NCBI RefSeq assembly: GCF_963921235.1 | Contig: NC_086097.1 | Location: forward strand, 138,882,001 to 138,946,000 | Source of the DNA: Mobula hypostoma | Taxonomy: Eukaryota | Reading direction: 5' to 3' | DNA: 64,000 bases | In this document: positions 1 through 64,000 of the stretch, piece after piece | Layout: each line of letters opens with the position of its first letter | Numbering within the stretch: position 1 is the stretch's first letter | Notes under the pieces: generated by a model | The model's database searches: none | What the model saw: only the letters and a program-made list of their open reading frames with translations | What the model was told of the DNA's origin: nothing | Position numbers and translations under genes: made by a program

Positions 1-137
1 GACTTATTTCATAATTTACTGGCATAATTTACATACTACTATTTAACTATTTATGGTTCTATTATTATTTATGGAGCAACTGTAATGAAAACCAATTTCC
101 CCCGGGATTAATAAAGTATGACTATGACTATGACTAT
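1..137 (+). mobile_element. 3' end of a LINE (Rex/L2-like) with polyA signal and (ATGACT)n tail
   Basis: AATAAA followed by GT-ATGACT-ATGACT-ATGACTAT, a typical short-repeat LINE tail. Confidence 0.55.
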
Positions 138-138
138 T

Positions 139-305
139 TCCTTAGGTCTATCCACAATGATTCAACACCTTCCTACCCCATGTCACCTCTTTCTAATGAT
201 TTGATTTCATTTTTTGCCAACAGAGCAACACCTGTCCTTAAGTTACAATGCGTACCCTTGACATTAAGCTCCCAGCTACGATCTTCTTTCAGCCATGATT
301 CAGTG
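139..305 (-). mobile_element. CR1 LINE endonuclease fragment
   Basis: Similar to 24350-24545 in this window; minus strand reads ..ESWLKEDRSWELNVKGY.. Confidence 0.7.
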
Positions 306-306
306 C

Positions 307-3300
307 AGGTGGAGATGGGAATAAAGGGAGGGAGGTGGGGATTGGAGTAAAGGGAGGGAGGTGGGGAATGGAATAAAGGGAGGGAGGTGGGGAGTGGAGT
401 AAAGGGAGGGAGGTGAGGATTGGAATAAAGGGAGGGAGGTGGGGAATGGAATAAAGGGAGGGAGGTGTGGAATGGAATAAAGGGAGGGAGGTGTGGATTG
501 GAATAAAGGGAGGGAGGTGGGGATGGGAATAAAGGGAGGGAGGTGTGGAATGGAATAAAGGGAGGGAGGTGTGGAATGGAATAAAGGGAGGGAGGTGTGG
601 AATGGAATAAAGGGAGGGAGGTGTGGAATGGGAATAAAGGGAGGGAGGTGTGGATTGGAATAAAGGGAGGGAGGTGGGGAATGGAATAAAGGGAGGGAGG
701 TGGGGAATGGAATAAAGGGAGGGAGGTGGGGAATGGAATAAAGGGAGGGAGGTGGGGAATGGAATAAAGGGAGGGAGGTGGGGAATGGAATAAAGGGAGG
801 GAGGTGGGGAATGGAATAAAGGGAGGGAGGTGGGGAATGGAATAAAGGGAGGTAGGTGGGGAATGGAATAAAGGGAGGGAGGTGGGGAATGGAATAAAGG
901 GAGGGAGGTGGGTGGGAATAAAGGGAGGGAGGTGTGGAATGGAATAAAGGGAGGGAGGTGGGGAATGGAATAAAGGGAGGGAGGTGGGGAATGGAATAAA
1001 GGGAGGGAGGTGGGGAATGGAATAAAGGGAGGGAGGTGGGGAATGGAATAAAGGGAGGGAGGTGTGGAATGGAATAAAGGGAGGGAGGTGTGGAATGGAA
1101 TAAAGGGAGGGAGGTGTGGAATGGAATAAAGGGAGGGAGGTGTGGAATGGAATAAAGGGAGGGAGGTGTGGAATGGAATAAAGGGAGGGAGGTGTGGAAT
1201 GGAATAAAGGGAGGGAGGTGTGGAATGGAATAAAGGGAGGGAGGTGTGGAATGGAATAAAGGGAGGGAGGTGTGGAATGGAATAAAGGGAGGGAGGTGGG
1301 GAATGGAATAAAGGGAGGGAGGTGGGGAATGGAATAAAGGGAGGGAGGTGGGGAATGGAATAAAGGGAGGGAGGTGGGGAATGGAATAAAGGGAGGGAGG
1401 TGGGGAATGGAATAAAGGGAGGGAGGTGGGGAATGGAATAAAGGGAGGGAGGTGGAGATGGGAATAAAGGGAGGGAGGTGTGGAATGGGAATAAAGGGAG
1501 GGAGGTGGGGATTGGAATAAAGGGAGGGAGGTGGGGAATGGAATAAAGGGAGGGAGGTGGGGAATGGAATAAAGGGAGGGAGGTGGGGAATGGAATAAAG
1601 GGAGGGAGGTGGGGAATGGAATAAAGGGAGGGAGGTGGGGAATGGAATAAAGGGAGGGAGGTGTGGAATGGAATAAAGGGAGGGAGGTGTGGAATGGAAT
1701 AAAGGGAGGGAGGTGGGGAATGGAATAAAGGGAGGGAGGTGGGGAATGGAATAAAGGGAGGGAGGTGGGGAATGGAATAAAGGGAGGGAGGTGTGGAATG
1801 GAATAAAGGGAGGGAGGTGTGGAATGGAATAAAGGGAGGGAGGTGTGGAATGGAATAAAGGGAGGGAGGTGTGGAATGGAATAAAGGGAGGGAGGTGGGG
1901 AATGGAATAAAGGGAGGGAGGTGGGGAATGGAATAAAGGGAGGGAGGTGTGGAATGGAATAAAGGGAGGGAGGTGGGGAATGGAATAAAGGGAGGGAGGT
2001 GGGGAATGGAATAAAGGGAGGGAGGTGTGGAATGGAATAAAGGGAGGGAGGTGTGGAATGGAATAAAGGGAGGGAGGTGTGGAATGGAATAAAGGGAGGG
2101 AGGTGGGGAATGGAATAAAGGGAGGGAGGTGGGGAATGGAATAAAGGGAGGGAGGTGGAGATGGGAATAAAGGGAGGGAGGTGTGGAATGGAATAAAGGG
2201 AGGGAGGTGGGGAATGGAATAAAGGGAGGGAGGTGTGGAATGGAATAAAGGGAGGGAGGTGGGGAATGGAATAAAGGGAGGGAGGTGGGGAATGGAATAA
2301 AGGGAGGGAGGTGGAGAATGGAATAAAGGGAGGGAGGTGGGGAATGGAATAAAGGGAGGGAGGTGGAGAATGGAATAAAGGGAGGGAGGTGGGGAATGGA
2401 ATAAAGGGAGGGAGGTGGGGAATGGAATAAAGGGAGGGAGGTGGGGAATGGAATAAAGGGAGGGAGGTGGGGAATGGAATAAAGGGAGGGAGGTAAAGGG
2501 AGGGATGGGGAATGGAATAAAGGGAGGGAGGGAATGGAATAAAGGGAGGGAGGTGGAGAATGGAATAAAGGGAGGGAGGTGGTGAATGGAATAAAGGGAG
2601 GGAGGTGGGGAATGGAATAAAGGGAGGGAGGTGTGGAATGGAATAAAGGGAGGGAGGTGTGGAATGGAATAAAGGGAGGGAGGTGGGGAATGGAATAAAG
2701 GGAGGGAGGTGTGGAATGGAATAAAGGGAGGGAGGTGGGGAATGGAATAAAGGGAGGGAGGTGTGGAATGGAATAAAGGGAGGGAGGTGGGGAATGGAAT
2801 AAAGGGAGGGAGGTGTGGAATGGAATAAAGGGAGGGAGGTGGGGAATGGAATAAAGGGAGGGAGGTGGGGAATGGAATAAAGGGAGGGAGGTGGGGAATG
2901 GAATAAAGGGAGGGAGGTGGGGAATGGAATAAAGGGAGGGAGGTGGGGAATGGAATAAAGGGAGGGAGGTGTGGAATGGAATAAAGGGAGGGAGGTGGGG
3001 AATGGAATAAAGGGAGGGAGGTGGGGAATGGAATAAAGGGAGGGAGGTGTGGAATGGAATAAAGGGAGGGAGGTGGGGAATGGAATAAAGGGAGGGAGGT
3101 GGAGAATGGAATAAAGGGAGGGAGGTGTGGAATGGAATAAAGGGAGGGAGGTGGGGATGGGAATAAAGGGAGGGAGGTGTGGAATGGAATAAAGGGAGGG
3201 AGGTGTGGAATGGAATAAAGGGAGGGAGGTGGGGATGGGAATAAAGGGAGGGAGGTGTGGAATGGAATAAAGGGAGGGAGGTGTGGAATGGAATAAAGGG

Positions 3301-6300
3301 AGGGAGGTGGGGATGGGAATAAAGGGAGGGAGGTGTGGAATGGAATAAAGGGAGGGAGGTGGGGAATGGAATAAAGGGAGGGAGGTGGAGAATGGAATAA
3401 AGGGAGGGAGGTGGGGAATGGAATAAAGGGAGGGAGGTGGGGAATGGAATAAAGGGAGGGAGGTGTGGAATGGAATAAAGGGAGGGAGGTGTGGAATGGA
3501 ATAAAGGGAGGGAGGTGGGGAATGGGAATAAAGGGAGGGAGGTGGGGAATGGAATAAAGGGAGGGAGGTGGTGATGGGAATAAAGGGAGGGAGGTGGAGA
3601 ATGGAATAAAGGGAGGGAGGTGGGGAATGGAATAAAGGGAGGGAGGTGTGGAATGGAATAAAGGGAGGGAGGTGTGGAATGGAATAAAGGGAGGGAGGTG
3701 TGGAATGGAATAAAGGGAGGGAGGTGTGGAATGGAATAAAGGGAGGGAGGTGGAGAATGGAATAAAGGGAGGGAGGTGGGGAATGGAATAAAGGGAGGGA
3801 GGTGGGGAATGGGAATAAAGGGAGGGAGGTGGGGAATGGAATAAAGGGAGGGAGGTGGAGATGGAATGGATGGGAAGGAGGGAGGGAGGTGGGGAATGGA
3901 ATAAAGGGAGGGAGGTGGGGAATGGAATAAAGGGAGGGAGGTGGGGAATGGAATAAAGGGAGGGAGGTGGGGAATGGAATAAAGGGAGGGAGGTGGGGAA
4001 TGGAATAAAGGGAGGGAGGTGGGGAATGGAATAAAGGGAGGGATGGAATAAAGGGAGGGAATGGAATAAAGGGAGGGAGGTGGGGAATGGAGATGGGAAT
4101 AAAGGGAGGGAGGTGGGGAATGGAATAAAGGGAGGGAGGTGTGGAATGGAATAAAGGGAGGGAGGTGGGGAATGGAATAAAGGGAGGGAGGTGTGGAATG
4201 GAATAAAGGGAGGGAGGTGGGGAATGGAATAAAGGGAGGGAGGTGGGGAATGGAATAAAGGGAGGGAGGTGGGGAATGGAATAAAGGGAGGGAGGTGGGG
4301 AATGGAATAAAGGGAGGGAGGTGGGGAATGGAATAAAGGGAGGGAGGTGTGGAATGGAATAAAGGGAGGGAGGTGTGGAATGGAATAAAGGGAGGGAGGT
4401 GGGGAATGGAATAAAGGGAGGGAGGTGGGGAATGGAATAAAGGGAGGGAGGTGGGGAATGGAATAAAGGGAGGGAGGTGTGTGGATGGGAATAAAGGGAG
4501 GGAGGTGGGGAATGGAATAAAGGGAGGGAGGTGGGGAATGGAATAAAGGGAGGGAGGTGTGGAATGGAATAAAGGGAGGGAGGTGTGGAATGGAATAAAG
4601 GGAGGGAGGTGGAGATGGGAATAAAGGGAGGGAGGTGTGGAATGGAATAAAGGGAGGGAGGTGGGGAATGGAATAAAGGGAGGGAGGTGTGGAATGGAAT
4701 AAAGGGAGGGAGGTGGGGAATGGAATAAAGGGAGGGAGGTGTGGAATGGAATAAAGGGAGGGAGGTGTGGAATGGAATAAAGGGAGGGAGGTGTGGAATG
4801 GAATAAAGGGAGGGAGGTGTGGAATGGAATAAAGGGAGGGAGGTGGGGAATGGAATAAAGGGAGGGAGGTGTGGAATGGAATAAAGGGAGGGAGGTGGAG
4901 AATGGAATAAAGGGAGGGAGGTGGGGAATGGAATAAAGGGAGGGAGGTGTGGAATGGAATAAAGGGAGGGAGGTGGGGAATGGAATAAAGGGAGGGAGGT
5001 GTGGAATGGAATAAAGGGAGGGAGGTGGGGAATGGAATAAAGGGAGGGAGGTGTGGAATGGAATAAAGGGAGGGAGGTGTGGAATGGAATAAAGGGAGGG
5101 AGGTGGGGAATGGAATAAAGGGAGGGAGGTGGGGGGGATGGGAATAAAGGGAGGGAGGTGGGGAATGGAATAAAGGGAGGGAGGTGGGGAATGGAATAAA
5201 GGGAGGGAGGTGGAGAATGGAATAAAGGGAGGGAGGTGGGGAATGGAATAAAGGGAGGGAGGTGGGGAATGGAATAAAGGGAGGGAGGTGGGGAATGGAA
5301 TAAAGGGAGGGAGGTGGGGAATGGAATAAAGGGAGGGAGGTGGGGAATGGAATAAAGGGAGGGAGGTGTGGAATGGAATAAAGGGAGGGAGGTGGGGAAT
5401 GGAATAAAGGGAGGGAGGTGTGGAATGGAATAAAGGGAGGGAGGTGTGGAATGGAATAAAGGGAGGGAGGTGGGGAATGGAATAAAGGGAGGGAGGTGTG
5501 GAATGGAATAAAGGGAGGGAGGTGGGGAATGGAATAAAGGGAGGGAGGTGTGGAATGGAATAAAGGGAGGGAGGTGTGGAATGGAATAAAGGGAGGGAGG
5601 TGTGGAATGGAATAAAGGGAGGGAGGTGTGGAATGGAATAAAGGGAGGGAGGTGGGGAATGGAATAAAGGGAGGGAGGTGGGGAATGGAATAAAGGGAGG
5701 GAGGTGGGGAATGGAATAAAGGGAGGGAGGTGTGGAATGGAATAAAGGGAGGGAGGTGGGGAATGGAATAAAGGGAGGGAGGTGGAGAATGGAATAAAGG
5801 GAGGGAGGTGGAGATGGGAATAAAGGGAGGGAGGTGTGGAATGGAATAAAGGGAGGGAGGTGTGGAATGGAATAAAGGGAGGGAGGTGGAGAATGGAATA
5901 AAGGGAGGGAGGTGTGGAATGGAATAAAGGGAGGGAGGTGTGGAATGGAATAAAGGGAGGGAGGTGGAGAATGGAATAAAGGGAGGGAGGTGGAGATGGG
6001 AATAAAGGGAGGGAGGTGTGGAATGGAATAAAGGGAGGGAGGTGTGGAATGGAATAAAGGGAGGGAGGTGTGGAATGGAATAAAGGGAGGGAGGTGGAGA
6101 ATGGAATAAAGGGAGGGAGGTGGGGAATGGGAATAAAGGGAGGGAGGTGGGGAATGGAATAAAGGGAGGGAGGTGGGGAATGGAATAAAGGGAGGGAGGT
6201 GGGGAATGGAATAAAGGGAGGGAGGTGGGGAATGGAATAAAGGGAGGGAGGTGTGGAATGGAATAAAGGGAGGGAGGTGTGGAATGGAATAAAGGGAGGG

Positions 6301-9300
6301 AGGTGTGGAATGGAATAAAGGGAGGGAGGTGGAGAATGGAATAAAGGGAGGGAGGTGTGGAATGGAATAAAGGGAGGGAGGTGTGGAATGGAATAAAGGG
6401 AGGGAGGTGTGGAATGGAATAAAGGGAGGGAGGTGGAGAATGGAATAAAGGGAGGGAGGTGGAGATGGGAATAAAGGGAGGGAGGTGTGGAATGGAATAA
6501 AGGGAGGGAGGTGTGGAATGGAATAAAGGGAGGGAGGTGTGGAATGGAATAAAGGGAGGGAGGTGGAGAATGGAATAAAGGGAGGGAGGTGGAGAATGGG
6601 AATAAAGGGAGGGAGGTGTGGAATGGAATAAAGGGAGGGAGGTGGGGAATGGAATAAAGGGAGGGAGGTGTGGAATGGAATAAAGGGAGGGAGGTGTGGA
6701 ATGGAATAAAGGGAGGGAGGTGGTGGAATGGAATAAAGGGAGGGAGGTGGGGAATGGAATAAAGGGAGGGAGGTGTGGAATGGAATAAAGGGAGGGAGGT
6801 GGGGAATGGAATAAAGGGAGGGAGGTGTGGAATGGAATAAAGGGAGGGAGGTGTGGAATGGAATAAAGGGAGGGAGGTGTGGAATGGAATAAAGGGAGGG
6901 AGGTGTGGAATGGAATAAAGGGAGGGAGGTGTGGAATGGAATAAAGGGAGGGAGGTGTGGAATGGAATAAAGGGAGGGAGGTGGAGAATGGAATAAAGGG
7001 AGGGAGGTGGGGAATGGAATAAAGGGAGGGAGGTGTGGAATGGAATAAAGGGAGGGAGGTGGGGAATGGAATAAAGGGAGGGAGGTGGGGAATGGAATAA
7101 AGGGAGGGAGGTGTGGAATGGAATAAAGGGAGGGAGGTGTGGAATGGAATAAAGGGAGGGAGGTGGGGAATGGAATAAAGGGAGGGAGGTGTGGAATGGA
7201 ATAAAGGGAGGGAGGTGGGGAATGGAATAAAGGGAGGGAGGTGGGGAATGGAATAAAGGGAGGGAGGTGTGGAATGGAATAAAGGGAGGGAGGTGTGGAA
7301 TGGAATAAAGGGAGGGAGGTGGGGAATGGAATAAAGGGAGGGAGGTGTGGAGATGGGATGGAATAAAGGGAGGGAGGTGGGAATGGAATAAAGGGAGGGA
7401 GGTGGAATAAAGGGAATGGAATAAAGGGAGGGAGGTGGGAATGGAATGGAATAAAGGGAGGGAGGAATGGAATAAAGGGAGGGAGGTGGGATGGAATAAA
7501 GGGAGGGAGGTGGGGAATGGAATAAAGGGAGGGAGGGATGGAATAAAGGGAGGGAGGTGTGGAATGGAATAAAGGGAGGGAGGTGGGGAATGGAATAAAG
7601 GGAGGGAGGTGTGGAATGGAATAAAGGGAGGGAGGTGGGGAATGGAATAAAGGGAGGGAGGTGTGGAATGGAATAAAGGGAGGGAGGTGTGGAATGGAAT
7701 AAAGGGAGGGAGGTGTGGAATGGAATAAAGGGAGGGAGGTGGGGAATGGAATAAAGGGAGGGAGGTGTGGAATGGAATAAAGGGAGGGAGGTGGGGAATG
7801 GAATAAAGGGAGGGAGGTGTGGAATGGAATAAAGGGAGGGAGGTGGAGAATGGAATAAAGGGAGGGAGGTGTGGAATGGAATAAAGGGAGGGAGGTGTGG
7901 AATGGAATAAAGGGAGGGAGGTGTGGAATGGAATAAAGGGAGGGAGGTGTGGAATGGAATAAAGGGAGGGAGGTGGNNNNNNNNNNNNNNNNNNNNNNNN
8001 NNNNNNNNNNNNNNNNNNNNNNNNNNNNNNNNNNNNNNNNNNNNNNNNNNNNNNNNNNNNNNNNNNNNNNNNNNNNNNNNNNNNNNNNNNNNNNNNNNNN
8101 NNNNNNNNNNNNNNNNNNNNNNNNNNNNNNNNNNNNNNNNNNNNNNNNNNNNNNNNNNNNNNNNNNNNNNNNNNNNGAGGGAGGTGGGGAATGGAATAAA
8201 GGGAGGGAGGTGTGGAATGGAATAAAGGGAGGGAGGTGTGGAATGGAATAAAGGGAGGGAGGTGTGGAGATGGGAATAAAGGGAGGGAGGTGGGGAATGG
8301 AATAAAGGGAGGGAGGTGGGGAATGGAATAAAGGGAGGGAGGTGGGGATGGGAATAAAGGGAGGGAGGTGGGGAATGGAATAAAGGGAGGGAGGTGGGGA
8401 TGGGAATAAAGGGAGGGAGGTGGGGAATGGAATAAAGGGAGGGAGGTGGGGATGGGAATAAAGGGAGGGAGGTGTGGAATGGAATAAAGGGAGGGAGGTG
8501 TGGAATGGAATAAAGGGAGGGAGGTGGGGAATGGAATAAAGGGAGGGAGGTGTGGAATGGAATAAAGGGAGGGAGGTGTGGAATGGAATAAAGGGAGGGA
8601 GGTGTGGAGATGCGAATAAAGGGAGGGAGGTGTGGAATGGAATAAAGGGAGGGAGGTGTGGAATGGAATAAAGGGAGGGAGGTGTGGAGATGGTAATAAA
8701 GGGAGGGAGGTGTGGAATGGAATAAAGGGAGGGAGGTGGGGAATGGAATAAAGGGAGGGAGGTGTGGAATGGAATAAAGGGAGGGAGGTGGGGAATGGAA
8801 TAAAGGGAGGGAGGTGGGGAATGGAATAAAGGGAGGGAGGTGTGGAATGGAATAAAGGGAGGGAGGTGGGGAATGGAATAAAGGGAGGGAGGTGTGGAAT
8901 GGAATAAAGGGAGGGAGGTGTGGAATGGAATAAAGGGAGGGAGGTGTGGAATGGAATAAAGGGAGGGAGGTGGGGAATGGAATAAAGGGAGGGAGGTGTG
9001 GAATGGAATAAAGGGAGGGAGGTGTGGAATGGAATAAAGGGAGGGAGGTGTGGAATGGAATAAAGGGAGGGAGGTGGGGAATGGAATAAAGGGAGGGAGG
9101 TGTGGAATGGAATAAAGGGAGGGAGGTGTGGAATGGAATAAAGGGAGGGAGGTGGGGAATGGAATAAAGGGAGGGAGGTGGGGAATGGAATAAAGGGAGG
9201 GAGGTGTGGAATGGAATAAAGGGAGGGAGGTGTGGAATGGAATAAAGGGAGGGAGGTGGGGAATGGAATAAAGGGAGGGAGGTGTGGAATGGAATAAAGG

Positions 9301-10840
9301 GAGGGAGGTGGGGAATGGAATAAAGGGAGGGAGGTGTGGAATGGAATAAAGGGAGGGAGGTGTGGAATGGAATAAAGGGAGGGAGGTGTGGATGGAATAA
9401 AGGGAGGGAGGTGGGGAATGGAATAAAGGGAGGGAGAATGTGTGGAATGGAATAAAGGGAGGGAGGTGTGGAATGGAATAAAGGGAGGGAGGTGTGGATT
9501 GGAATAAAGGGAGGGAGGTGGAGAATGGAATAAAGGGAGGGAGGTGTGGAATGGAATAAAGGGAGGGAGGTGTGGAATGGAATAAAGGGAGGGAGGTGGG
9601 AATGGAATAAAGGGAGGGAGGTGGGGAATGGAATAAAGGGAGGGAGGTGGGGAATGGAATAAAGGGAGGGAGGTGGGGAATGGAATAAAGGGAGGGAATG
9701 GGAATAAAGGGAGGGAGGTGTGGAATGGAATAAAGGGAGGGAGGTGTGGATTGGAATAAAGGGAGGGAGGTGGAGATTGGAATAAAGGGAGGGAGGTGTG
9801 GAATGGAATAAAGGGAGGGAGGTGTGGAATGGGAATAAAGGGAGGGAGGTGTGGAATGGAATAAAGGGAGGGAGGTGTGGAATGGAATAAAGGGAGGGAG
9901 GTGGAGAATGGGAATAAAGGGAGGGAGGTGTGGAATGGAATAAAGGGAGGGAGGTGGGGAATGGAATAAAGGGAGGGAGGTGGGGAATGGAATAAAGGGA
10001 GGGAGGTGTGGAATGGAATAAAGGGAGGGAGGTGTGGAATGGAATAAAGGGAGGGAGGTGTGGAATGGAATAAAGGGAGGGAGGTGTGGGATGGGAATAA
10101 AGGGAGGGAGGTGGAGATGGGAATAAAGGGAGGGAGGTGGGGAATGGAATAAAGGGAGGGAGGTGTGGAATGGAATAAAGGGAGGGAGGTGTGGATTGGA
10201 ATAAAGGGAGGGAGGTGTGGAATGGAATAAAGGGAGGGAGGTGGGGAATGGAATAAAGGGAGGGAGGTGGAGATGGGAATAAAGGGAGGGAGGTGGGGAA
10301 TGGAATAAAGGGAGGGAGGTGTGGAATGGAATAAAGGGAGGGAGGTGGGGAATGGAATAAAGGGAGGGAGGTGGGGATTGGAATAAAGGGAGGGACGTGT
10401 GGAATGGAATAAAGGGAGGGAGGTGTGGAATGGAATAAAGGGAGGGAGGTGGGGAATGGAATAAAGGGAGGGAGGTGGGGAATGGAATAAAGGGAGGGAG
10501 GTGTGGAATGGAATAAAGGGAGGGAGGTGTGGAATGGAATAAAGGGAGGGAGGTGGCGATTAGAATAAAAGGAGGGAGGTGGGGAATGGAATAAAGGGAG
10601 GGAGGTGTGGAATGGAATAAAAGGAGGGAGGTGTGGAATGGAATAAAGGGAGGGAGGTGGGGAATGGAATAAAGGGAGGGAGGTGGGGAATGGAATAAAG
10701 GGAGGGACGTGTGGAATGGAATAAAGGGAGGGAGGTGTGGATTGGAATAAAGGGAGGGACGTGTGGAATGGAATAAAGGGAGGGAGGTGTGGAATGGAAT
10801 AAAGGGAGGGAGGTGGGGATTAGAATAAAGAAAGGGAGGT
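307..10840. repeat. 26-bp minisatellite, consensus GGAATAAAGGGAGGGAGGTG(G/T)GGAAT, roughly 400 sequenced units
   Basis: Directly visible tandem array; variants TGGGG/TGTGG/TGGAG; interrupted by an N gap. Confidence 0.99.
7977..8176. other. Assembly gap (200 N)
   Basis: Run of N within the minisatellite. Confidence 0.99.
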
Positions 10841-10949
10841 GAAGATTGGAACCAGTGTGAAGGGTGTGTGGGTGATGGGGAAATGGAGAGGATGAGGGAG
10901 GGGAAAGAGATAGGATGAAGACGTCCAAGTGCCTCAGGAGATTCCCACT

Positions 10950-11535
10950 TTCACACCCCTCAACCTGATCAAGCTATCACCTGCTGCCTTGTTTCAACCC
11001 CTCCCTCCACCTTTTTATATTGGCCATCTCCCCTTTATCTCTCCAGCCCAGGGGAAGGGTCTTGGTCCAAAACATCGACCGTCTCCATTTTCTTCTGCAA
11101 ATGTTGTCTGACCTGCTGAGTCCGTCCAGTGCCTTTGTGTGTTGTTGGTGCTGCTGGACTTCTGTAACAAAAACAGAAAAATGCTGTGCAACGCACACAA
11201 AATGCTGAGGGAACGCAACAAATCAGGCAGCATCTATGGGGACGAATAAAGAGTCAATTTGATACTCTTCATCAGAACGTGAAAGAAAGGAGGAAGAAGC
11301 CAGAACAAGAGGGTGGGTGGGTGGGGGGGGTTGATGGGAAAGAGTACAAGCTGACCCATGAAACAAGGTGAGGGGAAGGTAGATGGGTGGGTGTGGGGTA
11401 GATGAAGTGAGAAGCTGAGAGGTGACAGGTGGAAAAGGCAAATGTTTGAAGAAGGAGACATCTGGAGAGGTGAGAGGACCATGAGAAGAGGAAAAGAGGA
11501 GGGACAGCAGACGGATGTGATAGGCAGGTGAGAGA
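10950..11535. mobile_element. Two Penelope-like terminal fragments, tail-to-tail (+ ~10950-11150, - ~11188-11535)
   Basis: Both resemble the terminal motif ..GAAGGGTCT..GATGCTGCCTGACCTGCTGAG..GCATTTTGTGTG linked to GIY-YIG sequence elsewhere in the window. Confidence 0.7.
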
Positions 11536-12329
11536 AGGGACAAGACGGTAACAGAAAATGCTGGCAGCATCTGTGGCAAGAGCAACGGTCACCATTTTGC
11601 ATCTGTGTCCCTTGGTGATGCTCGGTTCTCTGAGTGAGGTACCTCAGGTGAGATAGGCAGGTATGGAGGTGAGGAGGAGTTGGGAGGCCTCATGTGAATG
11701 GACACACTGGATCCAGAGCCTTGTCCTTGTGCCCTGTCATGTTCCTGGCATGTCCCGCACTCACTTTGCCAGCAGCTCAGTCACTGCAGTGTGGGCAAGT
11801 GACACCCCTGCAGGTGGTGTCCAGAAGGGACGTGAGGAAAGAAACAATTCTAGAGGTGAAGAAAATGGAGAGAGGCTTCCCCCTTGCAGTGTAGATTGAA
11901 CAAGAGTAGAGCGTACAGGGTAGATTTCTGACATGAGTACAAGAGTACAGGGCAGACCTGTGATCTTCCTGAGGTGAAGGAGGAATGGGAGCCTACGGTC
12001 CTGAGGCAGCACCTCACCCAGAGGGCAGCAGAGATCTGGAACTCCCTCCCCATCAGGCAGAGGATTAATCGGAGTTACCCAGTGGGAAAAATGGCCTTGG
12101 ACATTGCTGGTGATTACTGATGTCGCTCTTAGCTTCTTATGCGAGTGTGTAGTAGGGGTTTACGTCTGGACACCTGGTGAAGTGAACAGGCCTGAGAGGC
12201 TGAATAGCCTCCTCCTAGATCTCGCCAACAGGTTGGAAGAGGCCCTCGGTTGAGAACCGGCCATCAGGGCAGACCCCAACACTGGCGGCCTCCTGTTTCC
12301 TCCAGGACTCTTCTAGTCAAAGGGCCTCT

Positions 12330-12640
12330 GGACACCCAAGGCTGGGGAGTCAAAAACTAGAGGGCCCATGTTTCAGGTGAGAGGGGAAAGATTTAATCAG
12401 AACACGTGGGGCAATTTTTTCACCTGGAGGGATGTCAGTATACAGAATAGGCAGGCAGAAGAAGTAGCTGAGGCAGGTACATTAACAGCATTTAAAAGGT
12501 ACTTGAACATGATAGGAAAGGTTAAGATGGATATGGTTTAGCCAAATAATACAAGCAGATGGGACCAGCTTAGATAGGCATCTTGGTCAGAATGTGTGAG
12601 TTTTGATTCTGTATGACTCTATAACTCTGACTCTCTGACC
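12330..12640 (+). mobile_element. CR1 LINE 3' fragment
   Basis: ..KTRGPMFQVRGERF.. C-terminal motif and (ACTCTATG)-like tail. Confidence 0.7.
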
Positions 12641-13029
12641 TGACGGAGTGATTGTGTAGAGTGATCTAACTGTTCAGAGAATGCAGGACCTTGATAAAAC
12701 ACTGGGTGCACTGACTAGTGCTGTTGTTTACCAGATGTGCAATGTACTCACGTCAACCTGTTCTCTGCTCTTTAGCAGAGCATTGACATATTTCATCCCA
12801 GTTTGAAGGGGTAAAGAGAACTGGTTAGAATAGTATAGCCTCTGCACTACACGGACAATCAGGACCAGTGGGTGGGTGTCCCACAGGAGAAACCACTTGA
12901 CTCCCGCAACCTGCTGTAGTTAACTATGATCCAGTCTTGACCACATGTCCACCTTCTCCCTCTCCCTCACCCATCTCAACTCCCCTGTAATTGAAATGTC
13001 TGTCAGTCTTGAACATCTTCACTAACTTT

Positions 13030-13610
13030 GTGCACAAGAAGAGTTGGGTGTTCTCTCTAGAATATCGGGAGATGAGGGGGGTCCTGACACAGGTTTCTAC
13101 AATTATGAGCTTAAAAAACATACAGAGTCAGAATTCTTTTCCCAGGGACATGCTTTTAAGGTCAGAGGGGGAAAGTTTAAAGGCAAGTTTTTTTTTTAAT
13201 GCAGAGAATGGTAGATGCCTGGAATAGATTGCCAGGAAGAACAGTGGATGCAGCAAATTATAAACACAAAAGTGATTTTTCAGATGCTGAAAATCTAGTG
13301 CAACACACACAAAATGCTTAAGCAACTCAGGTCAGGTACCATCTATGGAGAGGAATTATCAATCAATGTTTTGGGCTGGGGTCCAGGTGAAGAGATTTGG
13401 CCTGAAATGACAATTGTTTATTCCTCTTGATAGATGCTGCCTGACCTGCTGTGTTCCTCAGCATTCTGTATCTCTTGTAGTGGAAGCAGGCAGTTTGGTG
13501 GGGTTGAAGAGGTTTTTAGATAGACACTTGAATGTAAAAGGTATAGACGGCTATGGATGGTGCACAAGAGGAGTATAAATTGGCCTGTCCAGTGCTGTAT
13601 TATTCTACCT
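13030..13610 (+). mobile_element. CR1 3' fragment interrupted by a fold-back Penelope-like mini element (~13300-13477)
   Basis: FSLEYREMRGVLTQV motif; CR1 sequence resumes at ~13478. Confidence 0.65.
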
Positions 13611-15514
13611 TCGCTAAGAATGCTGGTGGGGAGTGGGGTGGGTGGGTTAGAACCAAGAGAATTGGCAGAGTGAAGGGGCAGATCAGCCCCTGTCTGTTGT
13701 ACTGGAGCGGGACAAGTCCCCTACTAGGCTCAATGCAGCATCAGACCACCTTCCAAAGCAGTGTCTGGATCCGTACCAAATCTACTCAAGTGCCCAACAG
13801 TTCATTCAAGGCTTGAGATACTGTATATTCTTTGTGCCACATTCAATTAAAATGCTTTTCCCCCTATGAGAGCACAAGACTTCATCCAACCAAATGTCAG
13901 GGCTTAACGAGCCAGCAAGGCTGATTATCTCAAAGGCTAGAGAAACTCTTGGAGGTGAGAGAGGATTCTGCCCAGTAGCTCATTAAAATGGAACCACAGT
14001 CACTTTGTAGCTACTACGGAGATCAATTATCTCTCTTCTAAGGAGGGAAAACTGTTGGCTGATCAAGCTATCAAGTCACACTTAATTAGGAAACTATCTT
14101 GTTTAGCTCATTATTGTGTCCCTGGAAGAGACGGATGTAGCCAGCTGCATCATTTTCAATAGAAAGCAAGCTTTCAAAGGCTAAGCTGGTCCCGTGTAAG
14201 GAAAGGTTCATTATTCAGACATCTCCAGTCAAGCATGAATAAAGAAAACTCTCAATGTTGCTAGTCCGTCACCCTTCTTCCTGAGGAGCATATCTACGAA
14301 TTGAGCAAAGTTGCAATTATACTTTCCCTACATTATGGGGATTTTCAACCCCAATTCTGTTACACAGAAAACAGAAAGAAAGAACATGGTCCTCAGATGA
14401 CTCCATCATCTTCACAGCCAGTGAAGAGTTCTATAGGCTTGCTCAACATGACCTCATCTCAAATATGAAGGACAAATTAGGCACTGGCTGCACTGACCAC
14501 ATTCTCCACCTTTGCATTGGTGGAGAGCTAAAAGGGTAGGAGGCTGGTATATTTTCAAAAACTTTAAGCAACTTGTTATCCAGTTTAGAAAATGAAAACA
14601 GACTATTGCAGTTTAGCTTTTTTCCTGAACGTGGTACATTGCAAAACCTCAATTCTCCAAAGCATTTATGAATGCCATGTATGGAATATTGTGCTGGAGG
14701 CCAATCACTCCAGAACTGAGGCATCCCACACACTGGAGCTTGTGTGAAAGCCATTACATCCATGGTTTCTCCTTGAACAGAGAAAAATTCTATTCTCATT
14801 GTGAATTACTCACAGAATAAAATGTTAAAGAATTAGCATTGATACTGATCAGTTCACACAGGGTTTTAAAGAGTCTAGGATGAATGAATGCTTTGAATGA
14901 GAAGGTTAGATCAATGTCTTGGTAAATCCTTCCTAATAAGAGATGGGTAGCACAAGCAAGATGCAAACTTCACACACTGGGCTCCATAGAGTTAGGGCAG
15001 CTCCTGTAGAGTACAAGGTTTAAATACATCTAACTTATTGATCAGCTCAGAAGCCCATGAAGTGAGACTTTTAGCCCATGATGCTCTGATACTGCTGAGA
15101 ACTGAAGTGATTTCTATCACATGAGTTTGCCCATTACCTACACCAACAGGAACTCATCATTACTAGTGTTTTAGTGCCCTAACAATTAACGTAAGCATAC
15201 AAACTAGGAACAGAAGGGAACATTCAGTCCTTCATATCTGCTTCATTAGCCGATAGGATTAAAGTTTATCCTATGGCTCAAGTCTGCTTCTTTATAATTC
15301 CGTCATTGATCAACAACTGCCAACTGCAGGCACAGATTCATACAGCACTGAAATAGGTCCTTTGTCCTAGTTGTTTCACACTCACCAACATTCCCACTTA
15401 GGCTACATCTATATGCATGCATTTGGACTATATCCCTCTAAACCTCTATCTATGGACCTATCCAAGTATCCCATCACAGTTATCTGGGTGCAAAATTTCA
15501 AAGAAGTACAGCAT

Positions 15515-15765
15515 TTTGGGATGGTACAGTAGCACACCTCAGTTAAAACATTCTCTCTGTGACCACGTGCTCTTGTTCCCTCCCACAACCCTCAAACATG
15601 CATGTTGTTAGATTAATTGACCACTGTAACTTGTCTCCAGTGTGAAAGTGGATGTTGAATCTTGGGGGAGCTGATGAAAATGTGCGGAGAATTTGTGTAA
15701 ATGATGCTCACCATGGGCCTGATGGGCTTTAGACCTACATACTTCAGCTTTGGATGACTCTATGA
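15515..15765 (+). mobile_element. Degenerate V-domain/HE1-like SINE
   Basis: CTCCCACAACCCTCAAAC..TTAATTGACCACTGTAAC core and GACTCTATG tail. Confidence 0.5.
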
Positions 15766-16109
15766 ATAAACAAATTTCTTTTCATCTAAATCCTAAATGG
15801 TTTATCCCAGAACATTGCACTCTGAAACTGAGGATACAGTAACTTGTCTTTAAATATTTATTTGAAAACATTAATAAGGATAAGTGGCTTTGTCTTGGCT
15901 ATTTCCATGATCTGGGAGATCAGGTCCAAGAATTGACCCATTACTGCGATGTGTAGATGGGACTACCGGCTCTCCCAAGGTTGCCCCAACTCCATACATT
16001 CCATAAATCGGCGTCACGATTCCAGTCCCCTTTTCCCTAATCTCTCCCAGCTTTGCTCCTCACAACTTTGATAAAATTCCCTCAGTAAGCTGCCAATTCT
16101 AACGATAAT

Positions 16110-16635
16110 TGGGATTTACTACTGTCACATGTACCAAGGTACAATGAGATGCTTGTCTTGCATATTGCTCATACAGATCAATCCATTACACAGCGCATTG
16201 AGATAGTACAAGGTCAAAAAATAAGATGCAGACTAAGGTGTAACAGCTACAGAGAAAGTGCAGTGTAGACAGACAACAAAGTGCAAGGTCATAATGAGGT
16301 ACATTGTGAGATCGAGAGTCCATTTTATCATGATAGTCTCATAACAGCTGGGTAGAATCTGACCTTGAGCTTGGTGGTACATGCTTTCAGGCTTTTGTGT
16401 CTCCTACCCGATGGGGGAGGGAGAAGAGAGAATGTCTGAGTTGGCTGGGGCCTTTGATCATGTTGGCTGCTTTACTGAACCACTGAGAAGTGCAGAGAGA
16501 GTCGGAGGGGAGGCTGGTTTCTGTGATGTGCTGAGCAATTTCTACAACTCTTTGCATGTTTCTGTTATCTCAGGCAGAACAGTTGTCATATCAAGTTGTC
16601 ATACATCTACATAGGATGCATCCTATGGTGCATCT
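16110..16635 (-). mobile_element. Rex/L2-like LINE 3' fragment
   Basis: Degenerate; similar to 58148-58490. Confidence 0.5.
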
Positions 16636-16639
16636 GAAT

Positions 16640-18415
16640 AATAGCCCAGCACCCTCTCCCATTGACAATATTTCTTAAATGTTGTTATTATACCCACTCG
16701 ACTACTTTCTCTAGCAGCTCATTCTCTCTATACGTGATCCTCTGCATGAAGAGGTTGCTCCTCAGGTCCCATTTACATCTTACCCCTTTCACCTTAACGC
16801 CACAACTTCAAGTTTTTGGTTCTCTTCCACTGGTAAAAAAAGATAGTGCGCATTCTCCCTCATATAACCCTTGTGATTTTATGCAGCTCTGTAAAGACAC
16901 CTCTCAGTATCCAAAGCTCCAAGGAAAAAATTCCTAGCCTGCCCAATCTGTCTCATAAGTCTCATAAGTCTCCTTTGTACTCTTTCCAGCTTTATGATAT
17001 CTTTCCTATAATGGTGACCAACCCTGCACAGCAGACTTACTGGGTCAAATGGCCCATTTCTGCTCCTGCATTCAAATGTGGCCTCACCAATGTCTTGTAG
17101 AAATGTCACTTAACATCCCAACTTTTATACTCCTTGGCTTGACTGATGAAGACTGGTAATGCCTATTGTCTTCTTCACTACTCTGTCTACCTGTGAGGTC
17201 ACTTCCAGTCAATTATCTTCCAGTACTCCTAAATCCCTCTGGTTCATGACATTCCCCAGATCACTGCTCTGGAGCCCTAGAGCCTCCACTCTCATATATC
17301 CATACAGCCCAGGAACCAGCCCTTTTGCTCACAATGATGTGCCAAACCAATTAAATTAATAATCAAATGGCTAACTAAAAGAATCCCTTCTGCTTACACA
17401 GTGACCATATCCTTCCATTTTCCTTACATTCACGTGCGTATCTAAATGTCTCTGATGTTTCTGCCTCTACCACCACCACAGGGAGCGCATTCCAGGTATC
17501 CACCACTCTCTGTGTTAATAACTTGCCTCTCACATCACCCTTGAAATTAAGCCCTCTCACCTTAAATGCATGCCCTCTGGTATTAGGCATTTCAACCCTT
17601 GAGGAAAGATATTCTATCTCTGCTGCTCATAATCATGTAAACCTCTATCAGATCTCACCTCAGCCTCTGGCGCTCCAGAGAAAACAACCCAAGCTCGTCT
17701 AAGCTGTTTTCATTTTTGTTATAATACTTACCCTCTAATCTAAGCAACATCCTGGTAAACCTCCTCTGCACCCTCTCCAAAGCCTTGACATCCTTCCTAA
17801 AATAGGGCAGACAGAACTGTGTGTAATACAGTATGCAATACTCCAGATACAGCCCGAATAGAGTTTTATAAATCTGCAACATAACTTCCTGACTTTTGAA
17901 CTCAATGCCTCAACTAATAAAAGCAACTATGTCATATTCCTTCTTAACCACCCTTTCTACATGTGCAGCCACTTCCAGGGAGCTATGAACTTAGACTGCA
18001 AGGTCCCTCTGCTCAACATTATGGTCTTGCCCTTAACAGTGTACATTTGACCAATCAACGTGCAACACTTCACTTTCGGCTGGACTAAACTCCAGCTGCC
18101 TTTTCTCCACCCATATCTGCCATTGATCTATATCCTGTGGTATTCATTGCCAGTCTTCTACACTGGCCGCAACACTACCTATCTTCAGATCATCCATCAA
18201 CTTATGAACCCACCCATCTACATTTTCATCCAGGTAATTTATATACTCACAAACAGCAGAGATCCCAGTACAGATCCCTGCAGAATGCCTCTAATGACAG
18301 ACCTCGAGCTAGAATAAGTCCTTCCGACCACCACACTTTGTCTTCTACAGGCAAGCCAGTTCTGAATCCAAATGACCAATTCACCATGGATTCTATGCAT
18401 CTTACACTTCTCACT
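16640..18415 (-). mobile_element. Degenerate CR1 ORF2 fragments (at least two)
   Basis: MLQIYKTL..LEYC..RKDVKALERVQRRFTRM and TRGHAFKVRG..TQRVVDTWNALP motifs. Confidence 0.85.
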
Positions 18416-19770
18416 GTTACGTGATTACACTGTTGTAAGATTATTGAATGGTCATTTAGTATGACAAGATGGATTCTTGACCTCACAATCTACCTCATTA
18501 TGTTCTTGCACTTTATTGTCTATCTGCACTACATTTTCTCTGCAATTGTAACACTTCATTCTGCATTCTGTTATTGTTCCACACTGAACGACCATAATGC
18601 ACCATTGTAATGAAATGATCTATGTTGACAATATGCAAAGCAAGTTTTCAAGACATCTCAGTACTGCAGCGGTTCAAGAAGGCAGCTCATCACCACTAGG
18701 GATGGGCAATAAATGCTGGCATAGCTGGCGACACCCACATCCCGTACATGAATTTTAAAAAATATGACCTATGTCATTAAAGAAGTGATCATGGTAACTG
18801 TGGCAATGGTCATTACCGGTCGCTTTCTCCTTTGCTCCAATTACACCAGTGACTGTCAATTACTTTGGGAAAAGTAAAGAAATCTAAACGAATGCAAATA
18901 TTTTTAATCAATGTTCCTAGCACATGCCACTCAGTGACTCCTGGTCCTGGAAATATTACTGATGTGAAGCCTACCAGGGATGTCTCCTCTCTCAACTTTC
19001 CTCCCATCCGCACGGCTCCTGCTTCTGGATTGTTGGTAAGTCTAATTGCCACAAGGCACCACCCTTAGGCAGCCTTCAGCGAGCTTGTGGGCACCGCCAA
19101 AGGCGGTTTAGTTAAAAACCGGCTCAGTGTGGAATATGATTGTTTCATTTTAAAATTGATGACCAGAGCCAAGAGTTTGTTTTCTTCACCGTCCTCAGTT
19201 TCTTTGAAACTTTCAATAAAAGCATGATAACCCGGGGGAAAGTTGGAGTCTGGATCATTCCCTGCTTGTGGAGGCGGGCACTGCTGGTTTGTTTATTGGC
19301 AGCCTGTACATGTCCAGATACCGTTAGGTAGATCATTGTTAAAGTTCTGTTTCACAGCAGCCTGAAGCTTCAACACTACTCATATCATTTCAGCACCCAT
19401 TTCTTACTTCAGCTTAAACATGTTTTTATAAAGTTTATTGAAAGTGTACCCTCTTGGATGTAAAAATTATACTCTAATGGAGCTGTTTAAAATGATTAAC
19501 AATTGATGGCCAATGTTCAAAGAGAAGCAAAAACAATTAGAGGAACTCAGCAGGTTGCTCCTTTGTTAATAATGAAGTGAGCAGGAAGGAGGTCTTGAAA
19601 GCCTCCGTACAGTCTTGAGAAGCATGGAAGAACGGAACGTCCCCAGAGGCTAGTGGGTAGCCTGCATACCTCTAGTCATTCAAGCCCTGCGCTATGAAAG
19701 TCATGTCCCTAATCTGAACCAGCGTTTCCAGTGCAGAACACAAAGCTCATCCTTCTGGTGAGATGTTAAA

Positions 19771-21755
19771 CATAAAACCATAGGACATAGGTGCAGAATT
19801 AGGCTATTCGGCCACCAAGTCTGCTCCGCAATTCGATCATGGCTGATTTATTTTCCTTCTCAACCCAATTCTGCCTTCTCCCCATAAACTTTGACCACCC
19901 CTTACTAATCAAGAACCTATCAAACTCTGCTTTAAACATACGCGAATCTGTGGAATTCATTGCTACAGATGTTTGTGGCAATGAATTCCACAGGTTCACC
20001 ATCCACCGTTCTACCTTTGTTCTTGGATTGGTTCTTATAAATTTCCACTGATCTTCTTAAATGCCAGTACATTATTCCTTAAATGCAGAGCCCAAAACTG
20101 TGCACAATACTCTAAATATAGTCTGATCAATGCCTTATAAAGCCTCAGGATTATATCATTATATTTAGATTCTAGCCCCCTCAAAATAATTGTTAACAGT
20201 GCATTTGCCTTCCTTCCTACAGACTCAACCTGCAAGTTAATCTTTAAGGATTCCCGCAATAGGATTCCCAAGTCCCTTTCCACCTCCAATTTCTGTATTT
20301 GCTCTGCATTTAGAAAATCTGCTATGGTTTTATTCCTTCTACTAAAGTGCATGATCATACCCTTTCCTAAAGCATCTGCAACCTATTTGCTTATTCTCCT
20401 AATCTGTCCAAATCCTTTTGCAGACTTACTGCTCAACCTATCTTTGAACAACTCTAACATCCAAATCATTACAAATAATGTGGAAAGTTAAAAGTGAAAC
20501 TAAAATCGAACCCAATACAGACCCCTGTGGAGCACCATTAATCACCGACAGCCAACCAGAAAATGTCTTCTTTATCCCCAGTCTTTGTCTTTGGCCAGTC
20601 TATCCATGCTAGTATCTTTCCTTTAATACTATGGAGCGCATATCTAGTTTAGTATCATTGACAAAAGCCTTTTGACAATCTAAGTAAACAACATCCATTG
20701 ATTCTCTTTTGTCTATCCTGCCTATTGTTTCCTCAAGGAATTCCAACAGATTTGTCAGGCAAGATTTTCCCTTAAGGAAACTATGGTGACTTTGTCATGG
20801 TCCGGTCCATGAAGTCTGCATTCTGGTTCATGGTCCAGTCGGTTGACTCCAGACTCCGGGTCTTCTGGCTATCCCTTGTTTCAGTTGGGCTTCATCATAG
20901 GCACCTGATACTTGTCTTGGGGATGGGAATATAAGTGGACCTGGGTTCGAGTGTGGTTGCTGGTTCATTCTGTCATATGAGGGGCGCTGAGAGTGGACCC
21001 AAGTGCAAGACACAGACACTGAAGTACTAGGAACAGGACTTGACTAGAGAGCTGGGACAAGAACACAGACCTGGGCTAGGACATTGGCTAGGCAAGCGGG
21101 ACCAGGACAAGGAACTGGGAACTAGGAGCCTGGGCTGGGACTTCGAGCCGGAGACTGGACTAGGACCCAGAACCTGGGTCTTGACTAGGGCTCGGACCCC
21201 GGAACTAGGCGAGGACATGACGTAGCTACAGGACAGGACATGGCTTGGGTTCTTTCATGGCGTAGCCACGTCATGTCCGCACCTAGTTCCGGGGTCCAAG
21301 CCCTAGTCAAGACCCAGGTTCTGGGTCCTAGTCCACTCTCCGGCTCAGAGTCCAAGCCCGGGCTCCTAGTTCCCAGTTCCTTGTCCTGGTCCCGCTTGCC
21401 TAGCCAATGTCCTAGCTCAAGTCTGTGTTCTTGTCCCAGCTCTCTAGTCAAGTCCTGTTCCTAGTATTTCAGTGTCTGTGTCTTGCATTTGGGTCCACTC
21501 CCAGCACCCCTAATATGACAGAACGAACCAGCACCCACACTTGAACCCAGGGCCACTTATATTCCCATCCCCAAGACGAGCATCAGGTGCCTATGATGAA
21601 GCCCAACTGAAACAAGGGACAGCCAGAAGACCCGGAGTCTGAAGTCCACGGACCGGACCGTGAACCGGAACGCGGACTTCACAGACCGGACCATGACAGA
21701 TTTGGCCTATTTTATCATGTGCCTCCAAGTACCTCGAAGCCTCATCCTTAATAAT
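19771..21755 (-). mobile_element. CR1 LINE (RT 3' part) hosting the palindromic insertion at 20793-21698
   Basis: LRLYKALIRLYLEYCAQFWA and MVNLWNSLPQ motifs; CR1 sequence is continuous across the insertion. Confidence 0.9.
20793..21698. mobile_element. 906-bp palindromic element (438-bp arms, 30-bp loop), TGTCATGG...CCATGACA, 5-bp TSD; probably Gypsy-LTR derived
   Basis: Arms 20793-21230 and 21261-21698 are equal-length reverse complements; flanks GACTT/GATTT; internal TGTCAT/ATGACA ends. Confidence 0.9.
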
Positions 21756-21756
21756 A

Positions 21757-24700
21757 AAACTATAAGACCTTAAAATACAAGAGCAGAATTAGGCCATTTG
21801 ACCCATCAAATCTGTTCTGCCAATTCATCATGGCTGATCCATTTTCCCTCTCAGACCCAGTCTCCTGCCTTTTCCCCATATCCCTTCATGTGCTGACTAA
21901 TCAAGAATCTGTCAACCTCTGCCTTAAAAATACCCAAAGTCTTGGCCTCCACAGCCACACGTGGCAACAAATTCCACAGATTCCCCACTGTCTGGTGAAA
22001 GAAATTCCTACTCACCTCCATTTTAAAGGACGCCCTTCTATTCTGAACTTATATCCTCTGGCCTTAAACTCCCCCACCATAGTAAACATCTTCTCCAGAT
22101 CTGCTCCTTCAAGGCCTATCAATATTTGATAGCTTTCAATTAGGTCACCCCTAATTCTTCTGAATTCCGGTGAATACAAGCCCAGAGCCATCAAATGCTC
22201 TTCATATGACAAGCCTTTCAATCCCAGAATCATTTCTGTGAACACCCTTTGAAACTTCCCCAATGTTAGCACATCCTTTTTTGGATAAGGAGCCAAAACT
22301 GCTCAAAGTACTCCAAGTGGGGCCCTACAGTGCCTCAAAACGACATCATTACTTTTATATTCTAGTCCTCTTGAAATGAATGCTAACATTGCATTTGCCT
22401 TTCTCACCACTAACTCAACCTGCAAATTAATCTTTGGGAATCTTGCACAAGGACATCCAAGTCACTTTTCTCCTCAGATGTTGCATTTTCTCTCCATTTA
22501 TACAATAGTCAACCCTTTCATTTCTTCCACCAAAGTGCATGACCATACACTTCCTGACACTATATTCCATCTGCCACTTCATTGCCCATTTTCCTAATCT
22601 AACCAAGACCTTCTATAGCTGCTTTACTTCCTCAAACCTCCCTGCCCCTCTACCTATACTTGTATCATCTGCAAATATTGCCACAATGCCATCAATTCCA
22701 TCATCCATGACATATAACACCAAAAGAATAGGTCCCAACACAGACCCCTGTACAATACCACTAGTCAATGGCAGCCAACCAGAAAAGGCTCCCTTTATTC
22801 CCACTCTTTGCCTCCTGCCAATCAGCTACTGTTTTATCCACACTAGTATCTTTCCTGTAATACCACTGGCTCATAAATTGTTAAGTAGCACCATGTCTGG
22901 AACCTTGTAAAAGGTGTTGAGAATCCAAGTACACAACATCCAACCAATTCCCCTTTGTCTATCCTGCTTGTTACTTCTTCAAAGAATTCCAATAGATTTG
23001 TCCTGCAAGATTTACCTTTGAGGAAAAGATGCTGTGTATGTCCTATATTATCACGTGTCTTCAAGTTCCCCAAAACCACATCCTTCCCAATTTACTCCAA
23101 CATCTTCCCAACCACTGAGGTCAGACTAACTGGCCTATAGTTTCTTTTCTTTTGCCTCTCTCCCTTAGAACCATAGAACAAAAGAACAATACAGCACAGA
23201 CCCTTCTTGAAGGGTCAAGTGACATGTGCAATTTTTCAATCTTCTGGAACCATTCCAGAGTCTAGTGATTCTTGAAAGACCATTGCTAATGCATAAACAA
23301 TCTCTTTCAGAACCCTGGGGTGTACATCATCTGGCTGAGGTGATTTATCTACCTTCAAACCTTTCAGTTTCCCAAGAACCTTCTGACTAGTAATGGCAAA
23401 TTCACACACTTCTGCATCCTGACACTCCCAAACTTCCACCTTACTGCTAGAGCCTTCTGCAGTGAAGCCTGATGCATGATACAAATTCAGTTCATCTGCC
23501 ATTTCTTTGTCCCTCTTTACAACCTCTCCAGCAGTCCAATGTCCACTCTCGACTCTCTTTTACGCCTTATGTATCTGAAGAAATTTTTAGTATTAATTTT
23601 AAAATTATTGGCTAGTTTACCTTTGTATTCCATCTTTTCCTTCTTAATCGCTTTTTAATTGTTTTCTGTTGGTTTTTAAAAGCTTCCCAATCCTCTAACT
23701 TCCCACTAATTTTTGCTCTATTATATTCTCTGTCTTTGACTTTTTGTTGGCTTTGACTTCTCTTATTTGCCATGGTGTTTCATCTTGCCTTTAGAATACT
23801 TCTTCCTCTTTGGGAGTAGTACTATATCTATCCTGCTCCTTCCAATTTGCTTCCAGAAATTCCAGCCATTGCTGCTCTGCTGTCATCCCTGCCAGTGTTC
23901 TTTTCCAATCGATCTTGGCCAGCTGCTCTCTCATTCCCTTTACTCCACTGTAATACTGATACATCTGACTTTAGCTTCTCCTTCTCACATTGCAGGACAC
24001 ATTCTATCATAGTATGGTTACTGTTCCCCTTGTGTTTCTTTACCTTAAGCTCTCTAATCAATTCCAGTCCAATGCATAACATCCAATCCAGAATAGCCAA
24101 TCCCCTGGTGCACTCAGCCACAAGCTGCCCTAAAAAGCCATCTCATAGGCATTCTAGAAATTGCCCTTCTTGGGATTCAGCACTAACCTGATTTTCCCAA
24201 TATACCTGCATATTGAAATCCCCCCATGATGATTGTAACATCACCCTTTTGGCGTGCATTTTCTATCTCCTGTTATAATTTGTAGACCACATCCCAACTA
24301 ATGTTTGGGGATCCATATATAATTCACATCAGGGTTTTTTTAGCCTTGCAGTTTCTTAGCTCTACGCTCAAAGATTCAATATCTTCTGATCCTATGTCAC
24401 CTTGTTCTAATGATTTGATTTTATTTTTTACCAACAGAGCCACCATTCCCCCCACCCCCGCCTACCTACCTGTCCTTTTGATACAATGTGAATCCTCGGA
24501 TGTTAAGCTCCCAGCTATAATCTTCTTTCCACCACAATTCAGTGATGCCCACAATGTCAAACATGCCAATCTGTAACTGTGCTACAAGTCCATCTACCTT
24601 ATTCCGTATACTGCGCACATTTAAAACACCTTCAGTCCTGTATTTACCCTTTTCCATTTTCTCCATCTTTTACATTGAAACTCACCCTGTTGACTGCAAT

Positions 24701-25445
24701 TATGCCCATCAACAGCCTCTCCTCGCTATCAAGTCTCACTACACACTGTCTCAGTTTGTAAACAGCAATCTTATCCTCAATACTATAACTTTGCTTTTCA
24801 TCACCCTGCCAAATTAGTTTAAATTCTCCCGAACAACTCCAGCAAACATGTCTGCAAGGATATTGGTCCCCCTTGGGTTCGGGGCCAACTCATCCCTTTT
24901 GTATAGGTCATACCTTCCCCAGAAGCGATCCCGATGATCCGTAAATCTGAACCCTTGCCCCCTGTACCAGTTCCTCAGCCATACATTCACCTGTCAATTC
25001 ATCCTATTCTTCCTTTCACGGGGGCATGGCATGAGATTACTACCCTGGAGGACTTGTTTTCCAGCTTTCTACCTGACTCCCTAAAATCTTTCTTGAAGAC
25101 CTCCTCACCTTGTCTACTTATGTCGTTGGTGCGAATATGTACCAAGACTTCTGGCTGCTCACCCTTGCCCTTTGAGTATACCATGGACCCAATTCAAGAC
25201 ATTCCTGACTCTGACACCTGGGAGGCAATATACCATCTAGGTATCTCTATTGTACCCACAGAACCTCGTCTCTGTTCCTCTGACTATAGAATCTCCTGCA
25301 ATCCTCTTCACCTCTCTGCTCTTCTGAGCCACAGCACCAGACTCAATGTCAGAGACCTGGTCACTGTGGCTCCCTCCTGGTAGGTTATCTCCCTCAACAG
25401 TATCTAAAGTTGTATACTTATTATTGAGGCAAACAGCCACAGGGA
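21757..25445 (-). mobile_element. Long decayed CR1 LINE: ORF1 esterase-like part, AP endonuclease and RT
   Basis: IAGDSIVRGTETRFCG and VLVHIRTNDI (ORF1); LNVRSIRNKVD..IVGITELW (endonuclease); GKSCRTNLLEFFEE, QGSVLGP, FADDT (RT). Confidence 0.92.
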
Positions 25446-26371
25446 AACCCGGTTCACAGCACGAGTGGAAACCAGTTGGCCCTTTCTGTCCATAACAGTT
25501 CTTCAAAAGAGCTCTACAATTATTTCTTCCCCCCATAGTTCATTTGATTCATTTTAAAGTCTCTGTTAAATGTTTCCTTGTACATCACAATACATTGCAT
25601 AAAGTCATTTTCTTCTCTCCCCACTAGTTCTTTCCCTTTCATTCCAGGTCCTCTGGTCAATGGCTCTCCTGCTCTGGAAACATTTACTTACTCTAAGCAA
25701 TGCCCTTGGATGCTCTCTATGGAAGATTTCACGACACACCACCACCCTTTCCCTTATCCTTCTCTGCTCTGTTAAAAACAATATATCACGTCCCTGGTTT
25801 CTCCAGCACTAAAACCCCTCACCCCTGGAGCAGATACAGTAAATCTCTTCCACAGCCCCTCTGATCCCAGCTGTGTCCAGCCCTTCTGAAGCTTAACACA
25901 ATGTTTTATAACAATTCTAGCAGAAGGGCAAGAACAAATACTTCTGGCGGAAAAAGATACAGGTTAACTTTCTGCTTTCTCCTCTTCCCATTGTCAGCAT
26001 TTTTAGAATGTACACTGAAGGCAAAGGCAGACATTTAAGGGAAGATTTCTGGAGCTGGGAATAAATCTCATCCATTCATGCTTAGAGAATAAGGCAGCAA
26101 GGGGCTGGAAAAATAATTTTAAAATTGGTTAATCCTAGAATTAAGATTGATTAGATGCAAAGGCTTATTGTGTAAAGCATAGGTCAATGAGCTAAGCATT
26201 CATAAAGGTGTGGTCAAAGATTTTATCAGTGCAGTAAAAGGACCTTAACAGTGCTGTAATGAGTATGGGCAAGGATGCTGCAGAGTTGTAACAGAGCAGG
26301 CAAAGATATTATCAGTGCTAAACTAAGTATGATGTTACAGGCACCAGATTCTGAAGATGCTCAAAATCTTC

Positions 26372-28600
26372 AGCAACACACAAAGTGCTGGAGGAACTCA
26401 GCAGACCAGGCAGCATCTGTGGAGGGAAATAAACACCTCCTGTTTTGGACTGAGACCCTTCTCCAGGTCTGGACAGGAAGGGGACAGAATCCAGATTAAG
26501 AAGGTGGATGGAGGAGAATGAGGTCAAACTGGCAAGTGATGGGTGAGATCAGGCGTGGCAGTAGAATGGTGGGTTGGAGAGGGGAATGATGTGAGAAGCT
26601 GGAAGGTGATAGGTGGAAGGGATAGGGGGCTGAGGAAGAAGGCGTCTGACGGGAGAAGACAATGCAGTAAAGGGAAGGAGGTGGGGAACTGGGGGGATAT
26701 GATAGGAAGTTAATGGCAGGGTACAGAAGAGGTCAGGTGACACTCCACCTGTGAGTCTGTCAGTGTCATTTATTGTGTCCAGTGCTCCCAATGTGGCCTT
26801 CTCTACATCAGTGAGACTTGATACAGATTGAGGGACTGCTTTGTCGAGCACCTTTACACTGTCTGCCGCAAAAGGCAAGATCTTCTGGTGGCCACCAATT
26901 TCAGTTCCACCTCATTTTCCCACAGTGGCATGTCTGTCCATAGCCTCCCCTACTGTCATGATGAGGCCAAGCACAGGCCGGAGAGCAACAACTCATATCC
27001 TATCTGGGTAGCCTCCAACCTGACGGGCATGAACATAGATTTTTATAACATCTGGTTACTTCCCTTTCTTTCCCCTCCATCTCCCATTTTTCTCCTCACA
27101 TTCTGATGGCCCTCTCACCCCTTCCCTTCCCCTCTCTGACCTTAATGACTTGCCCATCACTTCTCTCTGGTTCTCGCTTACTTTTATTTACTCCACTGTC
27201 TCCTCCTATCAGTTCCCTGCTTCCTCACCTCTCCAACCATCACCTTCCAGTTCCTCAAATCATATTCCCCTTCCCTGCCGAACCACCTCTCTCATCTGGT
27301 CTCACCTATCACTTGCCAGCTTGTACAACTTCCCTCCATCCATCTTCTTATTCTGCCTTCTGGACCCTCCCTTTGCAGCCCTGATGAAGGGTCTCGGGCT
27401 GAAACGTCAACTGTTTACTTTCCTCCATAGATAGAACCATAGAACTATAGAACATGACAGCACAGAAACAGGCCTTTTAGCCCTTCTTGGCTGTGCTGAA
27501 CCATTTTTCTGCCTAGTCCCACTGACCTGCACCTGGACCATATTGCTCCATACACCTCTCATCCATGTACCTGTCCAAGTTTTTCTTAAGTGTTAAAAGT
27601 GAGCCTGCATTTACCACTTCATCTGGCAGCTCATTCCACACTCCCACCACTCTCTGTGTGTGAAGAAGCCCAACCCGCCCCAGATGTTCCATTCAAATTT
27701 TTCCTCCTTCACCCTTAACCCATGTCCTCTGGTTTTTTTCTCCTTGCCTCAGTGGAAAAAGCCTGCTTGCATTCATTGTATCTATACCCATCATAATTTT
27801 ATATACCTCTATCAAATCTCCCCCCATTCTTCTACGCTCCAGGGAATAAAGTCCTAACCTTTTCAACCTTTCTCTGTAACTGAGTTTCTCAAGTCCCAGC
27901 AACATCCCTGTAAACCTTCTCTGCACTCTTTCAACCTTATTTATATCCTTCCTGTAATTTGGTGACCAAAACTGAACACAATACTCCAGATTCGGCCTCA
28001 CCAATGCCTTATACAACCTCATCATAACATTCCAGCTCTTATACTCAATACTTTGATTAATAAAGGCCAATGTACCAAAAGCTCTCTTTACGACCCTATC
28101 TACCTGTGATGCCACTTTTAGGGAATTTTGTATCTATACTCCCAGATCCCTCTGTTCTACTGCACTCCTCAGTGCCCTACCATTTACCTTGCATGTTCTA
28201 CCTTGGTTTGTCCTTCCAAAGTGCAATACCTCACACTTGTCTGTATTAAACTCCATCTGCCATTTTTCAGCCCATTTTTCCAGCTGGTCCAAATCCCTCT
28301 GCAAGCTTTGAAAACTTTCTTCACTGTCTACTACACCTCCAGTCTTTGTATCATCAGCAAATTTGCTGATCCAATTTACCACATTATCATCCAGATCATT
28401 GATATAGATGACAAATAACAATGGACCCAGCACTGATCCCTGTGGCACACCACTAGTCACAGGCCTCCACTCGGAGAAGCAATTCTCTACCACCACTCTC
28501 TGGCTTCTTCCCTTGAGCCAAAGTCTAATCCAATTTGCCACCTCTCCATGTATACCTAGCTGCTGCCTGACCTGCTGAGTTCCTCCAGCATTTTGCGTGT
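26372..28600 (+). mobile_element. Penelope-like element (GIY-YIG 3' part with an inverted terminal copy at ~26372-26735), split by a CR1 insertion
   Basis: ~26745-26860 encodes CESVSVIYCVQCSQCGLLYISET*YRLRDCFVEHL; terminus CATAGA|TGCTGCCTGACC is split between ~27431 and 28561. Confidence 0.85.
27432..28560 (-). mobile_element. Relatively young 5'-truncated CR1 LINE
   Basis: Well-preserved GVPQGSVLGPLLFVIYINDLD, KFADDTK, LYKALVRPNLEYCVQFWSP; (TTCTATGG)-like tail. Confidence 0.95.
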
Positions 28601-31600
28601 ACTACATAACTATATCCGTATTGGTGATGGTTTCATCACCTCTCTGGTGTTACAGTTGCAAACACTTCTGTAAACATATGATGATGGTGTTATTAGAGGT
28701 GTAACACCCTCTATGGAGGTGTTAACAATTCTGTAACCATACAGGGAAAGGTGTGTCAGTGCTGCCTCAGTAAAGAGTAAGGTTCCATAGCTCTGTAATA
28801 TTATGGCTAAAGGTACTATCAATGTTGCAGGAGTACAGGCAAGGGTGTTCTCATATTATAACCTTGAGTTGATGAAGGATTAGGATATTGAGACCTCAGA
28901 CCTGGTTCAAAACATGGTCTGTTAGGCAACAATGACCTCTACTCACCTGTATACCCCTGAGACCCAGACTGCCGAATGCAGGTACCACAAGGAACTGGAG
29001 AGATGTCACCAACGCTGTTTCTACATTAACTGAGAGGGGAAGTGAACCAAAATCAGTGTCCCCTTCCCTTCTGATGTCTCCAGCACTGAATCCCTACATT
29101 GACTTGTCAAGATGGCACTGGCGAACCACAGCAACATGTTTTGGATGGATTAGAAAACTTCTAAAGATACTTCCTCTGAATCACTCTCACTGTAATCTGC
29201 CGTCTGCAATTTCCCTTTAAGCAACATACTTTTGAACCATCTTAATGAATCAACGATTTCACAATCTTCTGAAGGACTTGGTGGGATTAACTCTCAAGCA
29301 GACAGGCAAGGCACTTTTAAGTAGACAAAGGTGCATCACCATGCCCAGGAGAGAGGGAGGAGGGGAGCACTGCAAGCTAGACTGAAACGCAGAGGAATGA
29401 AAGCTCCCCCACCCAGAATCTTATTAGCAAATGTGCACTTGCTGGAGAACAAGATTGAGGACCTAAGACAAGTTTGCTGTATCAGAGGGAAATGAGGAAT
29501 TGTTGTGTTCTGTGTTCCACAGAGACATGGCTCACTTTAAACGTGTCGTATATGTCAGCAAGACCTGAGAACTTCTCTATACACAGGATAGACTGGACTG
29601 CCAATAGGAGAAGGCAAATGGTGAGGGTCTGTGTTTCATGATAAACTCTGTGGGTCTTGTGCACTCTTGATCCCCAAACCTGGAAAATCTAGTGATTAAG
29701 TGCCAATCATTCTGCTTATCAAGAGATTTTTCCTCAGTAATCTTAACCACAGTTTACATATTGCAAAAAGCCAACATTATCAGGCACTCGTGATTGTGAA
29801 TGATGCCAATACCAATCAAGTAACAGCCCAACCCAATACCTTTCAAATCATAGCTGGGGACTTCAATCAGGCTTGTTTGAAGAAATCTCTGCTTAGTTAT
29901 CATCAAAATATAACCCGCAGGACCAGGGATCCCAAAACACTCAACTACTTCTATACTACGATTAGCAATGTCTACTGTTTCAAGCCAAGACTGCATTTTG
30001 TGAAATCTGATCACTTGATTGTCTCTCTCCTACCTGCATACAGACAGAGGCTAAAGACCAAGAGGACAACAAAGGCGTGGTTGTGGAAGACAGAGGAATG
30101 GCTATGTATTTCGATTCAGTGGACTGGGCTGTGTTGAAGGATTCATCAGAGAATCTGAATGAAATCACCATATTTATCATGGACTTTATAAAAACAATTG
30201 TAGATGCATATGACCCCACAAAATCATTTTGAGTTTTCCCCAACTAGAAGCCTTGGATGAACCATGAGATTCACAATCTGCTGAGAGCCAGATCAGTGGC
30301 ATTCAGGTCTGGCAACCAAATGGATACAAAAGATTCGGGTATGATCTCTGGAAATCCATTTCAATAATATGGAGTGGCAATTCTTGACCAAACTTGAATC
30401 ACTGAAGGATGCTTGACAGCTGTGGAAAGGCTTGAATGCCACTGCCTCCTACAAAGTGAAGCCAAGCGACCTAGGTGACAACAAGGCTTTGCTCCCAGCT
30501 GAGCTCGATGCCTTCTACGCTCGATTTGACCATCAAAACAAAGGAGAATCTTCATGAACTCCCACAGCTTCCAATGACTTCAGTCTCTGAGGCCGGCACG
30601 AGAGCATCCTTCAGAAGGGTGAACGCACGGGAAGTATCTGGCCCAGATGGGGTACCTGGCTAAAGGCCCGTGCTGATCAACTGGCTAGGGTGTTTACCGT
30701 TATCTTCACCCTCTCACTTCGCAGTCCGAGGGACCCAGATGTTTCAACAGGCTTCACTTACACCAGTGCCTAAGGAAAATGTAGTTACCTGTCTCAATGA
30801 CTATCACCCAGCAGCACTTACATACATTCACTGTGCTGAAGTGCTTTCAGAGGTTGGTGATGAAACATATCAACTTCTGCCTGAGATGGATCCACTCCAA
30901 CTTGTGTGCCGTCACAACAGGTCCAGAGCAGATGCCATTTCATTGGCTTTTCACAACCCTGGACCTTCAGGATGGTGAAGTTGTATACATCAAGATGCTC
31001 TTTATTGACTACAGCTCGATGTTTAATACTATCAGCCCCTCACGACTAATCAATAAACTTCAAGACCTTGGCCTGAATACCTCCTTGTGCACCTGGATCT
31101 TCGGTTTCCTCACTTGCAGACCCCAGTCAGTTCGGACTGGCATAATCACCTTCTCCACAAGGTGCACCACAAGGCCCTGTGCTTGGAAATTCACTTTATA
31201 ATTATGACTAGGCGCAGCTCCAAAGCCAAGTTTAAGCTTGCTGGTGACATCAATGTTGTTGGCTGAAGCAAAGGTGGTGAATCAGCATATAGGAGGGAGA
31301 TTAAAAACCCGCTCGAGTGGTGTCACAACGACAACCTCTCACTCTTCAAGAAGGTAGAGAGGCAGACAAAAGGAAATTATAGGCCAGTTAGTCTGTCAGT
31401 GTTGGAGTCGATTGTTAAGGTTGTGGTTCTGGGGTGCTTGGAGGCACATGATAAAAGAAGCCGTAGTCAGCATGGTTTCTTCAAGGGAAAATCTTGTCTG
31501 ACAAATCTGTTAGCATTCTCTGAAGAAATAACAAGTAGAATAGACAAAGGAGAATTGGTTGATGTTGTGTTCTTGGACTTTCAGAGGCCTTTGACAAGGA

Positions 31601-32155
31601 ACCACATATGAGGCTGGTTAACATGCTACAAGCCCTCAGTATCATAGGGAAGATTCTAGAATGGATGAAGTAGTTGCTGATTGGCAGGAGGCGAAGGGTG
31701 GAAATAAAGGGAGCCTTTTCTGGTTGGCTGCTGGTGACTAGTACTGTTCCACAGCAATCTGTGTTGGGACCAATTCTTTTTACTTTATATGTTAATGATT
31801 TAGATGATGGTATTGATGGCTTGGTTGCAAAGTTTGCAGGCGATATGAAGGTAGGTGGAGGGCAGGTTGTTTTGAGGAAGTAGAGAGGCTACAGAAGGGT
31901 TTAGACAGATGATGAGAATGGGCAAAGAAGTGGCAGGTGGAATACAGTGTTGGGAAATGTATGGTCATGCACTTCGGTAGTAGAAGTGAAAGGGTTGACT
32001 ATTTTCTAAATGGAGAGAAAATACAAAAAACTGAGGCACAAAGGGACTTGTGAGTCCTTGTGCAGGATTCCCTAAAGGTTAATTTGCAGTTTAAGTCTAT
32101 GGTGAGGAAGGCAAATGTGATATTAGTATTTATTTCAAGAGGACTAGAATATAAG

Positions 32156-34175
32156 TAGGTCATGGTTCATTTTGGTAGGTCAATAGACAATAGATAATAG
32201 GTGCAGGAGTAGGCCATTTGGCTCTTCAAGCCAGCACCGCCATTCACTGTGATCATGGCTGATCATCCACAATCAGTACCTTGTTCCTGCCTTCTCCCCA
32301 CATCCCTTCACTCCGCTATCATTAAGAGCTCTATCTAACTCTTTCTTGAAAGTATCCAGAGAATTGGCCTCCACTGCCTTCTGAGGCAGAGCATTCCACA
32401 GATCCACCACTCTCTGGGTGAAAAAGATTTTGCTCAACTCCATTCTAAATGGCCTACCCCCTTATTCTCAAATTGTGGCCTCTGGTTCTGTACTCCCCCA
32501 ACATCGGGAACATGTTTCCTGCCTCTAGTGTGTCCAATCCCTTAATAATCTTATTTTTTTCAATTAGATCCCCTCTCATCTTTCTAAATTCCAGTGTATA
32601 CAAGCCCAGTCGCTCCAATCTTTCAACATATGACAGTCCCGCCATCCCGAGAATTAAGTTCATGAACCTCCGCTGCACTCCCTCAATAGCAAGAATGTCC
32701 TTCGTCAAATTTGGAGATCAAAACTATACACAATACTCCAGGTGTGGTCTCACCAGTGCCCTGTACAACTGCAGAAGCACTTCTTTGCTCCTATACTCAA
32801 TTCCCCTTGTTATGAAGGCCAACATGCCATTAGCTTTCTTCACTGCCTGCTGTACCTGCATGTTTACTTTCAGTGACTGATGAACAAGGACACCAAGATC
32901 TCATTGTACTTCCCCTTTTCCTAACTTGACATCATTCAAATAGTAATCTGCCTTTCTGTTCTTGCCATCAAAGTGAATAACCTCACATTTATCCACATTA
33001 AACTGCATCTGCCATGCATCTGCCCACTCACCCAACCTGTCCGAGTCACCCTGCATTCTCATAACATCCTCCTCACATTTCACACTGCCACCCAGCTTTG
33101 TGTCATTTGCAAATTTGCTGATGTTACGTTTAATCCCCTCATCTAAATCATTAATGTATATTGTAAATAGCTGCGGTCCCAGCACTGAGTCTTGCAGTAC
33201 CCCACAAGTCACTGCCTGCCATTCTGAAAGGGACCTGTTTATCCCTCTCTTTGTTTCCTGTCTGCCAACCAATTTTCTATCCATGTCAGTACCCTACCCC
33301 CAATACCACGTGCTCTAATTTTGCCCACTAATCTCCTATGTGGGACCTTATCAAAGGCTTTCTGAAAGTCCAGGTACACTATATCCACTGGATTTCCCTT
33401 ATCCATTTGCATAGTTACATCCTCAAATATGATGGCAGAATATAGTATTAATGGTAAGACTCTTGGCAGTGTGGAGGATCAGAGGGATCTTGGTGTCTGA
33501 GTCCATAGGACGCTCAAAGTAGTTGTGCAGGTTGACTCTGTGGTTAAGAAGGTGTATGGTGTATTGGCCTTCATCAATCATGGAATTGAATTTAGGAGCT
33601 GAGAGGTAATGTTGCAGCTATATAGGACCCTGGTCAGACCACACTTGGAGTACTGTGCTCAGTTCTGGTCACCTCACTACAGGAAGGATTTGGAAGCCAT
33701 AGAAAGGTTGCAGAGGAAATTTACAAGGATATTGCCTGGATTGGGAAGCATGCCTTATGAGAATAGGTTGAGTGAACTTGGCCTTTTCTCCTTGGAGCGA
33801 CGGAGGGTGAGAGGTGACCTGATAGAGGTGTATAAGATGATAAGAGGCATTGATCGTGTGGATAGTCAGAGGCTTTTCCCAGAGCTGAAATGGTTGCCAC
33901 AAGTGGACACAGGTTTAAGGTGCTGGGGAGTAGGTACAGAGGAGATGTCAGGGGTAAGTTTTTTACTTAGGAGTGGTGAGTGCATGGAATGGGCTGCTGG
34001 CAATGGTGGTGGAGGCAGATATGATAGGGTATTTTAAGAGACTTTTAGATAGGTACATGAAGCTTAGTAAAATAGAGGGCTATAGGTAAGCCTAGTAATT
34101 TCTAAGGTAGGGACATGTTCGTCACAACTCTGTGGGCCAAAGGGCTTGTATTGTGCTGTAGATTTTCTATGTTTC
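32156..34175 (+). mobile_element. CR1 (b), interrupted at ~32184-33426
   Basis: VHFGRS|NMMAEY junction; MLQLYRTLVRPHLEYCAQFWSP; TTTCTATG tail. Confidence 0.88.
32184..33426 (-). mobile_element. CR1 (c), innermost insertion
   Basis: VLGPQLFTIYINDLD, KFANDTK, EGVQRRF motifs; (CTATTGT)-like tail. Confidence 0.9.
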
Positions 34176-36362
34176 TATAAGAACAAGGATGTAATGTTGA
34201 GACTTTATAAAGCACTGGTGAGGCCTCACTTGGAGTATTCTAAGCAGTTTTGGGCCCCTTATCTGAGAAAGGATGTACTGAAACTGGAGATAGTTCAAAG
34301 GAAGTTCACAAAAATGATTCCAGGATTGAACGGCTTGTCATATGAAGAGCGTTTGATGGCTCTGGGCCTGTATTCACTAGAATTCAAAAGAAAGAGGGGT
34401 GACCACATTGAAAACTATTGAATGGTGAAATGCATTGATAGAGTGGATGTGGAGAGGATGTTTCCTTTGGTGGGAGTTGGGAGTGTCTAAGACTAGAGGA
34501 CAGAGCCTCAGAATAGAGATGGGGGGGGAGTGTCATTTTAGAGTGGCGATGAGAAGGAATTTCTTTAGCTGGAGAGTGGTGAATCTGTGGAACATGTTGC
34601 CACAGGCAGCTGTGGAGGCCCAGCCTTTATGTATCATTTAAGGCTGAGGTTGGTAGATTCTTGATTGGTCAGGGAATGAAGAAATTTGGCGAAGGGGGCA
34701 AGTGGGAGACAGGAGGTGGAGGCTGAGAGAAAAAATGGATCCGCCATGATGAAATGGCGGAACAGACTCGATGGGCAAAATGACCTAATTATGCACCTAT
34801 GTCTTATGGTCTTCTGGTCTCACTGAATGTCAACAAGACCAAGGAGCTGATTATCGACTTCAGTTGGAGGAAACTGGAAGTCTGTGAGCCAGTCCTTATC
34901 GGGGGATCGGAAATGGAGAGATCAGCAACTTTAAATTCCTCTGTGATATCATTTCAGAGGATCTGTATTGCGCCCAGTAAGTGCTATTATGAAGAAAGCA
35001 CAGTAAAGCCTCTAGTTTTTGAGGGGTTTGCAAAGATTCAGCATGACATCTAAAACTTTAAGGGAAACTTCTATGAATGTGTGATGAAGAGTATATTGAC
35101 TGGTCCACCACAGGTAAAGCCCACTCCACTATTGAAGTGCTGTCACAGGAAAGCAATGTCCGTTATCAAGGACACCCCATCACCCAGTTCATACTCTCTT
35201 CTCGCTGCTGTCATCAGGAAGAAGGTACAGGAGCTTCAGAACCTACACCACCATGTTCAGGAACAGTTATTAGCTCTCAACCATCAGGCTCTTGAACTAA
35301 AGGGGATAACTTAGTTCAACTTCACTCGCCCCACTGTTCCGACAGTCTATGGACTTCCTTTCAAGAACTCTTCACCCTATTATTGCCTGCTTGCTTGCTT
35401 ATTTATTTATTTATTTACATTATACTTTTCTTCTTTTGTATTTGCATAGTTTGCAGCCTTTTGCATTTTGGTTGTTTGTCTGTCCTGCTGGACATAGTCT
35501 TTCATTGATTCTTTTGTCGTTTCTTGGACTTACTGTGTATGCCCACAAGAAAATGAATCTCAGGGTTGTATATGGTGACATATATGTACTTTGAACTTTG
35601 GTGGGCAACAACAGTCATGGGCCTGGTCCTCTTTTTTGGGTAAGAGGTTACCATGAGGAGAGTCGAAGTGATTCAAGGATGTGCTCAAATGAATTTAGCA
35701 TCCTCACTGACTCCTGGCACTCTCTGGCCCATGACCATTCAAAATGGAGACGAAACATTCAGGACAGCATTGAGAACCTTGATTCCGTGCATCAGAAGCA
35801 CACAGAGGGCCCGCACCTGGTGGGAAGAGCAAACCAGCCATTCCCCCACCCTTTCAAGCACCCCATGCCCCATCTGTGCATGAACCTGTGGTTCCCTTAT
35901 TGGCCTCACTGGTCACCTTGGAATCCACAGATCCATATGGGAAGCCAGTCATCCTCAGTCACAAAGGACTGCCGAAGTAAAGGAAGAACTATATTGTCAT
36001 CAAAAGTGTTATCAGTGCTAAGACTTCATCGTGGAACGGGATATGAAATTATGAAGGTCATAGTTTGGGTGAATGCACATAGATGCTTTAGCTATAGCAG
36101 CGAATCAAGAACTGCAGGGCATAGGATTAACAGGGGAAGGGACCTGATGAATAAGATTTTCACAGAGAATGGCAATAATATACCAAACAAGCTGCCAGTG
36201 AATGTAGTTCAGGCAAGCAGATACAATAACAACATCCGTCTCTAAAGGACTTGTGGTCAAGCAAGCAGAGAGGAAAGATATGAGTCAGACTCAAGTAAAA
36301 GGGACGAGCTTTGATGGGCTCCTTGGTCAGCATGGACTGTATGACTGCAGGACCCACTGCTA

Positions 36363-36546
36363 TGCTGTAATGGTATGGCTGAAAGTGGTGTTATGCTTGT
36401 AATTGTATGGGTGAAAGTGTGTTAGTGCTTATAATGGTATGAGTGAAAGTGTGTTAATGCTTGTAATTGTATGGGTGAAAGTGGGGTTAGTGCTTGTAAT
36501 GGTATGGGTGAAAGTGTGTTAGTGCTTGCAATGGTATGGGTGAAAA
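36363..36546. repeat. ~32-bp minisatellite (GTGTTAGTGCTTGTAATGGTATGGGTGAAAGT), 5-6 copies
   Basis: Directly visible. Confidence 0.9.
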
Positions 36547-37798
36547 TGATGATATCAGTGCTGTAACAGTATAGTTAATGGTGTTTCATTGGCGCATGGT
36601 AAAAGGGCAGTCAGTATTACCCTTGTCATGACTTTATATATTTTTTCATGTGACCACACACAGTATATACCTTCAGAGTAGCTCTTTTGGGCCCCAGCTC
36701 TGTGCTGTTGGCTCTGTTTCCCCACCTATGTAAATTTGGATTCATGTTCGGATCCAGACCTATTTTTAGCTAAGGTCCTATCTTCACAATCAGTATTCAG
36801 CTCTAATATATCTATCACTGCTGTGCCTGTCTGTCTGATGGCCTGTGATTCATTCTCTCATAGTGACTGCATCGGAGCTCCCAGCAACAAATGGCCACGA
36901 GGAATAGCGACATGTCATTGTCAGTGATAATGAAGCACTAGTTGATCAGACTTGTAAGGACATTACTGTGAGCCCTGGCAATCAGCTGGCACTCAGCACA
37001 TATGTTCCATTAGCAAGTGTTCCCTGGTAATCTGCTGCTGGGGCGTTTCTGATCTCCAGGTTTTTGTAGAGTGGGTGGGATGTGACTGTGGCACAGATTT
37101 CAGTGATCAGTGTCAAAGGACTGGTGCTCAGAGTCTGTTACCCTGAATTCTGTCCACAATCTCTTCCTGGGATTCCCAGCAATTTAATCAGCACAGCCTC
37201 CCCCACAGAGGATCTGTAAATATGTGAGAACAAGAGAACCACAGTTGTGACTCCTCAATCAATTCGTACTGCGATGTACATCTTTAAATCAGGAAGTGTA
37301 AATTACAGACGTATTTCACAGGACAATCAGATGCAGAACACAAAATAATGTGAGGAGAAAATGTAAGATTGTACATGACAGGGAGATAACGATAAACAAA
37401 AGGTAGTTTTTAACGTTTTAAGATCTCCAACAATAACTCAGATCTGACAGAGTAAGACTCTGAACCTCATAATTTCATAAACATCTATGAGGTCACTGAT
37501 CAGCTTCTCATGTTCCAGTGAGAATAAACACAACCTATTCAATCTCTCCAACCCTCTATTCCAGAAACTTCCTGCTGCATCTCTTACACATAGTCTCTTT
37601 TGCTAACACACCCTTCCTGTACTGCGGCAACCAGAACTGTACCCAACAGATTGATGGAATATGCAAATGTGGATTCATGTCAGGAGCCAGAACTATTTTT
37701 AGCTAAGACCTTATCTTCAAAATCAGACTTCAGGTCTAACCTTTCAGTTTAGATGCATGATTGCCATGCCTGTCTGTCTGATGGCCTGTGCTTTATTC

Positions 37799-38269
37799 AA
37801 AAAGGTCTCATGCTATCCATTCGAAGTAGGCTGCCGTGGGTTTATTGCGTTCACTCTCCAGGAGTGGCTGCGTGACCTTGGCTTCACTAGAAGAGAGATC
37901 AAGTCAACCAGCAGGGCTGTAGCTGAGGCAGCAGAGAAAGGATCAGCATGGGTGTGGACCAAGTATGTCCAGAGGGGCAGATAGCCAGACAGTGTATACA
38001 TATCTTGCAAACCCTTCAGTAGTTGCATAGACACCTGAAGAGCAGACTATCTGTTGGATGGAAGTGACCAACAACTCTGATAGAGGCAGATGTCAAGTTT
38101 TTAAGCTCACTAGTGGGAGGTGGTGCTTTAGCACTGCTGGCCCACCACCTCGAGGGGGTCTTGATCATAAGCGGGACAAAACTCCTGAAGACAGGTGGCA
38201 GATCAACTGATGATCCCACTGGTGATAGCACAGGACAGTTAACATCTTAATCCACGTGTATTTTGTAAC
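37799..38269 (+). mobile_element. 3' end of a HERO-like (restriction-like endonuclease) non-LTR retrotransposon
   Basis: CYPFEVGCRGFIAFTLQEWLRDLGF..AEAAEKGSAWVWTK*, matching the PxEVGCRGF..SxWxW C-terminus, followed by a 3' UTR. Confidence 0.75.
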
Positions 38270-39171
38270 TGTCATAGTGACTGTATCGAAGATCTCAGTA
38301 AAGGACAGAAACACGCTGGTGTCAGTGATAACAAAGTTCCAGCTGATCAGACCTTGTGAGGACCTTACTCTGAGCCCTGGCAACCAACTGTCACTCAATT
38401 CTGAATCTACACAGCCATGTTTCCCTGAATCCTATGCTTCCTGACTTTCTGAATGAGGAACCATGTGGAATTTTACCAAAATCCATGTACACCCCAGCCA
38501 CTGCTCTGCTTTCATCAATTTGTTTCATCATTCATGCTCATCAGCGAGGCCCTGCCCCTCATAAAGCCATGCTGACAACCCCTCATCAAAACACACACAC
38601 TTTAAGTCATGTTTCTAAGAATCTTTTCCAATAATTTGCTCACCACCGATGTAAGATTTCACTGATCTATAAGTCCCAGGATTATTCCTACTCCCTTTTT
38701 TAAACACTTCACCTCCTGGAGGAACCTGCAGTATATCCTGAATGGTTCCAGGGATACACCTTCCTTAACATCCACATCTTCTAACATATCAACCTATCTT
38801 ACACTGTCCTCTCATTTGTCAAGGTCCCTCTCAATGGTGAATACTGAAGGGAGTATTCTTTAAGGACCGTTCCTACCTTCCAGTAACATATTTCCTTTTT
38901 TATCCCTAATTAGTCCTACCCTCACTCTGGTCATCCTCCAGTTCATCAAGTATGTGTAGGGTGCCTTGGAGTTTTCTTCCATTCAGCCTTTTCATGCCAC
39001 CTTTTATCTCTCCTAAGTCCATTATTAAGCTCATTCCTGGCTACCCTGCTATTCTCTAGAGCCCTGTCTGATCCTTGCTTCCTAAACCTTAATAATGCTT
39101 CTTTCTTCATCTTGACTAGATGCTCCACATCTCTTGTCAATCATGCTTCCTTCAGCCTACTATCCTTTCCC

Positions 39172-39206
39172 AGAGCGAGTGAGATTGAGAGAAAGAGAGA
39201 GTGAGA

Positions 39207-39241
<35 letters not shown>
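39172..39241. repeat. Compound (GA)/(GT) microsatellite
   Basis: Directly visible. Confidence 0.9.
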
Positions 39242-39242
<1 letters not shown>

Positions 39243-39255
39243 TGGGGGGGAGGGA

Positions 39256-39548
39256 GGATTCTGGCTAATTGGGACACATCAGGGTCAATTCATTTCAGCC
39301 CAATTAAGCAGCTGTCCCAAATAACTGAAGTTTCATGGAAATATTTGAAAACATATAAAAAAGACAAACTACCATTTAACCGTATAACAAGTTATGTATT
39401 TAAATGAAATATAGAACAAATTAGAACACTAATGATACTACTACAGTACTATAGAACTACTTCCTAATAGATACTGATGGAGGAATTTATCCCATATGCG
39501 TTGCTGTGTTCTTTTAATTCACTGTAAATGAACAAAATCAGTGCAGCG
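39256..39548. mobile_element. Possible Tigger/Tc1-mariner-like DNA transposon fragment
   Basis: Starts GATTCTGGCTAATTGGGAC with internal CCCAATTAA repeats; second TIR not found. Confidence 0.4.
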
Positions 39549-39709
39549 ACTTAGTTCAGATCCTTGATTCAGGTCCTTGCTTAGGCAGGAGTTGATTCTG
39601 ACCCTTACCAACCTCTCAAAGCATTCTCTAAACAATCCCCTCATTTCCATTGTGAATTTCCCAGCATATCTGTTTAAAAACATGAACATCTGCGGACGCC
39701 GGAGATCCA

Positions 39710-41645
39710 AAGCAACACACACAAAATGCTGGAGGAACTCAGCAGGCCTGGCAGCATCTATGGAAAAGAGTAAACAGGCGCCGTTTCAGGCCGAGGCCCT
39801 TCATCAGGACTGGAAAGGAAGGGGAGACGTCAGAGCGAGAAGGTGGGGGGAAGGGAGGAAGGAGTGCAAGGTGGCAGGTGATAGGTGAAACTAGGAGAAG
39901 GGGAGGGGGTGAACTAGATTGGTGACAGAGATGAAGGGCTGAAGAAGGAGGAATCTGATAAAAGAGAACAGAAGGCCCTGGAAGAAGGGAAGTGAGAGGA
40001 GCACCAGCGGGAGGTGTTGGGCAGGTAAGGAGATAAGGTGAGAGAGGGAAACAGGAACTGGGGAAGTGAGGGCATTACTGGAAGTTCAAAATATCGACAT
40101 TCATGCCATCAGGTTGGTGGCTGCCCAGACAGAATATAACGTGTTTCTCCTCCAACCTGAGTGTGGCCACATCACGGCAGTAGAGGAGGCCATGGACTGG
40201 CCCATCAGAATGGGAATGGGAAGCAGAATTGAAATAGGTGGCTACAGGAAGATCCTGCTTTTTTTGGTGGATGGAGCGTTGTTGCTTGGTGAAGCAGTCC
40301 TCCAATCTACGTTGGGTCTCACCAATTTATAGGAGGCCACACTGGGAGCATTGGATACAATAGATGACCCTGACAGACTCACAGGTGAAGTGTCACCCCA
40401 ACTGGAAGGACTGTTTGGGGCCCTGAATGGTAGTAAGGGAGGAGGTGTAGGGGCAGATGTAGCATTTTTTCCGCTTGCAAGGATAAGTATCAGGAGGGAG
40501 ATCAGTGGAGATGGACGAGCGGACAAGGGAGTCGCATAGGGAGTGATCCTGTGGAAAGCAGAAAGTGAGGGCAGGGAAAGATGTACTTGGTGGTGGGATC
40601 CCGTTGAAGATGGCGGAAGAATTATGTGCTGTGTGCAGAGGTTAGTGGGGTGGTAGGTGAAGTCAAGAGGAACCTATCCCTGTTGTGGTGATGGGAGGAA
40701 GGGATGAGGGCGGACATGCGTGAAATGGAAGAGATGTGGGTGAGGGCATCATTGGTGGTGAAGGGAAGCCTCTTTCTTTGAAGAAGGTGGACATCTCATT
40801 AGCTCTGGAATGAAAAACCTCACTCTGAGAGCAGATGTGCGGAGACAGAAGATCTGAGAAGATGGGATGGTATTTTTACAAGTTACAAAATGGGATGAGG
40901 TAAAATTTAGGTAGCTATGAGAATCAGTGGGTTTATAAAAGATATCAGTAGATAGACTGTCTCCAGAGATGGAGGCAGAAGGACAGAGGGAGAAAGGCAA
41001 GGGAGGTGTCAGAAATGGACCAAGTAAATTGGAGGGTGTAAGCTGGAGGCAAAGTTATTGAAGTCAATGAGCTCAGCATGGGTGCAGGAAGCAGGACTAA
41101 TGCACTCGTTGATGTAGCATAGGGAGAGCTGGGGAGCGATACCGGTGTAGGATTGGAACATGAACAGTTCCACATAGTCAATAGAAAGGCAGACATAGCC
41201 GGGACCCATGGCTATACCTTTGGTTTGGAGGAAGTGGGAGGAGCTGAAGGAGAAATTATTGAGACTAAGGAACAATTCCACCAGACGGATGAGAGCTGTG
41301 GTGGATGGGAACTGGGATTTTTGTCCAGAAAGAAGCAAAGAGCTTTAAAGGCCTCCTGATGGGGGATAGAGGTGTATAGGTGTAGGCCGTACTTAGTGAA
41401 AATGAGACGATCAGGCCAGGGATTTTAAAGTCATTGAAAAGATGAAGAGCGTGTGAAGTGTCACGGATGTAGGTGGGAAGGGACTGAACCCAGGGGATGA
41501 AACCTGCCTGTCCAGTTAGACACATTGTTTCTGCTTGTCCCTACCCCTTATATCTGCATACCTTGGCTCTGTTTTATGCCTCCTGGTTCACAGCCTTCCT
41601 ACTTACATCTACGATACTTCTCACGCTCATGATCTTTTCAATGTC
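39710..41645 (-). mobile_element. Penelope-like element: decayed RT, GIY-YIG endonuclease and terminal repeat
   Basis: FLQTKGIAMG, LCYINECI (decayed YIDD), TDIFYKPTDSHSYL, VIYCIQCSQCGLL*IGET; hammerhead-like terminus at 39775-39812. Confidence 0.9.
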
Positions 41646-41789
41646 TCAGTAGATGATTCCTCAATAACTTCCTCCCTTTCTGCAGCTGTGATCCTATCCC
41701 TGATTAGCAATGCCACATCCCAACTTTTTTACCTCCCTTCTTGTTCTTTTTACAACATCTAACAACCAGAGCATTGAGCAGACATTCCT

Positions 41790-42390
41790 GCCCTTGTGAC
41801 ACTCTCCTATCCAGCCATGTTACTATTTTCAAGGAGCTATGAATATGCACACCAAGGTCCATCTTTAGATGTACCTTCACATCTTTAGATGCATTCCTAA
41901 GGTCCCTGCCATTTGCTGTATATGTTCTCCCCCTTAATCCCCTTAATCATTATTGACCTCCCAAAATGAATTACCTCATACTTGACTGGATTAAACTGCA
42001 TCTGCCATTGTTCTGCCCAACTTTCCAATCTCTCTCTGCATCCTTTCACAACCTTCCGCCCAACTTCCCAATCTCTCTCTGCATCCTTTCACAACCTTCC
42101 TCACTATCTACAACTCCATTTTTGTGTCATCAGCAAACTTACTAATTAGACCATTCTTACCCAGGTTACTTAAACATATGCCAAAAATCACAGCACTGAT
42201 TCCTATGATACAGCACAGGTTACAGACTTCCAGTCAGACACACTTCCCTGGACCATTACCCTCAGCCCCTTAACACCAAACCAATTTTGGATCCAGTTTG
42301 TCAACACTCTTCAGATCCCCTGTGCCCTCACCTCTGAACCACCCTACTGTATAGTACTTACTAAATCAAGATAGATAATGTCTATCATTC
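41790..42390 (-). mobile_element. Old CR1 RT fragment containing a 43-bp tandem duplication (42015-42100)
   Basis: Minus strand encodes SKFADDTK; duplication directly visible. Confidence 0.65.
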
Positions 42391-45300
42391 CCCTTAGGTG
42401 CTTTCACATCCCAAAGGTTTTTGGCTGGTTAGGTGTTCACTAAAATAACCACAAGTGCTGCTGGGTTTTAGGAGGGAGTTCATCAGTGCATGGCAGAGAA
42501 TAGGTTCCGGGGAATTAAGTTGGGGAATGGAATTCTTCTTAGTGACAGAGGAGATTCTCAATAGCCTGCTCCTATTCATAACTAAATGTGAATGTTAAAA
42601 ATTTAAAGAGTGAATATTTATAGTTGAAAGTTGATATTAAAGTAATGAGTAAGTTATTGCAAGGTAGCATTTTTGTCTGAAACTCAGAAACTGGCAGCTC
42701 CTGCTGATGGTGCAACAGATATCTAAAATAGTTCAACATTGGAATAACACAGACCACCATATGTAGCCCATTATGAAAGGGACAGGTGGGGACTGTCAGC
42801 TTATTTGATGTATTATTCATAACTGCAGTTTCGTACAATGCAATTTAGATATCAAAGTGATGAAAAGATGCTGACTGGCAGAATATCCCATCACATTACC
42901 CACAGAAGGGGCGGATTGAGCATCTGTTGGTGCTGTAAAGCAATGTGCATATGATGTTAAGACAATCCTTCATAAGACCTCAGTGTTGTGCTTGTGAATT
43001 TGTTTATAAAATATCATGCATATTTTGTAAAACAAGCGGTAAATTTATTAGCTATTCCTTAGCTATGAAAATGGACAGACGATGTTTTGTAGTGTTTAAA
43101 ACACTTTGAAATTATTGAAAATACTAAAGAATTGTTTAAAATTGATCTATTTCTATTCAGTATAGCCATATTATGATTGGAGGTAAACACTAGAGAGAAG
43201 GTATCCCGGCTTTTATCTCCATTAAACAACATAGTTCTCCTTAAGTATAGAAGATGCTTCTGTAAGCAGTTTAGAATGTTTTACTTCAGTGTTCATTACA
43301 ATATTAAACATGGCTCCTTTGAGTTAAAAAAAGGTCATGGGTCAAGCCCCCCTCCAGGGGCATGAAGTGTTCCATGCTGACCTCCCATCTCTAAGACAAG
43401 GTTCAATATCAGGAACTGTCTTCTGCCTTGAATGGATGTGAAAAACCCCAGCAATTGTGCTCTCTCTGTGTCCCTGCTGATGCCATACCTTGTTCAACAG
43501 GTTAAGTTGGTTTACCTAGCTTTTAAAAGTTAGGTGTTTAGGAGATCTTCCTGTGCTCTAATGGAGTGTCACATTACAGTTAACCAGTCTGGCTGTATTT
43601 CCTATAATTTTGCCGAATTTGTATGTGTGTTATTAGTTGGAATGTATTCAGTTATGCTCTGAGAACATAAAATGTAAGTCCTTCATTATTAGAAATTTTG
43701 CCTGAAGGTATTACTCTGATTGTAAAGCAGTGGATTTAAAATGCAGAACTCTGAAATCTAACTACAGTACTGCACATTGTTTATGTGTGTGGCCACAATA
43801 TGTTTAATAATGCCTGGTGAAATTTAACTATTACTGTTTTGATAATACCTTGAATGCAATTGAAAATTCATTTTATTTTAATCATTATTTTCATTAAACA
43901 TTTGAACATGTCATTACAATAAATAGGATTCAATTAATAAGGCATTAAATATTTGCATTAAATATGTTGAAATACAATAAATACTTGAACATAATGTAAT
44001 AAAAATGCTCATCATGGTTCATTTTTCAAAACTGAAATAGTGTTATGGATCCCTTGTAATTATGAAGGGCTTGTATAAATCACTTATCAACACACAACCT
44101 GTGGTACAGAGACAGATGCTGACCATGACCTTCATAGTCTAGAAATCACACACACTTCAAACCTGATTCACTCCTCAAATCACGTCATTAAGGAAGTAAA
44201 TATTTTACTCAGGAGTACTGGTTTAGCTGTCCTTGGCGGAGGAAATACAGGGTCAGGGCAATGGAGAGAGAGGGAATCCTTTGCTCTGACATTAAGGGAA
44301 TGAGTGGTGAGGCTGTTGATCCACTCTGCTTGTTGTGGCCCAGGAGGTGCACTGCGAGGAGTTAGGGAATGTACACAAGGTGATTAAAAAGGAATTGGAC
44401 CAGGTTCAAAAAGCATCTTCTCAGTGCGAGGGTGTAATGAAATGTGTCTTGAGGATTTTATATAATATTGTTCCTGCTCCTTATTGCTATTCTCCTTTTA
44501 GGAACCTAACACATGCTACTCAGATTCCTCTGTTAAAGGAGCAATGCAAGATTATCTCGGTACCCTTTCCGGAGCCCATATCATTGGCAGGCCTGCTTAA
44601 GGGAAGTGAACAATCTTTGGAGGGGATCAGACCAAAACAGAATGAGAATGGATACTTACCTACAACGGTTCCCCCTTGTGAATGTTAACATTCTTCCATG
44701 TTTACATTCACTTAATGAATGCCATGTTTCACAATAGAAGATGTCTCATTTGATAGAGTAAAGATTATGGAGAATGTGTGTTGCTGGACATCAGTTTGCA
44801 TTTTGGAAACAAATACATATTATTTTTACAAACAAATGTAATTAAAGAAACATGTTGTTCAAAACAAAGAGCTCTGAAGTAGAAACTTAATTTAAAAACG
44901 AAATAACATAGGAGTTGAACAACTCTGCTCAGCTGACAATGTTTTTCAGGGGTAAGGTTGTGTAACTCACTGTTTCTCTATAAAATACAATCAAGTGTGT
45001 TAGAGATCTCATTTAGTATTAGTTGCAGCTATGGTGGACTGGGATAAATTAACCTGCAGTTAATTCACTGAAGGGCCTACACAGACATGTGGTTCCAAAT
45101 CGCTCAAGTTATTGCACAACTTGGAGAAACAGAAATGGAGTCTGGAACAGTATAGAAAAATATTACAACAGATAGGAAGCCATTCAGTCTAACAGACTCA
45201 TACTGGCTCTGTGGATGATCTGTCCAAGGCTTTCTATCACTAATTAAGCATTTAACCTTAAACCATCTTTTCTTCTGTAAATCAGGTGTCGGAAAGTTAT

Positions 45301-46200
45301 TGATTTTCAGTTCAATTAGAACAAGGCAGCAACGTGAAATGACTGTAGGTTGGGAACTGGGAGGAAATGGGTCACCAGGACCCACATTGAATCCTAAACT
45401 CATCTGTTTTACCCAAGATGTTGACTGCCTTGCCAAGTGTTCTCACTTCTGATTTTATAGGAAACAGTAATAAATCAATTGTCCAGACAAACAAGAAGAG
45501 AGAAAAAATCGTTTCAACCAAACAACGGAAGAGTTTAATTTGGAGTCAGCCATGCGTGAGTTTGGAAGGCTGATTTGTGAGCTCACCAAGTTGTTTAAAA
45601 TTCTAACCCCTGTTATTGTTAAAATAGAAACGTTATTTTTTTCTGGCAGGGGAGTATAAAACTAGAGCCAGGCCGTTCTGGGGCAGTAACGGGAGGGTGC
45701 AGATTTTCCGGGGATTTTCCGGGGAAGGACATCATTATTAGGTTGTAGTTTATGGAGATCGATTGATTTTATTTAACGAGGTGACATGTTTGTGAAATAA
45801 ACATAAGGCAGGAACTGGAGATCTAGTGCATATCACTGATGATGGAACAAATTTGAGGGACTGAGTGACCTCCACCCTTTCCTGTGTTCTAATAAATAGA
45901 TGAAAGCCGTGAACCAACAGGAACATGTTATGTGGGAGGAGAAATGGGTTACTGGATTTGTAATTTGTTTCCAAGTTCGCAAATGCTAGAATGCTGATTC
46001 TCAGGCAGACCTGAAGTGGCCGAGGAGCATTTGCTATATCTACTCGTCAGGCAACGGGACAAAGTGGAGATTGCTTGGGAATTGCACGTTCTCTGTCCTT
46101 TGCAGAGGAGGGGTCTGGGCAGTTTGATTGTTTTTTTTCCGACTGTTTTAAAGTTGTACCTTGTGTAAAGAACGAGTTTAGGACCCACCACACCATACCA

Positions 46201-46950
46201 TTAGTCGTTAGTAATCATCTCCTCTGCTCCCAGTGAAAATCGATGGTTGGGGGAACTCAGGCGGAAGTTGAAGGATCCATAGATCTTCCCCGACCTGCCA
46301 GCCAATGAGAACCTCTGGCGCCGGTACAACTCGCCTTTGCAGATGGATATCATCAGCAAGGTGGAGAGCAGCATCCCGCCGAGAGTGAGGAGTCCAAGGC
46401 CAGCGATCACACACCTGTCCAGGTGAGCTCCCACGCGGGCACTCTGCCGCTGCAATTGCTCCATTTCCCGGGCTGAAACACTGTCCGGATCCACGCTCAC
46501 ATCCCGGGGGATGACGTAGGATATGATGACCAGACTGATGCCACTACAGAGAAAGAGCAGAGCGCTGATGAAGCCATAGTCCACTGGGGAGTCGGAGAGA
46601 TCGGGCGAGATGTCCTCGGAGAGAGACGAGAGTTCTCGCAGCTCCTCGGGTGCCGGTCTGCCGTCGCCACAGGCGCCTTGGTAACACGGAGGGCTGCAGC
46701 TTCCGTCCGACAGCGGGGAACACGCGCGCTGGAGATTGACATTTTCATCAATGTAGGAGAAGGAAGTTTCCAGTTGCTGGTGACAGCATACCTTGGAGTC
46801 CGGGCGCTCCGCTTTAAAGCCGGCACTCTGCATCGGCGCTGTCCCAGGTGCTGAACTGGAGACCGGGCCATGGATACCCCAGCTTAGTTCCTTCCAATGT
46901 CCAGAGTGCGCCCGGTCTTCGCCCAGAAACACCAGCTCCACTGAAGTCAT
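46201..46950 (-). CDS. TMEM74: TMEM74-family transmembrane protein, 249 aa, uninterrupted CDS
   Basis: LETSFSYIDENVNL, DYGFISALLFL (TM1), AREME, HLDRCVIAGL..LLTLGG (TM2), KGELYRR, YGSFNFR match the family; TMEM74 vs TMEM74B not resolved. Confidence 0.93.
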   Translation of the reverse strand: MTSVELVFLGEDRAHSGHWKELSWGIHGPVSSSAPGTAPMQSAGFKAERPDSKVCCHQQLETSFSYIDENVNLQRACSPLSDGSCSPPCYQGACGDGRPAPEELRELSSLSEDISPDLSDSPVDYGFISALLFLCSGISLVIISYVIPRDVSVDPDSVSAREMEQLQRQSARVGAHLDRCVIAGLGLLTLGGMLLSTLLMISICKGELYRRQRFSLAGRSGKIYGSFNFRLSSPNHRFSLGAEEMITND

Positions 46951-49221
46951 GATCTCCCTCAGTGCCTCCCTTCTCTCACTCGCAGAGAGCGTTCTTTAAG
47001 CCATCTCCGAAAACTGCACTTTATGCACACTGAGCCGTGGCTCGCCGTGGAGTGGACAAGGAATCGCCTAGTGCCACTACCCCTCCGTACCACTAAAAGT
47101 CAACAACTGCGTCCCACATCTCCACCGTAATGTTGTCTGTAAATCACTTCGTCTTGGGGAAATGCATTTCACTATCCGTCTGTAGACTCCGACAATTGGC
47201 AATATGCCGATCCGAGACTTGCCTCTGTTGACATAAAGGACACATTCGCTGAAACGACGGACCGGTAGGGCGGTCACTCTACACAAGTGCTTCGGTGCAC
47301 TATGGACACGGGAGCTCCAGCCCGCGATCCGCACACCCCATTTAATGCGGACAGTTAACGTCGTTAAATCTTGCACCAAGATCGCGGCAATGTTTGCAGA
47401 AAACAATAGCTCCTACGCTCTCACCCCCACAGTCAGACCCACCTCACACCCCGCCCACTTCACATTTAACCCCACACTCCAGCCTCTCACACCTCGCCTA
47501 CCTCAGTTACTACCCAACACTCTACCCCTTCACACCTCGCTTACTACCTCACACTCCAACCTCCTCACACCTCGCCCACCTCACTGAAAACTCCACGACC
47601 CCATGCATTCACTCCACTATCACCACCCGCATCTTCCCCCAACTGTCAACCCCAGCTCCCACGCCCCAGGGCGACGCCTCTGCAAATGATTTACAACAGC
47701 TTCAGAAGCACAGAATCAAATTAATCCAACCTAGCAGATGGCGAGGTCCCATCCACTTAAATCGCGTGCTTTAATTAGCTGGGTTTCTGACGCCGGCTTG
47801 GAAAGCAGCCAGAGAATTTGAACAGTGAACTTTCTCCCTGAACAATCTCCCTGTCAAAGCGATAAACTTCAGTAATCGCTTTCAAATCAACGTCCAACAG
47901 TGTCCCGAGCCAGCGTCCCGTCCCCGGCGCGAAGATGCTCGACTTGGCTGTACAGGAGCTGACCGCCTCCGTAGAACAGATAAGAGTGAACGAATCTTGA
48001 ACTGGCACTGACCACACGAACGCATCAGAATGTAAACAAGCCCCTTCATTTTTTTATTCCTGCAGACATTGCCCCGACGTACCTTCCTCGGCTCCCGAGT
48101 TTCGTCGCTCAGGGCGCACCCTGCACGGTGTGGTGCAGGCGAGCCGGACTTTGACCGAGAGCAGTGCTCGCACCGGTTCCGCCACTCCTCGGAGCTGCTG
48201 ATGTGTCAGTCCTGCGGATCGCAGCGGAAGCTCGGGACTCGCATCTCCACTGGGCGGAGGACTCTGGGAACTAGAGTCTCAGCATCCGATCGAGAGTATT
48301 TTCTCGCACTCTACCGTCTGCACAGTGAACAGCACCTGAGGCTGGAGCCCCGCAAGGAAACGGCTTTCACAACCCGACTGCATTCAGATTAAACAACGTA
48401 TAAAGTCACCGATTAAGGGGGAGAACAATTTGTGTTTTTTTTTACAGAGCGTCTTTCAGCCCAAAGCGTAGTATCTTAATAGAGCCTGGTCACTGTTCAG
48501 TTTGTCACATTAGACCCCACACCAAAGTTATAACATTCTGTGTTCTTCTTAATGGTCGGCAGTGAGGAGAACTACGGACATATGTATGGTCTGCTGAGGG
48601 GCTGGGAAGTGGAGGAGTATTATCTTAAAATGGGAACGGGGCGTTATCCCCAATACAAAGGGCCACTCTAACAACACCGGTCGAAAAGTGTTCGACCGGT
48701 CGACAGCGTTAACGTTTCTGGTTGACGGCCCGTCGACTCCACATTTCAGAACCACAAGATGGGCTTCTCTCTCCGCGGGCGCTGGCCGACCTTCTGTTTT
48801 TTTTTCTCCTCCGGCTTTCTCGCTTTTTGTTGCGGTTTTCCAGCATCTGCAGTCTTGTTTCGCATTAAAAGTGCGTCGCTTCCTTGGAAATGCCTGGCAG
48901 GTTTCCGACGGGGTGGGGGTTAGTTTGGCTTACTGGGAGATGGGTGTTCACCGCATTAAGTCGATCGGCAAATTATTATAAAAGCCCAAAATTAAATGCT
49001 GATGCTGGAAATCTGAAATAAGAAGGAGAAGGACACGGAGATGTCATTTCAAGTCCGGGACTCTTCCTCAGACCTTCTGATACCTCGGCGTGTTTCAAAT
49101 AAGCATCGTTAAGTAATTATAACTTCAGGTGAACGCATATCGGAAACAGCACCAAAAAGAACCTCTAGTGCCGGTACATCTCTTCCTCCATGTCCCAGCT
49201 CCCGCCACGACACCGAAGGAA

Positions 49222-49280
<59 letters not shown>

Positions 49281-50100
49281 TCAGATTGGAGAGGATTTAG
49301 TGTGTCCACAACACGGTCGCATCAATAATGACGACACGCGGCGAAATTACTTTAGTTGCTATGGTGTCTGTTTACAGGAACTCATGACAGACGCGGTGCT
49401 ACTTTCCCATGCGCTCCTTCCACGCTGTTGTGTTGGAGGCCTTGGGCAGTAATTCGGTCCCTGGTTACTCAAGCGCCCGATGTTAACTGCAGCTGGTTTC
49501 TCTACCCCTCTCTCTCTCTCAGTGTGCGTGAGGAGTGGAGCGAGGAATGTGGGTGTATGGGGGTAAGGGGGACGGTGGTGGATAGCAGCCCCAGAACGAA
49601 CGGCGCCCCCCGAGTTAAATCTCACCCCACGTAGCAGATGTGAGAACGGCGAGACGGAGCCAACAGGGTCACTGGAGCACCTGTTGCTGGGGGCGAGAGG
49701 AACGACCATTTAAACCGACCCGGTGGTCGGACAAAGCTCCATGTCCGCGCGATTCGGAATCTGGTGGCTCGGGCAGACGGAGCGGGACGCAACTCTCCCA
49801 AACACTGACGATCGCTCTCCAAGTTCCCCCTCACTTCTCCCCCGGGGAGACCCATTTACCACGTGTGCCGCCACGGGACTGCCTCTTCATGTTTTATGAT
49901 CTACCCGACCCGAGGGGCGCTGGTTAGCGTGAATCACCGCGGATTCCTTGGAGAAATTTAATCTACGTCTCTCAGTGTTATTCATCGTTCCTGTTGCCGC
50001 TGTAGCCACGCCGCGTCAATTCCTTCCCTATGGAAACCAGAGAAGAAAGAAAGAGGGTAGATAGTCGAAGGTCGAGGGAGAGGGCGGTCGCAGTGTAGGG
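46230..50100. promoter_or_regulatory. CpG-rich island over the TMEM74-like CDS and upstream region (likely promoter)
   Basis: CpG visibly abundant compared with CpG-depleted flanks. Confidence 0.7.
49223..49275. repeat. (TG)n microsatellite
   Basis: Directly visible. Confidence 0.97.
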
Positions 50101-50205
50101 TAGATTGTCAGAGTAGGTGACCAGGATCGAGGTAGATAGAGTCTCAGTCTAGCGAGACAGACTTTCACTCAAGGTGGAAAATCTAATACTGTAATAGAGA
50201 ATATT

Positions 50206-50518
50206 AGTGCAAAGAATATCATGGACGAAACGAATATCTAACGAGGATGTCATGAACAGAGCAAACACTAAAAGGGAAATAATGTATGGGATCATGAAAA
50301 GGCAACGTAACTTCATTGGACATGTGATTAGGAAAGTGGAGTTAGAATGCACGGTAATTATGGGATAGATTGAAGGGAAGATAGCAAGAGGAAGACAAAG
50401 ACAAATGATGATGGAGACAGCAGCCAGAGAATTGGAAATGAATACCAATGAATTGATCCACTTGACCCGAAAGAGGAGTGTGTGGGCCATGGCAGTCAAA
50501 GCTCAAACCTGATGATGA
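50206..50518 (+). mobile_element. RTE-clade LINE 3' end
   Basis: RISWTKRISNEDVM..KRQRNFIGHVIRK..IEGKIARGRQR; (TGA)n tail. Confidence 0.8.
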
Positions 50519-51723
50519 ATAGAGACTATCGCTTTAGGCTGAGAAGGGGTAAGTTTAAAGGAGACTGTAGACATTTTTTTTGGTCTGGATTCTTTTTAGA
50601 CATTGGGTAGTATGAATGCGGAGAGACCAGTGGAAGGAACGCACTGCCGGGAAAGTGCTGGATGCAGATACGACAGTAACACTAAAGCGGCACATGAACC
50701 GGAATGGAGGAGTATGGACCACGTGCGGGCAGATCGTATTAATTTGGATTGGCAACATGGTCTGCAGGGACGCGGTGAACCGGAAGGCTGTTCGAGTGCT
50801 GTACCGTTCTATATAGGAGGGAAGGGATAAGGAAAGGGACTGTTGCCGGGGAGAGGGTGAACCTCTTCAGCAACAACGTCCTGAGACATAGGGTGAGCTA
50901 ATAGGCCTTAAGAGCTAATGGGTGGACTGAGCCAGTCTTTGGGGGTCAACTTGGAGATTTTTCACAGACCCTGCATGGGCTTGATGGGTCGAGTGGCCTG
51001 CTGAGAAGTTGCACTGAAGTGAATAAAGAATTATGACCCTTGGACCCTTGATGCACTGAGCTCCTCCGGCAGAAATGTTTGCTGCTCCGGAGTCCCTGAG
51101 ATTTAGGTCTGTACTACTGAACTGCTCCTAGACAGTAATAACCTTTTGTCAAGGTGTGTACTGACAGATGACTAAAACCAGGTGTGGATGAGCAACAGAC
51201 TCCCCCATGTAGAGATGGAAACAAGAGTTTGTTCATAGGAATTCCAAGAGAACATCAGTGGCTTGACAGGGCAACACCATGAAGTAAATCATTCTCAAAA
51301 CACAAGAACCCCACAATAAGCACTAATGGGGAATCTGCTTTAAATAATCAAAGTATGTAGAAAACCCATGCCAGTCAAAATAAACTTAACAAGGTTAAAC
51401 ACAAGGACTTACTGACTCTGGAAAAGACAACAATTAGCAATCACAGGTGCACCTGTCCACTGAGCTCACGACAATTTCTATAAATCATGGGATTAAGGTG
51501 CTTTCAGAACAGAGCCAGGATTTATTGCCAATGTAGTGACCTTGAACTCTCAGTTACTTATCAATTTAATTTTCCTTCTGATTCCACTCTGGTGTATCTC
51601 TATGTGGCCTACCATCTGTTGTAACAAGTTCCAAGGCAAATTAAGAGTCAAGATTTAATTCATGATCTCTGATACCTGTATTAGAACTAGCCAGGACTAA
51701 TGGAGGGCAAACACATACGAGAT

Positions 51724-52225
51724 GTTGGAGGAGCAACACCTCATATACCATCTAGGTATGTCCATACATGGCCTCTTCTACTGCCATGATGAGGCTAAAC
51801 TCAGGTTGGAGGAGCAACACCTCATATACCATCTAGGTAGTCTCCAGCCCCTTGGTATGAAGATTCAATTCCGGCAATACCCTCCCCCTCCCTTCCCCAT
51901 CCCAGTTTCACTCTGCCTCCTCCCTCAGCTGCCTACTACCTCCCTCATGGTTCCACCTCCTTCTACTACCCTTTCCCCTATACTTTCTTCACCTTTCCTG
52001 CCTATCACCTCCCTGCTTCCCCTTCCCCACCCCTTTATCTTTTCCCTTACTGGTTTTTCACCTGGAACCTACCAGCCTTCTCCTTCCCACCCTCCCCCCA
52101 CCTTCTTTATAGGGCCTCTGCCCGTTCCCCCTACAGTCCTGACGAAGGGTTCCAGCCCGAAATGTTGACTGATCATTTCCGCGGATGCAGCCCGACCTGC
52201 TGAGCTCCTGCAGCGTGTTGTGACT
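51724..52225 (+). mobile_element. 5'-truncated Penelope-like element with a 35-bp 5' direct duplication
   Basis: HGLFYCHDEAKLRLEEQHLIYHLGSLQPLGM (GIY-YIG C-terminus), pyrimidine tract, terminal motif. Confidence 0.85.
52134..52171 (+). ncRNA. Minimal type I hammerhead ribozyme motif
   Basis: CAGUC CUGACGA A GGGU UCCA GCCC GAAA UG UU GACUG: perfect stem I, 4-bp stem II, conserved core. Confidence 0.7.
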
Positions 52226-52261
52226 GATGGAGGGCATCAGTTTGCAGAATTAAGTCAGGTT

Positions 52262-52650
52262 TGTGGTCATTGAAGTTTGGAAAACTGAGGAGCATTCTCA
52301 CTGAAACCTATCGACTTTCGGAATGCCCAGATAGAGTGGATGTAGAGAGGATCTTTCCTATAGCAGGGGAGTTGAGAGCTAGAGGGCACAGCCTCAGAAT
52401 AGAGGCATGTACATTTAGAACGGAGATGAAAAGGAATTTGTTTAGCCAGAGGGTGGTGAGTCTGTGGTGAGACAGCTGTGGAGGCCAACTCAGAGTATAT
52501 TTAAAGCAGAGGTTGATAAGTTCTTGATTAGTAAGGGTGTCAATGGTTGCAAGGAAGGCAAGAGAATGGATAATAAATCAGTCATGGTGGAATGGCAGGG
52601 CAGACTAGATGGGCTGAATGGCCTAACTTTGCTCCTGCCTTATGATCTAT
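52262..52650 (+). mobile_element. CR1 3' fragment
   Basis: DRVDVERIFP..RARGHSLRI..FSQRVVSLW. Confidence 0.85.
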
Positions 52651-52964
52651 GTTTTTCTCTTTCCGCAGACACTGAGTGATTCACTGTAATAAACATAGAA
52701 ATTGTTGAAAACGCAGTGAGTAGGCCAGCATCTCTGGGAAGAGGAACAGAGTTGATGTACCAGGTTCAAGACCTTTCATCAGACCTGATCCATAGGGAAA
52801 TTCCAGCATTCTCCTTTTGATATTAGGTTTCTGCAGGAACTCTGATGTACACCTCACAACTTTACATGCCCCTCTGTGTATGTCCTCACTCGCTACCTCT
52901 AACAGCCTTGTTGACCTAATAAACGAGACAGCTTCATGTTAACAAAGCAACACTGCCTCATTCT

Positions 52965-54638
52965 TTGTTGGCTCTGCTGGTAAGAGATCGAATTGCATCT
53001 TTAGAAAGAGGTGACATACAGTCAGTAAATGTGGACTCTTTGTGGGTGGAGTTAAGAAAATGCAAGGGGGAAATGTTGTTATGGGAATCATTTTCAGGCC
53101 TCCAAATAGTAGGCAAAGTGTGGGTTGAGATTGCAAAGGGAGCTGGGAAAAGCATATAATAAGGGTAATGTCACAATTGTAATGGGCGACTTCAATATAC
53201 AAGGGGTTTGGGAAAATCAGGTTGGTGCCAGATCGCAAGGGAGGGAATGTGTTGAATACCAACAAGATGACTTTTTAGAGCAGCTGATGCTTGCGCCTCC
53301 TTGGGGAAAGGCTATCTTAGATTGGGTGTTGTGTAATAACCCAGATCTTATTAGGGAGCTTAATGTAACCAGCATGGTCTCTGTAAAAGGAAATCTTGCT
53401 TGACAAATCTGTTAGAGTTCTTTGAGAAAGTAACAAACAGAGTGGTTAAAGGAAAGGCAAGTGGATGTCATTAATTTGGATTTTCAGAAGGCATTCGATA
53501 AGGTGCCACGCATGATAAACAAGATGCTTATCATGATAAAATCCTATGGTGTTACAGGAAAGATACTGGCATGAATAGAGAAGTGGCTGACAGGCAGGAG
53601 GCAGTGAGTGGGAATAAAAGGGGTCCTTTTCTGGTTGGCTGCCGGTGACTAGTCGTGTTCGTCAGGGGTCAGTATTGGGACTTCTCACATTGTTTCTCAA
53701 TAATTTGGATAATGGTTTTGTAGCAAAATTTGCGAAGGTAGTTGGAGGGGTAGGTAGTGCTGAGGACGCTATGCGATTGCACCAGGACTTAGACAAATTG
53801 GAAGAATAGGCAAAAAAGTGGCAGACAAAAAACAGTGTTGGGAAATGTATGATAATGCATTTTGGTAAAAGGAACAATAGTGTGGACTATTATCTAAAAG
53901 GGGTGAAAGTTCAAACATCAGAGGAGCAGAGGGACTTAGGAGTTCTTGAACAAGACTCCCAGAAGGTTAATTTACATGTGGTAAAGAAGGCAAATGCAAT
54001 GTTGGCATTCATTACAATGGGAATAGCATATAAGAGCAAGGAGATAATGCTGAGGCTTTATAAGACTCTAGGCAGGCCTTGCTTGGAGTGTTGTCAATAG
54101 TTTAGGGACCGTGTTTCAGAAAGGATGTGTTGTCATTGGAGAGAGTCCAAAGGGGATTCACGAGGATGATTCTAGGAATGAAAGGTTTAACATTAAGGGA
54201 GCGTTTGGCAGCTTTGGGCCTGTACTCACTGGAATTTAGAAGAATGCAGGTAGATCTCATTGAAACCTGCTGAATGTTGAAGTGACTCAATAAGGTGGAA
54301 GTGGAGAGGATGTTGCCTCTGGGGAGCGTATCCAGGACTAAAGGTCACAGCCTCAAAATTGAGGGTTGGCCTCTTAGAATGGAGGTAAGGGGGAAATTTT
54401 TTAGTCAGAGAGTGATGAATCTGTGGAATGCTCTGCCACAGACTGTGGTGGAGGCCAAGTCCGTGGGTATAATTAAGGCAGTAGTTAATCGTTTCCTGAT
54501 CAGTCAGGACATCAAAGGATGTGGCGAGAAGGCAGATGTATGGGGTTGAGTGGAATCCGGGATCAGCCATGATGGAATGGTGGAGCAGATTCGATGGGCT
54601 GAATTGCTTAATTCTGCTCCTATGTCTTATGGTCTTAT
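52965..54638 (+). mobile_element. Internally deleted CR1 ORF2 (endonuclease part joined to RT at ~53368)
   Basis: IVMGDFN, AILDWVLCNNPDLIREL, then QHGLCKRKSCLTNLLEFFE; TCTTATGG-like tail. Confidence 0.9.
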
Positions 54639-56240
54639 CCAGTCAGAGACATTCCGCTTGGCCTATCCAGCCATGCGCCATGTTTTCTGCAATTTAAACC
54701 TGGTTCCTCTTGTTTCTCCTTCTGCAAATGTTGTCCTTAAAGAGGAAGTAGATACATTTTTGAAATATTGGAGAATTAGGGTGATGCGAAACTGTCAAAG
54801 GAGAAGAGACCTAGGGAAGATCAGTCACGGTCATATTGAGGGGAGGGGCAGGATTGTATGGACCCATGGCCTTCTCCAGCTCCTGTTTGCTTGTGCTCTC
54901 ATTAAAACTGGAAAACACCTCTTCATTATGGTGGCAGCACAGGAATAGCACCCACATTAGGGTTGCAGCTATCAGTCATTAGTTGGAACCGAGTTATTCA
55001 GACCAATATCAAGCAAATGAAGCCAAGCTACAAGTCAGCTGTGAGCTGATCAGACTCCCAGTTTTGTTTTGTTCACTGGTAGAGGGTGAACCGAGCTTGT
55101 CACATATCACTGTCTTATTAAATTACATTCTACGATGTACTTCACTGATCCTTCATCTCCTTGTCTGCACTGCAAAACTGACAACTTGTTCTATTGCTTT
55201 TTCCAAGTCAGTCAGTAATGGAAATGATAATCTACCTTTATACCCTAGTTATACAATGTCCAGCAAGCAGCGGATTCTGTGTAAATAGTTGAGGCTCAGA
55301 ACAGAATGCCTATAGGTTTCAGAAAGAATCTAGTTGACCTGAATCATTGACTTTGATCCTCTCTTCACAGATTCTGCCCAACCTCCAAAATATTTTCAAT
55401 ATTTGATATTTTTATTTCAGATTTCGAAAAGCTGAAGTATTTTGCTTTTAGCCTACCTCTAACAACTTGTTTCTGATCCTAGTTTTGAAAGATATTTCCT
55501 GGATAAAAAGGAGTAATGGATAGGGTAAAGAGGGTGTGGTAACTGCACTACCTCACCCCCAGGGGGAGGGAGAAAAAGCAGCAACAGGCTGATTCAATCC
55601 TAGATTATTTCAACTGTCAATGCTCGGGACAGAAGAGGCAGCTAAAACGTTGGTGCTTCTGGAGTTACATATCTGACTGGATAAAACAGCAGATTCCCTC
55701 CCTGGCGGTGAACAGGCAGGTTTTAACAACAATCTGATAGCTTCATGATCATGGTCCCAACTATACATTTTAATTTTCATTTAAGGTTTATTAAAATTTC
55801 AGTTCCCTAAGTGCAGCAAAGATATGTGTTCTTACATATGTCTTTGGGTTCAGTAATCTAACCATTATGTTAATAACACTGCTGGCGAGACTTTGTCTTC
55901 TGCCTCAGAACCTCCAACTCCATGAACCTAAGCTCTCAGCATCACCTGAGACTGCCAGGCAGTACATGAGGGTTGCAGCGCTGACAGAGGAGCATCCTAC
56001 AGACAGTAGAATAAACTATGATAGGCATGAAAACACCAGGCACTGTTTGGAACAGTTGGGGATTTCTCCCCGATGAAATAGGGTCAGCATTTCCTCTTTA
56101 ACCACCATCAATTAAAAAGATTGTTTCATTTATCATTATCACATTATCATTTATGGGATTTTGCTGTGCCCTTCTCTGCCAGACTCCCGTTGCTACAGTA
56201 AATCCTACACACAAGAGATTCTGCAGATTCTGGAAATCCA

Positions 56241-56426
56241 GAGCAACATACACAAAGTGCTGGAGGAACTCGGCAGGTCAGGCAGCATTTAAGGAAGGTA
56301 ATAAATAGTCTGCATTTCAGGCCAAGATCTGATGACCAGTCTCAGCCTGAAAGATTCACTGTTTGTTCCTTTCTATAGATGTTGCCTGAACTACTGAGTT
56401 CCTCTAGCATTTTGTGTGTGTTGCTC
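56241..56426. mobile_element. Fold-back mini element made of two inverted Penelope-like termini
   Basis: GAGCAACATACACAAAGTGCTGGAGGAACTC ... GAGTTCCTCTAGCATTTTGTGTGTGTTGCTC inverted arms. Confidence 0.8.
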
Positions 56427-58147
56427 CATGTCTGTAGTCCTTCCATGGCTGCATATGAGGTTGTGGAAGGAGCCATAGTAAAGAAAGTAATCTTCCCTCT
56501 TCTCCTACCAGTATTGCAAAAGGAACAGGGAGGGTAAGTCTTCTGACTGGTAGAAGCTCAATGGGAAGAATGCCCACCACCACCACCCTTGCCCAAGTTA
56601 TACACTACCTTGTTCTGTGATGAAGGAGAGAGAAGCACAAGGTTGAAATAGCTGAAATGGCAGCTTTTAAGACTCAAGTAATGAGAGATCATAAAGTGAA
56701 ATAAAATTTCTCAGCCATGAAATAACTCACTCGATCATTTGATTTGGATTTGTCCAACAATTACTCTGACATTGCAATAAAGAGTTACTGGGTTCCTAGT
56801 GACAGCATAAGATGGAGACTTGCCATTTATATAATTAGCACATTCCAACTAAGCCTTCTTCTCTGGGCTCAGTAGCTCTGCTTCACTGTCCATCACTCAC
56901 AAATGTCAATGGCAGAGGGACAAGTTGCTCAGCCCAACCAGTCCATACTGTCAGATTTGATCCTTGTGAGTCACTTTACAAAACTGCATCACTACATGCT
57001 TGTGTTCCTCTCTCCCTTGTGGCCATACCTTCAGCAGCTGCCCCAGGGAATGAGTTCCACATTCTCACTCTTCTCCTGCATTCCTATTTGTGGTACATGG
57101 TGGCTGCCTTACGTTTACATCGCATGAGTGGGAACATTCTCTATACATTTTCCTCATCAACCCCTTTCTCGTAATTTTAACAACCTCTGCTTGGTTACCC
57201 TTTGCCATACGTTTACTAAAGGAATGAACACTACATAGAACATTACAGTGCTGGAACAGACCATTCCTACTATTTGTTTTTATTTTTTAATACATCGTTT
57301 CCCTTGCTTTCATGTCCCAGTTAACAGGGTGAAGACTGAAACAGTGTATGTGTGCTCCATGGTTTGGTCCATTATCAAGTCTCTGCTTTTCACTTCTGTT
57401 CCCCCAAAATAAACCCATGGGCTTGAGTCATTACATTTGCTGGCCGACCTGACTCTCATGGCACTTAGTTTTTAATCTATCTCTAACCCACTTAGACACT
57501 TGTTTTACAAGGGCATATCTTTCTTTCACCAAAACACAACATCTCCATACATTATATTGCATTCAAATGCCAGCTACTCATTGCTGCTACAAAGTTTGTT
57601 CACTTCCTCTGAGACTTTGATGGTCGTTTTCCATATTATTAATATTAGCTCTCAAATTGACATCCATTCTGTGCAAAGTCCTTCATGTCTCAATTCCGTG
57701 TCACTTTGTGAAACTCAGATGCTGGGGTCCTGATCCCTGTGAAATAACCTTCTGCCTCTGTGTAGTTACCATTACTCTCCACTCTGTTCTGTTTGTTGAC
57801 AGCTTATTTTCCATTCTGAGTATCAAAGAATAGGGTGCTGCATCTCCATCTTCCCTCATTAGTCTATGAACCAAACTTTGGAATCGCTCAGATAACTCTG
57901 GCCTCATCCTATCAGAGACATCTCCTTTGTCTGATCTACCCCTCACCCACCTTCTCTGCTACCTAAACCTAACTTGTTCCTTCACTTTTCCGGTTCTGAC
58001 GAGGGTCTTGAACCGAACACTAACTCTGCTTCTCTTCGCACAGATGCTGCCTGTCCCACTGAGAATTTCCATCTTTTTGATTTCTATTTTGTAACAACTC
58101 TCCTCATCTTGGATGTTTTGATAAGGGTTTTCCACATGAAAGATCAA

Positions 58148-58490
58148 AGTTCAAGTTTAAAGTAAATTTATTATCAAAGTACATATACATCATATGCTAC
58201 ACTGAGATTCTTTTTCTTGCAGGTATTCACAGCAGAACACAGAAATACAAAAGAATCAAGGACAAACTACACACAAACAAGCAACCTATGTGGAAAAGAA
58301 GGTAACTGCAATAAAATAATTAAATAAACAAATAAACAATACTCTAGTGCATGAGTTGCAGAGTCCTTGAAATTGAGTTGTAAGTCGTGAATCAGTTCTG
58401 ATTTGAGGTGAATGAAGTTATCCCCACCGGATCAAGAGCCCGATGGTTGAGGAATAATAACTGCTCCTGAACCTGGTGGTATGGTACCTA
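58148..58490 (-). mobile_element. Rex/L2-like LINE 3' end
   Basis: Minus strand ends GATAATAAATTTACTTTAAACTTGAACTT, similar to the tail at ~35590. Confidence 0.65.
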
Positions 58491-61361
58491 AAAACAATGT
58501 AAATCTCTTTATATTACATGTTTTACGGTACTCTTATCTGGCCCTCCTAGTACATCCTCGTGTAATTCAATAATTAGCGGAGCATAATCATCCTTTTTAT
58601 AATCTAAGTTGATAACTTTTTTATTACGTTTTTTTGGTTTCTAGATGGGTTTCTATTTACAACTGAGGGAAGATTCATTTTCTAATTAAGTGTTATATCA
58701 ATATTTCATTTTCCTTCTGCTCAATTGCTTATAGGCATGGACAAAATCCACTTGGACGAAGGGTTTTATTCTCTCTTACTTCATTAACAGTTGTCTTCCC
58801 ACTTTCTCTCTTAAATGCTAAATTTGGCTCTGCCTTGAAATGAGACAGGACATCCAGAAATACACCTTAAACACAAAATAAATTATAAATCAACAAAGTC
58901 ACCTTGAGTCTTACACCTGTGCAGCAACACAGCTTTGCGTGTTCTCAGTTAACTTCTATGCAGTGTGTATTGAGGGAGGTTGTCTTGATGACCACATACA
59001 ATCAAACTCAATGCAAAGTCTCTTTGATAGAGAGACCCTTCCCTCCCTCTCCCTCTCTCTCTCTAATGGACTCTCTGGCTGGTTTCCAAGTAGCTCAATG
59101 TGGAGAGAGACCAGCTTATAAATGAACACTTTATACATGACTAAAGCTTTTTAACAGCATGGATCGTTGACATTGAAACAACAGAATATGTTGAGCAGTG
59201 GTCTTCCCAGTTTTGTTAGATCTGTATACAGCTCTGATTCATGCCAACTTCTTCCCTTTGGAGAGTGCAATGTTTAAATTCTCTACTCCCCCACGGTTAG
59301 TGCAATGAACATCTTGTGGCAGGCAGACTTGTCAGTAGCCAACTCTCAATTCAAGGAAACTTGCTGCACTCACAGTCGGTGCAAAGGAAACTCACCTGAA
59401 AACAAATCTGGGGTTTCTTCTACCAGGAGCAGTAAAGGTTGTAGGAGAGTTCAAAACACTGAGCAGTTTTAAAGTGAAGCAGTTTACTGCGCAAAGGGGT
59501 CAGATTGAAGGGGACTGGCAGAAGAATTGGAAGGAAGAGTGGAATGCTTTTAAGGGGTTAAGCTGCCAGTTGTGATCCATAATATGCTGCCTAAAGGAAT
59601 AGTGAGAGATTCAATGGGAGCTTTCAGGAAGGTATAGAGAGGGAAATATTCAGGTCTGTGGGGGAATGAGTAGTGGATGCCTCTAACTGGAGAAACAACT
59701 AACACAGGCTTGGTATGATGAATAACCTCCATAATTCCATAATGGAAGCAGGAAGGAAGTTAAATGGCTTGAACTCCAAGCATCTCGATGACATTAATCC
59801 CTTACCGGCCAATCATACTGAAAACCACATCATACAATGATTACCACATTCCAGTTTGAGGGATCTTGTTATGTCAAATTTGATTATGGTTCCCACATTT
59901 CAACAATAACCACACCTCAAGTAGATCTTCCAGTGCTGGGAGAGGCTGTGCGTTGACAGACGACTCACAGTAAATGAGGTCCAGCTTCAGGAGCAGCAGA
60001 GAGAGTGAAGGCACTTGTATCCATTGCATTGTATGATCTTCTCTTCTCTGGCTCTCTTCCGGTACTTCTACTGGCAATGGCCTGCCCAGCTCACCCACAT
60101 AACCTCATCACCCTTTGACCCTCTCTATGGTGGCTCCACAGCAAAGTGACACAACCTAACAGTTAATAAAACCCCTTCATTCAACTTCAGTAGGCCCTAG
60201 ATGGGCACATTCAGAAAATGTTGAATGAATAGAATAGTCTCCAAGTCAGACAGGCAGCAAACAGTTGAATGATGGACCCAGGAATACTGGAGATGGTCAG
60301 ACTGAAACCATGGGCTATTCTGTCATTCATGGCATGCTCAGACATTGCTTCTGGATGTTGAGAGCAGTTGAGAAGAGCAGTAAAACCTAATGCCTGGCTG
60401 TAGAAGTCTGACAGACAGCACAGAACTTGCTTTCACTGGAAAAGCCAGCAGCACTTGAACAGTCTTACCCGGCAGAAACTCACATTCAGACTTGTAAGTC
60501 TAGGGTAGTCTAAGCTTGCAACAGACATCACATGACTCTCTTACAAGTAGCCTTCAGCTCACACAGCAGTACCAGGCATTCTGCAGTAGATACTGAAACA
60601 ACAATAACAGAATCTCAGAAACTTAGTGTGGTGTACTGTTCCACTCTGGCTCTCCGTATTCAGTCTCTCCCCTTTTTGTAAATTACTGTTCTTCATAAAC
60701 TGCCAAATGCTATGAAATCTAACTGAAGCTATAACTTCCAGAAGCTAGCAACCCTCCACATGAAAACATTTCTTCCAGTTTTCTGCTTGTTCCCCCAGTT
60801 GTTTTCACCTCTGGCCATTTGCCAGATGGATTCTCTATCTTATCAAAACCATCAATTCGATAGTCATTCAGTCATCTTTGCTCAGTATCCATCCACACAA
60901 TGGGAAAGATTGCTGGACCAAGAAAGACATCCTGCCATCAGCTTTCCATTACTCTATCCAAAGAAGTCTCTCCTCCCTGGGCTTGTTTTGGCAAATCTCC
61001 TCCACACACTCCCCAGGGACTTGCCACTCTTCTTGGTGTGAAGGTAGTTAGAAATACTAACCATATTATGCCAGGGAAACTGAAATATGAAGTAAGGAGA
61101 TTATGCACAAGACTACTGTATAGGTGGAGTACTTGAGGAATGATGTTAATACTTCGAAAGCAGTTCAGAGAAGGTTTCCTGGATTGATACCAGGAGTGCA
61201 GAGGCGGTCTCGCGAGGGATCGTTGGACAAGCTGGGTTTGTATCCACTGGAGTGCGGCAGATCGGGAGAGGCTTGGTTGAAAGATGAAACCCTGAGGGAT
61301 CTTGTTAGGAGAAACAGACTTCGTGAAGAGTCAAGAACACCTCCACAACAGACAGCATCTT

Positions 61362-61490
61362 TCAGGGCACGTCCCAAAGTAGCTCAGGGCCAATAAATTT
61401 TTTGCAAGTGCAGCCGCTATTGTAGGATACCAAGGAATATGAGTGCACAGCAAGATTCCACAAACTCTGCAGCAACGATAGCCTAACAAA
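61362..61490 (-). mobile_element. Deu-domain SINE remnant (related copies near 56150-56200, 59850-59950, 63610-63690)
   Basis: GTGGGATTTTGCTGTG..CATTACAAC..CACTTC-like core shared among the copies. Confidence 0.55.
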
Positions 61491-61519
61491 GTTTTGGTGA
61501 CATTGGTGAAGAGATTTTT

Positions 61520-64000
61520 TTAATGGCCTCGGAACACTAGGTTGAGGTCTGCCGCGCTGAGGACGTTTCTTCTTCCCTGACGAGGCGGAGATCTGTTCAC
61601 ATTTAAAAAGCCGCAAATCCCCTCCGACTATGCAGCATGTCCCCGGCGCCTGCCCTGCCCTCCGTCCGCGCACTGGTGAGGCAGCGCCCGTGGAGAGCCG
61701 GTGATGAGGGTCGATGAGACTCAAGCAGGAGGACGGTCCCAGCAGACGCAGCTCTTTGGGGTTTTGAGAAATCTGCTCAGAAGCTGTCTGAGTATTCGCA
61801 AGGGACCAGGGACCAGCTTTCCATGGACTCTGAGACGGGGTCTGAGCGATAAGATGAACTCTTGGCCTCACAATCTACCTCATAATGGTCTTGCACCTTA
61901 TTGCCTGCTTGCACTTTCTCTGTAAATGCATTCCACTGTTGATTTCCTTTTGTTACTGCCTCAATGCACTGATGTGATGAAATGATCGGTATTGGACGGA
62001 ACGCAAACCAACATGCGGCAATGATAAACTAATTGACCGATTTAGATTTGATTTGCGATATAATCGGGCCATGGGACATCACCACCCACAGCCCGAGCAG
62101 GCACAATCTCTCCCTGTGCTGTAATTCTCTCGTATCACCTCAGCCCCTCACCTGTAGAGTCCACCAACCCTTCGAGCGTCCCGAACGTTGCGATGGGGCT
62201 CGAGGCCGTTACCGCCGCCGGGCGAGCTGTTCATTAATGAGGCATGAAGTTAATTCAGTGCACAACTCCTGCTGTGTTTTATCTGGGTAAATGCAAATTA
62301 ATCTAATTGGAATGATGAGGATTTTACTGGTCGGAACAGTTTTAACAGAGATCGGGCAATTACTCCGGTTACTGACGCGGAACTGTTGCTTAGGGAAACC
62401 TTCGCAGACAGTCTGTATCATTGTCAGTTGAGGCCAGTTTGAATCAGCCTTACACACCGAATAGGCGAGGGTGATAAAACATGGGGTAAACAGTCGGCGA
62501 TCACCGCACTCCAACCCTTGGTCGACCCGACCCACTCATTCAGAAGGAACGAATCCGGCCGAGAGAAGGTGGCACTTCTGGTGTAAATAAACTAGCAATT
62601 CACAGACACAACGACGGTGGAAATCTAAGTCCCCCCCCCCCCCCCCGTATTTTTGCCTTTATTTCAACAGGTCAGAAGGAAAAACAAGCTTAATCCATGC
62701 TCCAGTCAAAGGTTTCAGAGATGAAACGTTGACCCAGTTTCTCGCCATAGATGCTGCCCGACCTGCGAAGTGTTTCCACCGCCCGTTTCACCAATAGTGC
62801 GCATTGACAGAGTGGGCCAATAAACCTGTTGTGTCTCTATCGTGGCGCCAAACCCCTCGAAAAGCTCCTTCTTTCTTAAGAAGCCTCGTTCCTTCAGATT
62901 TTAATTTTAGTTTTTAGACATTGCTTTCAATTTCAGTCTAGCTTATCTAAACACAAAAATGATTGTACTGTGTTAAGATGTGGAGATCCCAGTCCCCGCG
63001 TTTTCCGCGTTGATGATTCCAGTACTGATCCGCTGAGTTTCTCCAGTCATTCCTGTGTTGCTCTCACGAGAAAGCCCCAAACTCAGCGATCCGGGCACAG
63101 CTACTTCGCCTCCTCCGTCGGATTTCTGAATGATGCATGAACTCCTTATTCAATTTCACTTGCATGACCTATTGACTTTTTCATGTCCCGTGAAAATCTT
63201 CACATCGTACGTCAGCGATAGTAAATCTGATTCTGATTCTGACTGGGTTTTGAACTTCTGGCTGGTTCATTTCCACATCGAAGTGCGGCGGCTCTGTATG
63301 GCGAATTCATCCCACAGCGAGGTCTCAGCGTTTCTGGTGAAAACAGTTTTATGTCATTAGTTACAGTAATTGGTGCAAGCCCAAGAAGGCCCGGAAGTGG
63401 GAGGAGAGGCTGATGTGATCCTGTCCCTCAACACCAAACCCATAGACCGGCATTGTTACCCACTCCCAAAAAAATGTCTTAGTCGTCCCAGGTCAGGTTT
63501 GTGGGTCCAGCCCCCTCCTAGAGTTAAGACTTAGAGTTGTTGTGTTGAAACACTAGACATGTCTATCCTCCCAGGTTATTTATTTCAAAGCAGGCCGCCG
63601 TTGCTTTCTGTTTCGTGGGATTTTGCTGTGTGCGTTTTGGTAACCCATGTTCCCTCCATTACAACGGTAGCTGCACTTCCAAAGTTGTTCTAACTCTGAC
63701 TGTACCTTCGCCTTGACTAAATATTCGGAGATATTCCATCATCGCTGCGGCTCACGCATCGTGCCGATGTAAAGTAACTAGAAAGCAATTTGCATTGTCT
63801 GACAGTAACAACCAATGCAATATATCATGGTAAGCTCTCTGGAACAAAAACACATTGATCGTGGAACACATCAAGCATTCAGTCAGGATTAAGATGGCGG
63901 AGATCGAGCCTTTTCTCAAGCGCCACTCACCGCCGTCAGGTGACCTTAAGAATTTTACAACTAAAGTAATACTCAGTTAGCTATTGCTGCAAAGATGGCA
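61520..64000. promoter_or_regulatory. Second CpG-enriched region with homeodomain/octamer cluster and YY1-like motif
   Basis: CpG retention; ATGCAAAT at 62291-62298; AAGATGGCGG at 63891-63900. Confidence 0.45.

Follow-up and report, generated by a model that had tools for sequence, protein, structure and literature searches.

Results

A palindromic LTR-derived insertion in a LINE-type repeat

The window, that is, the whole 64-kb stretch of DNA that was analyzed, contains at 20793–21698 a palindrome of 906 bases embedded in a LINE-type repeat, labelled CR1 in the preliminary description (Table 1). An ungapped comparison with its own reverse complement gives two arms of 437 bp each (20793–21229 and 21262–21698), with 33 mismatches, around a 32-bp loop; the palindrome reported in the preliminary description is thus present, although its arms and loop had been put at 438 and 30 bp, respectively. 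Its termini are TGTCATGG and CCATGACA, and the motifs listed in Table 1 lie where that description had placed them. CpG-type transitions account for 10 of the 17 mismatches in the outer 178 bp of the arms (segment A), being the majority there as had been noticed, and for 5 of the 16 in the inner 259 bp (segment B). The element has no long ORF (63 and 74 aa), and its central 574 nt fold with an energy of −319 kcal/mol (z of −43), none of 100 shuffles being equally good.

Table 1. Features of the palindromic element and its insertion site (window coordinates)
Feature	Position	Strand	Remark
Host LINE-type repeat	20493–20792, continued 21699–21998	.	Both flanks align to other copies (window and fetched loci)
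Left TSD copy, GACTT	20788–20792	.	Overlap of the flanks in other host-repeat copies, ~5 bases
U3 of LTR, 5′ end TGTCA, integrase attachment end	20793–20958	+	U3/R boundary inferred from TATA spacing
TATA-like box, TATAAG	20930–20935	+	29 nt before the primer site; spacing 28–30 nt in natural copies, depending on the motif used
Self-primer site (PBS complement), GCTGGTTCATTC	20959–20970	+	nt 1–10, predicted RNA 5′ end; nt 11–12 (TC), PBS-side, not R
LTR 3′-terminal 291 nt, minus-sense copy, starting TGTCAT, 32-nt loop included	20971–21261	-	Inferred minus-strand strong-stop DNA
LTR 3′-terminal 259 nt, plus-sense copy, ending ATGACA	21262–21520	+	91–94% identity to LTR 3′ ends
PBS, GAACGAACCAGC	21521–21532	+	Identical 12-mer after the 5′ LTR in two-LTR elements
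Second U3, inverted; second attachment end; TATA at 21556–21561 (-)	21533–21698	-	Private variants in common with the left U3
Right TSD copy, GATTT	21699–21703	.	Flank comparison

The left U3 shows 88–92% identity to the first 173–177 nt of ordinary LTRs (38 other loci among the matches listed), and the loop is the direct continuation of the minus-sense copy, without filler, the two together giving one unbroken match of 93% to the 3′ part of a natural LTR. Moreover, four variants foreign to the family are common to both arms (found in 0/73, 1/73, 0/28, and 0/28 relatives), which indicates that one arm was copied from, or converted by, the other; gene conversion between the arms could account for them as an alternative to copying. 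In a U3 tree with rough support, the two arms are not sisters, and one template cannot be told from two on this tree.

Three other copies of the host repeat, one per locus, each align with both flanks, which are projected to overlap there by 5, 4, and 9 bases, and the letters of the window TSD match at 4 of 5 positions, in agreement with the earlier proposal that the element was inserted as a unit into a continuous LINE. Long palindromes are a known weak point of long-read assembly, and an artefact of that kind was considered. However, the arms differ at their 33 sites with CpG-type decay, and the divergence between the U3 arms (17/178) is near the median of 0.103 observed between the 5′ and 3′ LTR starts of 26 two-LTR elements. 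Besides the TSD and the continuous flanks, short-read contigs cross the left junction at 20880–21016 with no differences and at 20845–21016 with two differences (two runs, one sample); since this sample may be the source of the assembly, these contigs argue only against an assembly artefact, an explanation that is hardly credible here. Among the short-read contigs listed, none bridges the boundary between flank and element, and the matches listed in the expression search include no RNA holder of the element. A contig of run X7, from a second organism, also lies across the junction (window 20858–21020) with seven differences, being either an orthologous copy or a separate junction. Elsewhere, the window has a 26-bp satellite at 307–10841 (~403 copies, 94% matches), a 200-N assembly gap at 7977–8176, and a 32-bp tandem repeat at 36362–36545 (~5.6 copies); no tRNA gene was found in its 64 kb.

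The parent LTR family and its coding sisters

In a genome of 3.48 Gb, segments A and B each match a large family, with 3,244 and 3,900 first-look candidates, respectively, of which 40 were scored in each case. At the fetched loci, A opens and B closes an ordinary LTR unit of 854–1,636 bp, which establishes the colinearity on which the preliminary description depended. A TSD matching at 4–5 of 5 bases flanks 34 of 40 solo units, compared with 24 of 1,560 mismatched flank pairs. Exact patterns retrieve at least 4,444 LTR 5′ ends (21-nt pattern; control, 1) and at least 290 LTR-PBS-ATGGAYCC sites (control, 0), two-LTR elements being a minority of the family. Examples such as L006, L070, L156, and L159 are non-coding and carry unusually long LTRs and a self-primer. 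The internal region between the LTRs measures 123–185 bp in 38 of 40 elements (~165 bp) and ends in a purine tract; tandem LTR-internal arrays are also observed (L072/L073, L159/L160, L167/L168, and L175/L176). This family may already be listed in Repbase or Dfam. An origin of the arms from the TIRs of a DNA transposon such as Ginger is not borne out, the arms coming from direct-repeat LTRs with PBS and PPT, as judged from the U3 and U5 of direct-repeat elements.

A gag-pol parent had been expected, but the parents found are non-coding elements of the type LTR-short internal region-LTR, the coding elements being sisters with a different primer and PBS. Two of these sisters (L264 and L267) match Retrotrans_gag, DUF4939, RVT_1, rve, SH3_Tf2-1, and Chromo in broken frames; an RNase H match is present too, and the best solved relative of their RT is that of Ty3. 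Their PBS/gag start and PPT end resemble the short internal region of the parent at 64–78% over short stretches. Of 150 gag loci listed, 30 were examined, and none of these holds a coding element with the LTR and primer of the parent family itself. The gag, RT, integrase, and chromodomain of the sisters point to self-priming of the Tf1/sushi type, to which, judging from sequence, the parent family would belong. Further gag-bearing families, L245 and also L265 and L266, carry the PBS GAACCCAACAG or GAACGAACTGGC; in L245, a 10-nt complement of the PBS lies upstream, which suggests that other families are self-primed.

Primer, PBS, and leader

In the elements with two LTRs around ~165 bp, the 5′ LTR is followed by GAACGAACCAGC, the complement of which lies 29–30 nt past the TATA box. 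A PBS for the 3′ end of a tRNA would start with TGG. Here the PBS starts with GAAC, and its complement is located ~29–30 nt after a TATA-like box in every subfamily examined, the RNA start of the parent elements being placed from this spacing only. Hence, the tRNA-type PBS that the preliminary description had named as evidence against self-priming was not found in the parent; its PBS lacks the TGG start and is matched by the predicted RNA 5′ end, with which it co-varies.

An R start was located in 29 of 39 elements (window removed); in 26 of these 29, the first 10 nt of primer and PBS match at 8 or more positions, positions 1–5 having been fixed by the R-start finder. The variable positions 6–7 agree in 51 of 58 cells, the shuffle mean being 36.5 and none of 20,000 shuffles reaching as high a value. 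This co-variation comes mainly from two well-filled subfamily states (AT, 13; TT, 10) that are shared by kin, so it would represent few events. In the coding sisters, both sides are changed (GCCAG../..CTGGC, four elements).

Of 11 leaders, 7 show the duplexes primer:PBS and R:U5-end in their minimum-energy fold, the other four being without primer-PBS pairing. A third duplex, the "pretzel", has complementary sequences (GGGTCC in U5 and GGACCC in the leader) and is absent from the minimum-energy folds of the 11 leaders. The start of R and the U5-end/PBS form an inverted repeat matching at 15 of 17 positions. Nucleotides 11–12 of R distinguish the two sides: in the subfamily of the window they read CT in 37 of 38 natural copies and TT in one, whereas TC followed by TGTCAT is found, against these 38 copies, only in the two arms of the window. 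As the junction carries TC and not CT, it would be made up of the primer followed by copied PBS-side sequence, which is what the initiation of the minus strand gives.

Recurrence of the U5-PBS-U3′ junction

Pattern searches and the search with B reveal 13 independent insertions with a U5-PBS-U3′ junction, which fall into four architectures. Class I, the full palindrome with two U3 ends, includes the window and L145. Class II has the order U3-primer-U5′-fold-U5, with one U3 and one U5 end (L137, L139, L140, L146, L109, L042, and L260), and class III is a normal LTR followed by PBS-U3′, again with two U3 ends (L138, L141, and L144). Finally, class IV is a whole element in which R-U5 of the 5′ LTR is inverted between the primer site and the PBS (L143). 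The latter (G000:C58:25921180–25923387) is a two-LTR element with the TSD CCCTC and PBS-side letters at both new junctions.

A TSD matching at 4–5 of 5 bases is present in 11 of the 13 insertions. For those with two U3 ends, the match is 5/5 in L138 and L141, 4/5 in the window, and 2/5 in L145, whose flanks nevertheless overlap by 5 bases in the host repeat. The 13 insertions represent at least seven U3 groups (on a tree with rough support), and their fold points lie 135–887 nt from the U5 end with a microhomology of ~0–7 nt, this mapping covering the loci other than L139 and L146, whose centers are interrupted or complex. The internal region is absent in 12 of the 13 loci, though the PBS is present. 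Three places at G000:C36:142.77–142.92 Mb (L139, L220, and L261) are copies, in both orientations, of one class II insertion with a common flank, which indicates a local segmental duplication.

The first tight pattern gave 26 matches, namely 12 true junctions (11 loci), three mimics, and 11 others. The mimics (L122, L128, and L136) are ordinary LTRs whose R start imitates the junction, and the nine others that were inspected (all except L118 and L133) are unrelated. The second tight pattern gave 21 matches (control, 12), that is, 13 true junctions, one mimic (L214), and seven others, of which four were inspected (one repeated coding-region stretch). A loose pattern produced 123 matches against 109 in the control, with two further places among the 100 listed. 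Both tight patterns retrieved 10 of the 13 loci, so that the count represents a minimum for well-preserved copies. One exact pattern of this junction gave no match in the coding sister family.

The terminal inverted repeats TGT..ACA, the absence of a long ORF, and the TSD would also fit membership in a MITE-like family that arose from LTR ends and was mobilized as a whole, and the two-U3 forms do resemble TIR elements. Nonetheless, no second copy has the fold or the subfamily of the window, and its exact junction pattern matches the two arms of the window only. The other loci have different U3 groups and fold points, the sole repeated locus being the segmental duplication, and in place of the many near-identical copies with the same TIRs that characterize MITE or Ginger families, the 13 loci all differ. 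This origin is already largely refuted and retains only a very small probability. No two loci share a fold, so none has been amplified by transposition; the window element is without evident function and has not multiplied. On sequence grounds, the U5-PBS-U3′ insertions represent a by-product that has arisen repeatedly, rather than a single event or a MITE family. The choice between a one-off fossil and a MITE-like family, as first offered, was therefore too narrow for at least 13 independent by-products in four architectures.

Discussion

Origin of the inverted insertions

The observations to be accounted for are the origin of each piece, the complementarity and co-variation of primer and PBS, the repeated occurrence of the exact junction, the presence of TSDs, and the derivation of both arms from one sequence. 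The palindrome is probably an integrated by-product of self-primed reverse transcription, in which the DNA copy of the primer would have re-primed twice at the primer site. In this process, minus-strand synthesis would start from the first 10–11 nt of the RNA, paired with the PBS. Once 291 nt had been made, the strong-stop DNA would switch to a minus-sense template, either itself or a sister strand, and would retrace U5, cross the GA dinucleotide, and copy the retained RNA primer, its end thus becoming a copy of the PBS. At the RNA 3′ end, this PBS copy would then pair with the U3/R junction and be extended over U3, giving the LTR U3-primer-U5′-fold-U5 seen in the seven class II loci. Because the primer is the start of R, an end that copies the PBS can anneal at the U3/R junction, which would rescue what is a dead end for tRNA-primed retroviruses.

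The plus strand of such a fold-back LTR is self-complementary, so its PBS tail would land on the primer site and copy U3, as in the window and one more locus (class I). The same step on a normal LTR would lead to U3-R-U5-PBS-U3′, as in the three class III loci. A second U3 is present in two of nine fold-back loci compared with three such loci among thousands of normal LTRs, as this plus-strand geometry predicts. Finally, the strand would become double-stranded, either by a new priming event at the polypurine tract or by two hairpins pairing with each other, and an integrase supplied in trans would insert the product through its two U3 ends. The preliminary description had proposed that A is U3 plus self-primer, that the inverted copy of B is minus-strand strong-stop sequence, and that a fold-back product with two U3 ends was integrated, all of which is supported. 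A single fold at the PBS junction, as also proposed there, would be insufficient, a fold in U5 and two re-primings from PBS to primer being needed.

Some of the ends required are known from yeast. According to the available part of PMC11042837, Tf1 cDNA carries a single-stranded PBS tail in about half of the molecules and a PPT tail in about a fifth, and thus supplies the ends that the model needs; the Tf1 RT can extend from 2-nt pairings in vitro with Mn2+ (PMC3035444, as far as its text was available). Also, in L042 the minus-sense copy ends at nucleotides 11–12 of R, where a cut primer would end the template, although this is a single case (n=1). Against the model stand L144, without a TSD and with unrelated flanks, and the absence of an AATAAA/ATTAAA hexamer in 34 of the 35 LTRs examined.

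Two further points against it concern the fold itself: the restart at the window fold has a microhomology of only 0–1 nt, and L260 holds 135 nt in minus sense but 328 nt in plus sense, an asymmetry for which a simple intramolecular fold is insufficient and a second template or a later deletion would be needed. Both would suit the co-integration of two separate aberrant or hairpin-capped cDNAs, with one U3 end each, whose inner ends were joined by host repair, as would the indels by which the two U3 arms differ in L138, L141, and L144. Yet the loop of the window continues the minus-sense copy without filler, the four private variants are common to both arms, and one-U3 loci show the same kind of fold with no need for two molecules, which leaves the joining of two cDNAs a rather improbable explanation.

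A later chromosomal event has to be considered as well. An ordinary LTR or two-LTR element could have been inserted first and then rearranged by template switching during host replication or by recombination at the 12–17 bp inverted repeat of primer and PBS. The 15/17 match of this repeat speaks for such an event, and the ordinary ends and TSD of the seven one-U3 loci are the remnant expected of a prior normal insertion, but the same prior insertion would give a U5 end where, in the two-U3 loci, the TSD abuts a U3 end on both sides. Moreover, a solo LTR has no PBS, yet 12 of the 13 loci, with a PBS, lack the internal region. Rearrangement fails chiefly on these two points, and the duplicated U5 copies, in addition, end exactly at the attachment site. 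The most favorable case for it is L143, a whole element with R-U5 inverted between exactly those sites and its TSD kept, which a chromosomal inversion fits nearly as well as the model; even there, both new junctions have the PBS-side single T and not a reciprocal pair, a matter of one base at one locus. Altogether, we consider a rearrangement after insertion unlikely, though less so than the joining of two cDNAs, and the by-product of self-primed reverse transcription is retained as the probable origin.

Implications of a possible self-primed side pathway

A broader reading, which we favor with some reserve, is that self-primed retrotransposons have a built-in side pathway. Any strand ending in a copy of the PBS would re-prime at the U3/R junction, the primer being the start of R, and fold-back cDNA would be rescued into integration-competent inverted repeats with two U3 ends. 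The 13 loci would then prove self-priming in vertebrate sushi-type elements, with a primer that is retained and cut after nucleotide 10–11, and would prove that integrase pairs two U3 ends in vivo, and the inserts could be a source of silencing RNA.

Self-priming has been shown in yeast Tf1, whereas for vertebrate elements it is described as "implicated" in the parts of the sources available. If the model is true, the 13 insertions would be a fossil record of self-priming in a vertebrate. The captured intermediates would give positional evidence beyond complementarity, namely a primer copied into DNA, a template end at the predicted cut, and re-priming at U3/R. The insertions would likewise show integration through two like ends in the germ line, and the model predicts specific cDNA species in Tf1 particles. 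It would also offer a way for an LTR element to give rise to TIR-like and hairpin DNA, products that repeat annotators would misfile as MITEs. Under the side-pathway reading, the inward-facing promoters and the 270-bp hairpin could yield silencing RNA against thousands of LTR copies. However, the loci are rare (13 found compared with at least 4,444 LTRs) and old, and their effect on the host is therefore probably small.

Comparison with known systems

Inverted two-U3 products or re-priming at the primer site of self-primed elements were not found in the literature searched, as far as the texts were available, most subscription journals and the primary Tf1/sushi papers being outside its scope. 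In the genome, another inverted structure was observed at L268:2798–4159 (G000:C1:6.379–6.380 Mb), with 324-bp arms and TGTCAC..GTGACA ends, that has no match to the parent family.

The Tf1/sushi group (Tf1, Tf2, Tj1, Tosmo, and sushi-ichi), as described in the accessible parts of PMC10085805 and PMC4600332, resembles the parent family in a PBS complementary to the predicted RNA 5′ end, in TGTCA..TGACA ends, in a 5-bp TSD, and in a second duplex beside the primer duplex. Such ends are also given for Tosmo, Tcry1, and Tj1 (PMC10085805, in part). The likeness in chromodomain integrase lies in the coding sisters and not in the parents, which, in contrast to that group, are non-coding, with LTRs of 0.85–1.6 kb and ~165 bp inside (PMC10085805, PMC4600332). 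The window element differs further, an inverted product with two U3 ends being absent from those descriptions in the parts available.

TRIMs, like the parents, consist of two direct repeats that enclose a short non-coding domain with PBS and PPT, and the parents share with TRIMs and tandem-array TRIMs their many solo LTRs and their arrays (PMC6934838, PMC4717578, both in part). A figure legend in the latter even mentions a maize array with two inverted TRIMs inside one TSD (PMC4717578). However, TRIMs have repeats of 100–250 bp, a total length below 1 kb, and a tRNA PBS in the available text (PMC6934838, PMC4717578), whereas the parents measure 2–3 kb, with LTRs of 854–1,636 bp, and use a self-primer, their PBS matching the start of R.

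The complex LTR insertions of Sabot and Schulman 2007 are alike in that an aberrant product of reverse transcription was inserted as a unit and diagnosed by its TSD and similar outer repeats; those are three-LTR fusions in direct orientation, with normal U3 and U5 ends and without inversion or self-primer, according to the part of the article available (PMC1950507). Finally, in the self-priming of HIV-1 minus-strand strong-stop DNA, this DNA also folds back and is extended over U5. There, the accessible text describes the product as a dead end, undetected in particles, the acceptor RNA offering no pairing partner for its new 3′ end (PMC6088434). In the insertions reported here, by contrast, the new 3′ end would be the complement of the start of R, and the product was integrated.

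Follow-up and report, generated by a model that had tools for sequence, protein, structure and literature searches.

A minimal hammerhead ribozyme motif in a truncated Penelope-like element of Mobula hypostoma: very probably a decaying relic

A 64,000-nucleotide stretch of the Mobula hypostoma genome (contig NC_086097.1, positions 138,882,001–138,946,000), here termed the window, contains a minimal type I hammerhead motif of 38 bases at positions 52134–52171 of its plus strand. The motif is found behind the end of an endonuclease-coding sequence, in the terminal repeat of a 5′-truncated Penelope-like element (PLE) that is flanked by a direct repeat. It belongs to a large family, and compared with most of its relatives it has T in place of C at position 52163. 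Taken together, the data make it very probable that this solo copy is an inactive relic undergoing neutral decay, and the parent ribozyme probably worked only as a dimer. The class of motif was published in 2014 (Cervera and de la Pena; PMC4209133), and the present copy is one of very many.

Structure of the motif and its occurrence in the window

All of the motif parts named in a preliminary description are found in the sequence. Stem I is formed by CAGTC (52134–52138) and GACTG (52167–52171), the core CTGACGA lies at 52139–52145, and an extra A (52146) is unpaired between positions 9 and 10.1. Stem II consists of GGGT (52147–52150) and GCCC (52155–52158), with three G-C pairs, a closing U-G wobble and the loop TCCA; the G10.1-C11.1 pair is present as G52147-C52158. 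These are followed by GAAA (52159–52162), the TG at 52163–52164 that occupies the helix III positions, and T at both 52165 and 52166. The predicted scissile bond is directly after 52166 (position 17).

A structural descriptor for minimal type I hammerheads was composed with the motif already known and was applied at five stringencies. When the 64 kb window is searched in both orientations, it has a single match at all five, 52134–52171, and it has none in 300 dinucleotide shuffles of 11001–64000. At the gathering score there are no Rfam matches in the whole window, and the motif falls under no Rfam family; at E ≤ 10 the region 52080–52240 yields five weak matches, none of them a hammerhead. 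The motif pattern has no matches in metagenome contigs or in viral contigs, and a protein-based scan of viral contigs gave three pattern matches and no relatives. As an isolated fold the motif is mildly unusual (z of −2.0, with 6 of 200 shuffles equally good).

A profile made from six copies finds 17 matches in the window at E ≤ 1, several of which are arranged as inverted pairs. Only 52134–52171 retains the entire core (11/11) together with all pairs of stem I (5/5) and stem II (4/4), and the view that this is the best-preserved copy in the window is borne out. The term ‘near-intact’ is appropriate for the core and stems I and II, but not for helix III, which is needed for dimer cleavage and carries a change. 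More distant hammerhead-like copies are at 49038–49076 (minus strand), 52749–52787 (minus) and 57991–58026 (plus); their first stem I pair is U-A and not C-G, which suggests other subfamilies.

Minimal hammerheads in PLE terminal repeats are described as having an unpaired base before G10.1, the G10.1-C11.1 pair and palindromic positions 15.2/16.2 (PMC4209133). The motif resembles them in being of type I, with a 5 bp helix I, one unpaired base between 9 and 10.1, the G10.1-C11.1 pair and no helix III loop; also shared are a self-complementary 15.2/16.2 in the family, solo occurrence in a truncated element and a very high copy number. There are two differences. Helix II is 4 bp here, whereas it is 6–8 bp in the Schistosoma and Drosophila motifs, and positions 15.2/16.2 are UG in this copy in contrast to the palindromic dinucleotide of the PLE class (PMC4209133). 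The palindromic 15.2/16.2 without a helix III loop is present in the family, and the UG at 52163–52164 is able to self-pair by two wobbles alone; the copy is a member by descent that is damaged at helix III. As first proposed, sequence, protein homology and PMC4209133 all point to a Penelope-like terminus that bears a minimal type I hammerhead. A description of this ray family was not found in open-licence papers and preprints, and two supplement files of PMC4209133 contain no shark or ray terms; file 1 may list the family.

Anatomy of the insertion and class of the element

The insertion between the direct repeats is 512 bp, a 5′-truncated Penelope-like copy. The 15 bp repeats, at 51695–51709 and 52222–52236 on the plus strand, have 14 of 15 bases in common, as good a match as is found in 1 of 300 random flank pairs, and probably represent a target-site duplication. 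Next to the 5′ repeat is a short inverted piece of the element tail (51710–51733, minus strand). Its reverse complement matches the tail of another copy, at 39713–39736, in 19 of 23 bases, seven of which are the word TGGAGGA. By this same word the inverted piece overlaps an exact 35 bp duplicate (51724–51758, plus strand, 100% identity) of endonuclease-coding positions 51805–51839, which sits at the 5′ truncation point. It is a little surprising that copies 81 bp apart are identical when the target duplication has one mismatch. Candidate origins of the duplicate are a template jump at insertion, a later duplication or an assembly effect.

Further along the plus strand is the C-terminal remnant of a Penelope-like reverse transcriptase (RT)/GIY-YIG open reading frame (51749–51880), recognized by tblastn and alignment, which has neither a YIG motif nor RT. 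It is followed by the untranslated 3′ stretch of the terminal repeat (51884–52133; 82% pyrimidine), which aligns with a minus-strand copy at 39720–40194. The hammerhead is about 260 bases behind the endonuclease remnant, on the same strand and sense to the reading frame. The same order, endonuclease and then hammerhead, is seen in the copies at 39713–41161 (minus) and 26729–27432 (plus). Downstream of the ribozyme, alignment within the window and relatives' contigs delimit a conserved 50-base tail (52172–52221, plus strand). The contigs reach about 52223, with loose ends at 52222–52223, and cover drops after about 52225; the copy stops a few bases before the point where relatives go on. A splice acceptor and start codon in the run of bases past the ribozyme were considered and rejected, as AG is absent here and no homolog N-terminus matches the translated tail. 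In sequencing run X5 positions 52234–52289 are uncovered and in run X9 they are partly covered, which is uninformative on the presence of the insertion.

PLE insertions are described as truncated at the 5′ end and as having an inverted copy next to them, a tail and target duplications that vary (PMC8557442). Of five other insertions in the window, three have no clear target duplication, and one has a candidate in which 10 of 11 bases match, at 13243/13479. A 10/10 duplication at 39679/41157 was rejected in view of the second copy being inside RT-coding sequence. The inverted pairs of the Penelope-like terminus at 56241–56426, 13300–13477, 26376–27432 and 11001–11330 can also be mentioned; the first two have a longer tail extension confined to one side, as described for PLE insertions.

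The Poseidon element PAc of Anolis carolinensis is comparable in that it has a minimal hammerhead in the terminal repeat and an element end downstream (PMC11167929). Both target strands are cut and extended by the anole element (PMC11167929), and if both strands were cut and extended here as in PAc, this would account for the inverted piece. In PAc the reading frame starts inside stem II and priming takes place in an AC-rich loop 111–118 bases into the reading frame (PMC11167929), whereas the present copy ends about 55 bases past the cut site, in a UG-rich tail. With its 15 bp target duplication and an inverted tail piece whose junction is a shared 7-mer, the insertion is a clean fossil that fits two-strand priming.

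Animal non-LTR retrozymes also have type I hammerheads linked to PLEs, and hammerhead retrozymes are reported in one chondrichthyan genome (2026 preprint, bioRxiv 10.64898/2026.07.22.740005). Retrozymes are described there as tandem non-coding arrays. The hammerhead at 52134–52171 is a single copy with a coding remnant attached and no tandem array at the site, and membership of the retrozyme class was rejected on these grounds.

The class of the element can be approached from its protein. Positions 51749–51871 are 78% identical over 41 amino acids to the Mobula hypostoma protein P0004 (tblastn, E of 1e-15), and of the endonuclease domain the copy retains just the final 41 codons, where the reading frame ends. 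The preliminary description placed the motif downstream of GIY-YIG coding sequence; these endonuclease codons are indeed upstream, but the YIG motif itself is absent from the copy. Pfam searches with two remnants from the window, 51701–52165 and P0002, gave no match.

A GIY-YIG-like remnant at 40078–40548 (minus strand), with two stops read as X, matched 4 of 108 candidate proteins at 61–70% identity, all four from Hypanus sabinus and Mobula hypostoma. One of the four is P0004, for which 750 relatives were found at E ≤ 1e-30. Seven longer homologs were scanned: five have RT with GIY-YIG at the C-terminus, one has the endonuclease alone and one has nothing, several of these Pfam domain matches being below the Pfam cut-off. 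GIY-YIG was found in three of four ray homologs, below the cut-off as well. The RT and C-terminal GIY-YIG arrangement is present in part in the window copy at 40057–41161. No solved structures related to P0010 were found. P0008, another PLE-like protein with RT and GIY-YIG, has C2H2 zinc fingers at its N-terminus, which could reflect a fusion or an error of gene calling.

In P0002, P0003, P0004 and three long homologs, the endonuclease is preceded by a C-x4-C-x2-C linker. The CX2-5CxxC linker is known in Neptune and Nematis and not in Penelope/Poseidon (PMC8557442); it is present in the window copy at 40078–40548 and was lost by truncation at 51749–51880. Based on the linker before the endonuclease, the element is likely a Neptune-type EN+ PLE. 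It resembles this type (PMC8557442) in the order of RT and then C-terminal GIY-YIG, in the linker seen at 40078–40548 and in ray homologs, and in 5′ truncation, inverted 5′ piece, tail and target duplication. It differs in that only 41 codons are left in this copy.

The longest Penelope-like remnant in the window is the one at 39713–41161 (minus), which continues upstream. It has a partial RT, the linker and the whole endonuclease, with stops and frameshifts, and a damaged hammerhead. Other repeats are prominent as well. A 26 bp tandem array at 307–10841 has about 403 copies with 94% matches; its plus strand consists almost entirely of purines (GC skew about 1.0), and it includes a 200-N gap at 7977–8176. 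Fragments of another abundant repeat are at 52296–52660, 19768–23166, 31351–34813 and 53370–54638; three pieces of it gave no Pfam match, and the look of its translation suggests a CR1-like LINE. RT matches are found at 28134–28598 and 30785–31198, and a 900 bp stretch at 20793–21698 matches itself in reverse complement with 91% identity.

Sequence variation among relatives

Contigs of relatives, at 80% likeness, number 8954, 4104, 1883 and 651 in four public runs. The summed contig depth is no copy number. In the pile-up, which covers 4 of 24 listed runs, is biased toward copies like 52134–52171 and gives percentages that are not family frequencies, C makes up 74, 76, 87 and 86% of depth at 52163 in the four runs, and G makes up 72–88% at loop position 52154. 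Among 14 other copies in the window, the helix III dinucleotide is CG in three, TG in four, CA in five and otherwise in two, and a CG/TG/CA pattern is found at four CpG columns across window copies. Such a mixture is what methyl-CpG decay leaves when it affects the two strands. The early guess that UG represents a deaminated CG is confirmed, both by the C of the relatives and by CG, TG or CA in 12 of these 14 copies.

The cleavage triplet is more variable. C at 52166 accounts for 31, 34, 9 and 60% of depth in the same four runs, and the corresponding CpG column in window copies has CG in two, CA in four, TG in four and other dinucleotides in four. Relatives commonly have GUU, and GUC too is a genuine state of the family; GUU may have arisen from GUC by a second CpG decay or may mark a subfamily. 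GUU is a slower cleavage triplet. Active triplets include GUU, and the natural ones are GUC and GUA (PMC3138052).

The stems are nearly invariant in the relatives' contigs. At the 10% listing level, stem variation is found only at 52158 (T in 2–14%, a G-U wobble) and 52170 (C in 0–16%). Covariation was assessed on 10 decayed window copies. Two-sided changes are found at three of nine stem pairs, with as many in 219 of 500 shuffles, and the covariation score was reached by 131 of 500 shuffles, so that neither exceeds the shuffled level; slid controls pair less than the true stem positions. It should be pointed out that the present copy differs from the relatives' majority at six listed positions over about 175 bases. 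With so few differences, youth is sufficient to account for an intact 38-mer. In run X15, which is RNA only by guess, the tail is covered more deeply than the sequence upstream; contigs cannot rank parts, nor do they reveal strand or ends.

Activity of this copy and alternative explanations

Single minimal hammerheads are reported to show no cleavage, and dimers and trimers to show weak cleavage; most genomic copies are solo and in truncated elements (PMC4209133). A review (PMC6765202, which cites Lunse et al., RNA Biol 14:1499) agrees on this behaviour. Published work suggests a scheme in which two tandem terminal repeats of the parent element would pair their self-complementary ACGU segments to form helix III. 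Each core would then cleave behind position 17 (52166), probably with assistance from the protein that the element encodes; a tandem precursor RNA would be processed in this way. In generating the present copy, reverse transcription presumably began in the tail and stopped about 470 bases upstream, and the main product would have been joined to a short inverted second product. Later methyl-CpG decay may have altered the loop (52154) and helix III (52163).

Folding predictions are in line with loss of function. The 4 bp self-duplex AUGU has a predicted energy of +2.6 kcal/mol, compared with −1.7 kcal/mol for the natural ACGU (27404–27407), and a mixed AUGU/ACGU duplex is near neutral (+0.1 kcal/mol); the energies compared are those of 4 bp helices and not of an active dimer. 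The dimer helix of this copy is thus predicted to be destabilized. Among the forms that the folding represented, which do not include the active one, the lowest-energy dimer predicted for the 38-mer is a strand-swapped duplex. In the 38-mer, stems I and II are predicted with probabilities of 0.9–1.0, and a helix between core positions G5–G8 and the helix III segment with 0.67–0.80; the monomer is predicted to fold both stems but to bury its core in this alternative helix. UG can still pair with itself by two wobbles. Neither descriptor nor profile finds a second intact motif or tandem partner within the 64 kb window, and judging from the sequence the copy is most likely silent.

Perhaps the hammerhead-shaped motif of the family serves reverse transcription mainly as a folded signal, for protein binding or for priming, with cleavage being incidental. 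The anole hammerhead cleaves only with the element's protein, and insertion in vitro does not need it; mutants with a dead ribozyme inserted normally, and RNA-seq ends were not reported at the cut site (PMC11167929). Naiad PLEs also proliferate without canonical hammerheads (PMC8557442). On the other hand, the motif is conserved from one PLE clade to another (PMC4209133), and no catalytic base has an alternative letter at 10% or more in the relatives, in a pile-up that favours like copies. A signalling role as the main one is considered unlikely, while deserving some weight; it bears on the parent element and leaves the verdict on this copy unaffected.

A further explanation is that this copy is still a low-rate ribozyme, in which the UG helix III and GUU are tolerated and transcripts are cut in trans or with protein help. 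It is consistent with the undamaged core and stems, the high stem probabilities predicted for the 38-mer, the near-neutral mixed duplex, the inclusion of GUU by a review in its list of active NUH sites (PMC3138052) and the 651 family contigs from a run guessed to be RNA. Yet even intact tandem dimers of minimal hammerheads cleave poorly in vitro (PMC4209133), the 4 bp intermolecular helix is very weak, stem probabilities drop to 0.52–0.58 in a 346-nt context and the window is without a tandem partner. Residual activity is accordingly judged improbable.

Selection could also be invoked for a copy whose core and both stems are intact while the 16 other window matches are damaged. About 4 kb away is a CpG-rich region, 46001–50000 (CpG observed/expected of 0.84 vs 0.32), which holds a neurensin/TMEM74-like reading frame at 46201–46995 on the minus strand (Pfam PF14927, E of 4e-8), with an acceptor-like site at 47225 and a donor-like site at 48082. 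Co-option by the host as a regulatory element near this gene, although this is the least damaged copy in the window, is hardly credible: the ribozyme is on the strand opposite to the gene and would not form in its pre-mRNA, the youth of the copy by itself predicts an intact 38-mer, and the changes sit on CpG sites, one within the functional helix.

The explanation favoured here, a solo relic that is very probably inactive, means that the finding matters little as it stands: it is one decayed copy of a class known since 2014. Its importance would be much greater if solo copies cut host transcripts in trans. Conceivably, this solo hammerhead, located about 4 kb from a TMEM74-like promoter region and oriented away from it, still cuts when divergent transcripts pair in trans with the abundant CG-bearing transcripts of the family, and this would constitute a genome-wide, dose-dependent cleavage network in rays. 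This is a very long shot; if true, thousands of dispersed ‘dead’ Penelope ends would take part in that RNA cleavage network. The family supplies a series of naturally occurring variants of helix III and of the cleavage triplet, usable to probe the role of the hammerhead in PLEs.
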